From Spirochaetales bacterium (GTDB taxonomy: Bacteria; Spirochaetota; Spirochaetia; SZUA-6; JAFGRV01): 64,000 nucleotides of DNA. A program made the position numbers and the translations under genes. This document shows, one piece after another, positions 1 to 64,000 of the stretch. The stretch lies in assembly GCA_016928415.1 (NCBI GenBank), contig JAFGKU010000097.1, positions 3,229 to 67,228 on the forward strand, given 5' to 3'. How positions within the stretch are numbered: the stretch's first letter is position 1; every line of letters begins with the position of its first letter. The notes beneath the pieces were generated by a model that had not been told where the DNA came from, did no database searches, and saw nothing but the letters and a program-made list of their open reading frames with translations.

Positions 1-559
1 TCCGTCCCTGGTAAACGAAGTGATTGATCACTTCCTGGCATTTGGAAGGCGGGATACCGGCCCAATGCGCTATGTCTTCCACGTTTGCTTCAATTTCAAC
101 CATGTCGCCATCAAGGGGGTCCCTGGGCATTCTTTCAGACAGCATGATAAACACATCCGCTACCTTGGCATCCGTCTCTTCCAGGGTGAGTATCATGAAC
201 CGCCTTTTCTGGTCGTAAATACGCTTGGTGAAAAGTTTCAGTAGCTTGAGGGCAATCGCCGGGTTGCCCTGCATCAGGATAACGAAATTCTCCCGGTTGA
301 ATTCCAGCAGTTCGACATTTTCATCCGCAATCGCCGTAGCCGACCGGGGGGCCTGTTCCAGGATTGCCATTTCGCCGAAAATTTCACCGGGCTCGAGAAT
401 ATCGATCGTTTTTTCAAGGTTGGCCATTATCTTGACTATTTCCACCTTGCCGGATTGAATCAGGTAGCAAGTATCTCCCGGTTCGAATTCGCAGAAGATT
501 ATTTCGTTCTTTTTGTATCTTTTCCCGAATCTCTCTTCCAGCGATTTGTTCAAATTCAT
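1..559 (-). CDS. Crp/Fnr-family cNMP-binding transcriptional regulator (3' end runs off the window)
   Basis: Not in the ORF track. Manual translation from ATG at 559 gives MNLNKSLEERFGKRYKKNEIIFCEFEPGDTCYLIQSGKVEIVK...GEIFGEMAILEQAPRSATA...EDIAHWAG. This is a canonical phosphate-binding cassette followed by a probable HTH, and the frame is open to the window edge. Confidence 0.9.
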   Translation of the reverse strand, partial: MNLNKSLEERFGKRYKKNEIIFCEFEPGDTCYLIQSGKVEIVKIMANLEKTIDILEPGEIFGEMAILEQAPRSATAIADENVELLEFNRENFVILMQGNPAIALKLLKLFTKRIYDQKRRFMILTLEETDAKVADVFIMLSERMPRDPLDGDMVEIEANVEDIAHWAGIPPSKCQEVINHFVYQGR

Positions 560-622
560 CAATATGTTCCTTTCGCCATCTGACTGGTCTTAAACTTTCC
601 TTTCCCCACCCGCCTGGAAATC

Positions 623-1633
623 TTATCCTTTTTCAAGGTTACGTATTGACCTGTGCACGTTGCTGCAGAGCTGTTCGCTTTCAGCCGTCATTTTAAGAAC
701 CCGCCTGTATATTTCAAGCGCTTTCGGCTTGTCCCCTTTTTTTTCATAGCATTGCCCGATGTAATACAGGGCTTCTTTCATATCGGGGTGCTTCGGGTAA
801 TTCTGCACCAGCGACATGTAGCACTTTATGCAGCTTCCATATTGCTTCAGATTGAAGTAGCATTTGCCCGTTTCAAACAGGGCCTTCAGCTTGTATTCCT
901 CATCCTCGGATTGTTGTGTGATTGCATTGAGCGCTTTCAAGGCCCCGCTGTAATCCGCCTGGCCAATGAGCGTCACGGCATTGTAAAATTTTTGGGCGAT
1001 GGGAGACATGACCTTGGTCTGTTGGGGCTTTTGCACGGCGGTTTCGGTCGGTTTCGCCGTGGTTACGGGCGGCCCTCCGCCTTCCCCGTATTTCGTAACG
1101 TATTCCTGCGCCATTTTTATGTAGCCCGTCACCTTCTTGGAGAATTCTCCCGATGGATAGTACACGAGATATCTCTTTAATGCATATAGCGCCTGGTTGT
1201 ATTTTTTCGCGTTCAGGTAGTATTCCCCGATATTGAACAGGCCTATTTCAGGATTTGTCTGGTTTTCCGCATTGAGGAGATTTTGAACCTGTTTATGAAT
1301 CCTTCTAAGCTGGTTTGAAAAGACCTTGAGCATCTTTAAAATGATGCGTGAATTCGATGAAACAAATTGTTCAAACTCGGGAACGGAGAAGACGATCACC
1401 TTCGAATCCTGTGTTACCATGGCGGTTTCTTCACGGGGATACCTGCCGAACGCCGACCTGACGCCGAAAAATTCCCCGGTTTTGATCAATTCATGAATAT
1501 CCTGCCCGGTTTCGATATTGAGGTAATTGAGAACCACCTTCCCTTCGTTCAGGAGATAAATTTTATCGTTATTGATATCTTCCTTGAAATAGATGATGGA
1601 ATTACTTTTATAAATAACCGTCTTCGGCGACAT
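623..1633 (-). CDS. cNMP-binding domain protein with C-terminal TPRs
   Basis: N-terminal cNMP fold (IYLLNEGKV...GEFFGV...PREETA). The C-terminal part has TPR-like helices (ALFETGKCYF, ALYYIGQCYE). Confidence 0.85.
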   Translation of the reverse strand: MSPKTVIYKSNSIIYFKEDINNDKIYLLNEGKVVLNYLNIETGQDIHELIKTGEFFGVRSAFGRYPREETAMVTQDSKVIVFSVPEFEQFVSSNSRIILKMLKVFSNQLRRIHKQVQNLLNAENQTNPEIGLFNIGEYYLNAKKYNQALYALKRYLVYYPSGEFSKKVTGYIKMAQEYVTKYGEGGGPPVTTAKPTETAVQKPQQTKVMSPIAQKFYNAVTLIGQADYSGALKALNAITQQSEDEEYKLKALFETGKCYFNLKQYGSCIKCYMSLVQNYPKHPDMKEALYYIGQCYEKKGDKPKALEIYRRVLKMTAESEQLCSNVHRSIRNLEKG

Positions 1634-1778
1634 GCTCTTTAAGGTTTCCCTTCAAAAATACCGTTTTATAGAATATAATTATCCACGGTCTGCCTTGCCT
1701 ATTAATTATAAACAATTTTGAACCGTTTTTTCCAATAAAGGCTCCATTAAAAATCGCTAATTTTACAGGTTCCGTGCT

Positions 1779-3014
1779 CTATAGATCCAGAGGGATGAAT
1801 TTAAGATGTTTTTTCTTTCCGGTTGCTTTCCAGATTCTTTTCATTAATCCTGCGGGATCTCCCTTGACGTAGATTTCTTTTTTATTGGCCCTGGTCCTGG
1901 TGAATCCAGAACCGTTTTTTTCGAAGAAATCCTTATAGGCGGACATCCCGTAAATGGGCTTGCCGTCCAAAACGAGCAGTTCTATGTCCTGCATCCGCAT
2001 GTTGACAAAGGCCTCATACGGGTCCCTGCGCCTTGGTTTCAGGACGAGAAAGTCCGCCCGCTTGTCCGGGGCTATACTTCCCAGATCATCCTGAATTCTG
2101 AAGGCCCTGGCCGGATTAATCGTTACCATGTCGAATATCGTTTTCGCATCAAGGTCCTCGGAATAGATCTTCCTGTATGTTTTCCTGGCAAACTGCATCT
2201 CGTCTATGATATTGGCGCTTCCAGAATGGGTCGCGTCCGTACCGATGCTGACATTGATACCGGCTTTGAGGATTTCCCTGATCTTGCACGTCACATTGAA
2301 CATATACATGTTGGAACCCGGGCACCAGACAATCGACGCTCCCGCCCTGCTAACTTTCCTGATGTCCGAATTTGAAAATCCGATGCAGTGGATAAGTACG
2401 TTATGGTCGTCCAGGCAGCCCATTTTTTCCAGTTTGACGAGTGAGTTCTGGGTTTCCCGGTCAAAACCTTCCTCGCAATGAATGATAAAGGGAAAATTTT
2501 TTTCAACAGCCCTTTTATGTTCCGTTTCTATGCCGTCACCCCATTTAAGCGAAAAAGACGCGCAGGAATGCTCGAGCGTGTAGTTTGTGATGATCCTGAT
2601 GGGCAGAACGGAGATGTATTTTTCGTTTTCCGCATGGGGAAAATGGTCGTTCACCGTAATGGCGCCGGAAAAAAGGTTTTTGTACGCGCTCAGCAGATAC
2701 AGGTCCTGAACCGTGTTTTTTTCCCTTTCATCACGAACTTTGGAATGCTGCAGATCATAGTCCCAAACGGACCAGTTCAGGTAAAAATTCCCGTTCTTGG
2801 GGCCCACTTTGGGAAGGTAGTTGCCCCGTAAATGGTCGTGGACATTGATGATGCCCGGATAGAGGTAATATCTATTGTTAAAATCGATATTGTAATCCGC
2901 TTTTTGGCCGCCGATGCCGGCAATTCTATTGTTCCGGATTTTTATCGAGGAATTTTGAATGAATCCATCTTGCGAGATAATTGAAAGTCCACTGAACGAA
3001 TACGAGTTTAGCAT
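1779..3014 (-). CDS. Metal-dependent amidohydrolase (deaminase-like)
   Basis: PGIINVHDH metal motif, IIHCEEG, LIHCIG, WCPGSN, IGTD and TINPARA are typical of the amidohydrolase superfamily. Confidence 0.85.
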   Translation of the reverse strand: MLNSYSFSGLSIISQDGFIQNSSIKIRNNRIAGIGGQKADYNIDFNNRYYLYPGIINVHDHLRGNYLPKVGPKNGNFYLNWSVWDYDLQHSKVRDEREKNTVQDLYLLSAYKNLFSGAITVNDHFPHAENEKYISVLPIRIITNYTLEHSCASFSLKWGDGIETEHKRAVEKNFPFIIHCEEGFDRETQNSLVKLEKMGCLDDHNVLIHCIGFSNSDIRKVSRAGASIVWCPGSNMYMFNVTCKIREILKAGINVSIGTDATHSGSANIIDEMQFARKTYRKIYSEDLDAKTIFDMVTINPARAFRIQDDLGSIAPDKRADFLVLKPRRRDPYEAFVNMRMQDIELLVLDGKPIYGMSAYKDFFEKNGSGFTRTRANKKEIYVKGDPAGLMKRIWKATGKKKHLKFIPLDL

Positions 3015-3407
3015 TTCAAGTCCCTCTTAAATTCCTCTTAACCCTATCTTTCCTTAAATTCCAATCTTTCATCGATATTATCGGTATTAATGACTTAAAT
3101 ATGAAATCAAGATTTTTTCTTTTTCTGATTCATCCTTCGTCAAACCGTTTGTAAATATCCTTTTTAACATTCTAATACAAGACTCCTTCCTTTTTCAAAT
3201 ACACTTGCTTTTGATTTTTTTATTTTCCGCGTTTATCCCTTCTTATACGCGGGGTTAAAGTCCCTGACTTAAGCCGCCTACAAAATAAATGGCTTAAGAA
3301 AACGGGAACGACAGGTTGCGCAAGGGTGAATTAAATGATTAACTCAAAATTTACCGTAAAATACAGGGTTTTTTCGATGTTTTCTACCTTAATCAATTGA
3401 TATTTAC

Positions 3408-3436
3408 TTGACCGTTACCGAATAATATAATAAAAT
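3408..3436 (+). promoter_or_regulatory. Sigma70-like promoter for the HU gene
   Basis: TTGACC-N17-TAAAAT upstream of 3549. Confidence 0.55.
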
Positions 3437-3548
3437 GCAAGTGTAATTTTGTTTTGCCGTAATGAAGGGCATTAAAAAAATGTCCTTACTATTTTTGGTA
3501 TTAATACCCTGTAATGGGTAATATATTTTATTTTAAAAAGGAAGGAAT

Positions 3549-3965
3549 ATGGCAAACTCAAAAGGAAAAACTAAAAAAAAGGTTAAGAAGGCTTCCAAAG
3601 CGAAGGCTTCTGCCAAGTCAACTAAACAAAGCGCACCAAAAAAAGCGCAGCTGCCTGATGTTTACTCCGTTTCCAAAATGGTGAATTATCTTTCAGATAA
3701 ACATGCCGTGACAAAGAAGGAAGCCAAAGAATTTTTTGAGAGCGTTTTTGACCTGATTGGTTCCGGCGTTCTTTCCGGACAGAGAGTTCCAATGGGTAAA
3801 TTGGGAAAGATGTATGTGAGATTGCGGCCAGCAAGAAAGGCGAGAAAAGGGAGAAATCCCATCACCGGCGAAGAAATGACGATTCCCGCCAAAAAAGCAA
3901 CGAAAGTTCCCAAATTTACTTTCAGTAAATCCTTCAAAGAGGCTGCATTAAAGGCTAAAATGTAA
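3549..3965 (+). CDS. hup: HU-family DNA-binding protein with Lys/Ala-rich N-terminal extension
   Basis: GRNPITGEEMTIPAK arm motif, with a basic N-terminal tail of about 35 aa. Confidence 0.9.
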   Translation: MANSKGKTKKKVKKASKAKASAKSTKQSAPKKAQLPDVYSVSKMVNYLSDKHAVTKKEAKEFFESVFDLIGSGVLSGQRVPMGKLGKMYVRLRPARKARKGRNPITGEEMTIPAKKATKVPKFTFSKSFKEAALKAKM

Positions 3966-4004
3966 CGCTTTGTCTACTCTTTTATCTTTAATTTGCCTTG
4001 TGAG

Positions 4005-4045
4005 GTCCGGTTTTTCAATTATTTAATTGGGAAGCCGGACTTTTT
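4005..4045 (+). terminator. Intrinsic terminator after HU
   Basis: GTCCGGTTTTTCAATTA/TAATTGGGAAGCCGGAC stem (with G-U pairs) followed by TTTTT. Confidence 0.65.
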
Positions 4046-4074
4046 ATATTTTCATAGATACACTTGCCGATTTA

Positions 4075-4103
4075 TTGACACTTTTTCCTTCCTGTATTAT
4101 AAA
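4075..4103 (+). promoter_or_regulatory. Sigma70-like promoter for the bactofilin-TPR-mtaB operon
   Basis: TTGACA-N17-TATAAA. Confidence 0.65.
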
Positions 4104-4160
4104 AAAGCGATATGCGATTAATAGCAGGCACACATTTTTTTGCTTTAAGGGAGTCATTGA

Positions 4161-4610
4161 ATGAGTGAAGTAAGAATCAAAAAAAAGGACGAGAGTGAAA
4201 TAGACACCATTTTGGCCTCGGATATAGATTTTGACGGTGTCATTAATTTTGAAAAACCCTTGATGGTCAAGGGAAAAGTCACGGGAGAAATCCTTGCCAG
4301 GGGAGACCTCTATGTGGATGAAAACGCCGCGGTTGAAGCCAAGGTAGAGGCGAATATTGTGTCCGCGCGGGGAAAAATAAAGGGAAACATCAAGGCCAGG
4401 TCCAAGGTGGAGCTTTTTTCCTCGGCCGTAGTGACGGGCGATATCGTCTGCCCTGAAATTGAAATTGAAAGCGGCTGTAAATTCAACGGCTACTGCAATA
4501 TGGGAGGGAAGAAAAGTGATGACGATGGAAATAAAATCAACAACAACGGGAATAACAATCAAAAAAATTATGAATACCAGGACGGGAGTGATTATCAAGA
4601 AGGTGCTTAA
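4161..4610 (+). CDS. Bactofilin (polymer-forming cytoskeletal protein, CcmA family)
   Basis: Beta-helix repeat pattern TILASDIDFDGVINF...LMVKGKVTGEI...VELFSSAVVTGDI...IEIESGCKFNGYCNM. Confidence 0.9.
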   Translation: MSEVRIKKKDESEIDTILASDIDFDGVINFEKPLMVKGKVTGEILARGDLYVDENAAVEAKVEANIVSARGKIKGNIKARSKVELFSSAVVTGDIVCPEIEIESGCKFNGYCNMGGKKSDDDGNKINNNGNNNQKNYEYQDGSDYQEGA

Positions 4611-5238
4611 AAAACCCCCTTTTTTATTCTGTCTTGCCGTCCTGCTGTCTCTTGCGTCGGTTAATGCTTTTGCAGAGGACAAGCCCGATGCACAGGCCCT
4701 CTACAATGACAAAAAATATGATGAGGCCATCAAGGCCTGCCAGCAGATTCTCGTGGAAACGCCGAAAGACATGGACGCTTACAACATTATCGGGATGAGT
4801 TACCTTGAAATGAAAAAGTATGAAGATGCCCTTCGGTATGCCGAGGAAGCCCTGGAAGTTGCCCGGTTTGACAGAAGGATCATCCTGATAGCCGGCGAGG
4901 CAAACTATTTTCTGGGAAGAAACGAGAATGCCCTTAAATACCTGGAGGAATTCGCGAACATTGCCACATCGGATAAACGCATCAAGTATGTCTATTATTA
5001 CATGGGAGAAATTTATTTAAGGTACGGCGAATTCAGCAATGCCGACATATCCTTTTCCACGGCCTGTTACTACGATAAAGAGGTGGCGGAGTGGTGGGCC
5101 AAGGCCGCCTACGCGCGTGAAATGGCAAAGGATTACTTTTTTTCGCTTGATGCCTACAAGAAAGCCCTTGCGCTCAATCCCAATATGGCGGAAGCCAAGC
5201 GCGGTTCGGCACGGGTCAAAAAATTGATGGGTGAATAA
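4603..5238 (+). CDS. Exported TPR protein
   Basis: In the frame of track ORF 4459..5238. The likely GTG start at 4603 overlaps the bactofilin stop and gives a signal peptide (FLFCLAVLLSLASVNAFA) followed by TPR repeats. Confidence 0.8.
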   Translation: MLKKPPFLFCLAVLLSLASVNAFAEDKPDAQALYNDKKYDEAIKACQQILVETPKDMDAYNIIGMSYLEMKKYEDALRYAEEALEVARFDRRIILIAGEANYFLGRNENALKYLEEFANIATSDKRIKYVYYYMGEIYLRYGEFSNADISFSTACYYDKEVAEWWAKAAYAREMAKDYFFSLDAYKKALALNPNMAEAKRGSARVKKLMGE

Positions 5239-6592
5239 GTTCCCGTCTGGTCCCCGAATGTACAAAACAGCCTTTTATACCCTTGGATGCAAACTGAACC
5301 AATTTGAAACGGAATCCCTGGCGGACGCTTTCCGGAGGCAGAAATTTACCCTGGTGGATTACCATGAAAAGGCCGACCTTTATATCATAAATACATGCAC
5401 CGTTACCTCTAAAAGCGAGCAGAAAGCCAGGCGGATGATAAGAAAGGTTTTATCCGAAAATCCCTCCGCCCTGGTCCTTGTGACGGGGTGTTATGCCCAG
5501 CTCAATGCGCAAACCCTCGCCGACCTATCGGACCGTGTGGTGGTGGTGCCGCAGGACAGCAAGGAAAAAATCTTAAGCCTCGCCGGAAGCCTTTCGGATA
5601 TATATTCCCCTTCACCCCTGCACAGGGAAGACCTTGCTGCTTTGCTTGACGGAATCCCCGTCACGGGTAATCGATTTGCGTTTGACCCGGGAGACTACGT
5701 TTTCCATTCACGTGCTTTTGTGAAGATACAGGACGGCTGTGACGGACAATGCGCCTACTGCCGTGTACCATTGGCCAGGGGAAAATCGGTGTCTCTTGAC
5801 GGGAAAAAGATCCTTGAAAGGATTCATCTGGTTCTCGGCAAGGGCTTTCGTGAAATTGTTCTCACGGGAATCAACATATCCTCTTATTCCTGGAAGGGAA
5901 TGAATCTGTCCGGCCTCCTGTCTTCGATTTTACGCATAGACAAACCTTTCAGGCTCAGGCTTTCATCGCTTGAGCCTGAAAAAATCGGGCCTGATCTGAT
6001 AGACGTCGTAAAAAACGACAGGGTCTGCCCGCATTTTCACCTGCCGGTTCAGTCCGGCTCGGATACCGTGCTTTCCGCAATGAAGCGGCGGTACAAAAGT
6101 GAAAAGGTGAGGGAGGCCGCTGCCGCATTACGGCGCGCCAGACCGGACTGCTTCCTGGCCGCCGATGTGATTACCGGCTTTCCCGGCGAAAGCGAAGAGG
6201 ATTTTAATCGGACCCTGGAGCTTGTCCGGGATATCCCCTTTTCGTATCTGCATGTGTTTCCTTTTTCACCCCGTCCCGGCACAACGGCATTCCATTTTAA
6301 ACGGACGACGGCCGCTTCGATCATTAAAAAGCGCACGGAGAAGATGATTGCCTTATCCTCGCGCTTACACGGCCAATACCTTGACCTCTGGCCTGGCAGC
6401 GTGCTGGAAGTGGTTCTGGAAGAGGATTGCACGGAGCCGGGAAGCGAAAATAGAATGTGGAAAGGCCTATCCGCCAATTATTGCCGCTGCTTCGTATCAG
6501 GCATGCCCGAAAAACAGGCCTACAGGCGGAACAGCGTTTCCGTGCTTGTTGAAAAAACCGACGGGCAGGCACTTTATACGAAATATTGTTAA
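5231..6592 (+). CDS. mtaB: tRNA t6A37 methylthiotransferase MtaB
   Basis: TLGCKLNQFET and INTCTVT (UPF0004 domain), radical SAM CDGQCAYC, HFHLPVQSGSD and HVFPFSPRPGT. Confidence 0.9.
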   Translation: MNKFPSGPRMYKTAFYTLGCKLNQFETESLADAFRRQKFTLVDYHEKADLYIINTCTVTSKSEQKARRMIRKVLSENPSALVLVTGCYAQLNAQTLADLSDRVVVVPQDSKEKILSLAGSLSDIYSPSPLHREDLAALLDGIPVTGNRFAFDPGDYVFHSRAFVKIQDGCDGQCAYCRVPLARGKSVSLDGKKILERIHLVLGKGFREIVLTGINISSYSWKGMNLSGLLSSILRIDKPFRLRLSSLEPEKIGPDLIDVVKNDRVCPHFHLPVQSGSDTVLSAMKRRYKSEKVREAAAALRRARPDCFLAADVITGFPGESEEDFNRTLELVRDIPFSYLHVFPFSPRPGTTAFHFKRTTAASIIKKRTEKMIALSSRLHGQYLDLWPGSVLEVVLEEDCTEPGSENRMWKGLSANYCRCFVSGMPEKQAYRRNSVSVLVEKTDGQALYTKYC

Positions 6593-6848
6593 GGTTAACG
6601 GTAATATAAAGCGAAAATGGAAATAGAGGTTGGATTTTAGCCATATTCGATGTATATTTTAAAATGAGGGATATTAATCCTCAACACGTTAAGAAATTAA
6701 AAAAAGTGATGTTTTGATCTCGAGATTTACAAAGGAGAGGTATGAACCGCCTGTCAGTACCGGAAAAATTTATCTTTATCCATTTCTTACCCCTTTATGT
6801 GTACCTTTTAAGGAGAATACGGTGTTATATAAGCGGGGGGAATGAATA

Positions 6849-8030
6849 ATGAAGAAAACCGGCATTTCCGTCATCCTGTTGATTTTGAGCCTTTCCTGCT
6901 TTGCCGCTGAATACAAGGAAGCACCTTTTTTACCGTTAAGCCCCTTTATATTGGGACAGGGCGGCGCGTTTACGGCGGACCCAGGCGGTTATTACTCCCT
7001 TTTTTATAATCCCGCAGGATACGTTAACGAGGAAGGGCAGGGGCTTATCCTGCCTGCCGCAAGTTTCTGGATGTATACCAACCCCGGGGATTCCCTCTGC
7101 ACGAACTGGTCTGATGCCCAGGCGGCCGTTGATTTTTATGACGCCCAGATGAAAAAGGGAGGGTACGGCTATGGGGGATCGATCGGTGCCGCTTTTATAG
7201 ACGGCGGATTCGGATTGGGGGCCACCTTGATGGTTGACTCCCTTTTTCACGGTGACAGGCTGGCCCCGGCCATGGACGGGTATTTGAACGCCACCTTCGG
7301 TTTAACGGCCGGTTATGCCTTTACCCTGGATTTTGAGAATTCCTCCCTGAGCCTCGGATTCAATCTCCGCCCGTTGTACAGGATCAATGCCATCCTGTCC
7401 AGCAGCGATGCGGAGCAGATCATGAATGATTTTATCGATACGGTTTACGATCCCTCCCTCAATTACGATTTTTTTTCAAGCATCAACTCGGTACCCGCCG
7501 TGCACGGCATCAGCGTGGGCTTTGATGCGGGCGCGATTCTCGATTTGGGAAGCCTGAAAATCGGGTTGAGCATCAGGGATATCGGGCGTACCGTCTTTTT
7601 ATATAAAGCAAGCACAATCGGGAACATTCTTTCGGGCTTATCCTCGTTCCAGGCCGACACCGGTTCACCCGTCGCCGGTGACCTGTACTATATTCCCATG
7701 AATGTAAGCATCGGCGCTTCCTGGAATATCGATTTCGGCGTTAAAAAAATATTCGACCCGACGGTGGTCCTGGATATACAGGATATCGTGGAAGCGGCGG
7801 TTGACAATATGTCGTTTTGGACCCTGCTTCATGCCGGGGTCAATTGCCGGTTTTTTGAAGGTACTTTCAACGTTCAGGCAGGCATAAACCAGGGCTACCT
7901 CACCTTCGGCATGGGCGCAAAAGCGTCTTTCGCGGAATTCAACGCAGCGCTGTTTACCCGGGAATTGGGCCGGAATTTCGGCGATATCCCCAATACCGGT
8001 TTGGCGTTTGACCTGATTCTCAGATTTTAG
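6849..8030 (+). CDS. Outer-membrane beta-barrel protein, FadL/TraF/PorV-like
   Basis: Signal peptide, LGQGGAFTA...LFYNPAG N-terminal motif, amphipathic strands and C-terminal Phe. Confidence 0.7.
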   Translation: MKKTGISVILLILSLSCFAAEYKEAPFLPLSPFILGQGGAFTADPGGYYSLFYNPAGYVNEEGQGLILPAASFWMYTNPGDSLCTNWSDAQAAVDFYDAQMKKGGYGYGGSIGAAFIDGGFGLGATLMVDSLFHGDRLAPAMDGYLNATFGLTAGYAFTLDFENSSLSLGFNLRPLYRINAILSSSDAEQIMNDFIDTVYDPSLNYDFFSSINSVPAVHGISVGFDAGAILDLGSLKIGLSIRDIGRTVFLYKASTIGNILSGLSSFQADTGSPVAGDLYYIPMNVSIGASWNIDFGVKKIFDPTVVLDIQDIVEAAVDNMSFWTLLHAGVNCRFFEGTFNVQAGINQGYLTFGMGAKASFAEFNAALFTRELGRNFGDIPNTGLAFDLILRF

Positions 8031-8110
8031 CGGGGGGATTAAGTCCCGTCCGTAATTCAACCGATACAATAAAAGGAGTAATACAAGCCTCATAAAGTGT
8101 CGGGTTGAGT

Positions 8111-8139
8111 TTGAATTTACGATATTTAGGGAGTATAAT
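8111..8139 (+). promoter_or_regulatory. Sigma70-like promoter for the lipoprotein gene
   Basis: TTGAAT-N17-TATAAT. Confidence 0.55.
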
Positions 8140-8159
8140 GGTAGAAAGAGAGGAATTCT

Positions 8160-8942
8160 ATGCGTAAGACAGCTTTTTTAGCCCTGATTTTGGGGCTTGT
8201 AATAACAACACTCACATTTATTGCCGGATGCCAGGACATTTTCACCACCCAATTTTTCAAATCACTCCAACCAGGCCTCGATACGCTTACCAATGACCAA
8301 TTGATCGATTACGCTTTTTCGGCATTACCCTCGAGTACGGACAGTGAAAAGGTTTCTTTATATACAACCCTTAAAGCAAGGCTTGCCGTCCCCCCGAACG
8401 ATACGGACGCCGAGTTGAATTACGTCACGGCAATATACGCAACCGATTTGGCTGATGTGGTTGAAATAGAACCTTTAATTGTGGGTTATTTGTCAGAATT
8501 CAATACGATTGCTACAACAGTTCCGATCCCCACTCCTGATGCTTTGGGATTTATAGAAATTCGTACGGATGAAATTTTCGACCCCACTATAACACCTGTG
8601 AGTGAAGTTGATCATTTTCTGGAAGCCGCTCAATATTTCGGTGATGCGGAGGCAAACGGAAAAGTTTTATCCAAGGCAGAGTATTATATCTCAAAAATTG
8701 ACGACCAAATTGCCTGGTTTGCTGCAAATGATGCTCCGGCTCCTGTAACACTCGGAGAATTAAGTTATAGGGCTTACGTCAGTGCGCCGTTAAATCCGGC
8801 ATTTCCATCATATGCCGCTATACTCACTGATATTGGAAGTTATTCCACTGGCTTACCGTATCCATTATCCGGAATTGTATTATTTGATCTACCACTTTGT
8901 ATGGGTGCCATAATAGATCTGTCAGGATTACCACCACCATAA
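8160..8942 (+). CDS. Lipoprotein of unknown function
   Basis: Lipobox-like FIAGC after a hydrophobic N-terminus. Visibly more AT-rich than the flanking genes. Confidence 0.75.
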   Translation: MRKTAFLALILGLVITTLTFIAGCQDIFTTQFFKSLQPGLDTLTNDQLIDYAFSALPSSTDSEKVSLYTTLKARLAVPPNDTDAELNYVTAIYATDLADVVEIEPLIVGYLSEFNTIATTVPIPTPDALGFIEIRTDEIFDPTITPVSEVDHFLEAAQYFGDAEANGKVLSKAEYYISKIDDQIAWFAANDAPAPVTLGELSYRAYVSAPLNPAFPSYAAILTDIGSYSTGLPYPLSGIVLFDLPLCMGAIIDLSGLPPP

Positions 8943-8955
8943 ATGAGGAGACGGA

Positions 8956-10125
8956 ATGTATTCACGAAGCTTTAAAGTATTTATTTTCCTTTTACTATTT
9001 TCGCTGATTGTCTGCCAGGTATTTCCCCAGGCCAATGAGGATCCGTTTTCTCTCATGAATGCCAGGATCTCCGCTCTGGGCGGGTACCATGCCGCTTATT
9101 CGGAAGATTATACGGCCATATTCACCAATCCCGCCGGCATAAAGTACGTTCCATTTGAATGGCTTGTAGCGGAAATGGCTATTGGCCTGAAAGGGCCGGT
9201 TTTTGATATTGCCACTGCCATCATCAATGTTGCCAATACCGGTGCCGATCCCTTAACCGATCCCGGCTTGAATGCCATGCTCCATAATCTCAATACGGGG
9301 ATCACCATCGTGGGCCCGATTTCCTTTGCCATGCTGATTGACGGTTTTTCCGTCGGCATTTTCAGTTGGACCGAAATTGAATTCAAAACGATCGTCATGG
9401 ACATAGGCCGTTTTTACAGGCAGAACCTGGTAGTGACGGGAGGGTATACCTTCCGTATCCCCCTGCCCCCGGAAGCGGGAACACTGGACATCGGTGCCCA
9501 GCTCAAGGTATTGGGCCGGGGAACGGTTGAAGGTATTTCCACGCGCCTGGCGTTTTTATCATCACTCTATTTTGATCCTTCCGCATTCATCATGGCCGAC
9601 CCCCTTACGATGAGTCTGGGCGGCGGACTGGATGCCGGCATCATGTATAATATAGCTGATATTTTGACAGTCGGTATTGTAGGCCGGGATGTCTTTTCCG
9701 CCACTTACCAGATGATTTTTCCTTCAATGATGGACATGCTAAGCAATTTCACCTTTACAAACCAAATGGGATATGTCCCGGCGGATCTTTCCGCAGGCAT
9801 CAAGGTGACTCCGCCCCTGGGAATAATAGGCCGTGTCATCAGTAAGTTGGATATCTACATCGATTACCAGGACATCCTCGGGTTTGCCACCCATCCTGCC
9901 ACTGATAAACACTGGTTCCTCCACTTGAGTGCCGGTATGGAGGTTTCCCTCCTGGAAATACTCCACCTGAGGGCTGGTTTTGCAGAAGGCCTGTTTGCCG
10001 GCGGTTTCGGGCTTGACCTCACAATCCTGAAAATGAACGTGTCCATGTTCGGTACGGAGGAATCCCTGTGTCCCAGCTTGAATCCCCAGTACAATGTGAT
10101 GATCGATTTCGCGTTCGATTACTGA
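8956..10125 (+). CDS. Outer-membrane beta-barrel protein, paralogue of 6849..8030
   Basis: Signal peptide, ARISALGGYHAAYSEDYTAIFTNPAG, GFDAG/GLDAG shared with the paralogue, and C-terminal Tyr. Confidence 0.7.
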   Translation: MYSRSFKVFIFLLLFSLIVCQVFPQANEDPFSLMNARISALGGYHAAYSEDYTAIFTNPAGIKYVPFEWLVAEMAIGLKGPVFDIATAIINVANTGADPLTDPGLNAMLHNLNTGITIVGPISFAMLIDGFSVGIFSWTEIEFKTIVMDIGRFYRQNLVVTGGYTFRIPLPPEAGTLDIGAQLKVLGRGTVEGISTRLAFLSSLYFDPSAFIMADPLTMSLGGGLDAGIMYNIADILTVGIVGRDVFSATYQMIFPSMMDMLSNFTFTNQMGYVPADLSAGIKVTPPLGIIGRVISKLDIYIDYQDILGFATHPATDKHWFLHLSAGMEVSLLEILHLRAGFAEGLFAGGFGLDLTILKMNVSMFGTEESLCPSLNPQYNVMIDFAFDY

Positions 10126-10221
10126 TACTGGAAATTTACCGAAAAGATGGTTCGAATTCTCATAGTACAGGCGATTTATCTTGAAGTTGGACAAATAAAT
10201 GCAGATTTTTAGCCAGTACGG

Positions 10222-10250
10222 TTGACAGAGTGTTTTCTAATTGTTATAGT
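10222..10250 (+). promoter_or_regulatory. Sigma70-like promoter for tRNA-Lys
   Basis: TTGACA-N17-TATAGT with extended -10 TG. Confidence 0.65.
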
Positions 10251-10342
10251 GCCTTCCGACTTCAAAAAAAAGTAATTTATCGGACTATTGGTGTTTACAT
10301 TAATACGTAGAATTCGATGATTACTTTCCATCATTAATGTAT

Positions 10343-10415
10343 GGGCCGCTAGCTCAGTCGGCAGAGCAACGCCCTTTTAAGGCGTGGGTCGAAGGTTCGA
10401 ATCCTTCGCGGCTCA
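10343..10415 (+). tRNA. tRNA-Lys(UUU), 3' CCA not encoded
   Basis: Acceptor stem GGGCCGC/GCGGCTC, D-arm AGCTCAGTCGGCAGAGC, anticodon stem ACGCC/GGCGT with loop CTTTTAA, T-loop GGTTCGAATCC. Confidence 0.97.
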
Positions 10416-10420
10416 TTTTT

Positions 10421-11368
10421 TTATTCCACAAACCGTTTTCGAATAAAATCCACAATTAATTCCACAACCTGGTCAGTGGTCTGCGGGGAATGGATGTCTC
10501 CTGCCAATACGTGTTCGGCTGCCCCGGTTACCGCTTTGATTTCCTTGTCGGTACTTCCTGTTCTATTAAACGCTTCTTTTATCTGAGGCAGGGAAACGGT
10601 TGCATCGGTATCGGCATATAAAAAGAGGACGGGAATGGTGATGTTTTCTAATGCCGTTTTTCTGCCCAGTTCGACGCTGGCCATCATGGTCAGCAAAGCT
10701 TCCGAGCGGAACCGGTATGTCGCGTATTTTGCATCGCGTTCATTAATTGGTTCGTAATGATAATAATCGCCAACAACTATCTTTGTAATTATATTGCCCC
10801 AGGGAAGAAGCATGAGTTCCGCCGAACCGTCTGCCGGTCCGTAATTGGCGGAAATCAGGATTAATGCCGAAATGGCGGTCATCTGTAAAGACACGTACGC
10901 GGCAAGAGGAGCCCCCGTTGAGAGCGCGACAACAATGACCTTTTCACCGATTTTCTCACCGACAGCCACCGCCTCCACCGTGTCATTCACCCAGTCCTGA
11001 AGGTCCGGTTCGGCCATTGCCTCCGGGCCGCGGCCGTGGCCGGCGTAACGCGTATAGAAAAGATTCGCTTTCAGCCGGGTTGAAACTCTTTCCATTACCG
11101 GAACCATTTCCTGCCTGCTTCCCGAAAATCCGTGAAAAAACACGAGGGAAACAGGCGTTTTCGCCCCGTTATTTGCCCAGACTACCTTTTTCTCCGTTCC
11201 CAGGGTGATGTCCGGATATTTCATTTCGGAGTTACGTAAATATTGCTCCACATCCCCGGTAATTGTCATGTTTTCGAATTTAACATCGGTATTGACCCGC
11301 GGTCCGAGAAAAAAGGCCGCTGCAATGGCTGCCGGAATTAGAAGCCAGAGAAAATTTCGCACCTTCAT
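10421..11368 (-). CDS. Alpha/beta hydrolase (esterase/lysophospholipase-like) with N-terminal anchor
   Basis: FHGFSG oxyanion motif, ALSTGA nucleophile elbow, DATV Asp and EHVL His. Confidence 0.8.
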   Translation of the reverse strand: MKVRNFLWLLIPAAIAAAFFLGPRVNTDVKFENMTITGDVEQYLRNSEMKYPDITLGTEKKVVWANNGAKTPVSLVFFHGFSGSRQEMVPVMERVSTRLKANLFYTRYAGHGRGPEAMAEPDLQDWVNDTVEAVAVGEKIGEKVIVVALSTGAPLAAYVSLQMTAISALILISANYGPADGSAELMLLPWGNIITKIVVGDYYHYEPINERDAKYATYRFRSEALLTMMASVELGRKTALENITIPVLFLYADTDATVSLPQIKEAFNRTGSTDKEIKAVTGAAEHVLAGDIHSPQTTDQVVELIVDFIRKRFVE

Positions 11369-11495
11369 CAGGAATATCCTCCCGTTTGATTATTGCTGAT
11401 GAATAATACAGAAAACCATGCTCTGCTACAAGTATCCTTTTTATAATTATATATACCCTTGATTAATAGGGTTTTTTAATCAATCATGTTGAATT

Positions 11496-12086
11496 ATGGA
11501 TGATATGAACATAAAGGTTAAACTGAATAAAGTAACAGAGAACACGGCGGCCGTTGCTGATTACCGGTTCATCAACAATGCGGGTGCCTTTATTATGGAC
11601 AGTTACATTGTGGCCGCTGATGCCACCATGATACCGCAGGTAGCCGCTGCTTTCCGCAGGGAACTGGAATAACAATACAATCTCCCGGTAAAATATACCC
11701 TTATAAGTCATTCCCGTGATGACCACATGTTCGGGTTGGGTCCGTTCGAGAATACCCTTGCGGGGGACGAAACGTGCCATCCCGAGAAATGGATGAAGGT
11801 TTTGGAAGACTGGCTGGATTGGGACATCGTAAAATGCATCCCTGGGCACGGACCGATAACGGATAAAAAAGCGATCAAGGAACAGCTGGAATTTTTTAAA
11901 CGGCTTAAGAAAAATGTACTTAACGCCTTACAGTCCGGAAAAACGGCGGATGAAATTACCTTTCTCGATTACTACCCCCTCCCGCCCGGTTTTATGAATT
12001 TTATAAAAACGAGTTGCAAGTACAATCAGCATCAAACGATTTATTTACCGGCGGTGGTCTTGACTAAAATGTTCAAATCACTATAA
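11496..12086 (+). pseudogene. Metallo-beta-lactamase-fold (cyclase-like) pseudogene
   Basis: One frame from ATG 11496 reads NNAGAF..VAAD..FRRELE*QYNLPVKYTLISHSRDDHMFG..IPGHGP. There is an in-frame TAA at 11670-11672, the HxHxDH motif is degenerate, and the central part is much shorter than a normal MBL fold. Confidence 0.75.
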
Positions 12087-12126
12087 TGTTCACTATATTA
12101 TGAACATTTGATAAAAGTGAACATTA
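12060..12126 (+). promoter_or_regulatory. Promoter with four-box operator of the AbiE-like TA operon
   Basis: TTGACT-N16-TATAAT overlapped by AATGTTCA (12068, 12085) and the inverse TGAACATT (12101, 12118). Confidence 0.75.
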
Positions 12127-12806
12127 TGCGGTCCCAAAAACGTAAACATAACATTTTTGCCAGTAAATCCTCCTATATCCTGAGGCAGATGCTTCATAAA
12201 CCGGATCGTTCATGGGTTTTAAGGGATTTTACTGTACCAGGAGGGGTTAGTCTCGGATTGGCACAGGCAGTCATTTCAGAGATGGAAAAACAAGGATACG
12301 TGACATGGGTTAAACGAGGTGTCGGCAGCTCCCTTAAAATGTCAGCTAAGGACAATATTTTGTCTGCTTGGGTCCGCGCTTATGATTTTTATCAGAATTT
12401 CATATATACGTATTACAATCCTGACAAGAAGTTTCTTCAAAAATTGAAGTCCGTGCTTAAGCCGGAACAATATGCCTTAACAGTACACTCAGGAGCGAAT
12501 TTATTGACGTCGTATGTAAGATCAGATGATATTCATCTCTACTTAAATGAGAACTTATGGGATAAGGAACTCCTAAAGCTACGGCAAAAACTAGAACTTA
12601 AAGAATTGGCAAACGGAGGGAATGTCCATATTATTAGATCCTATTACAAGTCCAATGTCTTTCTTCATAAACAGATGATTCGTGGGTTCCCGGTTGTCGC
12701 CAATCTTCAACTCTATCTGGATCTCTATAATTTCCAGCCAAGAGGCAGAGAACATGCCGATTTCTTGAAGGAAACCCTTAATGAACGAGGTGATGGCGTT
12801 GGATGA
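12126..12806 (+). CDS. Type IV TA antitoxin, AbiEi-like transcriptional regulator
   Basis: N-terminal wHTH-like region (VSLGLAQAVISEMEKQGYV) and C-terminal QLYLDLY..RGREHAD motif. Likely ATG at 12126. Confidence 0.75.
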   Translation: MRSQKRKHNIFASKSSYILRQMLHKPDRSWVLRDFTVPGGVSLGLAQAVISEMEKQGYVTWVKRGVGSSLKMSAKDNILSAWVRAYDFYQNFIYTYYNPDKKFLQKLKSVLKPEQYALTVHSGANLLTSYVRSDDIHLYLNENLWDKELLKLRQKLELKELANGGNVHIIRSYYKSNVFLHKQMIRGFPVVANLQLYLDLYNFQPRGREHADFLKETLNERGDGVG

Positions 12807-13590
12807 GCAATATGAGATCGAGTTACAGTTTTATAACATACTGACTGATGTTGAAAAACATCTTGATAATTTAATGCTTGTCGGAGGCTGGCTGCCTTTT
12901 GTTTATATGCGTTTTTTATGGAATGATATGCAGGTTCTGCCGGTCACAACCACCGATGTTGATTTCGGTATTTTAAATACCCCAATACAATCAATTCCAG
13001 ACACTATTTATAAAGTATTATCCAACAGAAATTATAAGGAACGTCATATTGAATTTGGTAAAGAAGTCCCCGTTGTTTTATATAAAAATGGCGTAATTCG
13101 TTTGGATTTCATAGCAGAACCGGATTTGGATGTCAAGGTAAGTAATGAGTTGCTTGGTAGGGAAATTTATTTGCACCGTCTGAAGAAATTCGATTTTCTT
13201 CTTTCACATGGTATTAAAATCGAGGTTATAAACAAACAGGATATAAAGAGATACAAATTGAATTGTCCAGTACCATCTGCCTTTCTTTATCATAAGGGAG
13301 CGACAAGTAGAGACAGGGATGAAGAACATAAAAAGGCAAAGGACTTATATTATATGTATTTCATACTAAGATACGCTCCCGAGCCGGATAAAATATTTGA
13401 AGAAATCAGTGAATATTCAAAAGATAGTAGATACACTGAAGATGTTATGCGTCTAAAGGATTTATTTCATGAAAAAAATAGTCCTGGATGTGTCATGGTA
13501 GAGAAGGAAAATGGACCCGATCCATACATTTATGAATTACGAGAAGATATATACACACGTTTTAATGAGTTCTTTAAAATAATTTCTTAA
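12781..13590 (+). CDS. Nucleotidyltransferase toxin (AbiEii/GSU2403-like)
   Basis: LMLVGGW...TTTDVDF Pol-beta-type motif, HKG and KAKDLYY. Overlaps the antitoxin stop; the true start may be 12793 or 12799. Confidence 0.75.
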   Translation: MNEVMALDEQYEIELQFYNILTDVEKHLDNLMLVGGWLPFVYMRFLWNDMQVLPVTTTDVDFGILNTPIQSIPDTIYKVLSNRNYKERHIEFGKEVPVVLYKNGVIRLDFIAEPDLDVKVSNELLGREIYLHRLKKFDFLLSHGIKIEVINKQDIKRYKLNCPVPSAFLYHKGATSRDRDEEHKKAKDLYYMYFILRYAPEPDKIFEEISEYSKDSRYTEDVMRLKDLFHEKNSPGCVMVEKENGPDPYIYELREDIYTRFNEFFKIIS

Positions 13591-13599
13591 ATGTCATTT

Positions 13600-14274
13600 T
13601 TAAGCAGTTTTTAATACCAATTCCAAAAATGCATAACCATCTTTCATTTTAACTTCTTTCGGGGTGAATTTAATCCTGTTGTTAAATAACGGCCCGTCAT
13701 AAACAAACGTGTGATACTCACCGTTTTCACCGGCGGCGTCTACTCCTGTCGAAACGAGTTCGTTGGTGAGCGCCGTCGAGATTTCCCGTCCCAGGTATTT
13801 TTCGCCCATTTTCCCGGTGTTGCAGGAAACGATGATAGCCTTGAATCCTGTGTCAATGAATTCCGCGACCGCCTTTGCCCTGTCGCATTGCCATAACGGT
13901 TCGAAATACTGCAAACCGACCGTCCTGCAGGTATTCGCCACCCAATCCAGGTGTGCCTGGACATCCATGTCGCCGAATATACCGCATTCGATTCCTTTGT
14001 TCTTGAATTCGGCAAGCGCTGAAAGGAAAGTTTTTTCATAATCCGCCCAGGTAGCGGATTTCCTCACCATCGGGATACCAAGAGCTTCCGATTGTGCGTC
14101 CAGAAGCCGGCCGCTGATCCCGTGAGACCGGGAGCGGTCCCCTGTCTCTATCATCATGCAGAGCAGGCACACCGCTTCATACCCCTGTTTCATCGCCTTG
14201 TACAGGGCCAGGCACGAATCCTTCCCCCCGCTCCAGGAGCAAAATGACTTTACCGGCATATTTTTTTCGTCCAT
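13600..14274 (-). CDS. Diphthine--ammonia ligase-like PP-loop ATPase (DUF71 family)
   Basis: SWSGGKDS PP-loop, SRSHG, IFGD and GENGEYHTFVYDGPLF. Confidence 0.88.
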   Translation of the reverse strand: MDEKNMPVKSFCSWSGGKDSCLALYKAMKQGYEAVCLLCMMIETGDRSRSHGISGRLLDAQSEALGIPMVRKSATWADYEKTFLSALAEFKNKGIECGIFGDMDVQAHLDWVANTCRTVGLQYFEPLWQCDRAKAVAEFIDTGFKAIIVSCNTGKMGEKYLGREISTALTNELVSTGVDAAGENGEYHTFVYDGPLFNNRIKFTPKEVKMKDGYAFLELVLKTA

Positions 14275-14295
14275 TCTTCACTGTCTGGATTATTG

Positions 14296-14865
14296 CTATA
14301 TTTCAATTTGGAGATTCTGCCTTGCATTTTCCTTCCTGGTTTTTTCATTAATCAAAACTACGATGTAAATGAAAAATAGATTACTGATAAAAAGAAGTAT
14401 CCTGCCGGTAAGGGTAATAAATTCTGATAATTCAGAATATTTCCAATTATTCATCGTATAAATTAAAAGGGAAGGGAGGAAAAGTATCCACCAGTATTTT
14501 ATAAAAGAACCTTCCTGATGGCCTTTTGTTGTTTCGCATTTTCTATATATTTCCTGTATGAGTTTCGGTATAAAATAGATGTTAATCATGGGTACGATTA
14601 TTCTTATGAAAGCCTGGTATGCAGTATAATCGGAATATTTTATTCTTTTATAGGCCATGGGAAACCATATGAAAAATAGAACGAATGGTAAAAACGAGAT
14701 CAAAACGATTATAGAATGCTGGATTATCAGGTAAGGTCCCATCATTTCGTATGTGATGATATATTTTATTAAATAATAGAGAGGATCGAATTTTATTATA
14801 AGTGAAAAGAGATACATGTTGAAAATGCCAACCGTTAAAAGCATGACTTTGTCAATTAATTTCAT
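14296..14865 (-). CDS. Membrane protein (DUF4328-like)
   Basis: Several hydrophobic helices, IIVPMINIY..P..LIQEIY and WWILF. AT-rich. Confidence 0.6.
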   Translation of the reverse strand: MKLIDKVMLLTVGIFNMYLFSLIIKFDPLYYLIKYIITYEMMGPYLIIQHSIIVLISFLPFVLFFIWFPMAYKRIKYSDYTAYQAFIRIIVPMINIYFIPKLIQEIYRKCETTKGHQEGSFIKYWWILFLPSLLIYTMNNWKYSELSEFITLTGRILLFISNLFFIYIVVLINEKTRKENARQNLQIEI

Positions 14866-15103
14866 AAAAAATCATTCCTTTCTAATCGTATCGATAGTTT
14901 CTATATTCAGGTTCCATTACAATTTAAATTGATTAAGCACATTATCGTACCTTATTTTATTTGTCAACATCAAAATACTCCTCTAATACCCAGGGGCTTC
15001 CCAGCAAAGCCTTCAACCATCCTTCTGTTTCCTGCAGCGGCGTACCCATCTCCTCCGTGCTCTCTATTGCCGTAAACCGAAAAAACCTTTACCTTTTATC
15101 CCG

Positions 15104-16945
15104 ATGAGTAAGTTTTTACCGATCACGAAAGAAGAATTGCAGTCACGCGGCATAGACGAACCTGATTTTATTCTCGTCACGGGAGACGCATACGTGGACC
15201 ATCCGTCGTTCGGGATTGCCGTCATCGGCAGGCTGCTTGAGTCGCGGGGGTATACCGTGGCGGTATTAAGCCGGCCCAATGCGGCAAGCGCGAAGTCATT
15301 CAGGGTGTTCGGCAGGCCAAGACTCGGGTTTCTCGTCACGTCGGGCAATATCGATTCCATGGTGAGCAATTACACCGCGGCAAAGAAAAACCGGTCGGAC
15401 GATCTCTATGCGCCGGGCGGCAGGGGGGGAGGGCGGCCGGACAGGGCCTGCATCACGTATTCCATCCGCATACGGGAAGCGTTCGGCGATGTACCGGTAA
15501 TTCTCGGCGGACTGGAGGCGTCTTTGCGCAGGCTGGCCCATTACGATTACTGGACGGACAAGGTTCGGCGGTCCATTCTTCTCGATTCAAAGGCGGACCT
15601 CGTTGTGTACGGCATGGGGGAGAGGGCGATTCTGGAAATTGCCGCCGCCCTGAAGGAGGGCACCCCTGCCGGGAAACTGACCGGTGTGCGGGGTACGGTA
15701 TGCCGGTGCAATCCGGCCGATGCAGAAGAAACCGTTATCCTTCCTTCCTTTGAGGAAATCACCAAAGATAAACGTAAATACGCGGAAAGCTTCCGGCTGC
15801 AGTATGCCAACAACGACGGCATTTCCGGCAGGGTGCTTGTCGAGCCGTACGCGGATGGGTGTATCAGGCAGAATCCGCCGTCTGAACCGTTAACCACGGA
15901 AGAGCTGGATGAAATCCACGGTCTTCCCTTTCAACGCACGTACCATCCCGCCTATGAGTCCGAAGGCGGGGTGCCGGCAATAAAGGAAGTGCAGTTCAGC
16001 ATCATCAGTACGCGCGGGTGCTACGGAGACTGCGGCTTCTGCTCCCTTACCTTCCACCAGGGAAGGATGGTCCGGTCACGGGGCGATCAATCCATTTTGC
16101 AGGAAGCGGAAATCATCACGAAGATGCCCGGTTTCAAGGGATACATCCATGACGTGGGCGGGCCGACGGCCAATTTCCGTTCCCGTCCCTGCGCTAAGAG
16201 TGAGAAGCGTGGCATCTGTGCGGACAGGGAATGCATCGGGCAGTCTCTCTGTAAAAACCTCGAGGTGGAGCATAAGAAATACCTTGCCCTGCTAAGGAAA
16301 ATAAGGGCCCTCCCGGGTATAAAGAAGGTGTTCATTCGTTCCGGTGTCAGGTTTGATTATCTCATTGCCGATCCGGATACCGCTTTTTTCAACGAGTTAT
16401 GTGAGCATCATGTCAGCGGCCAATTAAAGGTAGCACCCGAGCATATCAGCGATACCGTACTCAAGCTGATGAACAAGCCGTCCCATTCGGTTTACATTGA
16501 ATTCAAGAAACGGTACGACCGCATCAATAAGAAACTCGGTAAGAAGCAGTTCCTTGTTCCCTACTACATTTCGGGTCATCCCGGAAGTGGATTAAAAGAA
16601 GCGATAGAGCTGGCTGAATACTTCAGGGACAACAGATTGTACCCGGAGCAGGTCCAGGATTTTTACCCGACGCCCGGCACGTTGTCCACCTGCATGTATC
16701 ACACCGGCTTGAATCCATTGACAATGGAACCTGTGTATGTGGCCAGGGACATGTCTGAAAAGGCGATGCAACGTGCCCTGCTTCAGTATAAAAATCCCGG
16801 GAACTACGAACTGGTCCGGAAGGCACTGCTGAAGGCCGGCAGGAAAGACCTTATAGGGTATGATAAACGGTGTCTTCTCAGGCCTGTGAGCGGAAGGCAT
16901 CAGAAACTTAGGGGAAAACCACGCCGGAAAGGCGCCTCAGACTAG
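15104..16945 (+). CDS. ygiQ: YgiQ-family (UPF0313) radical SAM protein
   Basis: GDAYVDHPSFG, RGCYGDCGFC, DVGGPTAN, KVAPEH and QVQDFYPTPGT. Confidence 0.92.
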   Translation: MSKFLPITKEELQSRGIDEPDFILVTGDAYVDHPSFGIAVIGRLLESRGYTVAVLSRPNAASAKSFRVFGRPRLGFLVTSGNIDSMVSNYTAAKKNRSDDLYAPGGRGGGRPDRACITYSIRIREAFGDVPVILGGLEASLRRLAHYDYWTDKVRRSILLDSKADLVVYGMGERAILEIAAALKEGTPAGKLTGVRGTVCRCNPADAEETVILPSFEEITKDKRKYAESFRLQYANNDGISGRVLVEPYADGCIRQNPPSEPLTTEELDEIHGLPFQRTYHPAYESEGGVPAIKEVQFSIISTRGCYGDCGFCSLTFHQGRMVRSRGDQSILQEAEIITKMPGFKGYIHDVGGPTANFRSRPCAKSEKRGICADRECIGQSLCKNLEVEHKKYLALLRKIRALPGIKKVFIRSGVRFDYLIADPDTAFFNELCEHHVSGQLKVAPEHISDTVLKLMNKPSHSVYIEFKKRYDRINKKLGKKQFLVPYYISGHPGSGLKEAIELAEYFRDNRLYPEQVQDFYPTPGTLSTCMYHTGLNPLTMEPVYVARDMSEKAMQRALLQYKNPGNYELVRKALLKAGRKDLIGYDKRCLLRPVSGRHQKLRGKPRRKGASD

Positions 16946-18369
16946 TCAGCCAGATGCCTTGCCAGAATATCGGCAAGCTCGCTGCGCTTTATGCAGTTGT
17001 TCAGGTTGAAGGCGGACAGCATCGCGTCGATTTTCTTTTCCGTCAGGTCCTTGAACAGGGTTGCAAAACCGGGCTGCATGAGATTGCTTACATAGCCGGA
17101 TAACGCCTCCTGGGCAAAGAAAGACTGGGACGCCGTTTTGTTGATGGCAGGATCGTCGATGGTTTCAACCATCCTGTTATGGAGATTATCCAGCTGGTTC
17201 CGGATGTTCCCCTTGGGCAGCCACCACATCCAGAAATCAGTCGAGAGATCGATTTTCGTTTTTAGCTGCTGGGCTATCAGCTTCATAAATCCGGAATCGG
17301 GGTCCGTGTAAACCACGCCCATTACCCCTACATCCTTGTATGTCCAGCTCGTCCAGTGCGCCGCGTTTTCGTTGAACACGGCTATCTGGTCGTCCAGCGC
17401 TTTCAGCCTGAACGGGATTTCCTCCTTCAGCCCATTATATACCGAACCGAATTCGCCTATCCACAGGGGAACGGAGTGTTTCTGCGTGAATTTCGTTCCA
17501 TCATGTTTGTTGAAAACTTCGGCCTGTTTCTCCTTGTCCCACTCCTCGTCCCGGATAATCCCGGGATACGGGCCCGGCCCGAACCCGCCCTTATTGTAAT
17601 TATGGCTCGAATAGACCAGGTTGGGTGCGAACGGCGCCTTTAGGCCGCTGAAGTGCTGTGAAAAATGATCGCCTTCAAGGAAGATGATGTGTTCGGGATC
17701 GACGGCGCGGATGGCCTCGACCGTTCGTTGATACACGGCGTTAAGGCTTTTCCAGTTGGTGGCGTACGCGTTCCCGTACTTGCCGAACGGCGCATTGTTA
17801 ACCGGTTCATTCATGATGTTGTACCCGGCCACACCGGCCTTTCCCTTGAACCGCCTGGCTATCTCTTCCCAGAGCGCCACGAACCTGTCCTGGAAATTTT
17901 TTTGTTCCCAGAAAAACGTGTGCCGTGTTGAATTGTCGCAATGCCAGTCCGGGTTCTGGAAACCCTGAACGGAGTGCAGGTCTATGATTGTGTATATGCC
18001 GTGTTTGTTGCCCCATTCAACGGCCTTTGAAAGGCGTGTAAAGCCCTTGCTCAGGTATTGAAAGGGATGGGTATCATCCTCCAGGTGCCTGTAATTTACG
18101 GGAATCCTGATGCAGGTAACCCCGATCGATTTCAGAAACTTGACATCCTCTTCATTGAAAAAATGATCGAGCCATGTATCAAAAAAGAATTCCGCCTTTT
18201 TCTTTCCCATTACCTGTTTAAAGGCGTACCTGAGACCGCGTTCAGCGCCGGGATAGCCATTGATGAAATTTTCCATGTTCATCCAGCCTCCCACGCAGAC
18301 GCCCCTTAAAAAAACGGGATTCCCCTTTTTATCAATTATGTTTTTCCCTTTTACCTGTAAAAGATCCAT
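16942..18369 (-). CDS. Glycoside hydrolase family 5, no signal peptide
   Basis: IRIPVNY, DLHSVQGFQN, YNIMNEP acid/base and LWIGEFG nucleophile. The start at 18369 has an SD (GGGGG). Confidence 0.88.
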   Translation of the reverse strand: MDLLQVKGKNIIDKKGNPVFLRGVCVGGWMNMENFINGYPGAERGLRYAFKQVMGKKKAEFFFDTWLDHFFNEEDVKFLKSIGVTCIRIPVNYRHLEDDTHPFQYLSKGFTRLSKAVEWGNKHGIYTIIDLHSVQGFQNPDWHCDNSTRHTFFWEQKNFQDRFVALWEEIARRFKGKAGVAGYNIMNEPVNNAPFGKYGNAYATNWKSLNAVYQRTVEAIRAVDPEHIIFLEGDHFSQHFSGLKAPFAPNLVYSSHNYNKGGFGPGPYPGIIRDEEWDKEKQAEVFNKHDGTKFTQKHSVPLWIGEFGSVYNGLKEEIPFRLKALDDQIAVFNENAAHWTSWTYKDVGVMGVVYTDPDSGFMKLIAQQLKTKIDLSTDFWMWWLPKGNIRNQLDNLHNRMVETIDDPAINKTASQSFFAQEALSGYVSNLMQPGFATLFKDLTEKKIDAMLSAFNLNNCIKRSELADILARHLAD

Positions 18370-18568
18370 GAATCCCCCTTTAAAATCGCGATTGCCTTTT
18401 TGGATTGCATGCCGGTTTTTCATTCCATGCCGCGAACAGCCGTCGCCTCATTATAATTTATAAAGCTGTTAAACGCAACAAACTTTTCCGGGAAGCGGTA
18501 AAATTCACAGCCGAATTACAGGCAGCGGCAAATCCCGGTATTCATTGAGAAATGTTCTGCGGGCAGGT

Positions 18569-18597
18569 TTGACATTTTAAGGGGAATTCGGTATGGT
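18569..18597 (+). promoter_or_regulatory. Sigma70-like promoter for proS
   Basis: TTGACA-N17-TATGGT. Confidence 0.6.
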
Positions 18598-18615
18598 ACA
18601 GCCGGAGGTTTACAC

Positions 18616-20139
18616 ATGGCGCAGAATAAGAGGACGGCAATCAATCCCACACGTGAAGAGGATTATCCCGAATGGTACCAGCAGGTTATCAAGGCGGCGG
18701 ACTTAGCAGAAAATTCCCCTGTTCGCGGTTGCATGGTAATTAAACCCTGGGGATACACGCTCTGGGAAAATATCCGGAAGGTACTGGACGGTAAGTTCAA
18801 GGAAACGGGGCACAGGAACGCCTACTTCCCCCTGTTCATTCCAAAAAGCTTTCTGGAAAAGGAAGCGGAGCACGTGGAAGGGTTTGCCAAGGAATGCGCC
18901 GTTGTAACGCATCACCGGCTTGAAGCGGGACCGGAGGGAAACCTGGTGCCCGCGGGCGAACTGGAGGAGCCGTTAGTTGTCAGGCCCACGTCGGAGACGA
19001 TCATCGGCGCCATGTTCGCAAGGTGGGTCCAGTCGTACAGGGACCTTCCCCTTCTCATAAACCAATGGGCCAATGTCGTCCGCTGGGAAATGCGCACGCG
19101 GCTGTTCCTGCGCACGGCGGAATTCCTCTGGCAGGAAGGGCACACGGCGCACGCCACGGCGGAGGAGGCGCAGGAGGAAACGATGCGGATGCTCGATGTG
19201 TATGCCGACTTCGCCGAAAAATACATGGCCATCCCCGTAATAAAGGGGGAGAAAACCGAATCGGAACGTTTTCCCGGAGCGGTTTCCACCTACTGCATAG
19301 AAGCGATGATGCAGGACAGGAAGGCCCTTCAGGCCGGGACAAGCCATTTTCTGGGACAGAATTTTGCCCGGGCATCGGAGATAAAATACTTAAGCGACAA
19401 GGGAAGCGAGGAATTTGCCTGGACCACTTCCTGGGGTGTCTCCACACGCCTGATCGGTGCCATGGTTATGACCCACGGGGATGACGACGGCCTCGTTCTT
19501 CCCCCGAAACTTGCCCCCGCCCATGTCGTGATTCTTCCGGTTCTTCACAAGGAGACGGACAGAAAAGAAGTTTTACAATACTGTGATACATTTATAAAAG
19601 AGCTTAAGCAGGTCCAATACAATGGATCCCCCGTTTCTATTGAATTCGATACAAGGGACCTTCGCGGCGGCGAAAAGACCTGGTCCTGGATCAAGAAAGG
19701 CATACCGGTCTGGGTTGAGGTGGGTATGCGTGATATTGAAAAAGGCGAAGTGTTTGTTGCAAGGCGGGATAAGGAAAAGTGGGGTAAGACAGGCATGAAG
19801 CGCCGGGAGTTCCTGGAAAAGCTTCCTTCCATCCTGGATGATATACAGGAAAACCTTTTAAAAAAGGCATTGGATTTCAGGGTAAAAAATACGGTTAACA
19901 TAGACAGCAAAGAGGAATTTTATTCCTATTTTACACCGCGGAACAAAAACAAGCCGGAAATCCACGGCGGTTTTGCCATGTGCCATTTTGCCGGAGATAC
20001 GGCTGTTGAGGAAGCTATAAAAAAGGATTTGAACGTCACGGTACGCTGCATTCCCCTGGATGCCGAGGCGGAAAAAGGCAAATGTTTCTTTACCGGCAAG
20101 GAAAGCAGCAGGAGGATTGTTTTCGGTAAATCTTATTAA
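18616..20139 (+). CDS. proS: Proline--tRNA ligase, archaeal/eukaryote-like type
   Basis: HVEGFAKE, RPTSET, QWANVVRWE, FLWQEGHT, QAGTSHFLGQNF and TSWGVSTRLIG. No INS editing domain. Confidence 0.97.
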   Translation: MAQNKRTAINPTREEDYPEWYQQVIKAADLAENSPVRGCMVIKPWGYTLWENIRKVLDGKFKETGHRNAYFPLFIPKSFLEKEAEHVEGFAKECAVVTHHRLEAGPEGNLVPAGELEEPLVVRPTSETIIGAMFARWVQSYRDLPLLINQWANVVRWEMRTRLFLRTAEFLWQEGHTAHATAEEAQEETMRMLDVYADFAEKYMAIPVIKGEKTESERFPGAVSTYCIEAMMQDRKALQAGTSHFLGQNFARASEIKYLSDKGSEEFAWTTSWGVSTRLIGAMVMTHGDDDGLVLPPKLAPAHVVILPVLHKETDRKEVLQYCDTFIKELKQVQYNGSPVSIEFDTRDLRGGEKTWSWIKKGIPVWVEVGMRDIEKGEVFVARRDKEKWGKTGMKRREFLEKLPSILDDIQENLLKKALDFRVKNTVNIDSKEEFYSYFTPRNKNKPEIHGGFAMCHFAGDTAVEEAIKKDLNVTVRCIPLDAEAEKGKCFFTGKESSRRIVFGKSY

Positions 20140-20203
20140 ATAATCAATACGTAAAAAGACTTGAAAATCGGGCTGATTTTAACGAATATTGTATCTAGGG
20201 TAA

Positions 20204-22150
20204 ATGGAAATGGACACCCAATCGGCAAAAAAGACGCTTTTACTGGTTTCCGTCGGCAATAAGGCACGTACCATAAAATCCACATTAAAAAAGAATGCTG
20301 CCAATCTTTTCTTGATAAATGAAAGCCGCTCCCTGTCGTCCGCCCTGGAGTTTCTTGAAAAAAATCCGTGTCACATCATACTGCTTGATATGAATCTCAA
20401 GGATTCCCCCGGTCTTGAATCGTTGAAGGTTGTTTATGATAAATATCCGCAATTGCCCGTGATCGTCGTTCTCGATGACAGCGAGCAGATTGATTACATG
20501 GAGCTGATTGTCAACGGCGCACAGGAGTGCCTGCCCATGGCCGAATTCAAGGATGAAAATATTGTCAAGTATATTCATTCCGCCATCAAGCGCAAGGAAA
20601 TGGAAATCAACACAATCAATCTGAAGGATGAGTACGAAGGCATCAAGGTGCTTTTAAGCGAATTGAAAAAAAGAAATGAAGAGCTGACCAAAATGGACCA
20701 GCTGAAAACCAATTTTATTTCAATTGTTTCCCATGAATTGAGAACACCTCTTACTTACATAAAGGAAGGAATATCCCAGGTTTTGGAAGGGCTCCATGGT
20801 GAAATTAATGAAGACCAGAGGGAATTCCTCTCTATCTCCCTGGAGGGAGTGGACCGGCTGAAGGAAATCGTCAATAACCTTCTCGATATTTCCAAAATCG
20901 AGGCAGGCAGGATACAATTACGCAAGTCTTTCATGGATATTAATGAAGTTGTTACCAGGGTAGTCAATGATTTTCAAACCGTGTACCGGAAAAAAGGCAT
21001 TGTTCTGGATTTAGACCTGCCGGGGACACCGCTTAACACATATATTGACCGGGAGAAAATTATTCAGGTTATTACCAATCTTCTGTCCAATGCCTATAAA
21101 TTTACCGAACGCGGAAAAGTGACCGTCAAGGTTGAGGATAAGCCGGGTTATGTATTATTGTCGGTCCGGGATACGGGTGTGGGAATTACCGAAGAAAATT
21201 TAAACAAGGTATTCGATAAATTCGTGCAGGTAGGAAGGACGGACGGGCCGGGTATCAAGGGGACCGGCCTGGGTCTGGGTATTGCCCGCGGCCTGGTGGA
21301 GCAGCACCGGGGAAAAATGTGGGCTGAATCCGAATCGGGCAGGGGCAGTGTATTTTTTTTCAGTATTCCCTATCTCGATTCACTGCAGGTAGTGCAGGAA
21401 GTTATCCGGGATTCGATTATTGATGCTGATTTGCACAAGTCGGAATTTGTCATTCTTTTGGTAAAAATTGAAAATATAGACTATTTGGAGCCGGATGTGT
21501 TTCAATTGGGCACGGATACCGTGCTCAATTCCATAGAAGATATTGTGAGAAATGTCCTGAGACGGGGCACGGACCAGATATACCGGTTGTCGCGGGATGA
21601 ATCGATAATCATTCTTCCGGATACGAAATGGGAAGGGGCCCTTTCACTGCGTCACCGGTTTACGGAAAAAACAAGGGCCTACCTGGGTGAATTGGAGAAT
21701 GATTACAGGATAAAGGTTAATATTGATCTCGGGATGTCCGGATTTCCCAGGGATTCGGATAAATCGGATATCCTCCTGGAAAAGGCAAGGGCGAACCGGA
21801 AAGACCTTTACCTGGGTGATGAACGGCGGCACGCAAGCCGGCTGCCCGTGGATATGATCATAATCGGCGCCAATAATGACGGGGAAAAAAAGGAATTCAA
21901 GACCATCAACATCAGTCTCGGCGGGGTTTGTTTCATTTCGCGGAAATATATCAGCCTTCCGGAACATAACGAAATCGAAATATGTTTACCGGAGGAATAC
22001 GGAAATATCCGTGTAAAAACCGTCATATCATGGACGGAAAAACTGGAGGACCTGGATGAGTACCAGATCGGATTGAAATTCATGGATCTTGGAGATAAAG
22101 AAAGGGACAAACTGTTCAGGTTTATTGAATTGTCAAACAGGAAAGCCTGA
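20204..22150 (+). CDS. Hybrid histidine kinase: receiver-like, HisKA, HATPase, degenerate GGDEF, PilZ
   Basis: SHELRTPL H-box, NLLSNAYKFT, DTGVGI and GTGLGL. GGDEF-like segment RRGTDQIYRLSRDES. PilZ motifs RRHASR and NISLGG. Confidence 0.85.
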   Translation: MEMDTQSAKKTLLLVSVGNKARTIKSTLKKNAANLFLINESRSLSSALEFLEKNPCHIILLDMNLKDSPGLESLKVVYDKYPQLPVIVVLDDSEQIDYMELIVNGAQECLPMAEFKDENIVKYIHSAIKRKEMEINTINLKDEYEGIKVLLSELKKRNEELTKMDQLKTNFISIVSHELRTPLTYIKEGISQVLEGLHGEINEDQREFLSISLEGVDRLKEIVNNLLDISKIEAGRIQLRKSFMDINEVVTRVVNDFQTVYRKKGIVLDLDLPGTPLNTYIDREKIIQVITNLLSNAYKFTERGKVTVKVEDKPGYVLLSVRDTGVGITEENLNKVFDKFVQVGRTDGPGIKGTGLGLGIARGLVEQHRGKMWAESESGRGSVFFFSIPYLDSLQVVQEVIRDSIIDADLHKSEFVILLVKIENIDYLEPDVFQLGTDTVLNSIEDIVRNVLRRGTDQIYRLSRDESIIILPDTKWEGALSLRHRFTEKTRAYLGELENDYRIKVNIDLGMSGFPRDSDKSDILLEKARANRKDLYLGDERRHASRLPVDMIIIGANNDGEKKEFKTINISLGGVCFISRKYISLPEHNEIEICLPEEYGNIRVKTVISWTEKLEDLDEYQIGLKFMDLGDKERDKLFRFIELSNRKA

Positions 22151-22176
22151 TTATAAGTTATATATGGAGGCAATAG

Positions 22177-22551
22177 ATGAATGAAAAGATCTTGATAGTG
22201 GACGACGAACCGCATATAGTCAAGATGGTGGCAGCCCGGCTTAAATCGCTGGGGTATACTGTTGAATCGGCCTTTAACGGTGAAGAAGGATTGGAAAAAA
22301 CCCGCCAATGGAAGCCGGATTTGATCATCCTGGATGTCATGATGCCTAAAATGGACGGTCCGACCATGGCCGCGGAGCTGAAGGAAGACCAGTCCATAAA
22401 CCAAATTCCCATTATATTCCTCACGGCACTTATTAAACGCGAAGAGGATGAAGCACAAAACCATATGGTCGGGGGTAATTATTTTCTAGCTAAACCGTTT
22501 GATCCGTTGGAGCTCATCAATATGGTTAAAAGCGTGTTAAAAAATAATTGA
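22177..22551 (+). CDS. Single-domain response regulator
   Basis: ILIVDD, LIILDVMMP, FLTA and LAKPF all intact. Confidence 0.93.
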   Translation: MNEKILIVDDEPHIVKMVAARLKSLGYTVESAFNGEEGLEKTRQWKPDLIILDVMMPKMDGPTMAAELKEDQSINQIPIIFLTALIKREEDEAQNHMVGGNYFLAKPFDPLELINMVKSVLKNN

Positions 22552-22611
22552 TTATGATTTATAGCGGAATATTGATTTTCCGATAATGTTTCTAGAGGTA
22601 CCTTTAACGTT

Positions 22612-24102
22612 ATGGGTAAAAAATACGTATTTTTTTCGCTTTTTCTGGCAATAACCGCATTTTTATTCCCTTTTGACAAGCAAATTCGTCTCGGGAAAGA
22701 ACAGAAATGGACTTCCCTAATCAGCAGGCAGGGCGTGGTATTGGAGAAAGGAAGGTGGGGTCTCTGGGATATCAGGCTCAAGGACCAGGAAAACGCTGAA
22801 GAAAAGACCACGGATTTATTGCTTCATTTTAACAGCATGAATTTCAGTGATGTTTCAGGGCTTTACAGGCTGGAATCGGGTAATCCCCTCATTTCGCTTA
22901 AAACAAAGGTCCTGGGAAAAGGGAGCGCCGCCTTCAGCGGAAGCGACAATGCATTGACTCTTTATCCCTCACGGCAGAGCCTACTGGGTTCGGAATCGGT
23001 TTTAAGGGATTTTACCATCCAGTTCTGGCTCTATCCCGTTACCTTGTCGGATGGTGAAGAAATTTTAACTTTTCACAGCGCTTTGTTCATCAAGGATGAT
23101 CTGAGGGACCAGTCCATTCATTGTTATATCAAGAGCAGGACCCTGGTTTTCGATTTTGTGAATTTTTTCATGCCCGGCGACAAATCAGCTTTTTCAGTCA
23201 GCCTTAAAGGGCTTGTTCCCCTTATCCCCAGGGTCTGGCGCCATCATCTTATCCGGTTTGACTCCGGAACGGGGCTTCTTGAATATTGTGTGGATGGAAG
23301 GCCTGAAGACATCCGTTATGCAACAAAGTCGGGCAAGGAAGAGACAACGGTTTATCCGGCAATGCCGGGCGCCGAAAAGGTAAGTACGTTAGTTTTGGGA
23401 AGCCGTTATACGGGGATGATGGATGAATTTACAATTTCAAGGGAATTCGTCCGGGCTCCTGTCCTCTCGAAATATTCCACCGAACCGGGAAAAGCCTATT
23501 CCAGGGTATTTGACCTGGTTTACACGTCCACACGTGTGAAGAAAATCGACGCGGTTTTTACTAAACCGGAGAATTCCGAAATTTATTTTTATTATAAAGT
23601 CTCCGATTCATTGGAATCTCACGACGCCGTGAATGCTCCCTGGATTCCGTTCAATCCTGGCCAGGTTTTTGAACATGTGACCAAGGGACGTTATATCCAG
23701 GTCCTGTTCGAACTGTACCCTGACGGCACGGGTAATTTAACCCCTTCACTATCCGATGTCGTGATCACGTACGAAGAGGACCTGCCGCCATCACCGCCCG
23801 CGGATGTCGGCGTTGAAGCGGGCGATGAAACGGTTACCCTTTACTGGAAAAGCGTCAAGGAGCAGGATGTAAAGGGATACCTTGTTTTTTACGGTGAGAG
23901 ACCGGGCAATTATAATGGAAGGGGAAGCCTCCAGGGTGATTCTCCCATCGATGTCGGCATGGTGACTTCCTTTAAACTGGAAAATCTGAAAAACGGCCGG
24001 CTGTATTTCTTTACCGTGGTGGCCTATGATTCCTCGGAGCCGCCCCACCAAAGCCTGTTTTCCAGGGAAGTGTCCATAAGGCCTTCTCCCATAGCAGAAT
24101 AA
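22612..24102 (+). CDS. Exported LamG/ConA-like plus fibronectin type III protein
   Basis: Signal peptide, DFTIQFWLYP..W.H..YTGMMDEF (LamG) and C-terminal VTLYWK..GYLVFYG..YFFTVVAYD (FN3). Confidence 0.75.
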   Translation: MGKKYVFFSLFLAITAFLFPFDKQIRLGKEQKWTSLISRQGVVLEKGRWGLWDIRLKDQENAEEKTTDLLLHFNSMNFSDVSGLYRLESGNPLISLKTKVLGKGSAAFSGSDNALTLYPSRQSLLGSESVLRDFTIQFWLYPVTLSDGEEILTFHSALFIKDDLRDQSIHCYIKSRTLVFDFVNFFMPGDKSAFSVSLKGLVPLIPRVWRHHLIRFDSGTGLLEYCVDGRPEDIRYATKSGKEETTVYPAMPGAEKVSTLVLGSRYTGMMDEFTISREFVRAPVLSKYSTEPGKAYSRVFDLVYTSTRVKKIDAVFTKPENSEIYFYYKVSDSLESHDAVNAPWIPFNPGQVFEHVTKGRYIQVLFELYPDGTGNLTPSLSDVVITYEEDLPPSPPADVGVEAGDETVTLYWKSVKEQDVKGYLVFYGERPGNYNGRGSLQGDSPIDVGMVTSFKLENLKNGRLYFFTVVAYDSSEPPHQSLFSREVSIRPSPIAE

Positions 24103-24106
24103 GATT

Positions 24107-27100
24107 ATGAAGGTAGCGGAGCTTTTAACACGAATACGCCATGCCATAAAAATGAGGGATTTCAGGGCCGCTGAAATCCTTCTTTATAAAATTCTTCATC
24201 ATACCCCGCATTTTGTGACCGCCTATCTGTTGCTGGGAATTGTATACCAGAAGAGGGGACAGTACGGCAAGGCGAAAGAGAGCTTCCGCAAGGTTCTCAG
24301 TTACCAGCCGGAAAACCTGGATGCGCTCAACAACCTGGGGATTGTCTACAAGGAAACGGGCAATTACGAAGAGGCATTGACCGTCTACAACAAGGCCCTG
24401 GAAATAGACGCGGAGAGACCCGATGTTCATTTCAACATAGGCAATGTCTTTAAGGCGGTCTCGGACTATGAAACGGCGATGGAGGAGTACAATACCGCCA
24501 TCGATTTAAAACCGGAATACACGCCGCCGTATAACAACCTTGGTGTTATCCTTGAAGCCATGGACAGGAAGGAAGAGGCGGTCAATGCTTACAAAACAGG
24601 GCTCAGGTATGACAGCAACAATCCCAACCTTCTTCTCAACCTGGGACGGCTCATGGAAAACCGGAGAAAGTACGACAGGGCGAAGACGCAGTACGAAATG
24701 GCACTCAAGGCGAAACCGGGATGGATAGACGCGCTTAGCATGTTAGGCGGTTTGCAGGGGAAAATGGGTGACCATAAAAATGCCATCAACACCCTGAACA
24801 GCGTACTCAAGATCAATCCGCAGAATTTCAATGCCCTTTTCAACATAGGGCTGGAGTACGGCCGGCTGAATGACGTGGATAAGGCGGTGGATTATTATAA
24901 GCGCGCCCTGGAAACCAATCCGGAGTACCGGTCCATCATGCTTTCTTTCGGGTCTTTCCTGGAAAGCGAGGGATATTTCGTAGAATCGCTTAAGGAGCTC
25001 GAAGAGCTGATGCGCCGCGACCCTGACAATCCCGAGGCGCGGTTTGCGTATGTCAATGTATTGATCTCCATGGGGCGCTATGTGAGGGCCTTGAAAAGCA
25101 TCCGGGGTATGCTTCGTTTTGACCCCTCCAATGAAAAGGCCCTCCAGCTTTTAATGACCATATACCTCATGCTTAAAAAATACATCAAGGCGGATAAAAT
25201 TTTTGCAACATTGGGTAAAAAAAATGCCGGCAACTACCTTTACGACTTTAAGATTCAGGAAATTATCACTGACAAGGAAAGCCTTAAAACGCATTTTGAA
25301 GATATCAAAAGACTGATAAGTGTCTTTGACGAGGATATTAATTTCATCCTTTTCTGGGGTGAAATTTATTTTAACCATAAATTATACGATCAAGCCCTTG
25401 AATTGTTCCTCCTTGGCTGTGAGATAAAACCCAGGTTCGTAAAATCGCATCATTTTATTGCCCGTATTCTCATCCAGCAAGGAAAAATCAGGGAAGCGAT
25501 GGACATGTTGACAAAGATCATCAATATCCAGGGTACGCGTATTACCAAGCAGGATATGCAGGACCTCATGGGCACCCTGGACCTTTATGAAGGTGTCCTG
25601 GAGAAGTATGACAGGGAAAAAATCGATTCCAAGGGAAAATACTCCATAAAAAATTATTTTGACGAACACGGGGACATGAAGACCGTCATCATCCCCGATA
25701 AATCAATAGAAGAAGATGCATTGGAACCCATCATAGACATCGGCGAACCGGAACCGCTCCTTCAAGTGAATGAGGAGGAGGAACTGCTGCGAATAGATGA
25801 AATGGCAGAGGAGATCGAGGAAGACATCGTGGAAATAAACGACCAGGAGCCTCCCCCCATGATGAACCTTCTCGAAAACCAGGAATTGTATGATGAATCG
25901 ATGATGCTGAAAATTCTCCAGGCTCAGCAGGAATTACTCAATGATATATCCCATAAGTTGAAGAAAGTGGAAAAAGACAGCGGTAATAAACAGGAGTCGT
26001 TACTTGAAGAAATGGCAACCAAAGAGGGCCTCCTTGATTCTATCGATAAAACGAAAGCAATTATTTCCGACGATAATATATCAGGAAAGGCTGAATCGTT
26101 TACCGGCAGCCAGACCGGAATGATGGGTGGCAGCCAGACCGGAATGATGGGTGGCAGTCAGACCGGAATGGGAACGGGCAAGACGGGAATAGCAGGCCAG
26201 AATACCGGGCAGGCGGGAATGATGGCGGGAAACAAGGGCCTGGAGGAAATGGCATCAAACCTGCTAAAGGACGGTACGGACAGAAAAAATTCCGGGGCGG
26301 ACAAGAATCAACCCGCCATGATGGATATTGACAAGGATTCGCTCATGTCCAAAATCATGATGACCCAGCAGGAAATCCTGCTCAATATATCTCAAAAGAT
26401 AAATTCGCTTAAGGACAATTTCCCGCCTGTTGACAGGACGCCGGCCGTTTCCAACAGAATACCCGGCATGCTGGAATCCATTACGCCGGAGCTGTTGAAC
26501 GGCCTGCAGAAGGGCATCAACAAACTGGCCGATTCGATGAAGAATCAATACAAGATCATCCCCATCCCTCTCGGGACGGATGTATCCTTTACACCTGACG
26601 GGAAGGCGGTTGTAAAGCCCCCGGACAGCAACATGGCCAAGATGGTTGAGGAGAAGCTTCAGAAGGCAAGCAATTCGCTGGAATCGCTGGAAGCCAAGGT
26701 GTTGAGGCAGGAAATGCGCGATTATATCAGGAAAATCCGGGACAAGCTTGAAGATACAAAAACCTTTGATGAAAAAACGGGAAAAGCGGTATTTAAACCG
26801 GCAAAGAAGACCGCCGGGAAGGAAGAAAAAGGCCTGCCGGATGATATCCTCAAGGCAAAGCTTGAAGAAGGCAAGGAAAAGCTGGAACACATCCGTGATA
26901 AAATATACAGCGCCATCAACAAAAACAGGATCGAGCACGGGGAAGAACCCCTCCACGTCAAGGGTCAGGGAACCAAAGCGGGGGGAACGGCTTTCGAGGA
27001 GATGGCGGAAGACATTGACGCGGCAGATACCGCTGCTGAACCGGAAAAGACGGCCGAGGTATCAGGAACAAAAACCAGGATACCTTTGAGAAAAAGGTTT

Positions 27101-27211
27101 ACCCTTTCGAACATACTCAACCGGATTATCGACTTTATCCCCGGATCAAAAATAAAACAGAGAATCAGGCGGACGTTCAAACGGCTTTTAAATATCGATT
27201 CCAATAAATAA
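24107..27211 (+). CDS. Large TPR-repeat protein with low-complexity C-terminal half
   Basis: Many canonical TPRs (LNNLGIVY, YNNLGVIL, FNIGLEY) followed by acidic, Gly/Met-rich and coiled-coil segments. Confidence 0.85.
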   Translation: MKVAELLTRIRHAIKMRDFRAAEILLYKILHHTPHFVTAYLLLGIVYQKRGQYGKAKESFRKVLSYQPENLDALNNLGIVYKETGNYEEALTVYNKALEIDAERPDVHFNIGNVFKAVSDYETAMEEYNTAIDLKPEYTPPYNNLGVILEAMDRKEEAVNAYKTGLRYDSNNPNLLLNLGRLMENRRKYDRAKTQYEMALKAKPGWIDALSMLGGLQGKMGDHKNAINTLNSVLKINPQNFNALFNIGLEYGRLNDVDKAVDYYKRALETNPEYRSIMLSFGSFLESEGYFVESLKELEELMRRDPDNPEARFAYVNVLISMGRYVRALKSIRGMLRFDPSNEKALQLLMTIYLMLKKYIKADKIFATLGKKNAGNYLYDFKIQEIITDKESLKTHFEDIKRLISVFDEDINFILFWGEIYFNHKLYDQALELFLLGCEIKPRFVKSHHFIARILIQQGKIREAMDMLTKIINIQGTRITKQDMQDLMGTLDLYEGVLEKYDREKIDSKGKYSIKNYFDEHGDMKTVIIPDKSIEEDALEPIIDIGEPEPLLQVNEEEELLRIDEMAEEIEEDIVEINDQEPPPMMNLLENQELYDESMMLKILQAQQELLNDISHKLKKVEKDSGNKQESLLEEMATKEGLLDSIDKTKAIISDDNISGKAESFTGSQTGMMGGSQTGMMGGSQTGMGTGKTGIAGQNTGQAGMMAGNKGLEEMASNLLKDGTDRKNSGADKNQPAMMDIDKDSLMSKIMMTQQEILLNISQKINSLKDNFPPVDRTPAVSNRIPGMLESITPELLNGLQKGINKLADSMKNQYKIIPIPLGTDVSFTPDGKAVVKPPDSNMAKMVEEKLQKASNSLESLEAKVLRQEMRDYIRKIRDKLEDTKTFDEKTGKAVFKPAKKTAGKEEKGLPDDILKAKLEEGKEKLEHIRDKIYSAINKNRIEHGEEPLHVKGQGTKAGGTAFEEMAEDIDAADTAAEPEKTAEVSGTKTRIPLRKRFTLSNILNRIIDFIPGSKIKQRIRRTFKRLLNIDSNK
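26105..26171 (+). repeat. In-frame 24-bp tandem repeat (about 2.8 copies)
   Basis: GGCAGCCAGACCGGAATGATGGGT twice plus GGCAGTCAGACCGGAATGG, encoding GSQTGMMG repeats. Confidence 0.9.
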
Positions 27212-27280
27212 ATATCAGCCCGTCCCTTGCATTCCAATGAAAATAATAATAAAGTTAAATAATAAGTAAGGGGGATTTCC

Positions 27281-28654
27281 ATGTTGAAAAAAATATTATT
27301 ATCATTCTTTGCCATGATTTTTATCATTTTGTTTTTCGGCTGCGTGAATACGCCCGTGACCGGGCATGACAAAGAATGGCAGCTAGTTTTTTCGGATGAA
27401 TTCAATGACAAGGAATTGAATACAGAATACTGGAGTTACCAGACCGGTACGGGTACGGATGCGTATCCCTTTATAGACGGCTGGGGAAACAAGGAATTAC
27501 AATATTATATGGAGAAAAACGTGACCATCGCGGACGGCAACCTGGTGATAACGGCAATGGACGACGGGCATGGAAGCAAGAAATATACCTCGGGGCGAAT
27601 CACGACAGCCTCCAAAGTAAGCATTAAATTCGGCAAGATAGAGGCGCGGGTGAAATTTCCCTCCGGCAAGGGCCTGTGGGCCGCCGTATGGATGCTTGGC
27701 AACAACCTACCGGATGTGAAATGGCCGGCCTGCGGCGAAATAGACATTTGTGAAATGGTGGGCGGCGAAGGGAGAGGTGATGCCACCGTATATGGTACCG
27801 CCCATTGGAGCGGGGAAAACGATAAATACTCCTCGGCCCAGGGTTCTTTAACCATAAAGGGGGGAATTCTTGCTGACGATTTCCATCTTGTCACTTTTCT
27901 TTGGGACGTGGATAAAATGCAATGGTTCCTGGACGGGGATTTGTTCCATGAGGTGCCCATAAACTCGTATTACCTGTCTGCTTTTCAAAAGGGGTTTTAC
28001 CTGTTGATCAACCTGGCCGTGGGCGGTACCTGGCCCGGTACCCCGGATGATTCAACGGCTTTCCCGCAGTCCCTGTACGTCGATTACGTGAAGGTGTACC
28101 GTGATGTGAACCTGGTGGAGCCCACACCATTCCCTTCACCGATACCCACCAGCACCAGCCCGGAAGACGCAACCCCGGCACCTTACGATGAAGCCATCAA
28201 AGAGGGTTTCCATTATTTTGACGGCGGAAAGGTTGAAGCGTGGGGCCCGGGAGAGCAGATCAATTTCTACGCCACGAAACAGGCCTTTGAAGGGGATGCC
28301 GCCATCGCGATTAAATTCCCAGGCGACAACTGGGGCGGCATTTATTATATGCTGAAATCACCCATAGATGCCTCCCGTTTCAAATACGTGAGTTTCATGA
28401 TTGCTCTGCCGGCATCTATCGCCGACCTGGAAGTAAAGGCGGAAGGACCGCAGGGAACGGGCAATGCGGTGAAGCTGTCGCTGTATGAACCGGTGGCAGA
28501 AAAAAAGGATTACAGGCAGTACAAAATACCCCTTGCCGATTTCGAAATGGACCTGAAGAAGGTGCAAGTGCCGTTTGAACTCTGGAATCCCGTGAATGCC
28601 GATGGCGGGTGGGCCGGCGGAGAGGTCATCTTTGACGGTGTCTGTTACGAATAG
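27281..28654 (+). CDS. GH16 beta-1,3-glucanase-like lipoprotein with C-terminal CBM-like domain
   Basis: Lipobox FFGC, WPACGEIDICE (ExDxxE), LLINLAVGG.WPG and a Pro/Thr linker. Confidence 0.88.
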   Translation: MLKKILLSFFAMIFIILFFGCVNTPVTGHDKEWQLVFSDEFNDKELNTEYWSYQTGTGTDAYPFIDGWGNKELQYYMEKNVTIADGNLVITAMDDGHGSKKYTSGRITTASKVSIKFGKIEARVKFPSGKGLWAAVWMLGNNLPDVKWPACGEIDICEMVGGEGRGDATVYGTAHWSGENDKYSSAQGSLTIKGGILADDFHLVTFLWDVDKMQWFLDGDLFHEVPINSYYLSAFQKGFYLLINLAVGGTWPGTPDDSTAFPQSLYVDYVKVYRDVNLVEPTPFPSPIPTSTSPEDATPAPYDEAIKEGFHYFDGGKVEAWGPGEQINFYATKQAFEGDAAIAIKFPGDNWGGIYYMLKSPIDASRFKYVSFMIALPASIADLEVKAEGPQGTGNAVKLSLYEPVAEKKDYRQYKIPLADFEMDLKKVQVPFELWNPVNADGGWAGGEVIFDGVCYE

Positions 28655-28694
28655 AGGATTGTCAAAGCCTGCAGGTTATTGATTTGAATATAAG

Positions 28695-28730
28695 AGGCAG
28701 CCGTTACTGAGGACGGCTGCCTTTTTCTTT
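28695..28730. terminator. Terminator hairpin between convergent GH16 and DEAD-box genes
   Basis: AGGCAGCCGT/ACGGCTGCCT stem followed by a T-run on the + strand. Confidence 0.75.
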
Positions 28731-28746
28731 AGTTATAAGATTTATA

Positions 28747-29991
28747 TTATGCACGGACCCGTTTTCCGGTCCGTCTTCTCCCGCCGCCGGTTCTTCGTTT
28801 TCCCGGTTTCATTCTGTTACCGAGATTGACCGGTTCCTTGACCTTGAAGAATTCCTCAATATGGTAAGGATGGTCGGTCACTACCGGTATCTGCCTGGAT
28901 ATAAGGCGGGTGATGTCCTTGAGGCACTGCTTTTCCTCTTCAGCGCAGAAAGAAATCGCCGTCCCGCCTAACCCGGCCCTGCCGGTTCTGCCGATCCTGT
29001 GCACGTACATTTCAGGGGTTTCCGGCATTTCAAAGTTGATTACAAGGGCCAACTCTTCAATGTCCAGGCCCCTGGCCGCTACATCGGTGGCAACCAGGAC
29101 GTGCGCCCGCCTTTTTTTAAAGTTCTGCAGGGCCCGTTGTCTTGCCCCCTGGGACTTGTCGCCGTGGATCGATTCGGCAATTATGCCCGCCTTGTTTATA
29201 ACCCGGCTTATATTGTCCGCACCTCGTTTGGTGCGCGTGAATATAAGGGTGCTGTCAACAACCTGGTTCTTCAGGATGTGTATAAGAAGGGGTTTTTTAT
29301 TGGATTTCTCCACGTAGTAGATACCCTGTTCAATGCTTTCCACCGGGGTGGAATCCGGGGTCACAGACACCCTCGCCGGATTGTAAAGTATGGAATCGGC
29401 CAGGTGAGTTATCTCGGCCGGCATGGTGGCGGAAAAAAGCATGGTCTGCCTTTGCCGCGGAAGCCGGGAGATGATCCTTCTTATATCGCGGATGAATCCC
29501 ATGTCGAGCATTCTGTCCGCTTCGTCCAGAACAAAAAGGCTTACATGTTCAAGATTAACATGTTTCTGATTCATAAGGTCCAAAAGCCTTCCCGGAGTCG
29601 CTACCAGTATGTCTATGCCTTTTTTTATGGCTTCCACCTGGGGTCTTTGGGAAACGCCGCCGTATACAACACCGTGCTTGAGTCCGGTATACCTGCCGTA
29701 CGCACGGATACTTTCCTCTATCTGTATGGCCAGTTCGCGCGTCGGTGACAGGATGAGACTCCTGATTACCCGTGAAGGGTTGTTATTATCCCTGTTCGTT
29801 CTGAGAATTTGCAGTATGGGCAGGCAAAACGCCGCCGTTTTACCCGTACCTGTCCGGGCACAACCGATAATGTCCCGGCCATTCAACAGGAGAGGTATCG
29901 CCTGTGCCTGTATAGGCGTGGGCGATGAGTATCCTTCGGCCCTGAGGGCTTTCAGGATCGGTTCAATTAGCTTTAGTTTGTCAAAATTCAT
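28747..29991 (-). CDS. rhlE: DEAD-box RNA helicase, RhlE-like
   Basis: Q motif PTPIQ, TGTGKT, PTRELA, LDEADRMLDMGF, SAT, ARGLD and HRIGRTGRAG. Confidence 0.9.
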   Translation of the reverse strand: MNFDKLKLIEPILKALRAEGYSSPTPIQAQAIPLLLNGRDIIGCARTGTGKTAAFCLPILQILRTNRDNNNPSRVIRSLILSPTRELAIQIEESIRAYGRYTGLKHGVVYGGVSQRPQVEAIKKGIDILVATPGRLLDLMNQKHVNLEHVSLFVLDEADRMLDMGFIRDIRRIISRLPRQRQTMLFSATMPAEITHLADSILYNPARVSVTPDSTPVESIEQGIYYVEKSNKKPLLIHILKNQVVDSTLIFTRTKRGADNISRVINKAGIIAESIHGDKSQGARQRALQNFKKRRAHVLVATDVAARGLDIEELALVINFEMPETPEMYVHRIGRTGRAGLGGTAISFCAEEEKQCLKDITRLISRQIPVVTDHPYHIEEFFKVKEPVNLGNRMKPGKRRTGGGRRRTGKRVRA

Positions 29992-30227
29992 TAAAATCCT
30001 TTTCCGGATTGATCGTTAACCGAACAATCCCTTTTTTTTTCAAGAAAACTTATAATCATATAACCGAGGATAATCATTATGAAGGTAAGAATTTCTCTAT
30101 AAATATATTATCTTTCAGCATGGAAGCACATTAAAAATCATTCATTTAAAGATACTTCAAAGATATTTGACCATAATATAACATATTTTATCATAAAGAT
30201 CAAGTAAAATACGGTTTTTTACGCCCG

Positions 30228-33200
30228 TTAAGGTGCCAGCAGGTCGGGCAGTTTTATGCTTCCCCCCAGTTTTATCGTGGCGGCCCAATACGCGAAATAC
30301 AGGGGATTGTATATTTCTGTAGTGCCATTGAAATTGACGGACAGGTAATAATTTGAGCTTAGTGACTTGTATGTGAGACTGCCTTCTCCTTCGAATTTAT
30401 TGTAATTGGTAGCCCCGGGCAGACCCATTTGATCTATGTATATACCGCCTCCCCCTTTCAATGCGAAACCGAAAGCTTCCTTTGCCTCCTGCGGCGCAAA
30501 CTGCATGGAAAAACCTAACAATCCATATATCTGAAAGACCTGGTTGGGGGACCAGTATCCGGTTGACATGTCGCTTAATGCGTCCTGGTACCCGCCAATG
30601 ACTGTAATTGTAAAAAGCGAGAAGGGGTTATCAAAGCTGAGGAAGGGCAGATTCAACTCGGCGCCCGGTTTGATGACCGTATTTCCGTCAAGCAGAACAT
30701 CTATTGTACCGTATGCCCTGAGACTGGTGTCGCTTAAGGGATAATGGTCTATAAATGAAAAACGGTACGTGATGTTTAATTCGCCGAAAATATCGTACAC
30801 ATCAGATATATTATATGAAAGTGTATCCGGGTACATCCTGAAGCCGCCGTTTCCGTAAATGGACAGGCTGCTAAACAGGGCAAGTGAAAAATCAAGCCGT
30901 ATAAACGGGCTTACGGCGTTATACTTTATGTAATCAATTAAGGGGATGGGGGACTTGGTTGCCACATCTGCGTAAAAAGCATCATTTAAATAAAATGTCC
31001 CTCCACCGTAAGGAGTTAATTTCAAGTTCAGGAAATTCAGGTCCATCTCCAATCCCAGGCCCAGGGTATGCGTCAGGTAAGAATAATTATTACCCCACGT
31101 GTAGTAATATGTATTCTCCATATCATATCCCCCCTTGAGACCGAAAAGGGAGTTTAAAGGTGCCTGGTAGGTGAATCCGGCATGGGTTATAACACGGGAA
31201 GTATCGACAGTACTGTATGTTTCCAGTGAAAGCTTGTCAGCATGCTCCCTTTCCACCTGGTTGTAGAGACTGGCCGCGTTTTCAAAGAAGGGGTCTGCTC
31301 CGTACACCTTCAGGAAATTCTCCCTGGCCTGGAACCAGTCCCTGTTCCACTGGTAGACGGTTCCGAGCCTGTAAATGGCGCTCAGGTTATTGGGATCAAT
31401 TGACAGCACCTGCCTGAACTGGATGATCGCGCTGTCCAATTCCTTCCTTGCCAGGTAAAAGTCACCGAGTTCATTGCGGAGGAGGTAGGTTTCTTCCGCG
31501 TATTCAAAAAAGCTCTTTACCATTTTATTGTACAGTGCGTCATGTAAAAGCTTGAGCTGTTCCCGGCAGTCTTTTTTACGGTTGGCCGCGTCTTTCAGGA
31601 ATTCATTTATACTTTCCACCATGGCTGTTACATCCGCTTCAGGATCATCCCCCAGGTTTCCGGTCTGGGGCTGGGTTCCTATGCTGATGAGTGCAAGCAT
31701 TACCCTGTTCAAGCTGTCCGTATAGGGAGCGATCTTCGTGATTCCCGCGCTGTTGTCCTGAAAGAAATTGGTGGCCTGGACCAGGTCGCCGTTCCATATC
31801 ATGGTTTCATAATACGAGCAGGCGAGCCCGGGATATATTTCACCGGTTGAAAGGTTTTTATAAAGGTTTTTCGCATCCGTTATCTTCTTTTCAATCTGTG
31901 AAATCATGGCGATCACGTGCCCGGCAAGCGGAAGGGAACGGGAAACATTGGTCAGTTCCTCCATCATGACTTTCCTGTCCCAGTTCCATCCCAGTCCGGC
32001 CGCCACCCTGGAAAAAATTTCCTGCTCCTCCCTGGCCGCAACCAGAATGGCGGTAATGGTACTCATCCCTTCGGATAATTTGTCTGTTGCCGCCTTGTAG
32101 TCCGTCAGGGTTTTTTTTACTTCCTCCATAAGGTTGGCCAGTAGTGCTGCTTCTGTATTCCGGATTATTTCCGGGTCCTGGTCCGGCTTGCTGATTTCCT
32201 CGCCTTCTTCGGCGGCTATGGACGCTTCTTTCAGGTAATCCGAATACATCTTTGATGCCCTGGTATAATTTTCTGTCTGCCTTATCAGGTCCTCTCTCTT
32301 TTTTGACAACAGGCCGGAAATTCTGTCAAAGACATTTAAATAGGTATAAAGTTTATCCATGTTCTCAATAAGCTTTCCATTGGCCTGCATCATTTTTTGA
32401 AGCGAATTATAGGCACGGTTGGTGAGTATATTCAGGTATTCGTTTATGGCGGCCTCTTTTTGACCGTTCCAGAAATAGGTCTGCGCCAGTACTTCCCGGA
32501 GTGCCAGGTTGTCCGGTTCCCGTTCAAGCTTCTCCAGGTACTCCCGGATAACCTGCTCCTTGAGGCTCGCCCTTTCCCTGTACATTTCTAGGTACCGGGT
32601 CAACCTGGCAGAAGGCAGATACCGTTTCTCAATGTACCGGCGGATCTGGTCAGCTTTATTCTTCTCGTTGATCCTGTTGTAGGTCTCTTCCAGCCGGAGG
32701 GCCATCTCCAGGTCCCGGGGCGCAGCGGAAAGACCGTGCAGGTAAACGGGAATCGCCCAGTCAGGGTACCCGCTAACGGTGAATTCACCGGCAAGTTTCT
32801 TCATTTTACCGGGATCAGATCCCGCAAGCTTATTGGCCTTCTGTATCGTTTTTTCCGCTTCCGCCATGTTGCTGGACCAGGCATAGGTTAGCGCCATATT
32901 TATAAGGATGCTGACATCATCAGGGAATTCCGAAAGCCCCTGCTTGAAAAAGGCGATCGAATCCTTGTACCGCTGGGTCCAGCCGGCCATTTTCCCCGCC
33001 TCCATCCATACGGCATATTGTTTTGGTTTTTTTTTCAAAATTTCCCTGTATTGGTTCAAACCGGTGGTCAGATCGCCGTTCCAGATGCAGTTCTTGGCAA
33101 TCAATAACTTCACTTCAAGATTTTCGGGGTTCAGGGAAAGCGCTTTCTTCAAATATTTTACGGCATTAAGGTAATCGCTTAACAGGGTGTAGATCATGGA

Positions 33201-33980
33201 TAATTCCACGAGCGGCGCTGTATCCTGCGGATTATCCCTTATTATAATGAGGTAGTCGTCTATGGACTTGAACGGGTAATTGATGGAGCGGTCATTCATG
33301 TTTTCCGGGAACCGGGCCGGCAGCTTGTCTCCTATTATCCTCTTCCCGTTTTCCTTCCTTGCGAAGAACAGGCAATCCAGGTAAAAATAAAATCGCTGGT
33401 CGTACGCCCGTTTGGCGGTTACCTGTATCCGCAGTTTATGCCTTCCCTTTTCAAGGTTTACGTCCTTAACCATATTCCAGTAATAGGAGGGGGCGTAGTT
33501 CGCAACGACCACCGTTTCTTCACGGAATATTTTTACAGGCACCGCCGAATCGTCCAATGTGTACTGGAAAGGGGAGGAATAGGAAGGATAGGAATCATTC
33601 CCGGGACCGGGCGGTGTGCCTCCGTACCAGAATTCGTACGTGCCGGATTCCTCTGCGTAGAAGACGTAATCCGCATAGAATGCCTCTCCCCCCTGAAGGC
33701 CCGTTGTCCGGGAAAGCTGAAGAGCCCTGCTTCCCGAACAGTCGTAGTTCATCGTGGGTTCCCTGTTGAAATTGGTGGAAACCGCGTCTTCACCCTCGAT
33801 GAATACGATGTTGGGATTTTCTTCCGGGAAAACCGGGCTTATTTTTGAACTGACCTCGGGCGGTTTATCCTCCGCCTGTCCTCCATCCGCGTTTTCCGCA
33901 GCAGCAGAGAACACGCTGAAAATAATACATAATACCGCCAAAGCGGCCCGAATGACTGTAAAAATCCTTTTTGTTTCCAT
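30228..33980 (-). CDS. Large exported protein: CBM-like N-terminus, TPR/coiled-coil centre, probable C-terminal beta-barrel
   Basis: Signal peptide, FIEGED beta-sandwich-like domain, TPRs and an aromatic amphipathic C-terminal region of about 300 aa. Alternative start at 34016. Confidence 0.7.
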   Translation of the reverse strand: METKRIFTVIRAALAVLCIIFSVFSAAAENADGGQAEDKPPEVSSKISPVFPEENPNIVFIEGEDAVSTNFNREPTMNYDCSGSRALQLSRTTGLQGGEAFYADYVFYAEESGTYEFWYGGTPPGPGNDSYPSYSSPFQYTLDDSAVPVKIFREETVVVANYAPSYYWNMVKDVNLEKGRHKLRIQVTAKRAYDQRFYFYLDCLFFARKENGKRIIGDKLPARFPENMNDRSINYPFKSIDDYLIIIRDNPQDTAPLVELSMIYTLLSDYLNAVKYLKKALSLNPENLEVKLLIAKNCIWNGDLTTGLNQYREILKKKPKQYAVWMEAGKMAGWTQRYKDSIAFFKQGLSEFPDDVSILINMALTYAWSSNMAEAEKTIQKANKLAGSDPGKMKKLAGEFTVSGYPDWAIPVYLHGLSAAPRDLEMALRLEETYNRINEKNKADQIRRYIEKRYLPSARLTRYLEMYRERASLKEQVIREYLEKLEREPDNLALREVLAQTYFWNGQKEAAINEYLNILTNRAYNSLQKMMQANGKLIENMDKLYTYLNVFDRISGLLSKKREDLIRQTENYTRASKMYSDYLKEASIAAEEGEEISKPDQDPEIIRNTEAALLANLMEEVKKTLTDYKAATDKLSEGMSTITAILVAAREEQEIFSRVAAGLGWNWDRKVMMEELTNVSRSLPLAGHVIAMISQIEKKITDAKNLYKNLSTGEIYPGLACSYYETMIWNGDLVQATNFFQDNSAGITKIAPYTDSLNRVMLALISIGTQPQTGNLGDDPEADVTAMVESINEFLKDAANRKKDCREQLKLLHDALYNKMVKSFFEYAEETYLLRNELGDFYLARKELDSAIIQFRQVLSIDPNNLSAIYRLGTVYQWNRDWFQARENFLKVYGADPFFENAASLYNQVEREHADKLSLETYSTVDTSRVITHAGFTYQAPLNSLFGLKGGYDMENTYYYTWGNNYSYLTHTLGLGLEMDLNFLNLKLTPYGGGTFYLNDAFYADVATKSPIPLIDYIKYNAVSPFIRLDFSLALFSSLSIYGNGGFRMYPDTLSYNISDVYDIFGELNITYRFSFIDHYPLSDTSLRAYGTIDVLLDGNTVIKPGAELNLPFLSFDNPFSLFTITVIGGYQDALSDMSTGYWSPNQVFQIYGLLGFSMQFAPQEAKEAFGFALKGGGGIYIDQMGLPGATNYNKFEGEGSLTYKSLSSNYYLSVNFNGTTEIYNPLYFAYWAATIKLGGSIKLPDLLAP

Positions 33981-34195
33981 ACCTGTTCCTGTGATGAGAG
34001 TTTTTAAAGGCAGCATTTCTTGAAAGCAATCATTCCATGCACATTAATATGATATTGGATCGGTATTTGATTTTCCAGTGAAATTTGATGAATAAAAATA
34101 TGTAAACTGTATTCTTTGGGGAGAAAGAGATATATAACCAGCGTTTTTTAAGGATGAATTAGGTTTATATCCCGTGCTCTTTGGGGTTAAACGGA

Positions 34196-36235
34196 TTAGA
34201 TCCCGCCCTCTTTCGGGGCAAAATGGGAGAATTCCATGGCAAAGGTGGCCCGGCCCTGGGTTGTGCTGCGCAGGCTCGTGGAGTAGCCGAACATGTTGGC
34301 CAAAGGAACCTCCGCCCTGATATGTTCCACCGTCGGTTTGCTTTCATGACTGATGATGATCCCGTTCCTTGCCTTCAGGTTCCCGATCGTGTCACCGACA
34401 AATTCCGAGGGGGTCATGACATCCACCATCATGATCGGCTCAAGGAGAACGGGCGCGGCCTTGTGGCAGGCGGCGTCAAAACCAAGCGCGCCGGCCGCTT
34501 CAAAGGCGATTTCGGTAGATGTATTGATGTTATACACGGCATCTGCCAGCGTTACCCCGATGTCGATTGTCTGATACCCGTACTTGATGCCCGAGGAGAA
34601 AGCGCCGGTAACTCCGTTTTTAACCGCCTCGGCAAGTTCCCGGGGCAGTTTGGCAAAACTTATCCGGTTTTCGAACTGATTTCCCTTCCCCCTGGGTAAA
34701 GGCTCCACCTTGAGTGTAATTTCCGCCGTGTTTTCCTTCTGGCCGATTGTCTTATGGTATTTTTCCGTGTGGGTTACCACTTTGGAGATGGATTCCCTGT
34801 ATGACACCTGCGGTTTACCCACACGTGCTTCCACCTTGAAATCCTTGATAACCCGGGTAACGAGAACATCGAGGTGGAGCTCCCCCATGCCGCTGATAAG
34901 AAGCTGCCCCGTTTCCTCGTTTTCCTTGATCATGAAAGTGGGGTCTTCCCGTTCCAGTATTTCAAGGGTTTCCCTTAGCTTTTTTCTTTCCGAAAGCGTC
35001 CTGGGTTCAATGGCCACGGAGATGACCGGTTCGGGGAAGTGCATTTTTTCCAAAAGGATGGGGTGTTTGTCGCTGCCGATTGAATCCCCTGTCTGGCAGA
35101 GTTTGAATCCTACGACGGCGGCTATCTCTCCGGCCCCGATTTTATCTATCTGCTCGTATTTATTGGCATGCAGCTTGAACAGCCTGTTGATGCGTTCCCT
35201 TTTATTCTTGTTGATATTGTATACTGCCGTTCCATTGTTGATGGAACCGGAGTACATGCGGATAAAATTGATGCTGCCCGCTTCCCTGTCCGCCTGTATT
35301 TTAAATACAAGGCCGAGCGGGTATCCGTCAGGATTGCAGGGTACGGCGGTTTCCTTGCTGGTCTTTGCGTGAAATCCGATCATGGGCGGTACTTCCTTCG
35401 GAGAGGGAAGAAACCGGATAACAGCGTTGATGAGCGGCTGGACTCCCGCGTTTCTTAACGAGGCGCCGCAGAAGGTGGGAATGAGTTCCAGTTTTAAACA
35501 GGCCGTTTTAATGGCCGTTAATATAAGGTCTACAGGTATTTCTTTTCCTTCCACGTATAACTCGGTAATCTCGTCGGAGAAATGGGAAACCTGGTCTATC
35601 AGTTTCTCCCGCCATTCCATTGCCTTGTCAATTCGGGAGGAATCGATATCCGAATGATGCATTGTAGTCCCGGCATCTCCCTTGTCCCATCTGATTTCTT
35701 TCAGATTAATGAGGTCTACGATCCCTTCGAAATCCGATTCCGCCCCGATGGGAAGCTGAAGGACGAGGGGTACGGCATGGAGTTTTTCATCCATTTCCTT
35801 TAAAACATCAAAAAAATCGGCACCGATCCTGTCCATCTTGTTAATGTAGGCAATCCTCGGAACATGGTATCTATCCGCCTGGTGCCAGACCGTTTCGGAC
35901 TGCGGTTCCACCCCTCCTACGGCGCAAAAAATGGCAATGGCCCCGTCGAGTACGCGCAGGGACCTTTCTACTTCCGCCGTGAAGTCCACATGTCCCGGTG
36001 TATCGATGATATTGATTTGATGATCTTCCCAGAAACAGGTGGTTGCCGCGGCGGTAATGGTGATACCCCGCTCCTGTTCCTGCGTCATCCAGTCCATCGT
36101 CGCTTCACCGTCGTCAACCTCGCCTATTTTATAGCTTTTCTTTGTATAGTAAAGAATTCTTTCCGTAGTGGTTGTTTTACCGGCATCAATATGGGCCATG
36201 ATGCCTATGTTTCTGATTTTATCTATTTCTGCCAC
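34196..36235 (-). CDS. fusA: Elongation factor G paralogue (EF-G2-like)
   Basis: [19 protein letters not shown] and NKMD intact. Domain IV loops are divergent and the gene is outside an str operon. Confidence 0.93.
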
Positions 36236-36431
36236 AGGTACCTCTGTAAACCTTTTCCAATTTTACTAAAACTCCGGAGACTGATAGTACCATATCATCG
36301 TTAGCTTTGGAAGAGGTTTTGGTACCAAGCTATCTCAAAAATGTTTTTTAATGTCTTAAATGACAAGTATTAAAATAGAAATGTCTATAATTATGGCTTT
36401 TTGAGATAAGGTTGATTACCATGATATATGT

Positions 36432-36720
36432 TTATTTTTGAAATAGCTTTGTGTTATTTTTTTCCAAATATACGATGTTCACCTTATCGGAAAGTGTTTC
36501 AGTGCGGAAAACCGTGTAGCCTGATTTCTTATACAGGTAAAGATTTTTATCGCTTCTCCCACCCGTAAATAACTCATACCGCACGGCGTCTTTAAAATTA
36601 TTTTTCTTTCATGCGCAGCAGGCTTGATCCGATACCCCTGTTCTGGCATTCCGGCAATACGATTAAACGCCCTATGTGACAGGTATTCCCGTCAAAATGG
36701 GCGCGGACCGATCCTTGATG
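36432..36720 (-). pseudogene. GNAT acetyltransferase remnant (5'-truncated, frameshifted)
   Basis: Manual translation gives GSVRAHFDGNTCHIGRLIVLPECQNRGIGSSLL. After a frameshift near 36600 it continues FKDAVRYELFTGGRSDKNLYLYKKSGYTVFRTE..IVYLEK. Confidence 0.8.
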
Positions 36721-36734
36721 AAAATTTAATCTTG

Positions 36735-36764
36735 TTGACTGGAAACGGGGTTTATCATTATACT
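36735..36764 (+). promoter_or_regulatory. Sigma70-like promoter for clpC
   Basis: TTGACT-N18-TATACT. Confidence 0.55.
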
Positions 36765-36783
36765 TGAAATCAGGAGTGTATTA

Positions 36784-36894
36784 TAGGCACCTCTTAAAAA
36801 CCTCCTTTTGGAGCCGTTTGCCGAATCAAAACCCTTTAAAAATCGGGGTTTTTAGAGGTTGCCCGGGACAAATAAATAGTTTTTAGAGGTGCCC
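36784..36894. mobile_element. Small REP/MITE-like palindromic element in the clpC leader
   Basis: GGCACCTCTTAAAAAC at the left and two inverse copies GTTTTTAGAGG(T)TGCCC at 36848 and 36879, flanked by TTA on both sides. Confidence 0.65.
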
Positions 36895-36896
36895 TT

Positions 36897-39356
36897 ATGT
36901 TTCAAAAATATCCTTACCATTGCACTGAGAAATGCATAAGTGCCTTGAATATAGGCATAAAAGAAATGGTCAACATGCGGAAGAATATTCTGACCCCTGA
37001 ATTCATCCTGGTCGGCCTGATTGAGCAGATCGATTCGTCTGTCATGCGTTTACTGAACGAAATGGACCTGAATGCCGAGGAAGCGCGCGACAAAATGCTT
37101 TCCGAGATATATTCCCGGCAGGAGGTTTCCGAAACAACCGAACCCATAAATCCCATGAACTTCAACATTTCCATATCACCGGAAGTGGAGGCCCTTTTTG
37201 AAAATGCATTGCAGAAAGCGAGGGAACTGGGTGACAAGTATATTACGGCCTCGCTATTGTTCGTAATGATGTTTGATGAAATGGCCGGGGAAGATGTGCA
37301 TAAAATTCTGGCCGCCGGGGGGGTAAACAAGGAGACTGCCTGGAAGGCCTTCCATTCCCTTCGGAGCGGAAGAAAGGTGGAAGACAGGAATGCGGACAGC
37401 AAGGAGGATGTTTTAAGCATCTATACAAAGGATTTAACCGCCCTGGCCAGAAGCGGAAAACTGGACAAGGTGGTCGGCAGGGAAGAGGAGATCATGCAGA
37501 TGATCCGCGTGCTTTCCCGCCGCAATAAAAACAATCCCATCCTGATCGGGCAGCCCGGTGTAGGCAAGACCGTTTTGGTGGAAGCGCTGGCGCAGAGAAT
37601 AGTGGATGCTGAGGTTCCGGAAACCCTGTTTGGTAAAAAAATAGTTTCATTGGAAATGGCGGAGCTCGTCGCAGGCGCCAAATTCAAGGGGGAATTCGAG
37701 GAAAGGCTCAAGGCAATCCGGGAGGAAATTATCGCCGCCTCGGGCCAGATTATACTGTTCATAGACGAATTCCATACCGTAATGTCCTCCTCCGGTCAGG
37801 AATCGGGGGCCGCGTCTGACATGTTGAAGCCGGCATTGGCCAGGGGATTGCTCCAGTGCATAGGCGCCACCACCCTGGACGAGTATAAAAAGCATATAGA
37901 AAAGGATAAAGCCCTGGCCAGAAGGCTGCAGCCCATCATAATTGACGAGCCTACGGTCGAGGAAACCATCGAAATAATAAAAGGCGTTATAGCATACTAC
38001 CAGAGCCACCACTCGATAAAATACACCGAGGAGGCCATCGTTGCGGCCGCCAGATTGTCCGACAGGTATCTGTCGGAGCGTTTCCTTCCGGATAAGGCCA
38101 TTGACCTGATCGATGAAGCGGGGGCAACCAAGCACTTAAGCTATATATACGTTCCCCCTGAAATAAAGGAAGCCGAATCCAAGAGGGCCAAGCTTCTTGA
38201 CGAACAGCAGGCGGCATTCGGCAAAAAGGACTTCAAGCACGTAGCCGAAATACAGCAGAAGATAGTGGCCATGGAAAATGAACTTAAAAAACACAAGCTG
38301 AACTGGCTGAACGATTTATCGGCCAAGGATATCCTCGTTAACGACGCGGATGTTGCCGAAGTCGTATCCCGATGGACCGGTATACCGCTGGCCCGGCTTG
38401 TTGAAAGCGAATCGGAGAAGCTGTCGCACATGGAAGATAAAATTCATCATAGGATAATCGGCCAGGACCAGGCCGTCGCGGCTGTCTGCAATGCCATCCG
38501 GAGGAACAGGGCAGGGGTGAAGGTACATTCACGGCCCATTGGCAGTTTCCTTTTTTTGGGGCCGACCGGGGTAGGCAAAACGGAACTGGCGAAAGCATTG
38601 GCCGAATTTCTCCTTGACGACGAGAACAAGATTATCCGGATAGACATGTCCGAATACCAGGAGCGGCATACCGTCAGCCGGATCATAGGTGCTCCGCCGG
38701 GATACATAGGGTACGGTGAAGGCGGACAGTTGACCGAGAAAGTGAGAAGGAATCCGTATTCGGTTATCCTTCTGGACGAGCTTGAGAAAGCCCATCCCGA
38801 TGTTTTCAATCTCCTGCTCCAGATACTCGATAATGGGAAATTGACCGACGGTGAAGGGCTGGAGGTTTCCTTCAGGAATACTCTCGTCATTGGCACTTCC
38901 AACATTGGAGGCCAGATCCTCTCCCAGGAAGTCAAGCGGATCGGCTTTGTGGAGGCGGAGGGCCTGGAGGGATATGAGGAATCGAAATCAACGGTAATGT
39001 CAGAGGTGAAGCAGTTTTTCAGGCCCGAATTCTTAAACCGGCTTGATGATATAATCGTTTTCCATCCGCTTTCACATGATCATATCAGGCGGATTGTCGA
39101 CCTCGAAGTCGCCAAACTGGTTAAAGGCCTTTTGGAGCAGAACATATCCCTGACAGTGGAGGATGCGGTCAAGGATTTTCTTGCCGAAACAGGCTATTCT
39201 GAAATTTATGGAGCCAGGCCCCTTAAAAGGGAAATTGAGAGGATCATTCAAAATCCCATATCCAGCCAGATAATTGAAAGGAAGATATTGCCCAATTCTC
39301 AAATCAAGGCCGTATTAAAAAAGGACAAGAATGTTGAAATCGTAGCGGAGAAGTAA
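36897..39356 (+). CDS. clpC: ClpC-type AAA+ chaperone/protease subunit
   Basis: Clp N-domain, two NBDs (GQPGVGKT, GPTGVGKT), short UVR-like middle domain and IGF ClpP-docking loop (KRIGFV). Confidence 0.88.
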   Translation: MFQKYPYHCTEKCISALNIGIKEMVNMRKNILTPEFILVGLIEQIDSSVMRLLNEMDLNAEEARDKMLSEIYSRQEVSETTEPINPMNFNISISPEVEALFENALQKARELGDKYITASLLFVMMFDEMAGEDVHKILAAGGVNKETAWKAFHSLRSGRKVEDRNADSKEDVLSIYTKDLTALARSGKLDKVVGREEEIMQMIRVLSRRNKNNPILIGQPGVGKTVLVEALAQRIVDAEVPETLFGKKIVSLEMAELVAGAKFKGEFEERLKAIREEIIAASGQIILFIDEFHTVMSSSGQESGAASDMLKPALARGLLQCIGATTLDEYKKHIEKDKALARRLQPIIIDEPTVEETIEIIKGVIAYYQSHHSIKYTEEAIVAAARLSDRYLSERFLPDKAIDLIDEAGATKHLSYIYVPPEIKEAESKRAKLLDEQQAAFGKKDFKHVAEIQQKIVAMENELKKHKLNWLNDLSAKDILVNDADVAEVVSRWTGIPLARLVESESEKLSHMEDKIHHRIIGQDQAVAAVCNAIRRNRAGVKVHSRPIGSFLFLGPTGVGKTELAKALAEFLLDDENKIIRIDMSEYQERHTVSRIIGAPPGYIGYGEGGQLTEKVRRNPYSVILLDELEKAHPDVFNLLLQILDNGKLTDGEGLEVSFRNTLVIGTSNIGGQILSQEVKRIGFVEAEGLEGYEESKSTVMSEVKQFFRPEFLNRLDDIIVFHPLSHDHIRRIVDLEVAKLVKGLLEQNISLTVEDAVKDFLAETGYSEIYGARPLKREIERIIQNPISSQIIERKILPNSQIKAVLKKDKNVEIVAEK

Positions 39357-39370
39357 AGTTAGGAGGCTTT

Positions 39371-40555
39371 ATGAATTCGAAGAAGAAAGCGATCAAGGAT
39401 CTTTACCATGCCATTGACCGGAACAATCGGAAGATAAGGGAAAAACACAGGTCCCTGGGAGAGCATCTCCTTTCCCTCAAGGATCAGTTCAAGGAGAACT
39501 CCGTTCTATCCGATTTGTTTACCCGGATAGTAAGCCTTCAAAAAGAAAGACAGGAAAAGCAGGATGACATCAGGAACATCATCGAGGCGGAAGACAGAAT
39601 AAAGGAATTGAACGGAAAAATATCGGCGGATAGAAAAAAAATCGAAGACAAGGAAAAGGAATTGGGCAGATTTTACCTTGAAATAGGCAATTTGTCCTTT
39701 GAATATTACAGGCAGGACCGTGTCAAATTCCAGGAGTTTGATTCGATCTTCAACGATCTTGTCAAGCTGCAGGAAAAAACAATTGAGTTGAACAGAACCG
39801 AGGGCGAATTAACCAAAACCAGGCAGGAAGAGAATGTCATCGGCCAGATTTTCAATTCGTTGAAGAAATTTTACAATAACACCCGGATGGACCTCATTCA
39901 GCACCAGTTTATCAAGCTTCTGACTGCTGCAGGCGGAGCATTAATGGATACGGAATTTGTGAAGCAGGCCAATGAACGTGAATTGAACGCCATCACGGCC
40001 TCCCTTGAAGTGGAACTGAAAGAAATAGAAAAAATGAAAAACAGGCAGGTAAACCGTGAAAAGGAAATAGAGAAGGTTCGTGACGAGCTGAATTTAGCCG
40101 GCTTCAAGGGAAGCCTGGCGCAGCGTGTTCATGAGCTGGGTAACAGGGTGAAACGTATTGAAGAAGATTCAGCCGATCATTTTGAGAAGTTGGGACAGGA
40201 ATATATTGTTCATTCCATGCACAAGGAAATTACCAAGCCGGATATCGACACGATTTATTCGGACATCATGTTCATAGGCAAGGAAAACGAGAAAAATGAT
40301 AAAAGTATCCATGACCTGGAAAGACAGATAGCGGTTGAAGAATTGAAGGAAAAAAAGCTGAGAATAGAAAAGCAGATAACATCATTGGCAAACCATGTCC
40401 GCATGAAAGAGCAGGAAATAGAGGAAAAGAAAAAGGATATTTCCGATATTGACGGCCAGATAAATTCGCTGGAAAATATGCAGGTCAAAACAACGGGTGT
40501 GAAAATAAAGAAAAAAAACGATTCTAAAAATTCTTCCGGTGCAAAACCGGATTGA
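39371..40555 (+). CDS. Long coiled-coil protein of unknown function
   Basis: Heptad-rich E/K/Q sequence, SD GGAGG, 14 bp after clpC. Confidence 0.75.
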   Translation: MNSKKKAIKDLYHAIDRNNRKIREKHRSLGEHLLSLKDQFKENSVLSDLFTRIVSLQKERQEKQDDIRNIIEAEDRIKELNGKISADRKKIEDKEKELGRFYLEIGNLSFEYYRQDRVKFQEFDSIFNDLVKLQEKTIELNRTEGELTKTRQEENVIGQIFNSLKKFYNNTRMDLIQHQFIKLLTAAGGALMDTEFVKQANERELNAITASLEVELKEIEKMKNRQVNREKEIEKVRDELNLAGFKGSLAQRVHELGNRVKRIEEDSADHFEKLGQEYIVHSMHKEITKPDIDTIYSDIMFIGKENEKNDKSIHDLERQIAVEELKEKKLRIEKQITSLANHVRMKEQEIEEKKKDISDIDGQINSLENMQVKTTGVKIKKKNDSKNSSGAKPD

Positions 40556-40570
40556 GGAGGATGCCTTCCC

Positions 40571-41368
40571 GTGGCATTGGTGTATATCGGTACCAGCGGG
40601 TATTCGTATTCCGATTGGGTCGGCCCCTTTTATCCGCCCGGTACCCAAAAGAATGAATTCTTTGACCATTACCTGAATGAATTCAATTTCACGGAACTGA
40701 ATTTCTCCTATTATAAACAACCCGATCCCGGCATTATAAAAAAACTTGCTTCAAAAACAGGTGACGGATTTCTTTTCGCCATAAAGGCCCACAAAAGCCT
40801 GACCCATGAAATTGCCGACAGCGTGGAGGAAGACCTGTCCGTTTATAGAAAGGGAATTGCGCCACTGGTTGATGCGGGAAAGCTCGGGGCCGTTCTTTTC
40901 CAGTTCCCCTTCAGTTTTCACTATACCCCCGCCAACAGGAGATACCTGGACTTCCTTTGCTCATCGATTGACGGCATCAAGGGCGTGTTCGAGTTCCGCA
41001 ACAGCGAGTGGGAGAAGCCTGCGGTGTTTGACGGTCTGGAACGGCGCAGCATGGGTACCGTCCTGGTGGACGAACCGGACCTGCCCGGTCTCCTGAAACC
41101 CGGTGAGAGGACGACGAGTGATACGGCCTATATCCGGTTTCACGGACGGAACAAAAAAAACTGGTGGAACGGTACCAATGTTACACGCTACGATTATCTC
41201 TACGAAAAGAGTGAACTTGCAGAATGGCTGCCGCGTATCATGGCGATTCTCGAAAAGGTGAAAATCCTCCTCGTCGCCTTTAACAACCATTACAAGGCCC
41301 AGGCGGTACAGAACGCGCGTCTTTTAAAGGAAATGCTTGAAAGCTCCGGCGTAAAAGATATAAGGTGA
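40571..41368 (+). CDS. DUF72 (YecE-like) protein
   Basis: IGTSGYSYSDW, TELNFSYY, LFQFP, EFRN, YIRFHGRN and YDYLY. Confidence 0.9.
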   Translation: MALVYIGTSGYSYSDWVGPFYPPGTQKNEFFDHYLNEFNFTELNFSYYKQPDPGIIKKLASKTGDGFLFAIKAHKSLTHEIADSVEEDLSVYRKGIAPLVDAGKLGAVLFQFPFSFHYTPANRRYLDFLCSSIDGIKGVFEFRNSEWEKPAVFDGLERRSMGTVLVDEPDLPGLLKPGERTTSDTAYIRFHGRNKKNWWNGTNVTRYDYLYEKSELAEWLPRIMAILEKVKILLVAFNNHYKAQAVQNARLLKEMLESSGVKDIR

Positions 41369-41374
41369 CGGACG

Positions 41375-42607
41375 TCAATCCATCCGTAAGGCATCCACTA
41401 TTTTTTTCATGGCCAGCTGCACGCTTTCGTAGTTATTGAAGGCGCTTATTCTTATGTACCCTTCACCGCATTTACCAAAGCCTGCTCCCGGCGTAACCAC
41501 GACGCCGGCCTTTTTTAAAAGGAGGTTGAAGAATTCCCACGAATCCGTGTTCCCGTTAACCCAGATGTACGGCGCGTTTGTGCCGCCCGTGCATTGAAAG
41601 CCGAGGCCGGTCATTTCCTTAAGGATCAGGGTGGCGTTCCGCAGGTAATAATCGTTCATCGTTTTAACCTGTTTTTGCCCCAGTTCCGAATAAATGGCAC
41701 TCGCCGCCTTTTGAACGGGATACGAGACCCCGTTGAATTTCGTGTTCTGCCGCCTGCCCCAGAGGCTGTGGAGGTTGACCTCGTTCTTTTCCGAGTCATA
41801 GGCCCTGCAGGTGGTGGGAACAACGGTATACGCGCAGCGGGTACCGGTGAAACCGGCCGTTTTGGAAAAGCTTCTCACTTCTATCGCCACTTCCCGCGCG
41901 CCGGGAATTTCATAAATGGAATGGGGGAGTTTGGGATTCCGTATGAACGCCTCGTAAGCGGCGTCGAAAATAATTAATGACTTATGCCTTATGGCATAAT
42001 CAACCCATTTTTTAAGCTGTCTTTTCGTAATGGTCGCGCCTGTGGGATTGTTTGGAAAACAGAGGTAAATAAGGTCCGCCCGTTTCCTCGGCGTGGAGGG
42101 AATGAATTTATTATCGCCCGTGCATTCCAGGTAGATAAGGCCCTCGTACCTGCCGTCCACGTTCGGGCCCGTGCGCCCCGCCATTACATTCGTGTCAACA
42201 TAAACCGGATATACGGGATCCGGCACGGCGATCCGCAGCTTTTTCGTCGCGAAAATTTCCTGGAGGTTGGCGCTGTCGCATTTGGCGCCGTCGCTTACGA
42301 ATATTTCATCCGCATTGATGTCCGCCCCGCGTTTCCGGAAGTCCCATTCCGCTATTTTTTCCCGGAGAAACGCATACCCCTGGTTAGGCCCGTAGCCCTT
42401 GAAGGTTTTTTCATCGGCCATTTCATCAACAGCCTCGTGGAAAGCCTTGAGGCAGACCTCAGGGAGGGGAAGTGTGACATCACCGATGCCTAGCCGGATG
42501 ATCTGTTTATCCGGATTGCCTGCCTGGAATTCATCAACCCTTTTTGATATTTCCGAAAAAAGGTAAGATGCTTTCAATTTCCTGTAATTTTCATTGATCC
42601 GAATCAT
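41375..42607 (-). CDS. dapL: LL-diaminopimelate aminotransferase
   Basis: [42 protein letters not shown] and [10 protein letters not shown]. The start at 42607 has an SD. Confidence 0.93.
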
Positions 42608-42804
42608 ATGGTACTCCCGTCCTGATAAATTTGGAATCGCTGCATTGACATTGAATTCCTGTTTATGTTTATAATGGTTCACGCAACGGTGAAAATCATT
42701 ATACGGCACCCCGGAAAAACACCCTGCAGGTTGTTTCCGACTCTGAACCTCTTTTATTATCGGTGTTTTTAAAGGTCGTCCGTGATAAAACAGAGGTTTC
42801 TAAA

Positions 42805-44013
42805 GTGCTTATAAGAAAATTTGTATTGATTCTACTATATTTATCCATCTTTTGCAAATCTTTTTTAATTGGTGAAAGCTTCCTGGAGCCGGAAATCATG
42901 GGAAAAGCGGCCTGTTCCATAGACGTGGCCACGGGCGAGATCATCTACGCCCGGAGTATGGACAGGATTTTATACCCGGCCAGCATGACAAAACTTATAA
43001 CGGCTGTTCTCCTGGCGGAAAAAGATGAACCGGGAGATATTTTGAACTACAGCCGGGCGGCAAAAAACGTTTACCCCTACAAGCTGGATTTCCCCGTTGG
43101 AGAGCAGGTATCTGCGATGGAGGCCATGTACGGGCTTCTGCTTTTTTCCGGTAATGACATAGCTTACATGATTGCCGAAAACCTGGGCGGTGACATTCCG
43201 GGTTTTGCCCGGATGATGAACGGAAAGGTGAGGGAATGGAACCTGAAGCACACCCGTTTCGTTACCCCCTCGGGCCTTCATGACCCCGGCCACTACAGCT
43301 CCGCCTACGACATGACGATGATCCTGCGCCATGCCGCACGGAATCCCTGGATAGCCTCGGTCATGGAACAGACCAGCCACATCCTCCTCACCGAATCGGG
43401 ACATAAGTATCCCATTACTAACAGGAACAAACTCGTCGGGGTTGACGGCTGCATCGGCGGCAAGACCGGCTGGACACCGGAAGCGGGCCGCTGCCTGGCC
43501 GCCCTCTTTGAACGGAACGGACGCCGGATAGCGGCCGTGGTCATGGATTCGGTGTATGACGCCAAAGACACTGTCGTTTTCAAGGATATGGAGAACCTCA
43601 TTAATTATTCTTATAGTGCCATACGGAAGCAGCTTGTACCTGCGGAAAGAGTCATCAAGCGGGTGCGGGTCAAATACAAGGTAATACCGTTACTCGGCCC
43701 GGAGCGGGAAGCGGTAGTGCCCCTGTACCTGTCCGAACCTGTCATGCTGTATATGACCAGGGATGGCCGGGTGGACCTGGATTTCCGTCCGGATGTATCC
43801 GACCCATGGTCCCTTTCCCGTGAAAAACCGGCCGGTGATCTGCGTGTCATCATGCGGGAGTACGCGCGTTCCTACGCCCTTTACCCCGCCCTCGACGCCG
43901 GTATGCTGTTTAAGGAAAATATTGTCTTCTACATCCTGTTCGGCGGTACCACGTTGTTGATAATATTACTGGCCGTGTTGCTGACTGTGCTGATACGGAG
44001 GAGAAGGGGGTAA
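42805..44013 (+). CDS. D-alanyl-D-alanine carboxypeptidase (peptidase S11) with C-terminal membrane anchor
   Basis: SMTK, SGN and KTG motifs, plus C-terminal TM. Probable GTG start at 42805. Confidence 0.9.
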   Translation: MLIRKFVLILLYLSIFCKSFLIGESFLEPEIMGKAACSIDVATGEIIYARSMDRILYPASMTKLITAVLLAEKDEPGDILNYSRAAKNVYPYKLDFPVGEQVSAMEAMYGLLLFSGNDIAYMIAENLGGDIPGFARMMNGKVREWNLKHTRFVTPSGLHDPGHYSSAYDMTMILRHAARNPWIASVMEQTSHILLTESGHKYPITNRNKLVGVDGCIGGKTGWTPEAGRCLAALFERNGRRIAAVVMDSVYDAKDTVVFKDMENLINYSYSAIRKQLVPAERVIKRVRVKYKVIPLLGPEREAVVPLYLSEPVMLYMTRDGRVDLDFRPDVSDPWSLSREKPAGDLRVIMREYARSYALYPALDAGMLFKENIVFYILFGGTTLLIILLAVLLTVLIRRRRG

Positions 44014-44134
44014 TCACCTTTTCAAGGAGAATCTTCTTGGTGTAATTCTGGATGTAAGTTGAAGACGACTTGATTTCAGCAGCTTTAGGCTGATCGCCTT
44101 TTTTATAGAAGACATCCACTTCGTTTTTATTCAA
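44014..44134 (-). pseudogene. C-terminal remnant of a DUF4143-type nuclease domain
   Basis: NKNEVDVFYKKGDQPKAAEIKSSST matches the EVD..E.K motif of the neighbouring ATPase-nuclease genes. Confidence 0.45.
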
Positions 44135-44210
44135 AACTTAAGTACAACTTAAGATTTGCATAAAAATTAAAATTTATTAAGTCTTTTTCAGTCTGATATG
44201 CCATTACCTT

Positions 44211-45446
44211 TTATGGCAGTACTTCCAGGAACCTGTCTGCTGAGATCACGCACTCGTTTTCAGAAACTTTACGAAAAACCCCTGATGTATGAAGGACTTG
44301 TATTACCGGTATTCCCAAAGAAATTCCGAAGTTCCTGACGGGAGTCGGGATTTTTATATCGGATAACTTGGCTTCAATAATAAGCACAGGTTTTTTGTTC
44401 AGAATCAGAAGAAAATCCGCTTCATTGCCGTCGTAATTACGGATATAGCGCAATTCCGCGTCCCCCAGTCCATTGTCGTTCAGGATTTGACAAAACCGGG
44501 AAAGCATCACACCGATAAAATTTTCAAACCTCTGGCCGGGATTCTCCACATAAATCCAATTGATGAAATAGGCCTTTTTTTCCTTTCTGACGGCCCTGTT
44601 GATCCGTTTGTTCCAGGGATACAGGGACCAGATTAACCATAGCCTTTCCATTTGCGCTAAATGATTGACGACAGTCGGGCTGCTGGTCCCGGCATCTTCA
44701 GCCAATGACTTGACAGACAGGGGATTCCCAACACGGTTGAAAAGAAACATCATTATTCTTTCCGCCGTATCTATTTCATGAATCCGGGTCAGTTCACGTA
44801 AATCTTCGGTCAGGATCAATGAAATGTATTCTTTCTTCCACTTGTTTAAAAACCTGTCTGAATCCCTGGTTAATGGTTCGGGAAAACCTCCGAAATGATA
44901 GAGTTGTTCATAATCACCTGTTGAAAGGGTAATTTGACCCGTCAATCGTGATAATAAATTTTTCCAGGGGTCCTTCCAATCGGATTCGTTTAAAAGCCAT
45001 GCATCCGTAATTTTTTTTCCAAGCAATTCGCCAAGTGAAACCGGAAGCATGTTAAAATGCGTATATCTTCCAACAAGGGAATCACCCGATTTTCTGAAAA
45101 GATTGAGCCGTGCGCTCCCGGTAATAAGAAATCTGCATGCGGGTTCCACGGTATCATACAGGCCTTTTAGAATATCTTTCCATTTTTTTCTTTTATGGAT
45201 CTCATCCATGACCACCAGAAAATCGCTGGTTTTTTTATCGTTGAGAAAAAAAAGAGCATTTTTAATATACTGGCTTCGAATATCGGGATTATCCCAATTG
45301 TAATATCCCCCGGGATTTTTTTTCAGCACTTCCTTTGCATAATATGTCTTGCCGATCTGTCTCGGTCCGGAAAGGAAAATCATTTTGTTGCCGGATAGTT
45401 CCTCAGACCAGATATACTGGTCAATTTGACGTTTTAATAAAGACAT
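44211..45446 (-). CDS. AAA_14-type ATPase with C-terminal DUF4143 (PD-(D/E)xK-like) domain
   Basis: GPRQIGKT Walker A, MDEIH Walker B, ITGSA, GGFPE, FEN and EADF..IEAK. Likely start at 45446. Confidence 0.88.
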   Translation of the reverse strand: MSLLKRQIDQYIWSEELSGNKMIFLSGPRQIGKTYYAKEVLKKNPGGYYNWDNPDIRSQYIKNALFFLNDKKTSDFLVVMDEIHKRKKWKDILKGLYDTVEPACRFLITGSARLNLFRKSGDSLVGRYTHFNMLPVSLGELLGKKITDAWLLNESDWKDPWKNLLSRLTGQITLSTGDYEQLYHFGGFPEPLTRDSDRFLNKWKKEYISLILTEDLRELTRIHEIDTAERIMMFLFNRVGNPLSVKSLAEDAGTSSPTVVNHLAQMERLWLIWSLYPWNKRINRAVRKEKKAYFINWIYVENPGQRFENFIGVMLSRFCQILNDNGLGDAELRYIRNYDGNEADFLLILNKKPVLIIEAKLSDIKIPTPVRNFGISLGIPVIQVLHTSGVFRKVSENECVISADRFLEVLP

Positions 45447-45485
45447 ATTACTAATATATCTCAAAACAGATATCGTGTCAATTAA

Positions 45486-45525
45486 ATATGACTTTAAATT
45501 ACACGCGTGTAAATTAAAGTCATAT
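45486..45525. promoter_or_regulatory. 40-bp near-perfect palindrome, candidate operator
   Basis: ATATGACTTTAAATTACACGCGTGTAAATTAAAGTCATAT, with one mismatched pair. Confidence 0.7.
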
Positions 45526-45550
45526 ATATTATCCACGATTTGAATTCGCC

Positions 45551-45579
45551 TTGACAATTTTAACAAATGTAACTATTAT
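45551..45579 (+). promoter_or_regulatory. Sigma70-like promoter for TA module 1
   Basis: TTGACA-N17-TATTAT. Confidence 0.6.
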
Positions 45580-45592
45580 GTAACCATAATGA

Positions 45593-45892
45593 TTGTATTA
45601 TGAGGTGCAAATGTTCAATATAACGATTCGTAATATTCCTAACGATATAATTGAAAAGATTAAAATTCTTTCCGCCATGGAACGAAGAAGTTTAAACAGT
45701 GAAATTCTCATATTGCTGGAGAGGGGTCTGCTGTATGAAACAAAAAACAGGACCGTTAAATCCGTCACCTCATCCACTCAAATAAGGATCTGGGAAAAAT
45801 TATCCGGTGAGTGGAAAGATGAAAGGAATACCGATGAAATTATCCGGGACATTTATTCAGACCGGAGCCTGGGCAGGGATGTCAATTTATGA
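45593..45892 (+). CDS. FitA/Arc-like ribbon-helix-helix antitoxin
   Basis: ITIRNIP..RRSLNSEI. ATGA overlap with the PIN gene. Confidence 0.82.
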   Translation: MYYEVQMFNITIRNIPNDIIEKIKILSAMERRSLNSEILILLERGLLYETKNRTVKSVTSSTQIRIWEKLSGEWKDERNTDEIIRDIYSDRSLGRDVNL

Positions 45893-46281
45893 TCCTTATT
45901 GATACGGATGTGTGCATTGAAATTCTGCGCGGCAATAGACAAATAATGAATCGAAGAAGGGAATACGGGGGAAATGTGGCCGTATCCTTTATGACGGCAG
46001 GCGAACTGTTTTATGGCGCCGGGAAATCGGGTCACAGTGCCGTTAACCGCCATCTGGTCACTGAATTCCTTCTTGTCACGGAAATCATTGAATCCGATAT
46101 CGACATCATGAGAAGGTTCGGGATTATCAAGGCCGAATTAAAGACGAGGAACGAGATGCTTCCCGACGCGGACATCATCATAGGCGCCACGGCCCTGGAA
46201 AAATGTGAAAAATTGATTACGGGAAATACAGGGCATTTCAACCGTATTCCCGGTTTAAAAGTAGAGAACTGGATCAGGTGA
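45889..46281 (+). CDS. vapC: VapC-type PIN-domain toxin
   Basis: LIDTDV, GEL, DADIIIGATA and TGNTGHF. Confidence 0.88.
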   Translation: MILIDTDVCIEILRGNRQIMNRRREYGGNVAVSFMTAGELFYGAGKSGHSAVNRHLVTEFLLVTEIIESDIDIMRRFGIIKAELKTRNEMLPDADIIIGATALEKCEKLITGNTGHFNRIPGLKVENWIR

Positions 46282-46298
46282 CGGGTTTAAACCCATTT

Positions 46299-47693
46299 TT
46301 ATTTGTCCCCGATTAATATATCACCTTCAAATAAAAATACATTATCCGGTTTTGCCAATTCCATCATTTGCTTTGTAAACCCGGATTTGCTGAAAAGACA
46401 AAAATATTCCGATCGCCTTTCCTTCCCCCATTCCACATGTTCTGCCTTTTCTCTCAATTTTCGATAGATATCCGTTCCCATGGGCTTTTTTGACCATTTA
46501 GCCTCCCCGAATATTATGGCATTTGTTTTTCTGTTGATTCCCACCACATCAATTTCTTCATTCCTGTCCCACCAGCCGCCGACTTCAGCAAATTCCGGAA
46601 AGGAGGGATTGTATGAATTGAAGCTCTTGATTGTTTCGCGGGCTATTTTTTCATACGCGGTCCCGTTCAATACGGGCAGGTTTTCTTTCAACATACCCAG
46701 AACATCATTTATCCGGCCCTGCTCAAGCAATGAACGGTTCCTGAATACAAACCTGAACCAGAAAGCAAAAAAATTATCACTAAAGACATAGAGACCCTTC
46801 CTGCTTTTTTCGGGTATTTTTTCCGTAACGGGTATTTTTTTTTCAGTTATATGCAGACTGTCCAGGATTGAAAGATAGCGTGACACGGTACCTTTTTCCA
46901 AACCGCTCTCATTTATAATTTCCGATAACTTATGTTTTCCCAGGGAAATGGCCTCAAGAATAACAAAATAGTTTCTGGGCTCCTTCAATTCTTCACGAAG
47001 CAGGAAATCCACTTCGGCATATAGGGGCTCTCCTTTTGTGAAGATACTGTTTTTAACGGAGTTAATGTAATTTTTACCGGCAAACTGGTTTAAATAAAGC
47101 GGAGTCCCCCCCACGGAACTGTATATGGAAACAGTTTCCTCGAGAGATTTTTCAGGAAACATGGTTTTTACGGATTTAAAAGAGAAAGGCTTAACCAGTA
47201 ATTGTCCCGTCCGCCTTCCATACAATGGGGCTTTATGATGGAGAACGGTTTTTTCCATCATTGAAATACTGGAACCAAGCAGTATAAGAAAAACGGATGA
47301 TGATTTAAGATGAAGATCCCAAATTTTTTGAAACGCCGTTGGAATGGAGGGATCTGTTTCCGCCAAATAAGGAAATTCATCTATAATGACAAGCAGCTTT
47401 TCATTTCTGGCTGAAATATATTTAAAAGCCTGTTCCCAGTCCCGAAAGCCGCTTTCCGGTATAAATTCATCCTGATAGTATGCGGCTATGCTTTCCGAAA
47501 ATTTCAGTACCTGCTTTTGGGGAGTGATCATTTCGCTGAGATAATAAATATGGGGTTTATCCATGCAAAATTTCAATGAAAGCTCGGTTTTTCCCACCCT
47601 TCTTTTTCCGTAAAGGATAATAAGCTGGGCTCCCTTTTGATTCCACTTTTTGTCGAGAAAATCAAGTTCTTCTTCCCTGTTGACAAATTTCAT
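46299..47693 (-). CDS. Archaeal-type ATPase with C-terminal DUF234 nuclease-like domain
   Basis: FVNREEEL, YGKRRVGKT, IIDEFPYL, GRRTG, GGTP, FSDNFFAFWF and GGWWDRNEEIDVV..GEAKW. Confidence 0.88.
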   Translation of the reverse strand: MKFVNREEELDFLDKKWNQKGAQLIILYGKRRVGKTELSLKFCMDKPHIYYLSEMITPQKQVLKFSESIAAYYQDEFIPESGFRDWEQAFKYISARNEKLLVIIDEFPYLAETDPSIPTAFQKIWDLHLKSSSVFLILLGSSISMMEKTVLHHKAPLYGRRTGQLLVKPFSFKSVKTMFPEKSLEETVSIYSSVGGTPLYLNQFAGKNYINSVKNSIFTKGEPLYAEVDFLLREELKEPRNYFVILEAISLGKHKLSEIINESGLEKGTVSRYLSILDSLHITEKKIPVTEKIPEKSRKGLYVFSDNFFAFWFRFVFRNRSLLEQGRINDVLGMLKENLPVLNGTAYEKIARETIKSFNSYNPSFPEFAEVGGWWDRNEEIDVVGINRKTNAIIFGEAKWSKKPMGTDIYRKLREKAEHVEWGKERRSEYFCLFSKSGFTKQMMELAKPDNVFLFEGDILIGDK

Positions 47694-47703
47694 TATTTTC
47701 TCC

Positions 47704-47741
47704 TTAGTTTAATCAAGATTAGTCTAATCTATTTTAGACTA
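47704..47741. promoter_or_regulatory. Overlapping palindromes upstream of the DUF234 ATPase
   Basis: AGATTAG-T-CTAATCT (47716-47730) and TAGTCTAA-N6-TTAGACTA (47720-47741). Confidence 0.55.
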
Positions 47742-47781
47742 TTTATCAATCCCGGGAATATGGGAATATATTAATTTTGAC

Positions 47782-48984
47782 TTATACAAGACCGCTCAGG
47801 AAAATATCCAGTGACACGAGTTGGACATCCCTGGTGACTACCCGCCTGTCATAATTCTTAATAACCTGATAACAGAACGGAATACCCAGTTTCTCCTTAA
47901 AGTAAATTAAATGCCGGGACGGTTTATCATCGGACATTTTAACCTCAACCGCGAACCACGGTTTCCCTTTCCAGGTAACCAGAAAATCGACCTCCCTTCC
48001 CTCCGTATCCCTGATATAATAAAGCATGACTTCGTGGCCATAGGCATCCACAAGGAAATGGCACATTTTAAGCAGGTGACCGGCGACCATATTCTCCAGT
48101 TTTGCCCCTTCGGATTCAATTTCCGACCAGTCCCATAAATACAGCTTGGCTTCCTTTTTAAGGGATTTTATCCTTGTATTATTAAACGGATACACCCTGT
48201 AGCTGTAATACAGGTTTTCAAAAACATTGAGCCACAAAACCACCGATTTATGGGTGACTTCCAGGTCTTCCCGAAGTGCATTTAACGATAACAGTGAACC
48301 GGCACGGGAAGGCAGCATATCACTCAATATTTCCATGGAACTTAAGTCCCTGATGTGCGTTAGGTCCCGTATATCTTCACGGAACAGCAGTTGTTTCCGG
48401 GCATTATGCCATGGCCTACACACAGGACACTGAATCGCAGTAGCGATTCCTTGACTCCATTCACGTTCATCGGCCTTTAAATAAGGTTCCGGGAAACCGC
48501 CGTATGTCATGAGCCGGTCATTAACATCGTTAGACGGAACTTCCTTGGGAAAAACAACCCCTTTCCTGGTTTAATCGTGTTATTTAAATTATTGAGTTCC
48601 GCATAACTGAAAGGATGGAGACGGTAATAATGGTACCGTCCGAAAAGTGAGTCGCCCCCCTTTTTATACATATCGAGCCTGGCGCTGCCCGTAATGAGGA
48701 AATTATGGTATTCCTTTTTAACGTCATATTCGCCTTTTATAAAAGATTTCCACCGGGAGTATTTATGGATTTCATCAAGAATGACGATTTTATTTTCAGC
48801 CGGCCATGCCGCCTTTAATATATTCTTCCTGTGTTCACGGTTGTCCCAGTTAAAGTAGGAAGCCTTTTTTCCCCCCTATCATTCTGGAAAACGTTGTTTT
48901 ACCGACCTGGCGCGGACCTCCGATAAATACCATTTTCTGCTTTAGATCCGAGGTAATATTGGATGTTAAATAGCGTGTCTTCAT
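47782..48984 (-). pseudogene. AAA_14-DUF4143 ATPase pseudogene (two frameshifts and a 39-bp insertion)
   Basis: ATG 48984 MKTRYL..GGPRQVGKT, then a +1 shift at the G6A6 run (about 48865-48876), then YFNWD..LDEIH..ITGSARLD..GRYH. A second shift occurs near 48560, and track ORF 47782..48510 carries the insert. Confidence 0.88.
48418..48456. other. 39-bp in-frame insertion with an internal hairpin
   Basis: ACACACAGGACACTGAATCGCAGTAGCGATTCCTTGACT. CT is repeated at both ends and the stem is GAATCGC/GCGATTC. Confidence 0.75.
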
Positions 48985-48992
48985 ATCTTGAA

Positions 48993-49046
48993 TTTTACCC
49001 TATAGGGTAAAAAAATGGCAAGAATTTTACCCTCATGGGTAAAATT
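48993..49046. promoter_or_regulatory. Tandem palindromes upstream of the AAA_14 pseudogene
   Basis: TTTTACCCTATAGGGTAAAA (48993-49012) and AATTTTACCC-TCAT-GGGTAAAATT (49023-49046). Confidence 0.72.
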
Positions 49047-49250
49047 TCGGAGTAAATTTAATGGAAATAGGATTGAATTTACCATATTTCTCTGGATTGC
49101 TGTTAAAAATCAGCTTTTCTTTCATTTTTCAGGTTTTTTTGTTCAAATACGCTTCCCTGCCTAAATCCCAAAAAAAGTGTCACTTATGTGGATTTTTTTT
49201 GTTTAAGTTATATAGTTAGAAGAAAGGAAATTATGATTATGGAGAGAAAT

Positions 49251-50225
49251 ATGAGCAAAACGAAGATATTTTTTTCAATACTGGTTTTATTTTTATTGTG
49301 TTCGACGGGTTTGTTTGCAATCGATTATATAGTCAGAATAGAAGCTAATGTAACAGATGCTGATGTTTATATTGATGGCAAATTTGTAGGACAGACCCCT
49401 ATCTCACTCAGTTTAAGTAGAGGCGCACATAATTTAAGACTCTCAAAAGCCGGATTCCAGGATTATAATGTAAGAATTAATGTTACCAGGAAAACTTCTT
49501 ATAAGTATAATATGAAAAAATCAGGCGAAGCTATTAATACACCGGTTCCCATTGAACCGACAAGCGGAGTTTTTACACAGTTTAAGTTAAGAATTGATGC
49601 AAATATCAGAGGTGCTACTGTATTTATTGACAATGTCCAAAGGGGCAGAACACCCTTTACAATGCTCATTCCGGTAGGGACATATAACCTGCGTGTAACG
49701 GCACCGGGCTATACGGATTATAATGAGAGGATTGCGATTTCTGCAGATTCAAATTTTAATATTACACTAGAAGAAAGCGTCAAATATTACACTTTGCAGG
49801 TGACGGCGAATGTAAAGGGTGCCCGACTTTATATTAACGGTCATGATTCTGGTAAGACACCTGTATCTCTTAATCTTGCAGCAGGGGATTACCAGATCAG
49901 GGTAAGCTATAAAAATTTTGCGGATTTTGAACAGGTTATCCGACTTGACCATGATATGAGGATCAATGCCGAGTTGCGGTCCTCACTGGCTCAACTGAAA
50001 ATAATCATACCAAAAGACATATTGGATAATCGGAAGAATGCCATAAGGCAGGTTTACATTTACATCGACGGTAAACGGTATGTCAATAAACTCGACTTTG
50101 ACTTAGAGAGTGGTGTACACAAAATACGCATCCTTTCCGGCGGTTTATCCGTTGAAGCATCTTTCAATTTTGAAGGGGGACAGGTTTATAAGATAACACC
50201 ACGTCTGACATTAGATGTGGAGTAA
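49251..50225 (+). CDS. PEGA-domain exported protein
   Basis: Signal peptide and repeated ANV.GA.V.I.G...G.TP PEGA units. Confidence 0.85.
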   Translation: MSKTKIFFSILVLFLLCSTGLFAIDYIVRIEANVTDADVYIDGKFVGQTPISLSLSRGAHNLRLSKAGFQDYNVRINVTRKTSYKYNMKKSGEAINTPVPIEPTSGVFTQFKLRIDANIRGATVFIDNVQRGRTPFTMLIPVGTYNLRVTAPGYTDYNERIAISADSNFNITLEESVKYYTLQVTANVKGARLYINGHDSGKTPVSLNLAAGDYQIRVSYKNFADFEQVIRLDHDMRINAELRSSLAQLKIIIPKDILDNRKNAIRQVYIYIDGKRYVNKLDFDLESGVHKIRILSGGLSVEASFNFEGGQVYKITPRLTLDVE

Positions 50226-50291
50226 AGATTGGTTTAACAATTTTTTTCATCAGGTAAATAGATGTTATTTTTTTGGCTTAAGGAGGTTTTA

Positions 50292-50813
50292 ATGAAAAAA
50301 ATATTATTAATTGGTGCCGCAGTGGCCATATTGTCGTTGATAGGTGGATGTGTCATTACTATTGAGCCGATTACACCTTATGGCACTCCGTATGTACAAA
50401 ATTATACCGGAACCGGTGAAACAAGTTCCGGGGTTCAAAGAATTTTATCAATCGATAATAATTTAGGACCTAATATTTTTCAGATACGTTTTTTAGATAG
50501 TTCTGACAATTTCAATATTTTGAGTGATAGACTCATTCCTTCAAATAAATATATTGAAGCTGGTACTACTACAGTAGTTGAATTTAAGAATGTACCGGCT
50601 CCTGTCGCTCCCACTCTCGTTGATGTTATGTTTACTTTCAGTGATTATAATTTACCCTGTACTGGGGTGGATTTATCTCCCTCGACTGGAAGCAATAAAA
50701 CCATTATGGTAGAATTAACTGCTAATGAATTAGGTGCCAGTATTTTTTATGATGGAAATGTACAAATAAGAGAGGTTGGTCCGTATAGATTTATCATCAA
50801 AAACACACAGTAA
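50292..50813 (+). CDS. Lipoprotein of unknown function
   Basis: SD AGGAGG, MKKILLIGAAVAILSLIGGC lipobox. Confidence 0.75.
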   Translation: MKKILLIGAAVAILSLIGGCVITIEPITPYGTPYVQNYTGTGETSSGVQRILSIDNNLGPNIFQIRFLDSSDNFNILSDRLIPSNKYIEAGTTTVVEFKNVPAPVAPTLVDVMFTFSDYNLPCTGVDLSPSTGSNKTIMVELTANELGASIFYDGNVQIREVGPYRFIIKNTQ

Positions 50814-50835
50814 TAATTAATAGCATTAAATTTTT

Positions 50836-50864
50836 AATCCCTGTCCATACGGCAGGGGTTTTTT
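50836..50864 (+). terminator. Intrinsic terminator
   Basis: AATCCCTGTC/GGCAGGGGTT stem followed by a T-run. Confidence 0.7.
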
Positions 50865-51121
50865 ATTGAGAGATTGCACTGAGATAAAATCGTTATTGAT
50901 TTTGGGACTAGCGTAATGGTACGAGAGCACAGAGGTTATGTAAAGGATTCAGGTTGTTAATCAATAAGAAACGGGAGTATTCTTCCCTGAGATAGCGGGT
51001 AGAGCATTGTGGGGTAAGGTCAGTACCTTAAACGGCCGCGGATTCTGAATGTATACCTTTCAGTAGTTAAAGCATCAGCAATTCGGCTTCCTAAGCTGCT
51101 GCAAAAGGATGCGGCGATATA

Positions 51122-51514
51122 TTAAAAATTTATTTTCCTCATTCCTCTAACATGTTTAAAATGAGCATCGTTTGTCACGAGAATGGAACCCGTCTCGATG
51201 GCATGCGCGGCAATCCATATATCATTGTTCGGGATGGGATTCCCGCTTTTTCTGAGTTCCAGTTTTATACCGGCATATATCTCCGCCGTCTCGGATCCGG
51301 CCTCTATGATTTTGACCCTGGGCTTCGAGTAAAATACCTTCAACTCATGAAGGTTTTCTTTCTGTTTCCTGCCGAATTTAAATCCATAAAGCAATTCGGC
51401 GAGTACGAATATTGACAGATATACGGCATCGCTTCCGCCAATGATTTCAAAAACCTCCTGATTACCCGCCATGAATTGGCTGTACGCATTGGTGTCCAAA
51501 AGGATCTTTTTCAT
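51122..51514 (-). CDS. vapC: VapC-type PIN-domain toxin
   Basis: LLDTNAY, LAELLYG, IPNNDIWIAAHA and TNDAHF. ATGA overlap with the antitoxin. Confidence 0.9.
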   Translation of the reverse strand: MKKILLDTNAYSQFMAGNQEVFEIIGGSDAVYLSIFVLAELLYGFKFGRKQKENLHELKVFYSKPRVKIIEAGSETAEIYAGIKLELRKSGNPIPNNDIWIAAHAIETGSILVTNDAHFKHVRGMRKINF

Positions 51515-51765
51515 TTCCAATCCTGTTCGTCGATTTGTTCGAAATCCTTTACGGCCTTTTCAAAGTCCTGAAGATCTTTTTTTGACCATTTACCGAATAA
51601 ATCCCTGAAATCGTCCTTGCAGTCATCGGATTTTTTGGACAATCCGAGGGACTGACGCAGCAATTTCTGGATTGTTTTGTTCAGGCTTTCGTGGTTTTCC
51701 TGCGCTTTTCGCCGCAGGGACATTTCCAGATCGCCGTCCAGATTATGTATTGTAATGGAACTCAT
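51511..51765 (-). CDS. FitA-like RHH antitoxin
   Basis: SD AAGGAGG, MSSITIHNLD..SLNKTI. Confidence 0.82.
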   Translation of the reverse strand: MSSITIHNLDGDLEMSLRRKAQENHESLNKTIQKLLRQSLGLSKKSDDCKDDFRDLFGKWSKKDLQDFEKAVKDFEQIDEQDWK

Positions 51766-51774
51766 AAGCCCTCC

Positions 51775-51831
51775 TTGAACCATAATTAACCACTATGGTT
51801 CAATTATAGTTCAAAATTGGTAAGAAATCAA
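51775..51831 (-). promoter_or_regulatory. Promoter and inverted-repeat operator of TA module 2
   Basis: On the minus strand, TTGATT-N17-TATAAT followed by TTGAACCATA-N9-TATGGTTCAA. Confidence 0.7.
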
Positions 51832-51897
51832 TACATACTGGAAAAATATTTTGTCAAAGCTTCCAATATCGTTTAAATTCAGCAATAAATGGGCACT

Positions 51898-52113
51898 CTA
51901 TGGGTACCCTTTAGTGTTGACAAAACGCTTCCATGCCAGGTGAATACCATTAAAATTGAACAGGTAACCAACAGGCAAACGGGTAAGCTTTAAGTAATTA
52001 AGAAGTTGCGCCTCATGAACCGATTCAAGTAATCCGGCCCCCATTTCCCGATGCACCTTAAACGCACACTTCAAAATCTTGTTAGACAATTCTTGATAAA
52101 TAAGCTTGGACAT
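51898..52113 (-). pseudogene. GxxExxY-family gene with an in-frame internal deletion
   Basis: SD GGAGG, MSKLIYQELSNKILKCAFKVHREMGAGLLESV fused directly to HEAQLLNYLK..GYLFNF. The central part with the nuclease-like motif is absent. Confidence 0.82.
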
Positions 52114-52236
52114 ATACACCTCCTGCCGCGGATGCTCCAGGGAGCTACGCGGATTAAATTCAGATGGCCGCGGATGGGCCAACTGTAAAAAATTTTTGGA
52201 AAATCTATACGGTAAATGAATAATACGAGATACCAT

Positions 52237-52383
52237 ATAAACCTCCTGTTTTACTTTTGACAGGACAACCGCGCCGGAGGACCTGTCAAGGCTTCAGCGA
52301 AGCTGAACCCCGACGAAGGAGGGGCTTGGCCTTTACAGGTCCGAGGAGTGGTGTACAATGGAAGAAACAGGCAGGAGGTTTAT
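52237..52383. repeat. Multi-stem palindromic element
   Basis: Outer 12-bp perfect IR ATAAACCTCCTG/CAGGAGGTTTAT and inner GGACCTGTCAAGG/CCTTTACAGGTCC enclosing two hairpins. Confidence 0.75.
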
Positions 52384-52630
52384 TTCTTGTGGAACCCGTA
52401 GGGATAATACGTTTTTCCCCAAGTTTTTCGATTTGTTATCCAACTGACTCTCCCAAACACCCATAGGGGCCAAAAACTTCCAGAACGTAAGTGCGTGTTT
52501 ATCTCACTTAACTACCGGTTTCCCTAGGCAAGAATCCGCGGGCGTGGGCCCGTGCGCAGGGATCCGCTCCTGTCCGCGTAAATCTGCGGTTGAAATCAAA
52601 CCCAAAATCCCCTATCATATATATTAAGAC

Positions 52631-53839
52631 ATGAACAAAATCCTCAGGCTGCTTATTATGCAGGACCAATCCAATATTAATCGTTTTTTCAATGAGGAAA
52701 CGACGAATTTCCGGAAAATATATCCTGACATTGAAATTGACATCGAATACATACCCTGGCACATGGCCTCGGGCAGGATCATCCAATGCATCAAGGAAAA
52801 ATCGGGTCCGGATATCATTCAGATAGGCAGCACCTGGTTCCGGCCGTTACTCCAATTTGACAGCTTCATGGATTTAAACGACGAATTCAAGGATGTCAAT
52901 GAAAAGAATTTCGCTTCCGTGGCCCTTTCCGTATGCCGGCCGGCGAACGAAAACCGTCTCCTGGCCGTACCATGGTTTCTTGATATCCGGGGTTTGAACA
53001 TCTACCGGAAGGCCATGGATGCCGCCGGCATTAACCCGGACCTTCTGAAAGACCATTTGGGATTCATGGAAGCCTGCCGCTTGGCCCAGAAATCTTTCAG
53101 GGCATTGAATTGCGTGCGTTCTATCGGCATCCTGATTCTCCACGATCTATCCCCCTGGATCTGGAATTTCGGCGGGGACTTTTTTACGGAGGACGGAACG
53201 GATATCCTTCTGGATTCCGAGCCGTCTGTGGCGGGAATGGACTATTATTTCAGTCTTATCCATGAATTCGAGGGTAAACAGGAGAACGTACTCGACTCGA
53301 AAAGGCTGGGCCTGTTTTTCAACGATCCCAGGCATGTTTTCTGCAGCGGTGAACTGGGGCCTGCCATTATGTTTTTCAAAAAGGATTCGGACAGGTACAA
53401 TGCCAGGATTGCCGGGGAATACGCTGTTGCCAGCCTGCCGGCCGGACCGGCCGCGTCGTATGTGTTTGCCGGAGGCAGCTGCCTTGCCGTCATGAATTAC
53501 ACGCAGAACAGGGATATGGCGATCGAGTTTCTCCGTTTCCTGCTCAGGAAGGAAACCCAATACAGCCTGACCCTGTGGACGGGGTTTGTACCCTGCCTCA
53601 TTTCCGCCTTCGACGAAGTGTGCCACGTCTGGAAGAGCGGCAAGCAGGTTTTAACGGAATCTCTGGAAAAGGCCCACATGTTCCCATCCCATCATCTCTG
53701 GCCGACGATAGAGGGCCTGATCAGCGGATTCTGCGCCAACGTCATGCGGTATGTGAATACGGGAAGCTATACAAAATCAATCCTGGTGGATGAACTGGAA
53801 ACCGTATCCAGGCAGATCCGCTATATCATAAGGCAATGA
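52631..53839 (+). CDS. Family 1 sugar-type solute-binding protein lacking a signal peptide
   Basis: YPDIEIDIEYIPW, PDIIQIGSTW, AVPWFLDIRGL and FAGGSCLAV. There is no hydrophobic N-terminus, and an in-frame TAA lies two codons before the ATG. Confidence 0.82.
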   Translation: MNKILRLLIMQDQSNINRFFNEETTNFRKIYPDIEIDIEYIPWHMASGRIIQCIKEKSGPDIIQIGSTWFRPLLQFDSFMDLNDEFKDVNEKNFASVALSVCRPANENRLLAVPWFLDIRGLNIYRKAMDAAGINPDLLKDHLGFMEACRLAQKSFRALNCVRSIGILILHDLSPWIWNFGGDFFTEDGTDILLDSEPSVAGMDYYFSLIHEFEGKQENVLDSKRLGLFFNDPRHVFCSGELGPAIMFFKKDSDRYNARIAGEYAVASLPAGPAASYVFAGGSCLAVMNYTQNRDMAIEFLRFLLRKETQYSLTLWTGFVPCLISAFDEVCHVWKSGKQVLTESLEKAHMFPSHHLWPTIEGLISGFCANVMRYVNTGSYTKSILVDELETVSRQIRYIIRQ

Positions 53840-53858
53840 ACGGGAGACATCCATTGAT

Positions 53859-55373
53859 ATGAACGGGGACCGGCTTTTAAACACCATTAACGGCATCATC
53901 ACCTGTTTCAATTACTCAAACACGGATAGTGCGGCAATAAAGGAATCCCTGAGGATGATCTACAACGATTTTCCGTTTATTGTCCTGGTTTATTATTTCT
54001 CTGACGATCATTCCCGGGCTTTTCGTTCGTTCATACGTATGGACCGTTTCGGTATCAGGGAAATGTCCTATTACGGCGGCCAATTACCCGATCACTTATT
54101 CCGAGATATTCAGTCCACCGAATCCTCATACGCCATCGGTGATGACGGCAATCTTTGGCTGAAAGTATCGGCAAAAAACAGGGAACTGGGAATCATGCAC
54201 GCGGCAAACGAGGAAGTGGAGGACATTGCCTATCTGCAGCGAAGAGACGAAATAAGCGAGAGTGACCGTTTGCAGCTGGAATCCGGTAAAATCGTATTTG
54301 ACGATGAGACCATCAATTATTTCAGCCAGATATGCCGAATCCTCGGGACATGCCTCGCCAACAGGTCCGTCCCGGTTGAAGCTGACCGTGGAAGCCAGAC
54401 TGTGACGCGGTTTTCCTCCATCATTTCAGAGATCATAGGCACCTTTGACATAGATAGGATCCTTTCCTTGCTGATCATGCACGCGGTTAAACTCCTTTCC
54501 ATCGACAGGGCCCGCCTTTACCTTGTTGATGCGGGGGAAGGTGTAATCAGGGGAACCTTGCGATATGAATTGCTTTCCGGGCTGACCGGTATTGAGAACC
54601 AGGAATTTCCATTGATGAAGGAAGACAATTCCGTGCTGAATTTCTTTCAGGCCGAACTCGATGCGGTTTTTCCCGGAACCAGCCTATACAGGGATTTGAT
54701 CAGGGTCACGCAGCTGAAGGTCAAACAGAAGATAATCGGCTTTTTTATAGTGGATAATTTTGTCTGCCGCCAGCCGATCAGTGAATCGGATTCCCAATCG
54801 CTCGATGTCCTGCTCCAGCAGGCAAGCGTGGCCATTGAAAACGCGCAGCTTTACGGGGAAATAGAAGTTCTGGCCACACGGGACAGCCTGACCGGGTTAT
54901 TTAATTCCCGTTACTTTAACAGTCAGCTTGAACTGCAACTTAAAAAAACAGAACGGTACGGTGACACGTTTTCTGTTCTGATGATGGATGTCGATTTTTT
55001 CAAGAATTACAATGATGCTTACGGCCACCAGACGGGCGACATGATCCTGCAGGAAATTGGTAAAATTATCAGCAAAGCCGTGCGTGAAACGGACGTAGCC
55101 GCGCGTTACGGCGGAGATGAGTTTATATTGCTGCTCCTGGATGCGGATTTTAAAAAGAACGGTGTGATTGCAGAAAGGATAAGGCAAGCGGTGGAGTCAA
55201 TGAGCATTGTAAATGATGATTCCAACCTGTACCTGACCATAAGTATCGGCGGCATTACCCTCAACGGCGATACGATCCCCTCAGAGCAAATCATCGAACA
55301 GGCCGACAAATGCCTTTATGAGGCTAAAAAGAACGGACGTAACAGATGTGTTGTCAAAAAAATCGTGGCTTGA
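53859..55373 (+). CDS. Soluble diguanylate cyclase (GAF plus GGDEF)
   Basis: DSLTGLFN, DVDFFKNYND, RETD I-site and RYGGDEF. GAF-like segment upstream and no TM. Confidence 0.92.
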   Translation: MNGDRLLNTINGIITCFNYSNTDSAAIKESLRMIYNDFPFIVLVYYFSDDHSRAFRSFIRMDRFGIREMSYYGGQLPDHLFRDIQSTESSYAIGDDGNLWLKVSAKNRELGIMHAANEEVEDIAYLQRRDEISESDRLQLESGKIVFDDETINYFSQICRILGTCLANRSVPVEADRGSQTVTRFSSIISEIIGTFDIDRILSLLIMHAVKLLSIDRARLYLVDAGEGVIRGTLRYELLSGLTGIENQEFPLMKEDNSVLNFFQAELDAVFPGTSLYRDLIRVTQLKVKQKIIGFFIVDNFVCRQPISESDSQSLDVLLQQASVAIENAQLYGEIEVLATRDSLTGLFNSRYFNSQLELQLKKTERYGDTFSVLMMDVDFFKNYNDAYGHQTGDMILQEIGKIISKAVRETDVAARYGGDEFILLLLDADFKKNGVIAERIRQAVESMSIVNDDSNLYLTISIGGITLNGDTIPSEQIIEQADKCLYEAKKNGRNRCVVKKIVA

Positions 55374-55388
55374 TCTACAGGATAATCG

Positions 55389-57353
55389 TTATTCTTTTAT
55401 TTCCGCAATCAAATCGGTGATTTTTTTTGACAATTCGCCAATTTTAAAGGGTTTGGGGATAAATCCTTTCACCCCTATCTGAAGCAGTTCCTGTATTTCA
55501 CTGTCAATACTGTACCCTGAGGCTATAATCACGGGTATACGGGAATTTATTTTTTTCAATTCCAAATAGACCTCTTTTCCTGACATGACGGGCATTATCA
55601 TGTCCAGGATGACGCAGTCTATGTTCTCCTGGTTCTTTTCAAAGAATTTGATTGCCATGTTGCCGTCGGCGAAAATTGTAGACCGGCATCCAATTTTGGT
55701 GAGCATCTCGGATATCACGTTTCGTACCACTTCTTCATCCTCAATGACCAGTACATGGACGGGATTTTTATTTGGTTTGTCCGTTCCCTTTATTATCATA
55801 CTCTCCGGGGTAATCTTGTCTGCGTCTCGTCTGATGGGAAAGTATATACCGAAACTTGTCCCGGCATTGATTCTGCTGGATACCTCGATGCAGCCTTTGT
55901 GGGTTTTTACCGTGCCGTAAACGGCGGCCAGGCCGAGGCCCGTTCCTTTGCCCGGCCCCTTTGTCGTAAAAAAAGGCTCGAAAATATGTTTCAAGAGGTT
56001 TTCTTCCATGCCGGATCCCGTATCATCGACGCCTATCCGGATATAATCCCCTGGTTCGATATTGAATAACGACTTCGAGCAGAAGCTCTCATCCAGATGG
56101 ACATTGGATGTGGAGAAAGTAAGTTCTCCGCCGTCCGGCATGGAATCCCTTGCGTTTAATGCCAGGTTAAGTACCGAGTTTTGTAGCTGGGTCGGGTCTC
56201 CAACCGTGGTATGTTTGCCGGCATTCAGCATTGGCTTGATTCTAATTTTTTTATCAAGGCTGTGGCTGAGTATATTGATCACCTCCCTGATTATCTGGTG
56301 CAGGTCGACGTTCACCGAAGTATATTTACCCTTACGGGAAAAAGCGAGCAATTGGGCGGTTAGGTCCGCCGCCCGCCTTGCCCCCAGTAAAATTTTATCC
56401 GAAAAACGCACCAGTTCCGGATTGCCCTCCGTCGCTTCCTTGAGCAGTTCCGCATATCCCATGATGCCTACCAGTTGATTGTTGAAATCATGCGCTATGC
56501 CTCCCGCCAGCTGTCCAATGGCCTCCATTTTTTCCGTCTGGCGCATTTTTGTTTCCATTTCCTTGATGTCGGTAATATCCCTTATGGTGCCGATCATTTT
56601 CACGGGATTTCCCGAAGCATCGAAATCAAGTTTACCGTGGCCGTGAATCCACCGCTCCTGTTTATCATTGAAACGGATAATTTTGTATTGCTTGTCAAAG
56701 GGTTGTCTTTTCTTTACAACCTGAATACTCAGGTAATCAACCATTATCTCTTTCCAGTCATCCTGAATCAGGGAGACCCATCCTTCAACATTTTTGGGAT
56801 ACTCATCCGTTATCCCGAAAATTTCATCAAGCACTTTGGAGCTTTTCCAGTACCCTGATTCAATATCCAGTACATAGCTGCCTGTCTGGGCTACGGCCTG
56901 AGATTCCAGGAGGGTCCGTTCGCTTTCGCGAAGGGATTTTTCGACATTTTTCAATTCCGTAATATCCCTGGATAATTCACAAAAGCCGATGACTTTTCCC
57001 TCGCGGATGACCGGGTTAAAGGAGAATATTATATGCCTTTCATTGTTTTCACCGAAACTTTGTGTCCATTCCTCGGTGAATTTTTCTCCATCAAGCACGC
57101 GCCTGTGCAGATTGTCCCAAAAGGCGATACCTTCCTTGTCGGGGAGCAGCTTATGCGGTTTGATTCCCGGTTTCATGTCTATACCGAGCGCCTGTTTCAT
57201 GGCCATGGCATAGGCAGTGTTGAAAGCGATGGGGAATCCGTTTTCATCCGCTATCATGATATAATCAGTGGTGTTTTCCATTAATATTTTAAGCAGATCA
57301 GCGGATTCTGTTATTTTTTTGTCCATATTTTTTGCACCTGTTTCAAGTCCCAA
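55389..57353 (-). CDS. Soluble PAS-PAS hybrid histidine kinase with C-terminal receiver
   Basis: LAGGIAHDFNN, NLALNARD, EPFFTTK, GTGLGLA and a REC domain (IED, LDMIMP, ASG, KPF). Confidence 0.92.
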   Translation of the reverse strand: MGLETGAKNMDKKITESADLLKILMENTTDYIMIADENGFPIAFNTAYAMAMKQALGIDMKPGIKPHKLLPDKEGIAFWDNLHRRVLDGEKFTEEWTQSFGENNERHIIFSFNPVIREGKVIGFCELSRDITELKNVEKSLRESERTLLESQAVAQTGSYVLDIESGYWKSSKVLDEIFGITDEYPKNVEGWVSLIQDDWKEIMVDYLSIQVVKKRQPFDKQYKIIRFNDKQERWIHGHGKLDFDASGNPVKMIGTIRDITDIKEMETKMRQTEKMEAIGQLAGGIAHDFNNQLVGIMGYAELLKEATEGNPELVRFSDKILLGARRAADLTAQLLAFSRKGKYTSVNVDLHQIIREVINILSHSLDKKIRIKPMLNAGKHTTVGDPTQLQNSVLNLALNARDSMPDGGELTFSTSNVHLDESFCSKSLFNIEPGDYIRIGVDDTGSGMEENLLKHIFEPFFTTKGPGKGTGLGLAAVYGTVKTHKGCIEVSSRINAGTSFGIYFPIRRDADKITPESMIIKGTDKPNKNPVHVLVIEDEEVVRNVISEMLTKIGCRSTIFADGNMAIKFFEKNQENIDCVILDMIMPVMSGKEVYLELKKINSRIPVIIASGYSIDSEIQELLQIGVKGFIPKPFKIGELSKKITDLIAEIKE

Positions 57354-57428
57354 TAAATTGCGGGTTCAATATAAAATATTAAATAATCCTTAGTATTTAT
57401 GCAACATTTTTATGATCGAAATTGGGCA

Positions 57429-57461
57429 TAAAAAAGGCTCCGGCACTGTGTACCGGAGCCT
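57429..57461 (-). terminator. Intrinsic terminator of chitinase 1
   Basis: AGGCTCCGG/CCGGAGCCT stem with a T-run on the minus strand. Confidence 0.78.
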
Positions 57462-57491
57462 GTAATTTTAACGGTAAATAATTCCGCTTTT

Positions 57492-59939
57492 TTACGGCAA
57501 TGTATTCAGGTAAGCCCTGTTGCTTATAACAAATGAATTGTTGTTCTGGTAGCTGTCCCAGTTTATGGACCAGGCCATGATACCGCGCAATCCTGAATAC
57601 GAATTATTGATTGTCGTGAATGCGGACTGCAGTTCCGAATTGGAGACCTGTCCGCTGCCCGCCGCGCTTGCCGAAGCGGGTACGCCGATCACTACCTGAT
57701 CCGCACGCAATCCGGGGAAGAAATGGCTGGCGTCCTGGTTCACGTTGAATCCCGTGATCACCATCTTACACATCGCCACGATGGAAGCGGCGTTCCCCAT
57801 TGTGTAGTACTGGCCGTCCGTTCCGAGAATGGCGCCTGAATTGTACAATTGCGCATGGACATAGGTTGTTCTGCTTCTTAAGGCATGGATCATGGGAATC
57901 CAGACACCGGCCCTGGTATCAACATAAGGATTCAAACCGCCGTAGTATTGATAGCCTAACTGGAGATAGAATGTTTCCGGCGCCCAGGACAGGATAAAGT
58001 TGGAACTGTAGGAATTGACGATCTGGCTGATGGCCGAAATCATGTTTACGACCTTGGGAGAGGTGGGATTCGCGAAATCGGGGTCCGCACCGGAATTGAA
58101 CTGGACGGATGACTGTTCCAGATCGATGTCGATACCGTCAAACCCGTATGAGCTGATGTAACCTTTTATCGCATTGACGAATGTCGATACGGCGCTTGAT
58201 GATGTGAGCGAGAAATAACCTTCGTATCCGCCTATGGACAGCACGATTTTTTTGCCCCTGCTCTGCATGGTCCGGATATCCGCCCTGAATTCCGCGTCAC
58301 CGTATGACGCATCCCCGGAGGAGATGGAGAAGGTCATCTGGCCATTCGTGCTTCCGGCTGAAACCGGTACGGCAAAGGCGATGTTGATGACGTCCCAGTT
58401 CGAATTGACCTGTGCCAGCGGTATAAACGGATTACCGCTGTCCCATGTATGCCAGTACCCCACCATGATGCGTTTGGGCAGTCCCGTGTTGGGAATGGTG
58501 GGGACGGGGGTAGCCGTAGGGGTCCTTGTCGCGGTTGCCGTGGCCTGGACGGGAGTGGGCGTCCTGGTTGGCGTTGATGTAGATGTAGCCTGTTGCTGCG
58601 TGGGTGTTGCCGTGGCCGTGTTATTTACGACCCCGAAAATTTCCCATTCGGACAACTGCAGTATGGTGCCCGAGTTGTTTGTCATGTTCAGCCTGTAATA
58701 GGAATAAGAGTTGCCGTTATTGAAAGAGAATGTCCTGGTCTGGAACCTGTTGGGAAAATCCTCTCCCGATCGGGAATCAAGTGTAATCCATGTAGAGCCG
58801 TTGGTGGAACCCTGCAGGGTCCATGTGTACGGGTCCCTTTCCGCCGCATCATTGGCAGAAGAGATGGTATACTGAGTGACTACGGCATTTGATCCTGCGA
58901 ACTGTACCCAACCTGATGCATGGAAAGTTAAATATTTTGTAGATGTCGAATTGTCGATCAATTTATCAATTTCTTCGTTCGTAGGTGAATCATAGTATTG
59001 TGCGCTCACTGTTCCCGTTAAATTGGTGATGTCCTGAAGGTTTACCGGGGTCGTCGGTGTCGATGTGTAGGACGGACTGGTGGGTGAGGGCGTTGATGTC
59101 CGCGTTGGGGTGGCCGTATTCGTGGTGCCTGTGGTTCCGAAGATTTCCCATTCGGACAGCTGCAATATGGTGCCCGAATTATTTGTCATGTTCAGCCTGT
59201 AATAGGAATATGAGGTGCCGTTACTGAAAGAGAATGTCCTGGTCTGGAACCTGTTGGGAAAATCCTCTCCCGACCGTGAATCGAGGGTAACCCATGTGGA
59301 ACCGTTGGTGGAACCTTGAAGTGTCCAGGTATAAGGGTCCCTCTCGGCCGCGTCATTGGCCGAGGAAATGGTATACTGAGTGACTACGGCGCTTGGTCCC
59401 TGGAACTGTACCCAGCCGGATGCATGGAAGGTCAGGTATTTTGTGGAAGTGGTGTTGTCAATTAATTTATCAATTTCTTCGTTCGCAGGTGAGTCATAGT
59501 ACTGGGCGGTGATCGTGCCCGCCAGGTTAGTGATATCCTGGAGAGTTGCAGGCGATGATGGGGTAGGTGTTGATGTCCGTGTTGGGGTTGCTGTGGCCGC
59601 ATTGGTATTTGTTCCTGTGGCTGTGGCCGCCATGGTATTTGTGGCGGTCGCTGTTGCCGCCGCGGTATTTGTGGGTGTGGCTGTCGATGTGGCTGTTGGG
59701 GCTACCGTAACCCCGCTGACAGGTTTCCATAAAGTCGGTGTGTCTGCCGGATTCCAGTTTGCCCCGCACCAGGCGGTGTGGGTGATTATGGCTTCGTAGC
59801 TGCTTCCCAGGTAGGTCACAACGGTACCGGCCGTATAGGTTACGCCGCATACCCATTCCGCAGCATTAATGAAAGAAGCAAAAGCCAAGCTGAAGACAAT
59901 AAATAAAACGAGTAGTTTTTTCCTTTTTGTGATAATCAT
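57492..59939 (-). CDS. Secreted GH18 chitinase: CBM5/12, Thr-rich linker, two discoidin/F5-8-like modules, catalytic domain
   Basis: Signal peptide, W...Y.AG..VTY.G..Y (CBM5/12), two copies of DNxTSTKYLTF..SANDAAERDP, SIGG and FDGIDIDLE. Confidence 0.92.
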   Translation of the reverse strand: MIITKRKKLLVLFIVFSLAFASFINAAEWVCGVTYTAGTVVTYLGSSYEAIITHTAWCGANWNPADTPTLWKPVSGVTVAPTATSTATPTNTAAATATATNTMAATATGTNTNAATATPTRTSTPTPSSPATLQDITNLAGTITAQYYDSPANEEIDKLIDNTTSTKYLTFHASGWVQFQGPSAVVTQYTISSANDAAERDPYTWTLQGSTNGSTWVTLDSRSGEDFPNRFQTRTFSFSNGTSYSYYRLNMTNNSGTILQLSEWEIFGTTGTTNTATPTRTSTPSPTSPSYTSTPTTPVNLQDITNLTGTVSAQYYDSPTNEEIDKLIDNSTSTKYLTFHASGWVQFAGSNAVVTQYTISSANDAAERDPYTWTLQGSTNGSTWITLDSRSGEDFPNRFQTRTFSFNNGNSYSYYRLNMTNNSGTILQLSEWEIFGVVNNTATATPTQQQATSTSTPTRTPTPVQATATATRTPTATPVPTIPNTGLPKRIMVGYWHTWDSGNPFIPLAQVNSNWDVINIAFAVPVSAGSTNGQMTFSISSGDASYGDAEFRADIRTMQSRGKKIVLSIGGYEGYFSLTSSSAVSTFVNAIKGYISSYGFDGIDIDLEQSSVQFNSGADPDFANPTSPKVVNMISAISQIVNSYSSNFILSWAPETFYLQLGYQYYGGLNPYVDTRAGVWIPMIHALRSRTTYVHAQLYNSGAILGTDGQYYTMGNAASIVAMCKMVITGFNVNQDASHFFPGLRADQVVIGVPASASAAGSGQVSNSELQSAFTTINNSYSGLRGIMAWSINWDSYQNNNSFVISNRAYLNTLP

Positions 59940-60014
59940 TTTTTTCTCCTTTAGTTTTTTCCCTAAATGTTATTTTGGTTTTTACCTCCAAAATAGAGTT
60001 TTTAAACACATTTT

Positions 60015-60080
60015 GTTGGTTGATTGCAAAAACCAACTAACATATATATTAATTATACAATGCAATGGTTGAAAACACAA
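60015..60080 (-). promoter_or_regulatory. Chitinase 1 promoter with a downstream inverted repeat
   Basis: On the minus strand, TTGTGT-N17-TATAAT (60080-60052), then GTTGGTT-N9-AACCAAC at 60015-60037. Confidence 0.5.
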
Positions 60081-60108
60081 GCTAAAATTGAAACTGGATT
60101 TCATGTGA

Positions 60109-60257
60109 CGTGACTTTCTATGCCTTTACACGGGCTGCGAAGGAAGCACGGCTCTACTTCGCTTGCCTTCGCACAGGACCCGGATCGCAGGAGCGATCTT
60201 GCGCTCAGATGCCGCCCTGCTTCCTTCTCCGCCCGCTAAGCAGAAAGGCGCGTCACG
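60109..60257. repeat. GC-rich multi-hairpin element
   Basis: Pairs CGTGAC/GTCACG, GCCTTT/AAAGGC, TGCGAAGG/CCTTCGCA, GATCGC/GCGATC and CTGCTT/AAGCAG. Confidence 0.65.
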
Positions 60258-60340
60258 GAAAACTTTGGGAGAGGGTAGGTGACAGGGAATGACTGCTTTT
60301 AGCTTGTTTGTATTTTCTAAATCCTTATTATGTAAAATTA

Positions 60341-61450
60341 TTATCTAGTTACAGTCACAATTCCCCGCGGTCCCGTTCCGGTTGCATAAGGAGAATCCGG
60401 GATTTCCGTAAGTGTTCCGTTTGATCCTATGGAGAAAGCGGATACATTGTTTCCACCGGTATTGGCAACATACAGAAAAGCGCCGTCCGAGCTTACGGTA
60501 ATTTCTCGAGGTGCTGTACCGACATTATAAGTTGAGATTGATGTAAGCGCTCCGGTCACACCTATAGAAAAGGCAGAAACACTACCAGCGTAGCTGGGGC
60601 CGACACCATTATTTACAGCATACAGATAAGAGCCATTAGGCGTTATAACCATGCCAATGGGAGCGTTGCCTGTATTATAAGCAGTACCCGATAAAGAAAG
60701 TGCACCTGTTGAGGGATTTATTGTAAAGAACCTAACATTATTGTCGGCATTGCTGGTTGCATAAAGGAAAAGGCCATTAGGAGCAATAGCCATTCCTGCA
60801 AAAGTTCCGGCTGCATTAGGAATAGCCGTACTCGTACCTAAATATGAAAGTCCACCTCCCGATAGGATTGTAAATTCCGTAATAGTATCTCCATAAAAAT
60901 TTCCAACGTATAGATAAGAATTATTGGGAGTAGCGGCAACCCTGAATGGATAATCCCCAGTGCTATATGGAGAGCCGGATATTTCTGTTAATACACCATT
61001 CTCACCGATAGAATATGCGGAAACAGTATCGTCTAATTCATTTGTAACATAAAGATAAGATCCATTGGCCGTAATAGTAATGCCGGCGGGAAGAGAACCG
61101 GTAGCAATGGGTGGATTCTGGATAGCTGAAAGATCTCCGTATGGACCTATTGAATAAGCGGATATGTTGTTTGAAACACTATTAGTAACGTATAGAAAAG
61201 ATCCATTAGGGGTTACTGCTGACAGGTACGGACTTGTTTTTGTATCAAAATCTCGGCTTGAATTTCCAATAAGTGTTCCATTATCTAAAATTGTAAAAGA
61301 TGAAACCTTGTTGATCCCGTAATTCACAACAAAAGCAAGCGGATTCTTCAATCCTGCTAACTGAAAGGGATTAAACGGGTTGCAGGAGAATAACAGTAAA
61401 GCTGACAAAGCAACAATGATAATAGCAATAGTTTTCATAATGTTTTTCAT
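60341..61450 (-). CDS. Lactonase-family beta-propeller lipoprotein
   Basis: Lipobox LFSC and repeated TPNGSxLYVxN blades. AT-rich. Confidence 0.85.
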   Translation of the reverse strand: MKNIMKTIAIIIVALSALLLFSCNPFNPFQLAGLKNPLAFVVNYGINKVSSFTILDNGTLIGNSSRDFDTKTSPYLSAVTPNGSFLYVTNSVSNNISAYSIGPYGDLSAIQNPPIATGSLPAGITITANGSYLYVTNELDDTVSAYSIGENGVLTEISGSPYSTGDYPFRVAATPNNSYLYVGNFYGDTITEFTILSGGGLSYLGTSTAIPNAAGTFAGMAIAPNGLFLYATSNADNNVRFFTINPSTGALSLSGTAYNTGNAPIGMVITPNGSYLYAVNNGVGPSYAGSVSAFSIGVTGALTSISTYNVGTAPREITVSSDGAFLYVANTGGNNVSAFSIGSNGTLTEIPDSPYATGTGPRGIVTVTR

Positions 61451-61474
61451 ATCCGAAGTCTCCCTTTAAAACAT

Positions 61475-62467
61475 TTAAAAGTAAAAGCCGGCGCGTATAG
61501 CCGGGGTAATGTCGATATACGTGGCGCTGTCCATGATTATCAGGTTGCAGGTTCCCGAGAGGGAAATGTTAAAGTTGGGCGTTATGCGGTATCCAGCGCC
61601 GATGCCGGCTGAAACAAGTGGCTTGAGTGCCGGGGTCTGGGTTATTCCGTAGCTGCCCTTGTAGTTTACTGTAAGTACGGTGATACCGGCGCAGAGTTCG
61701 CCGAATCCGAAAAGAGGTGTATCAAAATTGGTTTCATAGCGCACTATAGCGGCAAGAGGAATGGCGAGGGTGTCGAATTGGTAGGCAATGAGCGGATTTT
61801 CGAACAGGATGACGGCACCCGTGACAGCACCGAATCCCAGGATACCCCATTCGAAGGTCATGTTATACGCCCCGTAGACAAGCGGTGATGTGCCTATGCC
61901 CCAAACCTGGGCGATATCTCCAAGAGGAAAATTAACCCCGAATCCTGCGCCGGTAGATATAAAATTTCTGATGATGGCATGTCCCTCTCCGTATAGCGAA
62001 TTGAAATCAAAGTCCAGCAGGTATTCAACCGCTTCTTTGGTCAGACTCTCAATATTTTTAAATGAATCGGTGTCTTTAATGGAAGTGCGGACGACATTGG
62101 CCGTCTGGACGGAAATGATGCGCATGGAAAGGTAATATGTTTTCTCTTCGAGAATGAGGGATGGAAGAAGTATATAAGCTGCACCGGATATTCTTCCCAC
62201 CTGAACCGCCGTTTTTTCATCGACAATGGAAGACAGGGAAAGTTCAAGTTCCTCCAGCGCCTTGTCAAGTTCCTTCCGTTCCACCAGGGTAAATCCGCCC
62301 GTGCGGTTCACCATATCCACGATGTACTCGAATATGAGCTCTGTTTTGGATTTTTCCACCCCTTCACCCTTTACATTAAGGATGGCGAGAGTCGGCTTTG
62401 CTTCCTGACTAAAAAGTGCCATACCGTAAAAGATGAGTAAAAACAGGATTACACATTTTTTAATCAT
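61475..62467 (-). CDS. CsgG/TolB-N-like domain fused to a small outer-membrane beta-barrel
   Basis: Signal peptide, FTLVERKELDKALEE..AVQVGRISGA (CsgG-like), amphipathic strands ending in GFYF. Confidence 0.7.
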   Translation of the reverse strand: MIKKCVILFLLIFYGMALFSQEAKPTLAILNVKGEGVEKSKTELIFEYIVDMVNRTGGFTLVERKELDKALEELELSLSSIVDEKTAVQVGRISGAAYILLPSLILEEKTYYLSMRIISVQTANVVRTSIKDTDSFKNIESLTKEAVEYLLDFDFNSLYGEGHAIIRNFISTGAGFGVNFPLGDIAQVWGIGTSPLVYGAYNMTFEWGILGFGAVTGAVILFENPLIAYQFDTLAIPLAAIVRYETNFDTPLFGFGELCAGITVLTVNYKGSYGITQTPALKPLVSAGIGAGYRITPNFNISLSGTCNLIIMDSATYIDITPAIRAGFYF

Positions 62468-62689
62468 TTCTTGATTCCTCTTTGAGATTATTTACAATTA
62501 ATATTCTCAATCATATCCCAATTTTATACATGCATCAAGTTTTTTTACAAATTTGTGATTGTTTTGGATTTTTTTTCTGCCACGACCATTGTTGAAATAC
62601 ATATTAATGAATTAATGGTCCGGAATTAATGGAAATTTAACACAAAATGATTGGATTATTCAGGTTTCAACAATGTTCATGGCAGTACT

Positions 62690-62724
62690 TACAAAAAAGC
62701 CCCGGCTGTTAAAACCGGGGCTTT
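62690..62724 (-). terminator. Intrinsic terminator of chitinase 2
   Basis: AAAGCCCCGG/CCGGGGCTTT stem with a T-run on the minus strand. Confidence 0.78.
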
Positions 62725-62749
62725 GTTCAAAACAGGTTAGGCCGCTACG

Positions 62750-64000
62750 TTACGGCAATGTATTCAGGTAAGCCCTGTTGCTGATGACAAATGAGTTGTT
62801 GTTCTGGAAGCTGTCCCAGTTGATGGACCAGGCCATTATACCGCGCAGTCCGGGATGAGCGTTGTTGATTGTCGAAAAGGCGGATTGAAGCGCTGAATTG
62901 GAGATCTGGCCGCTGCCTGCCGCGCTTGCGGAGGCTGGAACGCCGATCACGACCTGGTCTGCCCGCAACCCGGGGAAGAAATAGCTGGAATTCTGGTTTA
63001 CATTGAATCCCGTGATGACCATGTTGCACATGGCTACAACAGCGGCTGAATTGCCCATTGTGTAATAGACGCCGTCCGTGCCGAGTATGGCGCCCGAATT
63101 ATACAATTGCGCATGTACGTATGTTGTTCTGCTTCGCAGGGCGTGGATCATGGGAATCCAGACACCTGCCCTTGAGTCAACGGCTGCGTTCAGTCCTCCG
63201 TAGAACTGGTAACCCAACTGGAAGTAGAACGTTTCAGGTGCCCAGGACAGGATAAAATCCGAGCTGTAGGAATTGACGATCTGGCTGATGGCCGAAATCA
63301 TGTTCACGACCTTGGGAGATGTGGGGCTCTGGAAATTGGGGTCCGCACCGGGGTTGAACTGGACGGAAGATTGTTCCAGATCTATGTCGATGCCGTTAAA
63401 CCCGTACGAACTGATGAAACCCTTGATGCCGTTCACGAATGTGGAGACGGCGCTCGAGGAGGTGAGGGAGAAATAACCCTCGTATCCGCCTATGGATAAT
63501 ACGATTTTTTTGCCCCTGCTCTGCATTGTCCGGATGTCGGCTCGGAATTCCGCGTCCCCGTAGGAGGCATCTCCGGAAGCAATGGAGAAGGTCATTTGAC
63601 CGTTTGTGCTTCCCGCGGATGCCGGTACGGCAAAAGCGATATTGATGACGTCCCAGTTCGAGTTCACCTGTGCCAGCGGAATGAACGGATTACCGCTGTT
63701 CCATGTATGCCAGTAGCCGACCATGATCCGTTTGGGCAGCCCGGTATTCGGGACGGATCCCGGTGTGGGGGTTCTTGTCGGTGTGGCCGTGGACTGGGCC
63801 GGGGTCGATGTGTTTGCGGGCGGGGATGAAGGTGTGGGAGTGTTCGTGGCAACGGTGCCGCCGCCGCCGCCGCTGGATAAGGTCCATAATGTCGGCGTGT
63901 CAGCAGGATTCCAGTTTGCACCGCAGTATGCAGTATGACTTACCAATGCCACATAAGTATTCCCCAGATAGGTTACTACTGTGCCTGCCGCATAATAAAC
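62750..64000 (-). CDS. GH18 chitinase paralogue (CBM5/12, short linker, catalytic domain); 5' end outside the window
   Basis: The frame is open from 64000 (VYYAAGTVVTYLGNTYVALVSH). The catalytic domain is nearly identical to chitinase 1 and has FNGIDIDLE. Confidence 0.92.
   Translation of the reverse strand, partial: VYYAAGTVVTYLGNTYVALVSHTAYCGANWNPADTPTLWTLSSGGGGGTVATNTPTPSSPPANTSTPAQSTATPTRTPTPGSVPNTGLPKRIMVGYWHTWNSGNPFIPLAQVNSNWDVINIAFAVPASAGSTNGQMTFSIASGDASYGDAEFRADIRTMQSRGKKIVLSIGGYEGYFSLTSSSAVSTFVNGIKGFISSYGFNGIDIDLEQSSVQFNPGADPNFQSPTSPKVVNMISAISQIVNSYSSDFILSWAPETFYFQLGYQFYGGLNAAVDSRAGVWIPMIHALRSRTTYVHAQLYNSGAILGTDGVYYTMGNSAAVVAMCNMVITGFNVNQNSSYFFPGLRADQVVIGVPASASAAGSGQISNSALQSAFSTINNAHPGLRGIMAWSINWDSFQNNNSFVISNRAYLNTLP

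What the first reader, a model, noticed from the sequence alone, without database searches (positions are those of the whole stretch)
20204..22551. Histidine kinase with two candidate c-di-GMP-binding modules and a pseudo-receiver
Seen: the N-terminal REC keeps the phospho-Asp (LLDMN) but lacks the acidic pocket (LLVSV) and the conserved Lys (ECLPM). The kinase core is intact. The GGDEF domain is catalytically degenerate (SRDES) but keeps the RxxD I-site (RGTD). The C-terminal PilZ keeps RxxxR and NxSxxG. An intact single REC gene follows. Known: I-sites and PilZ motifs bind c-di-GMP, and c-di-GMP-controlled kinases exist (CckA). Inference: a soluble kinase that converts c-di-GMP level into phosphorylation of the adjacent regulator through two sites.
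Basis: partly seen in the sequence, partly recalled or inferred. Interest (0 to 1): 0.65.

Follow-up and report, generated by a model that had tools for sequence, protein, structure and literature searches.

The report
Histidine kinase with built-in c-di-GMP sensors

Summary
**Observation:** confirmed in every detail. The 648-aa ORF (20204-22150) reads pseudo-receiver, HisKA, HATPase_c, dead GGDEF, PilZ. A canonical 124-aa receiver gene follows after 26 nt.

**What the comparisons add**
- The PilZ binding residues are present in all 48 PilZ-bearing kinases collected.
- The I-site triad (R454, D457, R485) is among the most conserved columns in PilZ-less sister kinases. It survives in only 7 of the 48 PilZ-bearing ones, this protein included.
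- A stand-alone receiver follows the kinase in 7 of 9 loci examined.
- In a genome of the same family the tail is missing and the kinase is fused directly to this receiver (56% identity).
- The genome has 59 GGDEF and 25 PilZ matches, so c-di-GMP signalling is extensive.
- Among 401 genomes of the phylum, only this one has the kinase-linked tail.

**Reading:** a c-di-GMP-gated two-component pair, with PilZ as the main sensor and the I-site as a plausible second site.

**Not shown:** ligand binding, or any effect on kinase activity. In SgmT, c-di-GMP binding changed localisation, not catalysis.

**Verdict:** a new variant of known c-di-GMP/kinase cross-talk, of moderate interest. The same kinase family has been noted several times in Omnitrophota by earlier notes of this scan.

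The parts
20204..22150 (+). Gene for the 648-aa soluble histidine kinase (pseudo-REC, HisKA, HATPase_c, dead GGDEF, PilZ)
   Evidence: ORF; Pfam; AF2 model with pLDDT 88.6; no TM segment.
20231..20551 (+). N-terminal pseudo-receiver, residues 10-116. The phospho-Asp D62 is kept. The acidic pair, the Thr and the Lys are lost.
   Evidence: Pfam Response_reg 34.3 bits. Alignment to CheY and to the downstream REC. REC fold in the AF2 model. No Arg in residues 84-129, so no ShkA-type c-di-GMP site.
20552..20902 (+). Long signalling helix plus the DHp/HisKA domain, residues 117-233, with phospho-acceptor H177 in the H-E-x-x-T motif
   Evidence: HisKA 56.6 bits. Helices 117-194 and 203-233. H177 nearly invariant.
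20927..21373 (+). Catalytic ATP-binding (CA) domain, residues 242-390, with N, G1, F and G2 boxes
   Evidence: HATPase_c 97.2 bits. Invariant N296, D323, G325, G327, G353, G355, G357.
21380..21793 (+). Catalytically dead GGDEF-like domain, residues 393-530. SRDES (463-467) replaces GG(D/E)EF, K421 replaces the metal Asp and E429 replaces the base-binding Asn.
   Evidence: Pfam GGDEF 36.5 bits, third weakest of the genome's 59 matches. Alignments. Foldseek matches to TM1788, YfiN and DosC GGDEF domains.
21563..21658 (+). Candidate I-site triad: R454 and D457 (RxxD) and R485 (31 residues after R454, the spacing of R359 to R390 in PleD)
   Evidence: Register shown. Definition of the PleD I-site in PMC7288161. 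Conservation 26/34, 31/34 and 31/34 in PilZ-less sister kinases; the full triad survives in 7 of 48 PilZ-bearing kinases.
21815..22144 (+). PilZ module, residues 538-647: flexible RRxxxR linker (RRHASR 541-546), beta-barrel with NxSxxG (NISLGG 569-574) and a C-terminal helix (631-647)
   Evidence: Pfam PilZ 40.6 bits. R542, R546, D/N569, S571 and G574 present in 48 of 48 PilZ-bearing kinases. Low pLDDT at 538-544, barrel and helix elsewhere. Foldseek matches to Alg44, YcgR, MrkH and MapZ PilZ domains.
22166..22170 (+). GGAGG ribosome-binding site of the receiver gene, 6 nt before its ATG and inside the 26-nt gap after the kinase stop codon
   Evidence: Sequence read.
22177..22551 (+). Gene for the stand-alone canonical receiver (124 aa), the inferred phospho-acceptor of the kinase
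   Evidence: Response_reg 96.3 bits. All five signature residues present. 56% identical to the REC fused to the closest kinase relative. 55% identical to the REC that follows P0002.

Best explanation
The two genes form a c-di-GMP-gated two-component pair.

**Parts**
- The kinase is a soluble homodimeric HisKA-type enzyme with no conventional sensor domain.
- Its N-terminus is a receiver that cannot be phosphorylated. It more likely acts as a docking or dimerisation module.
- Its tail is a GGDEF domain that can no longer make c-di-GMP, followed by a PilZ domain.

**Proposed mechanism**
- c-di-GMP binds the RRxxxR linker and the NxSxxG strand of PilZ.
- As in other PilZ proteins, this would fold the linker and clamp PilZ against its neighbour, here the dead GGDEF domain that hangs on the ATP-binding domain.
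- That would change how freely the ATP-binding domain reaches H177, or how the free receiver reaches the kinase. The balance between kinase, phosphotransfer and phosphatase activity towards the 124-aa receiver would then follow c-di-GMP level.
- The retained I-site (R454, D457, R485) probably gives a second contact for c-di-GMP. It could be a separate site or part of one composite site.

**Shown:** the architecture, the motifs, the folds, the family-wide conservation and the kinase-receiver linkage.

**Inferred:** ligand binding, the direction of the effect and the output of the receiver.
For: - **Domains and motifs:**
- **Folds:** confident GGDEF-like and PilZ folds, with the RRxxxR linker predicted as flexible, as expected for an unliganded PilZ protein.
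- **PilZ conservation:** the binding residues are present in 48 of 48 PilZ-bearing kinases from several lineages, although the adjoining GGDEF domain has lost every catalytic residue.
- **I-site conservation:** in 34 sister kinases with a dead GGDEF and no PilZ, the I-site columns rank 2nd, 3rd, 10th and 12th of about 120. The triad is complete in this protein.
- **Receiver partner:** a stand-alone receiver follows the kinase in 7 of 9 loci. In same-family genome G004 the kinase (P0005) is fused in frame to a receiver 56% identical to this one, and the junction keeps the receiver's Met. P0005 falls in the same clade as the window's kinase, SH-aLRT 98.
- **Co-transcription:** a 26-nt gap with a GGAGG site.
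- **Phosphatase potential:** the H-E-x-x-T motif is compatible with phosphatase activity. This reading comes from my own knowledge of HisKA kinases; the motif is seen.
- **c-di-GMP network:** 59 GGDEF and 25 PilZ matches in the genome.
- **Precedents:** c-di-GMP acts on kinases in HapZ-SagS (a PilZ adaptor on a kinase's REC; bioRxiv 10.1101/2020.02.11.943704), ShkA (PMC6969517), CckA (PMC12564702) and SgmT (PMC3509222).
Against: - No binding or activity data exist for any member of this family.
- 41 of 48 PilZ-bearing relatives lack the I-site triad, so it is dispensable for the family. In this protein it may be an inherited remnant.
- Two of nine loci have no receiver directly after the kinase.
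- The receiver has no output domain, and the neighbouring genes (prolyl-tRNA synthetase, a LamG/fn3 protein, a TPR protein, glycoside hydrolases) give no hint of the controlled process.
Confidence: 0.5

Rival explanations
1. c-di-GMP binds the tail but controls where the kinase sits or which partner it recruits, not its catalytic rates. This is the SgmT model: binding sequesters the kinase in clusters or docks it on a target machine.
For: - SgmT is the only characterised kinase with a c-di-GMP-binding dead GGDEF domain. c-di-GMP left its autophosphorylation and transfer unchanged, but was needed for localisation in clusters (PMC3509222).
- PilZ C-terminal helices are known protein-interaction surfaces (bioRxiv 10.1101/814665). 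This PilZ has such a helix at residues 631-647.
- Relatives P0002 and P0264 lie beside pseudopilin and PilB/PilC-type genes, which could be docking targets.
Against: - In the window the pair is not next to any such machine. The genome's only T2SS-type cluster is on another contig and carries no kinase or receiver among the genes scanned.
- The tight, conserved pairing with a free receiver, and the natural kinase-receiver fusion, suggest that phosphoryl flow is the regulated quantity.
Confidence: 0.2
2. Only PilZ is a working sensor. The RxxD/R485 triad is a remnant inherited from an I-site-bearing ancestor, or it has a structural role, and binds nothing in this protein.
For: - 41 of 48 PilZ-bearing kinases have lost the triad while keeping every PilZ residue. 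This suggests that PilZ replaced the I-site.
- The review cited says that RxxD and the R390-type basic residue are conserved in GGDEF members (PMC7288161), so they could persist through inheritance.
Against: - In PilZ-less sister kinases the triad ranks among the most conserved columns, although every catalytic residue has been lost. That argues for function in this clade.
- The triad is complete in the window's protein and in its closest PilZ-bearing relatives P0002, P0121, P0125 and P0264, which are only 34-45% identical to each other in the comparisons made.
Confidence: 0.2
3. Neither module binds c-di-GMP. The tail is a decayed fusion relic that serves only as a spacer or dimerisation element, and the kinase responds to an unknown signal through the pseudo-receiver.
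For: - The GGDEF score is low (36.5 bits) and the catalytic site is destroyed.
- No experiment exists for the family.
- The G004 relative functions, presumably, without the tail.
Against: - Complete conservation of the five PilZ ligand-binding residues across 48 diverged proteins is hard to explain without ligand binding.
- The PilZ Pfam score (40.6 bits) is well above the cut-off of 22.5.
- The fold matches ligand-bound PilZ structures.
Confidence: 0.07

Closest known systems
HapZ (PA2799)-SagS of Pseudomonas aeruginosa
   Same: A PilZ domain that binds c-di-GMP acts on a histidine-kinase pathway and controls phosphoryl transfer by contacting a REC domain (as summarised in bioRxiv 10.1101/2020.02.11.943704 and PMC12564702).
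   Different: HapZ is a separate single-domain protein that acts in trans on a membrane hybrid kinase. Here PilZ is fused in cis to a soluble kinase, behind a dead GGDEF domain, and the receiver is a separate gene.
SgmT of Myxococcus xanthus (PMC3509222)
   Same: A histidine kinase with a C-terminal, catalytically inactive GGDEF domain whose RxxD I-site binds c-di-GMP.
   Different: SgmT reads GAF-kinase-REC-GGDEF, has no PilZ and partners a DNA-binding regulator. c-di-GMP changed its localisation, not its activity. In this protein the GGDEF signature is far more decayed and a PilZ domain follows.
ShkA of Caulobacter crescentus (PMC6969517)
   Same: A soluble kinase without a classical sensor domain, switched on by c-di-GMP. 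It contains a pseudo-receiver with the same decay pattern: the acidic pair is replaced and the phospho-Asp is kept.
   Different: In ShkA the pseudo-receiver lies after the kinase core and is itself the c-di-GMP site (R324, Y338, R344). Here the pseudo-receiver is N-terminal and has no Arg on the equivalent face. The candidate sites are GGDEF and PilZ.
CckA of Caulobacter crescentus
   Same: A bifunctional kinase/phosphatase whose balance is set by c-di-GMP (PMC12564702, PMC7288161).
   Different: c-di-GMP binds the CA domain of CckA directly. CckA has no dedicated receptor domain, is membrane-bound and is a hybrid kinase.
HisKA-HATPase-dead GGDEF-PilZ kinases of Omnitrophota and Verrucomicrobiota (uncharacterised; P0004-P0014, P0266-P0294)
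   Same: The same kinase core clade, the same dead GGDEF-PilZ tail with all PilZ residues, and usually a stand-alone receiver gene directly downstream.
   Different: Those proteins carry PAS (and REC-PAS-PAS) sensor modules and have lost the I-site triad. This one comes from a Spirochaetota genome, has only a pseudo-receiver in front and keeps the complete triad.
PelD and PopA type degenerate GGDEF receptors and the PleD I-site
   Same: RxxD five residues before the GG(D/E)EF position, plus a second Arg 31 residues after the first, the spacing of R359, D362 and R390 in PleD (PMC7288161).
   Different: These are not kinases. Whether this domain has an equivalent of the fourth residue (R313 of a neighbouring domain in PleD) could not be established. 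The residue at the same spacing is A408.

Membership tests
HisKA-type histidine kinase | H-box with phospho-acceptor His in a DHp helix hairpin | tested here: met
   SHELRTP with H177; HisKA 56.6 bits against a cut-off of 26.9. Helices 117-194 and 203-233. H177 nearly invariant.
HisKA-type histidine kinase | CA domain with N, G1, F and G2 boxes | tested here: met
   HATPase_c 97.2 bits. N296, D323/G325/G327, F337/F340 and G353/G355/G357 are invariant in the family alignment.
HisKA-type histidine kinase | ATP-dependent autophosphorylation and transfer to a receiver | not testable with these tools
   Needs purified protein.
PilZ c-di-GMP receptor domain | RxxxR motif in the linker before the barrel | tested here: met
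   R541-R542-H-A-S-R546. R542 and R546 are present in 48 of 48 PilZ-bearing kinases.
PilZ c-di-GMP receptor domain | (D/N)xSxxG motif | tested here: met
   N569-I-S571-L-G-G574. D/N, S and G are present in 48 of 48.
PilZ c-di-GMP receptor domain | Six-stranded beta-barrel with a C-terminal helix | tested here: met
   Six strands between residues 552 and 627 and a helix at 631-647 in the AF2 model. Foldseek matches Alg44, YcgR, MrkH and MapZ PilZ domains with target-normalised TM scores of 0.58-0.75 for the isolated PilZ-domain entries.
PilZ c-di-GMP receptor domain | Binding of c-di-GMP | not testable with these tools
   Needs DRaCALA, ITC or MST.
Active diguanylate cyclase (GGDEF) | GG(D/E)EF active-site motif, metal-binding Asp and base-binding Asn | tested here: not met
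   SRDES at 463-467, K421 for the metal Asp and E429 for the Asn. Pfam 36.5 bits, where most of the genome's other GGDEF domains score 100-176.
Degenerate GGDEF I-site receptor (PelD, PopA, SgmT type) | GGDEF fold with an inactive active site | tested here: met
   Foldseek matches to TM1788, YfiN and DosC. Catalytic residues are lost.
Degenerate GGDEF I-site receptor (PelD, PopA, SgmT type) | RxxD five residues upstream of the GG(D/E)EF position | tested here: met
   R454-G-T-D457, then QIYRL, then SRDES. The register is confirmed against TM1788 and active GGDEF-PilZ proteins.
Degenerate GGDEF I-site receptor (PelD, PopA, SgmT type) | Second basic residue equivalent to PleD R390 | tested here: met
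   R485 lies 31 residues after R454, the same spacing as R359 to R390 in PleD (PMC7288161). It aligns with an Arg of TM1788 and is conserved in 31 of 34 PilZ-less sister kinases.
Degenerate GGDEF I-site receptor (PelD, PopA, SgmT type) | Binding of c-di-GMP that is lost in an RxxD mutant | not testable with these tools
   Needs biochemistry.
Canonical phospho-accepting receiver (the N-terminal domain) | Acidic pair, phospho-Asp, Thr/Ser and Lys | tested here: not met
   V16/S17 replace the acidic pair, L89 replaces the Thr and there is no Lys at the K109 position. Only D62 is kept.
ShkA-type c-di-GMP-binding pseudo-receiver | Arg/Tyr/Arg cluster (R324, Y338, R344) on the alpha4-beta5-alpha5 face | tested here: not met
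   There is no Arg between residues 84 and 129. The residues required are those given in PMC6969517.
Canonical receiver (the downstream 124-aa gene) | Acidic pair, phospho-Asp, Thr and Lys over a full-length REC profile | tested here: met
   D9, D10, D53, T83 and K106. Response_reg 96.3 bits over profile positions 1-111.
CckA-type c-di-GMP site on the CA domain | Ligand contacts on the CA domain (Y514 and neighbours in CckA) | not tested
   I made no residue-level comparison with CckA. The best NCBIfam matches are to other kinases, all below their family cut-offs.

The most novel reading that the evidence does not exclude
This protein may be a transitional, dual-input form in which c-di-GMP sensing by kinases is passing from a GGDEF I-site to a fused PilZ domain.

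- The I-site triad and the PilZ RRxxxR linker, which are adjacent in sequence, would hold one intercalated c-di-GMP dimer between them, or two ligands cooperatively.
- That would clamp the tail onto the ATP-binding domain.
- The enzyme would then flip between kinase and phosphatase towards a free receiver with a steep c-di-GMP threshold.

If so, it would be the first cis PilZ-gated histidine kinase. It would also be a further mechanism for c-di-GMP control of two-component signalling, beside those of CckA, ShkA, SgmT and HapZ-SagS.
Probability: 0.2. Interest if true: 0.7.

Novelty: new variant of a known kind. Interest (0 to 1): 0.5.

Why it matters
c-di-GMP and two-component phosphorylation are the two largest bacterial signalling systems. 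Only a handful of direct links between them are understood, and each uses a different mechanism: CckA, ShkA, SgmT and HapZ-SagS.

**Why this pair suits experiment**
- The kinase carries a dedicated PilZ receptor in the same polypeptide, with no other sensor domain, so it is a minimal candidate for a c-di-GMP-to-phosphate converter.
- It is soluble and small, and its partner is a single-domain receiver.
- A genome of the same family provides a natural control that lacks the tail.

**Wider points**
- The conserved I-site in PilZ-less sister kinases suggests that a much larger set of kinases with an unrecognisable dead GGDEF tail are c-di-GMP receptors. Pfam often misses that domain.
- No health or safety aspect is apparent. 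The organism is an uncultured environmental spirochaete.

Tried and rejected
- **Active cyclase:** rejected. GG(D/E)EF, the metal Asp and the base-binding Asn are all replaced.
- **ShkA-type c-di-GMP site on the N-terminal pseudo-receiver:** rejected. There is no Arg on the alpha4-beta5-alpha5 face.
- **Scans of the named species genomes with the tail:**
  - The alignment had no stretch conserved enough to search with.
  - The single-protein scan found no relative, so I obtained no organism names that way.
- **Word-indexed search with the tail region alone:** returned only the protein itself. A profile of full-length short-class members worked.
- **Link to a pilus or T2SS machine in this genome:** not supported.
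  - The only T2SSE gene lies on another contig, in a prepilin peptidase-secretin-GspE-GspF-GspG cluster with no kinase or receiver among the genes scanned.
  - The cluster's proteins show no significant similarity to the pseudopilin-cluster proteins upstream of P0002.
- **Geometry of the two sites in the models:** not possible. Coordinates are not exposed, and pTM values of 0.56-0.65 give little confidence in the domain packing.
- **Tree:** the careful search did not finish in time. I used only the quick tree with SH-aLRT support.
- **The about 390-aa GGDEF-PilZ proteins:** I first took them for REC fusions. Pfam finds no REC, only an unannotated N-terminus of about 110 aa.
- **Literature:** seven full-text searches found no paper that describes a histidine kinase-PilZ fusion. 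Absence from this library is not proof of absence.
Full report
**1. What is there**

The window holds a 648-aa ORF at 20204..22150 (+). After a 26-nt gap with a GGAGG site, a 124-aa ORF follows at 22177..22551.

Pfam places five domains in the large protein, all above their curated cut-offs:
- Response_reg (34.3 bits, partial)
- HisKA (56.6 bits)
- HATPase_c (97.2 bits)
- GGDEF (36.5 bits)
- PilZ (40.6 bits)

The small protein is a full-length receiver (96.3 bits). No NCBIfam equivalog reaches its family cut-off, so this is not a named kinase. The protein has no membrane segment. A promoter-like site lies just upstream (20161-20190) and a weak terminator-like hairpin just after the receiver (22565-22582). 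The pair may therefore be its own two-gene unit, but these are only consensus matches.

**2.

- **N-terminal REC.** Aligned with CheY and the downstream receiver, it has V16/S17 for the acidic pair, L89 for the Thr and no Lys at the K109 position. It keeps D62.
- **Kinase boxes.** All are present, and invariant or nearly so among relatives.
- **GGDEF domain.** SRDES occupies the GG(D/E)EF position. K421 replaces the metal Asp and E429 the base-binding Asn. RGTD lies exactly five residues upstream, in the same register as in T. maritima TM1788 and in active GGDEF-PilZ proteins.
- **PilZ.** It has RRHASR (541-546) and NISLGG (569-574).
- **Downstream receiver.** All five signature residues are present.

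**3. Structure**

The AlphaFold2 model of the whole protein is confident (mean pLDDT 88.6, pTM 0.65). It shows, in order:
- a REC fold
- a 78-residue helix that runs into the DHp hairpin
- the CA domain
- a compact alpha/beta domain
- a low-confidence stretch at 538-544, which is the RRxxxR linker
- a beta-barrel
- a final helix

A separate model of the tail (pLDDT 80.0) matches GGDEF domains (TM1788, YfiN, DosC) with its first half and c-di-GMP-bound PilZ domains (Alg44, YcgR, MrkH, MapZ) with its second. No solved structure contains the tandem. Coordinates are not exposed, so I could not examine the contact between the domains.

**4. Organism and c-di-GMP background**

- The window lies in a 5.1-Mb, 85%-complete metagenome-assembled genome.
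- The closest kinase relative, P0005, is identical to a protein of same-family genome G004. NCBI labels it 'Spirochaetales bacterium'.
- The genome has 59 GGDEF matches and 25 PilZ matches, so c-di-GMP signalling is extensive. The kinase's GGDEF is the third weakest of the 59.

**5. The family**

An exhaustive search with the tail alone found the collinear GGDEF-PilZ tandem in two settings:
- Proteins of about 390 aa, with an unannotated N-terminus and a fully active GGDEF.
- Histidine kinases in which the GGDEF has lost all its catalytic residues.

Two searches of the 5.8-billion-protein set yielded 48 PilZ-bearing kinases. Those with a source name are labelled Omnitrophota or Verrucomicrobiae, and most carry PAS modules. 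Pfam often misses their dead GGDEF domain.

Within 401 genomes sampled from the window's phylum, only the window's genome has the kinase-linked tail. About a dozen others have GGDEF-PilZ proteins of about 400 aa. The exact architecture of the window's protein (pseudo-REC, no PAS, dual motifs) appears once in the database, as the protein itself.

**6. Are the two motif sets maintained?**

PilZ residues R542, R546, D/N569, S571 and G574 are present in 48 of 48 kinases.

The I-site gives a more interesting picture. Counts are by tail class (for the first row, for the second):

| Kinases | n | R454 | D457 | R485 | Complete triad |
|---|---|---|---|---|---|
| Dead GGDEF, no PilZ | 34 | 26 | 31 | 31 | not counted |
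| PilZ-bearing | 48 | - | - | - | 7 |

- In the PilZ-less kinases these columns rank 10th, 3rd and 2nd of about 120, although no catalytic residue survives.
- R485 corresponds to PleD R390 (31 residues after R359), which is part of the I-site (PMC7288161).
- The seven PilZ-bearing kinases with the complete triad are the window's protein, P0002, P0121, P0122, P0125, P0264 and one more counted by the same rule.

The simplest reading is that this kinase clade used the I-site of a dead GGDEF as a c-di-GMP receptor. A PilZ domain was then added, and the I-site decayed in most PilZ-bearing lines. The window's protein belongs to the minority that keeps both. The direction of this history is inferred, not shown.

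**7. The receiver is the partner**

- A stand-alone receiver of 124-131 aa follows the kinase in the window and in the loci of P0002, P0264, P0009, P0006, P0004 and P0007. It does not in those of P0013 and P0121. That is 7 of 9 loci.
- The receiver after P0002 is 55% identical to the window's.
- P0005 of G004 reads pseudo-REC-HisKA-HATPase-REC. Its C-terminal REC is 56% identical to the window's receiver. The junction keeps the first helix of the GGDEF-like domain and then reads M-AKKILVVDDEP, which looks like the start of the receiver gene.
- In a quick tree of kinase cores, P0005 sits in one clade (SH-aLRT 98) with the window's kinase and the PilZ-bearing P0002 and P0121.

This fits a deletion that removed the dead GGDEF-PilZ module and fused the kinase to its partner. 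It works as a Rosetta-stone argument for the pairing, and it supplies a natural variant without the tail.

**8. Mechanism**

The steps of the argument, each marked for what it rests on:
- No PAS, GAF or membrane sensor is present. The N-terminal REC cannot bind the metal needed for phosphorylation, which follows from established receiver chemistry given the residues. c-di-GMP is therefore the only predictable input.
- In two-domain PilZ proteins, the RxxxR linker wraps the ligand and closes PilZ onto the preceding domain. This is my own knowledge of YcgR, PP4397, MrkH and PlzA; the structures are listed.
- Here the preceding domain is the dead GGDEF, attached directly to the CA domain. Closure could restrain the CA movement needed for autophosphorylation, or create or hide a docking surface for the receiver.
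- The H-E-x-x-T motif allows phosphatase activity (my own knowledge of HisKA kinases), so a kinase/phosphatase switch is possible.
- The I-site may add a second ligand contact.

All steps after 'motifs are conserved' are inference. The main caution is SgmT, where c-di-GMP bound the I-site without changing autophosphorylation or transfer and instead controlled localisation (PMC3509222).

**9. Output**

- The receiver has no effector domain.
- The neighbouring genes are uninformative: prolyl-tRNA synthetase, a signal-peptide LamG/fn3 protein, a 1034-aa TPR protein, and GH5 and GH16 enzymes.
- In relatives the pair lies beside type IV filament or T2SS genes. P0002 has pseudopilins, T2SSK and a PilM-like gene upstream. 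P0264 is followed by REC, REC, an MshEN-PilB-like ATPase and a PilC-like gene. Earlier notes of this scan say the same for Omnitrophota.
- In this genome the only such cluster is on another contig and is not detectably related to that of P0002. The link is a lead, not a finding, for this organism.

**10. Comparison with known systems**

- It works most like HapZ-SagS (PilZ acting on a kinase pathway) and like SgmT (an I-site on a kinase). Its pseudo-receiver decay pattern resembles that of ShkA.
- It is a member of none of these. HapZ acts in trans. SgmT lacks PilZ and has a different domain order. The ShkA ligand site is absent. The CckA site lies on the CA domain.
[quoted passage not shown] Seven full-text searches found no description of a kinase-PilZ fusion.

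**11. Verdict**

- It is a new variant of a known kind (direct c-di-GMP control of a histidine kinase) in an uncharacterised family. Within that family it is an unusual member: from Spirochaetota, sensor-less and dual-motif.
- Interest is moderate (0.5). The system is well suited to experiment, and the hidden I-site kinase clade is worth a survey. Cross-talk of this general kind is already established by several other mechanisms, and nothing here is shown biochemically.

Noticed in passing
Relatives P0025-P0112 (no window coordinates); the window equivalents are residues 452-457 and 485 of the ORF at 20204-22150: A sizeable clade of histidine kinases ends in a tail of about 125 aa. The tail is a GGDEF domain with no catalytic residue left, but with a conserved LRRxxD motif and an Arg 31 residues after the RxxD Arg (26/34, 31/34 and 31/34). 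These look like unrecognised I-site c-di-GMP receptor kinases. Pfam frequently does not call the domain.
   Followed up: partly
L009:8234-9793 (-), genome G004, same family as the window: A kinase-receiver fusion (pseudo-REC-HisKA-HATPase-REC). It appears to derive from a kinase-dead GGDEF-PilZ plus receiver pair by in-frame deletion of the tail. The junction keeps the first GGDEF helix and the receiver's Met. The contig ends inside the gene, so the N-terminus is incomplete.
   Followed up: partly
L028:282-5500 (contig of P0264): An apparent operon: kinase-dead GGDEF-PilZ, then two single-domain receivers (the first overlaps the kinase stop codon by 4 nt), then an MshEN-T2SSE (PilB-like) ATPase and a T2SSF (PilC-like) protein. 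This kinase keeps the full I-site triad, like the window's.
   Followed up: no
P0132-P0263: Proteins of about 390 aa with an N-terminal region of about 110 aa that has no Pfam match, then a catalytically intact GGDEF (often with RxxD), then a canonical PilZ. This is a cyclase with a built-in product receptor, and the likely evolutionary source of the tandem.
   Followed up: partly
window 52631-57353: A solute-binding protein gene (52631-53839) is followed directly by an active 504-aa diguanylate cyclase (53859-55373; GGDEF 164 bits). A convergent PAS-PAS hybrid histidine kinase lies at 55389-57353 (-). This is another c-di-GMP/two-component neighbourhood in the same window.
   Followed up: no
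window 22612-27211: Directly downstream on the same strand lie a 496-aa protein with a hydrophobic N-terminus, a LamG-like region and an fn3 domain, and 4 nt later a 1034-aa TPR protein with a GGSQTGMM-type repeat in its low-complexity middle. Their functions are unknown, and I found no conservation of these genes with the kinase in relatives.
   Followed up: partly
window 44001-52000: G+C drops to 0.39-0.41, against 0.45-0.52 elsewhere. The stretch holds two ATPase genes of the AAA_14/DUF4143 and ATPase_2/DUF234 types (44211-47693, - strand). It is possibly an acquired island.
   Followed up: no
window 18616-20139: The prolyl-tRNA synthetase just upstream carries the ProRS-C_1 C-terminal domain. 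From my own knowledge that marks the archaeal/eukaryote-like type. It is on the same strand as the kinase, 64 nt away.
   Followed up: no
G000 contig C79 (L029:2878-12787, - strand): The genome's single T2SS-type cluster: prepilin peptidase, secretin, GspE-like ATPase with a weak MshEN match, GspF, GspG, and five ORFs without Pfam matches.
   Followed up: partly

Follow-up and report, generated by a model that had tools for sequence, protein, structure and literature searches.

A head-to-tail array of single-gene ATPase-nuclease units from two phage defense candidate families, with predicted promoters and palindromic boxes of their own

Two related and very common protein families, PDC-S01 (COG1373, AAA_14 plus DUF4143) and PDC-S27 (COG1672, ATPase_2 plus DUF234), have been catalogued as phage defense candidates by guilt-by-embedding, the candidates having been picked from RM, BREX, and DISARM loci (bioRxiv 10.1101/2024.01.29.577857). 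One PDC-S01 and one PDC-S27 member gave E. coli B no protection against T4, T5, and T7 (PMC12881386). Both families are published and very abundant, still unvalidated candidates, and their catalogue entries come without a mechanism. Private operator arrays, head-to-tail arrays, and unit-wise mobility were not found in their published description.

The DNA analyzed here, a window of 64,000 nucleotides from a Spirochaetales bacterium, carries between positions 44014 and 48984 four genes arranged head-to-tail on the minus strand, of which two are intact, one is broken, and the last is a vestige at best. In order, they are a broken AAA_14-DUF4143 gene, an intact ATPase_2-DUF234 gene, an intact AAA_14-DUF4143 gene, and a marginal 40-amino-acid nuclease-end vestige, with a vapBC module on the plus strand inside the spacer between two of the ATPase-nuclease units. 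Every element of this region listed in a preliminary description was recovered at or near its place. The locus forms an accessory islet, low in GC and about 5.2 kb long, inserted after a conserved gene pair encoding DapL and a D-Ala-D-Ala carboxypeptidase, and is an array of independent single-gene units from the two families. PADLOC names the intact DUF4143 gene PDC-S01 (E = 5.8e-51), the broken one PDC-S01 (E = 2.7e-21), and the DUF234 gene PDC-S27 (E = 4.1e-48), so that the defense role proposed in the preliminary description is one already catalogued for candidate families. [quoted passage not shown] What is new here is that the genes stand as autonomous units, each with a promoter and clade-specific boxes of its own. 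Such a private control site per copy gives a testable DNA target, even though the genes are ordinary members of a catalogued kind.

The intact AAA_14-winged helix-DUF4143 (PD-(D/E)xK) gene (44211 to 45446, minus strand, 411 amino acids) lies in a program-called open reading frame of 44211 to 45566; its start is placed at ATG 45446 by the conserved N terminus and the predicted promoter. The Pfam profiles AAA_14 and DUF4143 match it with E values of 5.7e-26 and 1.4e-16, only the first half of the DUF4143 profile being matched. Its Walker A/B, sensor, and E.D...E.K motifs are invariant; among 28 homologues, residues E342, D344, E358, and K360 vary little or not at all. The intact ATPase_2-winged helix-DUF234 (PD-(D/E)xK) gene (46299 to 47693, minus strand, 464 amino acids), the sole DUF234 gene of the genome, matches Pfam ATPase_2 and DUF234 (E = 1.8e-27 and 1.8e-22); Walker A (G29..K35T36), Walker B (D105E106), and the nuclease residues D382, E397, and K399 are invariant among 57 homologues. 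The Walker A/B and C-terminal nuclease motifs noticed beforehand in both intact genes are thus conserved across 28 and 57 homologues, respectively.

AlphaFold2 models of the DUF4143 and DUF234 proteins (pLDDT of 90.6 and 91.6) point to the same three-part build, with a winged helix between an Orc1/Cdc6-like AAA+/STAND-like ATPase and a predicted PD-(D/E)xK nuclease. The top Foldseek folds for the DUF4143 protein are Orc1/Cdc6-DNA complexes, RuvB, and RFC, plus Card1/Cdn1 nuclease proteins; for the DUF234 protein, 2qen and 2fna rank first, followed by Orc1/Cdc6/ORC, including Orc1/Cdc6 bound to origin DNA (2v1u, 2qby), and, lower, by STAND/NLR proteins. Among the known systems compared, archaeal Orc1/Cdc6 (2v1u, 2qby) is the best structural match, with an AAA+ domain preceding a winged helix, and its origin recognition boxes are likewise repeated sequence-specific boxes beside the protein's own gene. 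In contrast, the proteins of the locus carry a fused C-terminal PD-(D/E)xK nuclease, their boxes overlap the promoter, whereas the archaeal ones flank an AT-rich unwinding element, and their families have many divergent copies per genome, with no evidence of a role in replication. STAND/Avs-type NTPase-nucleases and the CARF-nucleases Card1/Can2 share with them the coupling of a P-loop NTPase switch to a PD-(D/E)xK effector, and STAND/NLR and Card1/Cdn1 proteins are among the fold matches. However, the locus proteins lack a large sensor domain such as TPR or a CARF domain, have a putatively sequence-specific winged helix between ATPase and nuclease, and belong to families that are defense candidates only.

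Each ATPase-nuclease gene has its own predicted sigma-70-like promoter, overlapped by clade-specific palindromic boxes that we regard as a putative operator. For the intact DUF4143 gene (promoter and putative operator at 45453 to 45539, minus strand), a 68-bp palindrome spans 45472 to 45539; the half-sites AATTTACACG / CGTGTAATTT lie at 45515 to 45496, and a third, AATTGACACG (45483 to 45474), overlaps the -35 element TTGACA (45481 to 45476). The -10 element TATATT (45458 to 45453) ends only 7 nucleotides before the ATG, and the mRNA is therefore probably leaderless. This palindrome occurs once in the genome, and the same ...ACG|CGT... palindrome, together with a TTGACACG half-site, is also found upstream of orthologues in other phyla. 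For the DUF234 gene (47700 to 47749, minus strand), three 11-bp palindromic ATTAG-N-CTAAT boxes (47743 to 47733, 47728 to 47718, and 47713 to 47703) follow each other with a 15-bp period between a -35-like TTGATA (47749 to 47744) and the Shine-Dalgarno sequence GGAG (47703 to 47700), an array unique in the genome. Upstream of the broken gene (48992 to 49044, minus strand), two 20-bp palindromes, TTTTACCC-N4-GGGTAAAA (49044 to 49025 and 49012 to 48993), flank the -35 element TTGCCA (49021 to 49016), and the downstream one overlaps the -10 element TAAAAT (48997 to 48992), which is followed after 7 nucleotides by ATG 48984; this pair has no further paired copy in the genome.

Comparable boxes are predicted across both families. 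DUF234 genes have three boxes with a 15-bp period between -35 and Shine-Dalgarno sequence, and periodic 7-mer repeats are present upstream in half of 34 DUF234 loci versus 1.5% of 271 control regions (p = 7e-23). Palindromes with arms of at least 10 nucleotides precede 46% of 90 DUF4143 genes versus 3.6% of 474 controls (p = 7e-24), and of the 15 DUF4143 open reading frames examined in this genome, 8 come with strong palindromes of their own. The DUF234 boxes are of three types, ATTAG/CTAAT, AGTAG/CTACT, and AGTAT/ATACT, and mapping of box type on the protein tree requires 7 changes versus 18.1 after shuffling (none of 200 shuffles reached so few), a co-variation partly inflated by shared descent. 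Six of the 14 class-specific residues fall inside the winged helix (residues 241 to 280), and residue 271, in the presumed recognition helix, is different in each of the three box classes. The predicted boxes are conserved upstream of orthologues across distant phyla and co-vary with the winged helix of the protein; their position, conservation, and co-variation suggest that the winged helix binds them.

The Orc1/Cdc6-like fold with its winged helix, the resemblance of the repeated boxes to origin recognition boxes, and the dispersal of copies among housekeeping genes would also suit ordinary host sequence-specific regulators or DNA-maintenance factors, for instance Orc/Cdc6-like DNA organizers, with no role in conflict. 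We consider such host factors highly improbable, since the box arrays are found at the gene's own promoter only, which leaves no regulon, since a patchy distribution, horizontal transfer, pseudogenes, and 0 to 42 copies in related genomes do not fit a housekeeping role, and since every member carries a fused nuclease domain with a conserved active site. Autoregulated type II toxin-antitoxin modules, such as the vapBC of this locus, are likewise small autonomous units with a palindromic operator in their own promoter, many divergent copies per genome, and horizontal spread, and are often neighbors of ATPase-nuclease units; here, however, putative repressor and nuclease are one polypeptide, an ATPase takes the place of the labile antitoxin, and an addiction mechanism is not evident.

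The reading that we favor, with a probability of about 0.55, is that these are self-repressed DNA-binding ATPase-nucleases of a conflict type, with units that arrive by horizontal transfer, accumulate, and decay. The winged helix would bind the boxes of its own gene and repress it, keeping a potentially toxic nuclease low, while ATP binding or hydrolysis would control oligomerization on DNA, and cutting would be licensed on a trigger, e.g., foreign DNA or a foreign protein. Trigger-licensed cutting under ATP control is the mode of NTPase-nuclease conflict or defense proteins. Units gained horizontally would pile up head-to-tail in permissive slots and then decay.

Horizontal acquisition of the locus with turnover of its units, as proposed in the preliminary description, is supported by several observations. 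The island has a GC content of 0.404 versus 0.464 +/- 0.029, within the lowest 1.9% of windows; the closest relatives, at 50 to 64% identity, belong to Omnitrophota, Ratteibacteria, Elusimicrobiota, and other phyla, and the flanking housekeeping gene reaches only 39 to 48% identity within the family. Related genomes have 0 to 42 copies, 13 of 17 copies are found no more than 2.5 kb from a contig end versus 4.1 expected, and the three lesions of the broken gene count as a further sign of turnover. The autonomy and mobility of the units show in two comparisons. Between two contigs, 99.6% identity is limited to the DUF234 gene with 118 bp upstream and 48 bp downstream, and in Smithella-like genomes, whose arrays differ by whole units, DNA identity of 84 to 92% is limited to the DUF4143 open reading frame with about 60 bp upstream.

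This homology ending sharply at a promoter-plus-ORF unit, the whole-unit variation of related arrays (m1-m2-m3-m4, m1-m2, m1-m3, m1-DUF234), the head-to-tail orientation of 17 of 19 adjacent family gene pairs (p = 7e-4), the clustering at contig ends, the spread in copy number, and the vestige directly behind an intact unit would also fit selfish single-gene mobile cassettes. Their sequence-specific winged helix and nuclease would act at boxes serving as both cassette ends and operators, insertion or replacement would be driven beside existing copies, and the array would reflect mobility instead of service to the host. We hold this to be doubtful: no empty-site/filled-site pair and no target duplication were found, the boxes stand at one unit end only, unit borders in other genomes fall within simple heptamer repeats or REP-like palindromes, where ordinary recombination could shuffle units, and strong purifying selection on the proteins across phyla argues that they do something beyond spreading. 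Integron cassette arrays similarly combine unrelated single genes head-to-tail, whole-unit differences between related genomes, and interspersed toxin-antitoxin cassettes, but the units of this locus each have a promoter, and an attC site would not fit into the spacers (88 bp, taken up by promoter and boxes). The genome encodes an integron integrase on another contig, at the contig edge, and a crude R''/R' scan run without a positive control detected no attC-like sites genome-wide.

The defense island put forward in the preliminary description was not borne out. PADLOC detected no validated defense system in the 64-kb window, where its other matches are generic helicase, cNMP, or AAA domains and one candidate, PDC-M37B; the 74 neighbors of the genome's other DUF4143 copies include a single known defense system, an AbiE pair, the rest being mostly housekeeping genes. 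A conflict context is nevertheless favored by the embedding of the families in RM, BREX, and DISARM loci, by type I RM methylases adjoining 3 of 34 DUF234 loci, by toxin-antitoxin genes as neighbors here and elsewhere, and by the occurrence of both families, which are frequent on plasmids but hardly ever seen in phage records. Against it count the lack of protection in E. coli B, the housekeeping neighbors, and copy numbers of up to 42 per genome, which are unusual for a defense gene. What holds of the earlier interpretation, besides the candidate families and the acquisition with turnover, is the single-gene character of the modules, given the own promoter and putative operator of each gene, and the absence of an established function, as the literature consulted records no member of either family with a demonstrated one.

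The second AAA_14-DUF4143 gene (47782 to 48984, minus strand) is a recently inactivated unit, readable in three pieces (frame 2, frame 0, frame 2) that match the AAA_14, DUF4143, and PDC-S01 models. It has a frameshift in a G6A6 tract (48865 to 48876), another in a G4/T5/C3 stretch (about 48547 to 48566), and, as defined against intact orthologues of 47 to 62% identity, an in-frame hairpin insert of 39 bp, or 13 codons (48418 to 48456), whose core is a member of a repeat family found at about 26 genomic sites. The motifs for Walker A (GGPRQVGKT), Walker B (LDEIH), and the nuclease (EVDFLV...VEVK) can still be recognized. From 45565 to 49484, a separate Logan assembly (run SRR13394437) shows 100% identity, so the frameshifts are not one assembler's quirk. 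The vapBC-type module (45551 to 46281, plus strand) has its own predicted promoter (TTGACA-17-TATTAT, 45551 to 45579, from a promoter scan) and consists of vapB (45593 to 45892, FitA-like RHH, E = 1.1e-07) and vapC (45889 to 46281, PIN, E = 1.5e-10); the NCBIfam VapC model matches the latter with 2.7e-26, below the model's own cutoff.

A DUF4143 gene 47 to 62% identical to the pseudogene directly precedes the DUF234 gene in two other contigs, L025 and L026, one of which repeats the DUF4143-DUF234-DUF4143 order with toxin-antitoxin genes nearby, as if DUF4143 protein, DUF234 protein, and VapBC formed one multigene system. Such a system is barely credible and largely refuted by co-occurrence counts, since a DUF4143 gene lies within 6 kb at only 6 of 38 DUF234 loci and a DUF234 gene follows at only 2 of 66 loci from the pseudogene's own subclade. 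Moreover, the DUF4143 gene ahead of the gene for an identical DUF234 protein differs between contigs, a promoter and putative operator are predicted for each gene separately, and the supposed DUF4143 partner is broken here while the DUF234 gene is intact.

At the other end of the array, the stretch from 44014 to 44134 (minus strand) borders on the D-Ala-D-Ala carboxypeptidase-like gene at that gene's stop codon. Its translation NEVDVFYKKGDQPKAAEIKSS (NEVDVF...AAEIKSS) matches positions 328 to 360 of the family HMM, the nuclease motif, with E = 0.02 among six frames; a nuclease-end remnant of an older AAA_14-DUF4143 gene is plausible, not proven. Between this possible vestige and the stop of the intact DUF4143 gene lies an AT-rich inverted repeat (44124 to 44166) with 20-nucleotide arms that are 90% complementary.

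According to ORF listing and profile searches, the locus at 44014-48984 is a head-to-tail array of ATPase-nuclease fusion genes on the minus strand with a vapBC pair on the other strand, as the preliminary description had it. The genes are transcribed in the order AAA_14-DUF4143 pseudogene (48984-47782), intact ATPase_2-DUF234 gene (47693-46299, 464 amino acids), intact AAA_14-DUF4143 gene (45446-44211, 411 amino acids), and a possible nuclease-end vestige of 40 amino acids carrying an E.D...E.K-like motif (44134-44014). The mechanical ORF of the intact DUF4143 gene begins at TTG 45566, while its conserved N-terminus and its promoter point to ATG 45446 as the real start. As to the further nuclease-end remnant reported earlier, a motif-like stretch is indeed present but, since the family HMM matches its nuclease motif with an E value of only 0.02, the vestige is deemed plausible and not established.

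The pseudogenised state of the first gene was borne out by two frameshifts and an insert. It is split into three reading pieces by two frameshifts, the first at 48865-48876 within a G6A6 tract and the second at about 48547-48566 within a G4/T5/C3 stretch, and alignment to intact orthologues (47 to 62% identical) reveals a 13-codon (39-bp) in-frame insert at 48418-48456 on the minus strand. A Logan contig, from an independent assembly of run SRR13394437, is identical across 45565-49484. Both frameshifts sit in homopolymer runs and, combined, regain the original frame; they could reflect slipped-strand (phase-variable) switching or plain decay. The insert holds the hairpin GAATCGC-TACT-GCGATTC. 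Its core recurs as a small repeat family at about 26 sites, distributed over 26 contigs of the source genome and in tandem on one of them (C221), and looks like a REP/MITE-like element able to land within coding sequence. No tandem repeats of note were found in the locus itself.

On the plus strand, vapB (a FitA-like RHH protein) and vapC (PIN domain) occupy 45593-46281 and overlap by 4 bp (45889-45892), which fits the type II toxin-antitoxin layout of a small antitoxin gene overlapping a PIN-domain toxin gene. Together with its own promoter, the pair fills the gap that separates the stop codon of the DUF234 gene from the operator preceding the intact DUF4143 gene. The toxin is considered VapC-like and not the tRNA(fMet)-specific equivalog, because it scores 92 bits against the NCBIfam VapC equivalog model, below the cut-off of 140 bits.

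PADLOC places the array genes in two families of phage defence candidates, PDC-S01 (COG1373) and PDC-S27 (COG1672). The intact DUF4143 ORF (44211-45566) matches PDC-S01 over its full length (HMM PDLC04790, 5.8e-51), the three pseudogene pieces match PDC-S01 models at 2.7e-21, 0.0023, and 6.4e-06, and the DUF234 protein matches PDC-S27 across residues 2-441 (HMM PDLC04984, 4.1e-48). The Pfam domains run in the order AAA_14 (5.7e-26) and DUF4143 (1.4e-16) in the former intact protein, and ATPase_2 (1.8e-27) and DUF234 (1.8e-22) in the latter. Aligned with 28 homologues, the DUF4143 protein conserves Walker A/B and E342/D344/E358/K360, and D382, E397, and K399 of the DUF234 protein are invariant among 57 homologues. 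In both intact proteins Walker A, Walker B, and the nuclease residues, which the intact genes had been said to keep, stand in invariant or nearly invariant columns, and the array observation is regarded as confirmed. AlphaFold models (pLDDT of 91.6 for the DUF234 protein and 90.6 for the DUF4143 protein) show a C-terminal beta-sheet domain at high confidence, and from this predicted domain and the conserved motifs both proteins appear to belong to the PD-(D/E)xK nuclease superfamily.

Fold comparison of the DUF234 model returned the nuclease-less archaeal ATPases 2qen and 2fna as best matches, followed by Orc1/Cdc6/ORC and then STAND/NLR proteins, while the DUF4143 model matched Orc1/Cdc6 on origin DNA (2v1u, 2qby), RuvB, and RFC, as well as the CARF-nuclease proteins Cdn1 and Card1. 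A sequence search of the PDB retrieved only 2qen for the DUF234 protein and no match for the DUF4143 protein. Based on the fold matches, both proteins resemble sequence-specific AAA+/winged-helix DNA binders joined to a PD-(D/E)xK effector. Orc1/Cdc6 initiators are the best or near-best fold match in the PDB, yet the TIGR02928 sequence score is 15.7 against a cut-off of 181 bits, and we found no origin context; our reading is that the window proteins work like Orc1/Cdc6 in DNA recognition and are not members of that family.

The statement that these families have no established function fits the literature. A survey of PD-(D/E)xK proteins includes DUF234 and DUF4143 as being of unknown function (PMC3424549), and we found no functional study in the literature on DUF4143, DUF234, COG1373, or COG1672. 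Both families were proposed as phage defence candidates because they occur embedded in RM, BREX, and DISARM loci (guilt-by-embedding), and were released without testing (bioRxiv 10.1101/2024.01.29.577857). A 2026 survey, in which PDC-S01 takes fourth place by frequency among the "defence" items of prokaryotes and PDC-S27 is among the commonest in archaea, describes both as ATPases fused to PD-(D/E)xK domains with validation pending (PMC12988326). In a cold-seep study, one PDC-S01 and one PDC-S27 member were assayed in E. coli B against T4, T5, and T7, and neither was among the four protecting candidates (PMC12881386). The earlier interpretation of the array as defence or selfish modules coincides with this published candidate status and is neither new nor validated. 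The locus is real but unexceptional as a representative of two candidate families already in the catalogue, arranged in a decaying head-to-tail array, and the finding as stated adds a member and no new kind or family. Neither of these abundant families has a known activity, trigger, or target, and this one locus displays traits that make them tractable, namely clade-specific promoter sites and a record of gain and decay in the form of the array, the pseudogene, and the vestige.

Every unit of the window, that is, one gene with its own promoter-operator, has a palindrome directly upstream that overlaps a sigma-70-like promoter. Upstream of the DUF234 gene, three palindromic 11-bp boxes of the form ATTAG-N-CTAAT (47743-47733, 47728-47718, and 47713-47703, minus strand) follow each other with a 15-bp period, bordered by a -35-like hexamer on one side and by the Shine-Dalgarno sequence on the other. 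The same architecture recurs upstream of DUF234 genes at about 30 loci in many phyla, with three classes of box, ATTAG/CTAAT, AGTAG/CTACT, and AGTAT/ATACT; periodic 7-mer repeats occur in half of the 34 DUF234 upstream regions and in 1.5% of 271 control upstream regions of the same loci (Mann-Whitney p = 7e-23). The class of box tracks the DUF234 protein tree: it requires 7 changes there, compared with 18.1 when shuffled, and none of 200 shuffles came out as low. Among the 14 columns that are conserved inside a box class and different between classes, 6 fall within residues 241-280, which form the winged helix of the DUF234 model and the site of weak ArsR-type HTH matches; residue 271, in the presumed recognition helix, is different in each of the three classes.

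The intact DUF4143 gene is preceded by a 68-bp palindrome centred on TTTACACG/CGTGTAAA, with a third half-site, AATTGACACG, overlapping the -35. The ACG/CGT-centred palindrome with its TTGACACG half-site is also found in orthologues from Spirochaetales, Fibrobacterota, Chitinivibrionales, Bdellovibrionales, and other MAGs, and other DUF4143 subclades have different palindromes in the same position. We rejected the possibility that it is the vapBC operator, as this type of palindrome recurs upstream of DUF4143 orthologues elsewhere and vapB has its own promoter beyond it. Inverted repeats with arms of at least 10 nt lie upstream of 46% of 90 DUF4143 genes and 3.6% of 474 controls (p = 7e-24), and strong palindromes, all mutually different, were present in 8 of the 15 DUF4143 ORFs examined in the source genome. 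In both DUF4143 genes of the window (45446-45481 and 48984-49021), the -10 hexamer stands 7 nt before the ATG and there is no Shine-Dalgarno sequence, an arrangement that points to leaderless mRNAs. This layout is conserved in DUF4143 orthologues at two other loci (L069 and L072); the DUF234 gene, unlike the DUF4143 genes, has a GGAG.

A regulon served by the boxes was rejected, since the paired or arrayed boxes of the three window genes have no further copy anywhere in the source genome. Judging from its own promoter and private boxes, each gene is predicted to be an autonomous, self-addressed unit, in keeping with the single-gene modules first proposed. The simplest interpretation would be that each protein binds its own promoter through its winged helix. 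The short DNA site of every gene, specific to its clade, predicts a cognate protein-DNA pair and, if the boxes are binding sites, they would give a first biochemical foothold in two uncharacterised NTPase-nuclease families that rank among the most abundant. Overall, we consider it the most likely mechanism, with a probability of about 0.55, that the proteins are DNA-binding nucleases that repress their own genes, are controlled by ATP, and act in genetic conflict. We attach high confidence to the anatomy and the autoregulation layout, and moderate to low confidence to an anti-phage function.

The main rival, which we regard as rather unlikely, is that each unit is a selfish mobile cassette the size of a gene, with boxes that double as its ends. 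Homology in these families can end sharply at unit borders: two contigs with unrelated flanks share 99.6% identity over exactly a DUF234 gene with 118 bp upstream and 48 bp downstream, and among Smithella-like genomes 84 to 92% DNA identity is limited to the DUF4143 ORF and about 60 bp upstream. Smithella-like arrays vary by whole units, arranged as m1-m2-m3-m4, m1-m2, m1-m3, or m1-DUF234, and in 198 loci neighbouring members of the families recurrently lie head-to-tail, 17 adjacent pairs being on the same strand and 2 on opposite strands (p = 7e-4), a few of these pairs being fragments of broken genes. [quoted passage not shown] The array spacers in Smithella-like and related MAGs (loci L026-L028 and L149-L154) are packed with tandem heptamers, (TTTCACN)n and (CTTAANN)n, and a REP-like GC palindrome (CCTCCGCCGGCGGAGG...), repeats that recur at unit borders and could shuffle units there through ordinary recombination; such palindromes and heptamers are absent from the window spacers.

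A joint multi-gene system, to which the self-repressed single-gene nucleases are preferred, is likewise unlikely. A Ratteibacteria contig has the same DUF4143-DUF234-DUF4143 order amid toxin-antitoxin genes, and there, as at locus L026, the DUF4143 gene preceding DUF234 is an orthologue of the window pseudogene. An obligate pair was rejected, however, given that a DUF4143 gene lies within 6 kb of only 6 of 38 DUF234 loci and that a DUF234 gene is next downstream at 2 of 66 loci of the pseudogene subclade.

Acquisition and turnover, as initially proposed, find support in composition, phylogeny, and copy number. The islet has 40.4% GC, compared with 46.4 +/- 2.9% for 5.2-kb windows of the genome, and is among the lowest 1.9%. 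The closest relatives of the DUF234 protein (61 to 69% identity) and of the intact DUF4143 protein (50 to 56%) come from Omnitrophota, Ratteibacteria, Planctomycetota, Elusimicrobiota, Chitinivibrionales, and others, whereas the adjacent carboxypeptidase-like gene reaches just 39 to 48% identity even inside the same taxonomic family, the nearest available genomes being family-level relatives only. In the protein tree, the window DUF234 protein forms a clade with those of Omnitrophota, Ratteibacteria, and a deltaproteobacterial MAG with 100/100 support. One relative (G001) keeps the DapL-carboxypeptidase pair that flanks the islet, followed by an unrelated TPR gene; a search for an empty site by scanning metagenome contigs with the flanking protein yielded no match.

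The source genome is a MAG (5.1 Mb, 243 contigs, 85% complete) with 17 DUF4143 matches and a single DUF234 gene, the one in the window. Its DUF4143 paralogues are acquisitions or ancient copies and not recent duplicates, because their mutual identity is only 23 to 38%. Relatives from the same order (G001-G024) carry anywhere between 0 and 42 DUF4143 copies, with large within-genus differences; one genus has genomes with 25, 35, and 42 copies, and some other genomes of the order have none. A housekeeping role is unlikely. In the source genome, 13 of the 17 copies are no more than 2.5 kb away from a contig end (4.1 expected; 0 of 5,000 simulations), as is expected of strain-variable loci in metagenome assemblies. 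Several copies are on contigs of 3 to 6 kb, with assembly breaks beside them. About 500 bp past the window end, another intact AAA_14-DUF4143 gene (C166:67763-68884, minus strand, 373 amino acids) is 35% identical to the intact window copy and lies 163 bp from the contig end.

The source genome also encodes an integron integrase on another contig (C31:221-1483, minus strand), which scores 451 bits against TIGR02249 (cut-off 265, reached in 0 of 14 control genomes) and lies 220 bp from the contig end, where the terminal 220 bp hold a GCCTAAC/GTTAGGC core-like site. No cassette array adjoins it in the assembly, and a crude scan of the genome, run without a positive control, found no attC-like sites. 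Integron cassettes are promoterless ORFs with an attC, located beside intI/attI, whereas each unit of the window has a promoter of its own, the spacer is 88 bp long, and intI lies on a different contig. An integron-cassette origin is thus unlikely for this locus.

The designation of the locus as a defence island is not supported by these data. PADLOC analysis of the 45 window ORFs returned, array genes aside, generic helicase, cNMP-binding, and AAA matches and one candidate, PDC-M37B, and of the 74 ORFs that surround the remaining DUF4143 copies, most encode binding proteins, glycoside hydrolases, fatty-acid synthesis enzymes, a tRNA synthetase, or GGDEF/EAL proteins; an AbiE pair, four GxxExxY (PDDEXK_3) genes, and a few toxin-antitoxin genes are also among them. 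No RM, BREX, or DISARM system was found in the 64-kb window or among these 74 neighbours; embedding in such systems is a property of the discovery set and not of every PDC-S01 member. Of 34 DUF234 loci from other phyla, some adjoin type I RM methylases (3), PDC-S01 (3), PDC-S11 (2), or HicB (2), which is an enrichment, yet most contexts are unremarkable. The two families occur often on plasmids, with 165 and 300 records, and are nearly absent from phage records, save unverified faecal fragments.

The low-GC stretch extends over 44-52 kb (36 to 43% GC) and still includes, 2 to 3 kb past the array, a second PIN/antitoxin pair (51122-51783, minus strand) and a truncated GxxExxY (PDDEXK_3) gene (51898-52236, minus strand); genes of the latter type adjoin four other DUF4143 copies of the source genome. 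An overlapping two-gene pair in a further low-GC patch (12108-13590, plus strand, 37 to 39% GC) is AbiE-like by eye, and the window ORF that matches PDC-M37B (9.8e-44) possibly comes from this pair.

Follow-up and report, generated by a model that had tools for sequence, protein, structure and literature searches.

Genes and features of the locus

The window analysed here is a 64,000-nucleotide stretch of DNA from a Spirochaetales bacterium (GCA_016928415.1, JAFGKU010000097.1:3229-67228), and all positions are counted from its first letter. The region of interest contains three neighbouring genes, designated g1, g2 and g3, that belong to two very common, uncharacterised ATPase-nuclease families, together with a toxin-antitoxin pair that lies outside the ATPase-nuclease units and is listed for context. 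The features are as follows.

44211-45446, minus strand: g1, AAA+ ATPase / winged helix / PD-(D/E)xK nuclease of 411 aa (Pfam AAA_14 + DUF4143; PADLOC PDC-S01)
45453-45481, minus strand: g1 promoter, sigma-70-like, TTGACA-17-TATATT (11 of 12 matches)
45472-45539, no strand: predicted operator array of g1, symmetric, 68 bp (40-bp palindrome plus one extra half-site on each side)
45612-45892, plus strand: FitA-like ribbon-helix-helix antitoxin (context)
45889-46281, plus strand: PIN toxin (context)
46299-47693, minus strand: g2, ATPase_2 + winged helix + DUF234 (PD-(D/E)xK) protein of 464 aa (PADLOC PDC-S27)
47697-47741, minus strand: repeat array of g2, three 15-bp repeats (TAGnCTAA...) that include short palindromes
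47782-48984, minus strand: g3, second AAA_14 + DUF4143 gene, in three reading frames (PDC-S01 family)
48990-49044, no strand: predicted operator array of g3, two 23-nt boxes, each with a 20-bp palindrome TTTTACCC-N4-GGGTAAAA

The g1 protein matches AAA_14 (E 5e-26) and DUF4143 (E 1e-16) and, in PADLOC, the PDC-S01 model PDLC04790 (E 2.6e-50). Walker A (GPRQIGKT) and Walker B (MDEIH) motifs are present, and the PD-(D/E)xK residues E308, D344 and E358-x-K360 are conserved in an alignment. The AlphaFold2 model (pLDDT 90, pTM 0.91) consists of an AAA+ domain (residues 1-145), a lid (154-220), a winged helix (225-294, with its recognition helix at 254-268) and a nuclease domain (303-411); an HTH-like central region, which an earlier note on this DNA had attributed to the ATPases, is confidently predicted for g1 as a winged helix in mid-protein. 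The top Foldseek matches of the model are Orc1/Cdc6 proteins on origin DNA (2v1u_A, E 2.8e-7; 2qby_B, E 6e-7), a likeness of fold only, with 12-14% sequence identity; when PDB was searched by sequence with g1, no solved structure of a relative came up. A search of genome contigs for loci related to g1 returned two loci only.

The g2 protein matches ATPase_2 (E 1.8e-27), DUF234 (E 1.8e-22), the PDC-S27 model PDLC04984 (E 4e-48) and the Walker-type ATPase of PDB 2QEN (E 1e-6), with a weak HTH_5 match at residues 245-277. The g3 gene had been taken to be intact, but it contains at least two frameshifts, near 48866 and 48556, each in a homopolymer run; either the gene is a pseudogene or the assembly is wrong at these places. 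Its fragments match AAA_14 (E 4e-18), DUF4143 (E 6e-25) and PDC-S01 models.

Repeated elements on the promoters of g1, g2 and g3

The near-perfect palindrome of 40 bp that had been reported about 40 bp before the g1 start codon (ATG 45446) is present at 45486-45525, 39 nt from the ATG, with arms ATATGACTTTAAATTACACG and CGTGTAAATTAAAGTCATAT and one mismatched pair. Its inverted-repeat score of 18 is reached by only three of 1041 control upstream regions, one of which belongs to a paralogue. In the array that it forms with the two outer half-sites, like-oriented half-sites are 32 bp apart in one orientation (CGTGTCAATT at 45474 and CGTGTAAATT at 45506) and also in the other (AAATTACACG at 45496 and ATTATCCACG at 45528). 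The promoter-proximal half-site of the array overlaps the -35 hexamer. The palindrome itself lies upstream of this hexamer and is centred at about -60, where activators may bind as well. Only 6 nt separate the -10 hexamer from the ATG, and a Shine-Dalgarno sequence is missing; therefore the g1 mRNA is probably leaderless. The same promoter geometry recurs in L022 and L023.

Upstream of g2, the AGATTAG/CTAATCT and TAGTCTAA-N6-TTAGACTA elements that had been noticed before ATG 47693 are found at 47716-47741, but what lies there is three 15-bp direct repeats (TAGTCTAAAATAGAT, TAGACTAATCTTGAT and TAAACTAAGGAGAAA; 47741-47697, minus strand) more aptly than palindromes. Scored as a palindrome, the element reaches 8, a value met by 11.7% of controls. 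The direct repeat scores 10.5 at period 15, and none of the 1041 controls reaches 10.5 at period 15 or 16 (4.5% do so when any period is allowed). The array covers the spacer and the -10 hexamer of the promoter TTGATA(47749)-17-TAGACT(47721).

The two palindromes that had been noticed 32 bp apart before ATG 48984 of g3 are likewise present, as TTTTACCCTATAGGGTAAAA (48993-49012) and TTTTACCCTCATGGGTAAAA (49025-49044), within boxes that are spaced by exactly 32 bp. Their period-32 score of 15.5 is equalled by 0.2% of controls. The proximal box lies on the -10 hexamer (TAAAAT, whose end is 7 nt from the ATG); the space between the boxes holds the -35 hexamer (TTGCCA, 49021-49016).

All three elements overlap sigma-70-like promoters (-35/-10 hexamers), and each is present in a single copy in the 5.1-Mb assembly; a search for trans targets of the three sets of boxes elsewhere in this assembly found none at up to two mismatches. 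The earlier view that the three sequences are mutually unrelated has to be modified, for g1 and g3 have in common a TTTAC...GTAAA element that is enriched in the family (33 of 90 regions versus 4 of 80 controls); otherwise the sequences are distinct. Terminators and known RNA elements were considered and rejected, as nothing terminator-like coincides with the elements, Rfam gives no match, and the elements are positioned on the -35/-10 hexamers or further upstream.

Upstream repeats across both families

This genome contains 17 DUF4143 matches. Among 15 paralogues, an inverted-repeat score of at least 10 was found in seven, versus 4.8% of 1041 control genes (binomial P 2.7e-6). The proposal that every gene of this kind has its own upstream palindrome is too broad: ten of the 15 paralogues score at least 8, and two others have 33-bp direct repeats instead. 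Strong palindromes or 32/33-bp repeats also occur upstream of a few control genes, namely an amidase-like gene (C18), a chemoreceptor-like gene (C173) and an ABC ATPase gene (C4), none of whose translations resembles the ATPase-nuclease family.

A direct repeat with a period of exactly 32 bp was identified in 45 of 103 DUF4143-family upstream regions (44%) versus about 1% of controls; other periods reach about 0-1% each. The typical layout is a first box from -65 to -34 and a second box from -33 to -2. In DUF234-type genes the upstream repeats have a period of 15-16 bp (11 of the 13 genes examined) and are arranged head-to-tail in up to five copies (L146). By the scores used here, roughly one third to one half of the family is without a strong repeat. 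The family upstream regions have a GC content of 39%, versus 47% in controls.

By the earlier note's own criterion, a lack of upstream palindromes in homologues would have refuted its proposal, and this was not borne out: repeats or palindromes are present on the promoters of paralogues, of relatives in the same order, of metagenomic homologues (43 of 74 exceed 95% of shuffles) and of all but one of the eleven g1 orthologues.

Clade-level linkage of protein and site

The g1 orthologue group consists of 11 members with 50-56% identity, each with different neighbours (eight different neighbourhoods in all). Ten of them keep a CG|CG-centred palindrome with lineage-specific flanks, at a distance of 46-62 nt from the start codon. 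Each clade has its own site sequences, and these persist at about 50% protein identity although the gene neighbours and the rest of the flanking DNA vary. Close orthologues show symmetric changes in the two arms (CTGG..CCAG versus CGGG..CCCG), and similar recognition helices within the group go with common half-sites, both for g1 with P0025 and for P0023 with P0007.

Two classes of recognition helix are associated with particular boxes, in clades that are not phylogenetically independent: [SA]xDT[VIA]xRW pairs with CGTAAA/TTTACG (10 of 11 versus 6 of 90, P 4e-9) and H[ED][ST][VA]ERW pairs with CTCATGAG (9 of 14 versus 3 of 87). When co-variation was assessed pairwise and by domain (Mantel-style) with a crude score of box similarity, box similarity was at background wherever protein identity was below 60%; by the same crude score, the correlation specific to the winged helix was tiny (rho 0.046), and boxes were not predictably more alike where recognition helices were more identical. 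There are also counter-examples to a simple code, such as the TTTACCC/TATAGG boxes, which are alike in g3, C191 and L059 while the helices are dissimilar.

Proposed autorepression and alternative explanations

The explanation that we prefer, with a probability of about 0.7, is that these genes are self-contained cassettes autorepressed through the winged helix of their own protein, the binding being a prediction. Because the genes have their own phased repeats or palindromes on the promoter, and have them in relatives from many other bacteria too, each protein most likely binds to and switches off its own gene. Two properties characteristic of autorepressors are found here: repeated or palindromic sites on the gene's own core promoter, and sites that are kept with the gene across contexts with sequences that shift with the protein lineage. 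The earlier proposal of autoregulating, self-contained units gains support, at the level of sequence and modelling, from the kept repeats, the clade-specific sites, the promoter overlap, the uniqueness in the genome and the modelled winged helix.

As a mechanism, each cassette would combine an AAA+ ATPase, a winged helix and a PD-(D/E)xK nuclease with in-phase recognition sites on a near-consensus sigma-70 promoter. The winged helices of a dimer or higher oligomer might read a pair of boxes that face the same side of the DNA, spaced by 32 bp in the g1/g3 family and by units of 15-16 bp in the g2 family, and the bound protein would cover the promoter from -35 to +1 and repress its own transcription. 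Such autorepression could keep a potentially harmful nuclease at a low, buffered level, and a strong, often leaderless promoter would permit a fast burst once the repressor is drawn away or its nucleotide state changes. The site sequences are proposed to diverge along with the protein, so that the paralogues within one cell (at least 15 here) would be free of cross-regulation.

The divergent intergenic location of the g1 palindrome, facing a ribbon-helix-helix antitoxin gene, and the recurrence of TTTAC/GTAAA-type elements in different paralogues might indicate that another regulator binds the elements, either the divergent FitA/PIN pair in the case of g1 or a host factor more generally. This is very improbable. 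Homologues without the pair keep the palindrome (10 of 11 g1 orthologues retain it; a FitA gene is upstream of none of them and nearby, downstream, in only one). The antitoxin gene is served by a separate promoter (TTGACA 45551-17-TATTAT 45579), and a separate inverted repeat (45566-45599) lies across the -10 hexamer of that promoter; on these grounds the palindrome was rejected as an operator of FitA/PIN. In addition, the boxes are gene-specific, unique in the genome, and follow the ATPase clade across phyla. It is quite improbable, too, that the repeats mark the termini or attachment sites of single-gene mobile cassettes, recognised by the protein for movement, as might be supposed from the unrelated neighbourhoods, the toxin-antitoxin modules that often adjoin, and the many paralogues on short contigs. 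Neither copies of the boxes downstream of g1, g2 or g3 nor bracketing direct or inverted repeats were found in 43900-49300, so that end repeats were rejected for want of copies at both ends of a unit, and the boxes are on the promoter side only, phased with the hexamers.

Alternatively, the arrays may be mainly loading or assembly platforms, or marks of self, for an Orc1-like ATP-dependent oligomer, gene regulation being a side effect; this includes the suggestion of the earlier note that the nuclease acts from or at the sites by docking, self-recognition or cleavage. The best fold matches of the g1 model are to Orc1/Cdc6 on origin DNA, arrays of several phased sites typify oligomer assembly, and the nuclease catalytic residues are intact. 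Such a role is nevertheless unlikely to be the principal one, as the boxes are consistently on the -35, -10 and +1 positions rather than at arbitrary places near the gene, the presence of one array per gene and at least 15 different arrays per genome argues against an origin-like function, and cutting its own promoter would be self-destructive. That the palindromes are functionless products of chance in AT-rich intergenic DNA is extremely improbable: taken by itself, the g2 palindrome falls within what controls show (11.7% of them) and the family upstream regions are more AT-rich than controls, but one sharp peak at period 32, with 45 of 103 regions, is beyond what composition can give, the shuffle and control-gene tests contradict this explanation, and the sites are kept at about 50% protein identity.

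It is conceivable, although we consider it doubtful, that PDC-S01 and PDC-S27 constitute a vast, diversified class of sequence-specific Orc1-like ATPase-nucleases with a private code of about 13 bp per half-site, for which the promoter array would be the true high-affinity ligand, serving both as operator and as a platform that holds the ATP-dependent oligomer inactive until invading DNA titrates or remodels it, yielding simultaneously an active nuclease and a de-repressed gene. If this were true, the arrays would be the first direct route to learning which DNA sequences are recognised by tens of thousands of proteins that are still uncharacterised.

Comparison with known systems

The PDC-S01 family (DUF4143/COG1373) has been reported as the fourth commonest type of "defence" gene in prokaryotes, and PDC-S27 (DUF234/COG1672) is very abundant; both are abundant candidates of unknown function in the literature, a label that they have carried since at least 2012 (PMC3424549; PMC12988326). 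In the one published challenge, one representative of each type, in E. coli B, gave no protection against T4, T5 or T7 (bioRxiv 10.1101/2024.09.26.614923). As an anti-phage family, PDC-S01 is only a candidate, by "guilt by embedding". The genes described here resemble these types in that g1 and g3 match PDC-S01 and g2 matches PDC-S27, all as solitary ATPase-PD-(D/E)xK fusions. No published description of an operator array, of phasing or of autoregulation was found for PDC-S01 or PDC-S27. A kept, phased, gene-specific promoter site offers a concrete first experiment on both types: the arrays predict the DNA ligands of the proteins, the private sites would explain how many paralogues (at least 15 here) coexist without cross-talk, and the protein-site pairs in thousands of homologues could be mined as a natural table of winged-helix specificities. 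When such genes are tested from foreign promoters or without their arrays, their biology may be missed.

The modelled g1 protein resembles Orc1/Cdc6 in placing a winged helix after the AAA+ module, and in both cases repeated recognition boxes adjoin the protein's own gene. In contrast to Orc1/Cdc6, g1-type proteins carry a nuclease domain as an addition at the C-terminus, there are at least 15 paralogues per genome here, each with its own boxes, rather than one or few copies, and the boxes are on promoter hexamers and not at a replication origin.

PutA, BirA and NadR are enzyme-repressor fusions that autoregulate at their own promoters; they are metabolic enzymes, and their binding responds to substrate or cofactor. 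By analogy, the proposed own-promoter repression would likewise be exerted by one polypeptide with DNA-binding and catalytic domains, but catalysis here belongs to an ATPase and a nuclease, and the sites are phased arrays that diversify between paralogues. Type II toxin-antitoxin operators and the C-protein boxes of restriction-modification systems act through a small regulatory protein that is distinct from the effector. The cassettes would be comparable to these systems in that palindromic operators on a strong promoter keep a harmful nuclease tightly controlled from within the module, with private specificities that allow related modules in one cell without cross-talk; they would differ in that the regulator is a domain of the effector and the operator is phased at 32 bp or 15-16 bp. 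The head-to-tail 15-16-bp repeats of the g2 family adjoin the gene of their presumed binding protein as do the iterons of plasmid Rep genes, but the g2-family loci are chromosomal, without replicon features, and have their repeats on the gene's own promoter.

Genes and their setting

The three ATPase-nuclease genes, designated g1, g2 and g3, adjoin one another in the window, and a toxin-antitoxin pair lies between the first two.

44211-45446, minus strand: g1, 411 aa, with Pfam matches to AAA_14 and DUF4143 (PADLOC PDC-S01)
45551-46281 including promoter, divergent, between g1 and g2: FitA-like ribbon-helix-helix antitoxin and PIN toxin
46299-47693, minus strand: g2, 464 aa, with matches to ATPase_2 and DUF234 (PADLOC PDC-S27)
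47782-48984, minus strand: g3, a second AAA_14/DUF4143 gene, readable only across three frames

PADLOC classifies PDC-S01 and PDC-S27 as single-gene 'phage defence candidates'. At least two shifts break the frame of g3, one in the homopolymer run T6C6 near 48866 and another in C4T3 near 48556 (48540-48875). The cause is either an assembly error or decay of recent date; the promoter of g3 and both of its boxes are intact despite the broken reading frame. The source assembly (G000; 5.1 Mb, 243 contigs) has 17 matches to DUF4143 and one to DUF234. DUF4143 paralogues are often found at the ends of contigs or on very short ones, 2.9-9.8 kb in length (C6, C27, C38 with two copies, C191, C14, C221), which suggests that they occupy strain-variable or hard-to-assemble regions. 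An intact AAA_14/DUF4143 paralogue of 373 aa is located on the same contig just beyond the right end of the window (G000:C166:67907-68884), with TAGTCttGACT at the -35 position and TATAAT 7 nt before its ATG.

The confident AlphaFold2 model of g1, built on a 31-sequence alignment (pLDDT 90, pTM 0.91), combines an AAA+ module and a helical lid with a winged helix at residues 225-294 and a PD-(D/E)xK domain; the Walker motifs and E...D...ExK residues are conserved in the family alignment. The model's top structural matches are archaeal Orc1/Cdc6 on origin DNA, then RuvB and RFC; a PDB sequence search with g1 returned no relative of solved structure, and g2 weakly matches PDB 2QEN.

Promoter elements of the three genes

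An earlier note had placed a private palindrome before each ATPase gene, and all three elements were located where it put them. The g1 palindrome (45486-45525) is 40 bp long with one mismatched pair, and its inverted-repeat score of 18 is reached by 3 of 1041 control upstream regions; around it, one extra half-site on either flank, spaced 32 bp from the arm of like orientation, completes a symmetric array of 68 bp (45472-45539), and the proximal half-site shares bases with the -35 hexamer. Upstream of g3 are two 23-nt boxes, spaced exactly 32 bp apart and each holding one palindrome. The g2 element is present, but its palindrome score is within the control range, and a description as three 15-bp direct repeats fits it better, with a signal at period 15/16 reached by none of the 1041 controls. 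Every box sequence of g1, g2 and g3 is unique in the assembly, and Rfam contains no family matching these elements. Between the g3 stop codon and the g2 promoter is a perfect tandem GGGAATAT GGGAATAT (47754-47769).

Consensus scans found near-perfect sigma-70-type promoters on all three elements.

g1: TTGACA-17-TATATT
g2: TTGATA-17-TAGACT
g3: TTGCCA-18-TAAAAT

The mRNAs of g1 and g3 are likely leaderless, because the -10 hexamer ends only 6-7 nt before the ATG (45447-45458; 48985-48997) and there is no ribosome-binding site (Shine-Dalgarno). Such geometry is shared by 33% of 103 family genes versus 6% of control genes.

The FitA/PIN pair has its own near-consensus promoter (TTGACA-17-TATTAT), with a 15-nt-arm inverted repeat (45566-45599) over the -10 hexamer that is probably its own operator. 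Ownership of the g1 palindrome by this pair was ruled out, because none of the g1 orthologue-group relatives has a FitA gene on its upstream side and all but one of the 11 members keep the palindrome. Toxin-antitoxin modules (HEPN/NTase, PIN/PhdYeFM, FitA-like) also adjoin g1 orthologues at loci L161, L163 and L166. The PIN and g2 genes converge on the palindrome GGGTTTAAACCC (46284-46295), which precedes a T-run and is probably a terminator common to both.

Distribution and phasing of the repeats

The lack of upstream palindromes in homologues would have spoken against the earlier note, and elements were found across paralogues, same-order relatives, metagenomic homologues and g1 orthologues. 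Within the genome, 7/15 paralogues have an inverted-repeat score of at least 10 versus 4.8% of 1041 control genes (binomial P 2.7e-6), and 10/15 score at least 8 versus 11.7% of controls; paralogues C59 and C221 have no palindromes but 33-bp direct repeats. Same-order relatives include a perfect 29+29-nt palindrome (L033) and one of 15+15 (L030), and in the orthologous set L041-L048 two 13-N4-13 palindromes lie in tandem, with substitutions symmetric in both arms. Among metagenomic homologues (30-40% identity), 43/74 beat 95% of shuffles.

When 103 family upstream regions and controls were scanned for direct repeats with periods of 12 to 60 bp, a single spike appeared at exactly 32 (45/103 regions), with 33 in four, any other period in 0-1, and about 1% of controls. 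Together the two boxes typically span the core promoter, with positions of about -65 to -34 for box 1 and about -33 to -2 for box 2. The 32-bp phasing belongs to the g1/g3 subfamily; in the g2 (DUF234) family it is 15-16 bp, with period 15 or 16 repeats in 11/13 genes and up to five copies.

Comparable repeats precede other genes of G000 that are unlike ATPase-family members by sequence: an amidase-like gene (C18, 1926-3956, minus strand; two TTACCCGGGTAA palindromes 28 bp apart with TTGACA between, resembling the TTTTACCC...GGGTAAAA boxes of g3), a chemoreceptor-like gene (C173, upstream of 18053; three TTTTTCATGACAGGAAC copies) and an ABC ATPase gene (C4, upstream of 3370; two CGTGTATTTGAGCTTGTA copies), the last two phased at 32-33 bp.

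Conservation of sites and their association with recognition helices

The g1 orthologue group has 11 members (50-56% identity; L022, L023, L161-L168) with eight different sets of neighbours. A palindrome centred on CG/CG, 46-62 nt before the ATG, is kept in 10/11, with lineage-specific flanks.

Half-sites of g1 orthologue-group members (slash, centre of the palindrome)
g1: TTTAATTTACACG/CG
L168: TTTAATTTGCACG/CG
L162: TTTAATATTATCG/CG (perfect arms, 25 nt)
L164: TTTCATATTCTCG/CG
L022: CCCATTTCTCG/CG

The sites go with the ATPase gene across differing neighbourhoods. Similar recognition helices accompany shared half-sites in this group even at only 50% overall identity (pairs g1/P0025 and P0023/P0007). 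In the wider family, where such associations are not phylogenetically independent, the helix class [SA]xDT[VIA]xRW occurs with CGTAAA/TTTACG in 10/11 versus 6/90, and H[ED][ST][VA]ERW with CTCATGAG in 9/14 versus 3/87. These comparisons do show that the sites persist at a level of divergence at which intergenic DNA evolving neutrally would be scrambled. A cruder pairwise domain-resolved comparison, using a crude box-similarity score, gave a tiny winged-helix-specific correlation (rho 0.046), with identity of the recognition helix no predictor of box similarity, and g3, C191 and L059 are exceptions to a simple helix-box code.

Predicted autoregulation

The most economical reading, to which we assign a probability of about 0.7, is autorepression by the protein's own predicted winged helix. 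As a dimer or a larger ATP-dependent assembly, the winged helix would read two boxes on one DNA face; the bound protein would occlude the strong promoter and repress its own gene, and private site sequences would keep the many paralogues from regulating each other. An array acting mainly as a platform for assembly or self-recognition, or as a site of cleavage, is unlikely. It is considerably less probable that the repeats are the ends of a mobile cassette, since no bracketing repeats are present at this locus, and marginally less probable still that another regulator binds the elements; chance is scarcely credible as their origin.

Both families appear in the literature as functionally uncharacterised proteins or as untested candidates for defence (PMC3424549, PMC12988326), and neither of two challenged representatives, one from each family, protected against T4, T5 or T7 (bioRxiv 10.1101/2024.09.26.614923). 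The papers open to searching make no mention of operators or phasing for either family, and the operator regularity is probably unpublished. With autorepression as the preferred reading, these units are predicted to be autoregulated modules whose effector carries the regulator as one of its own domains.
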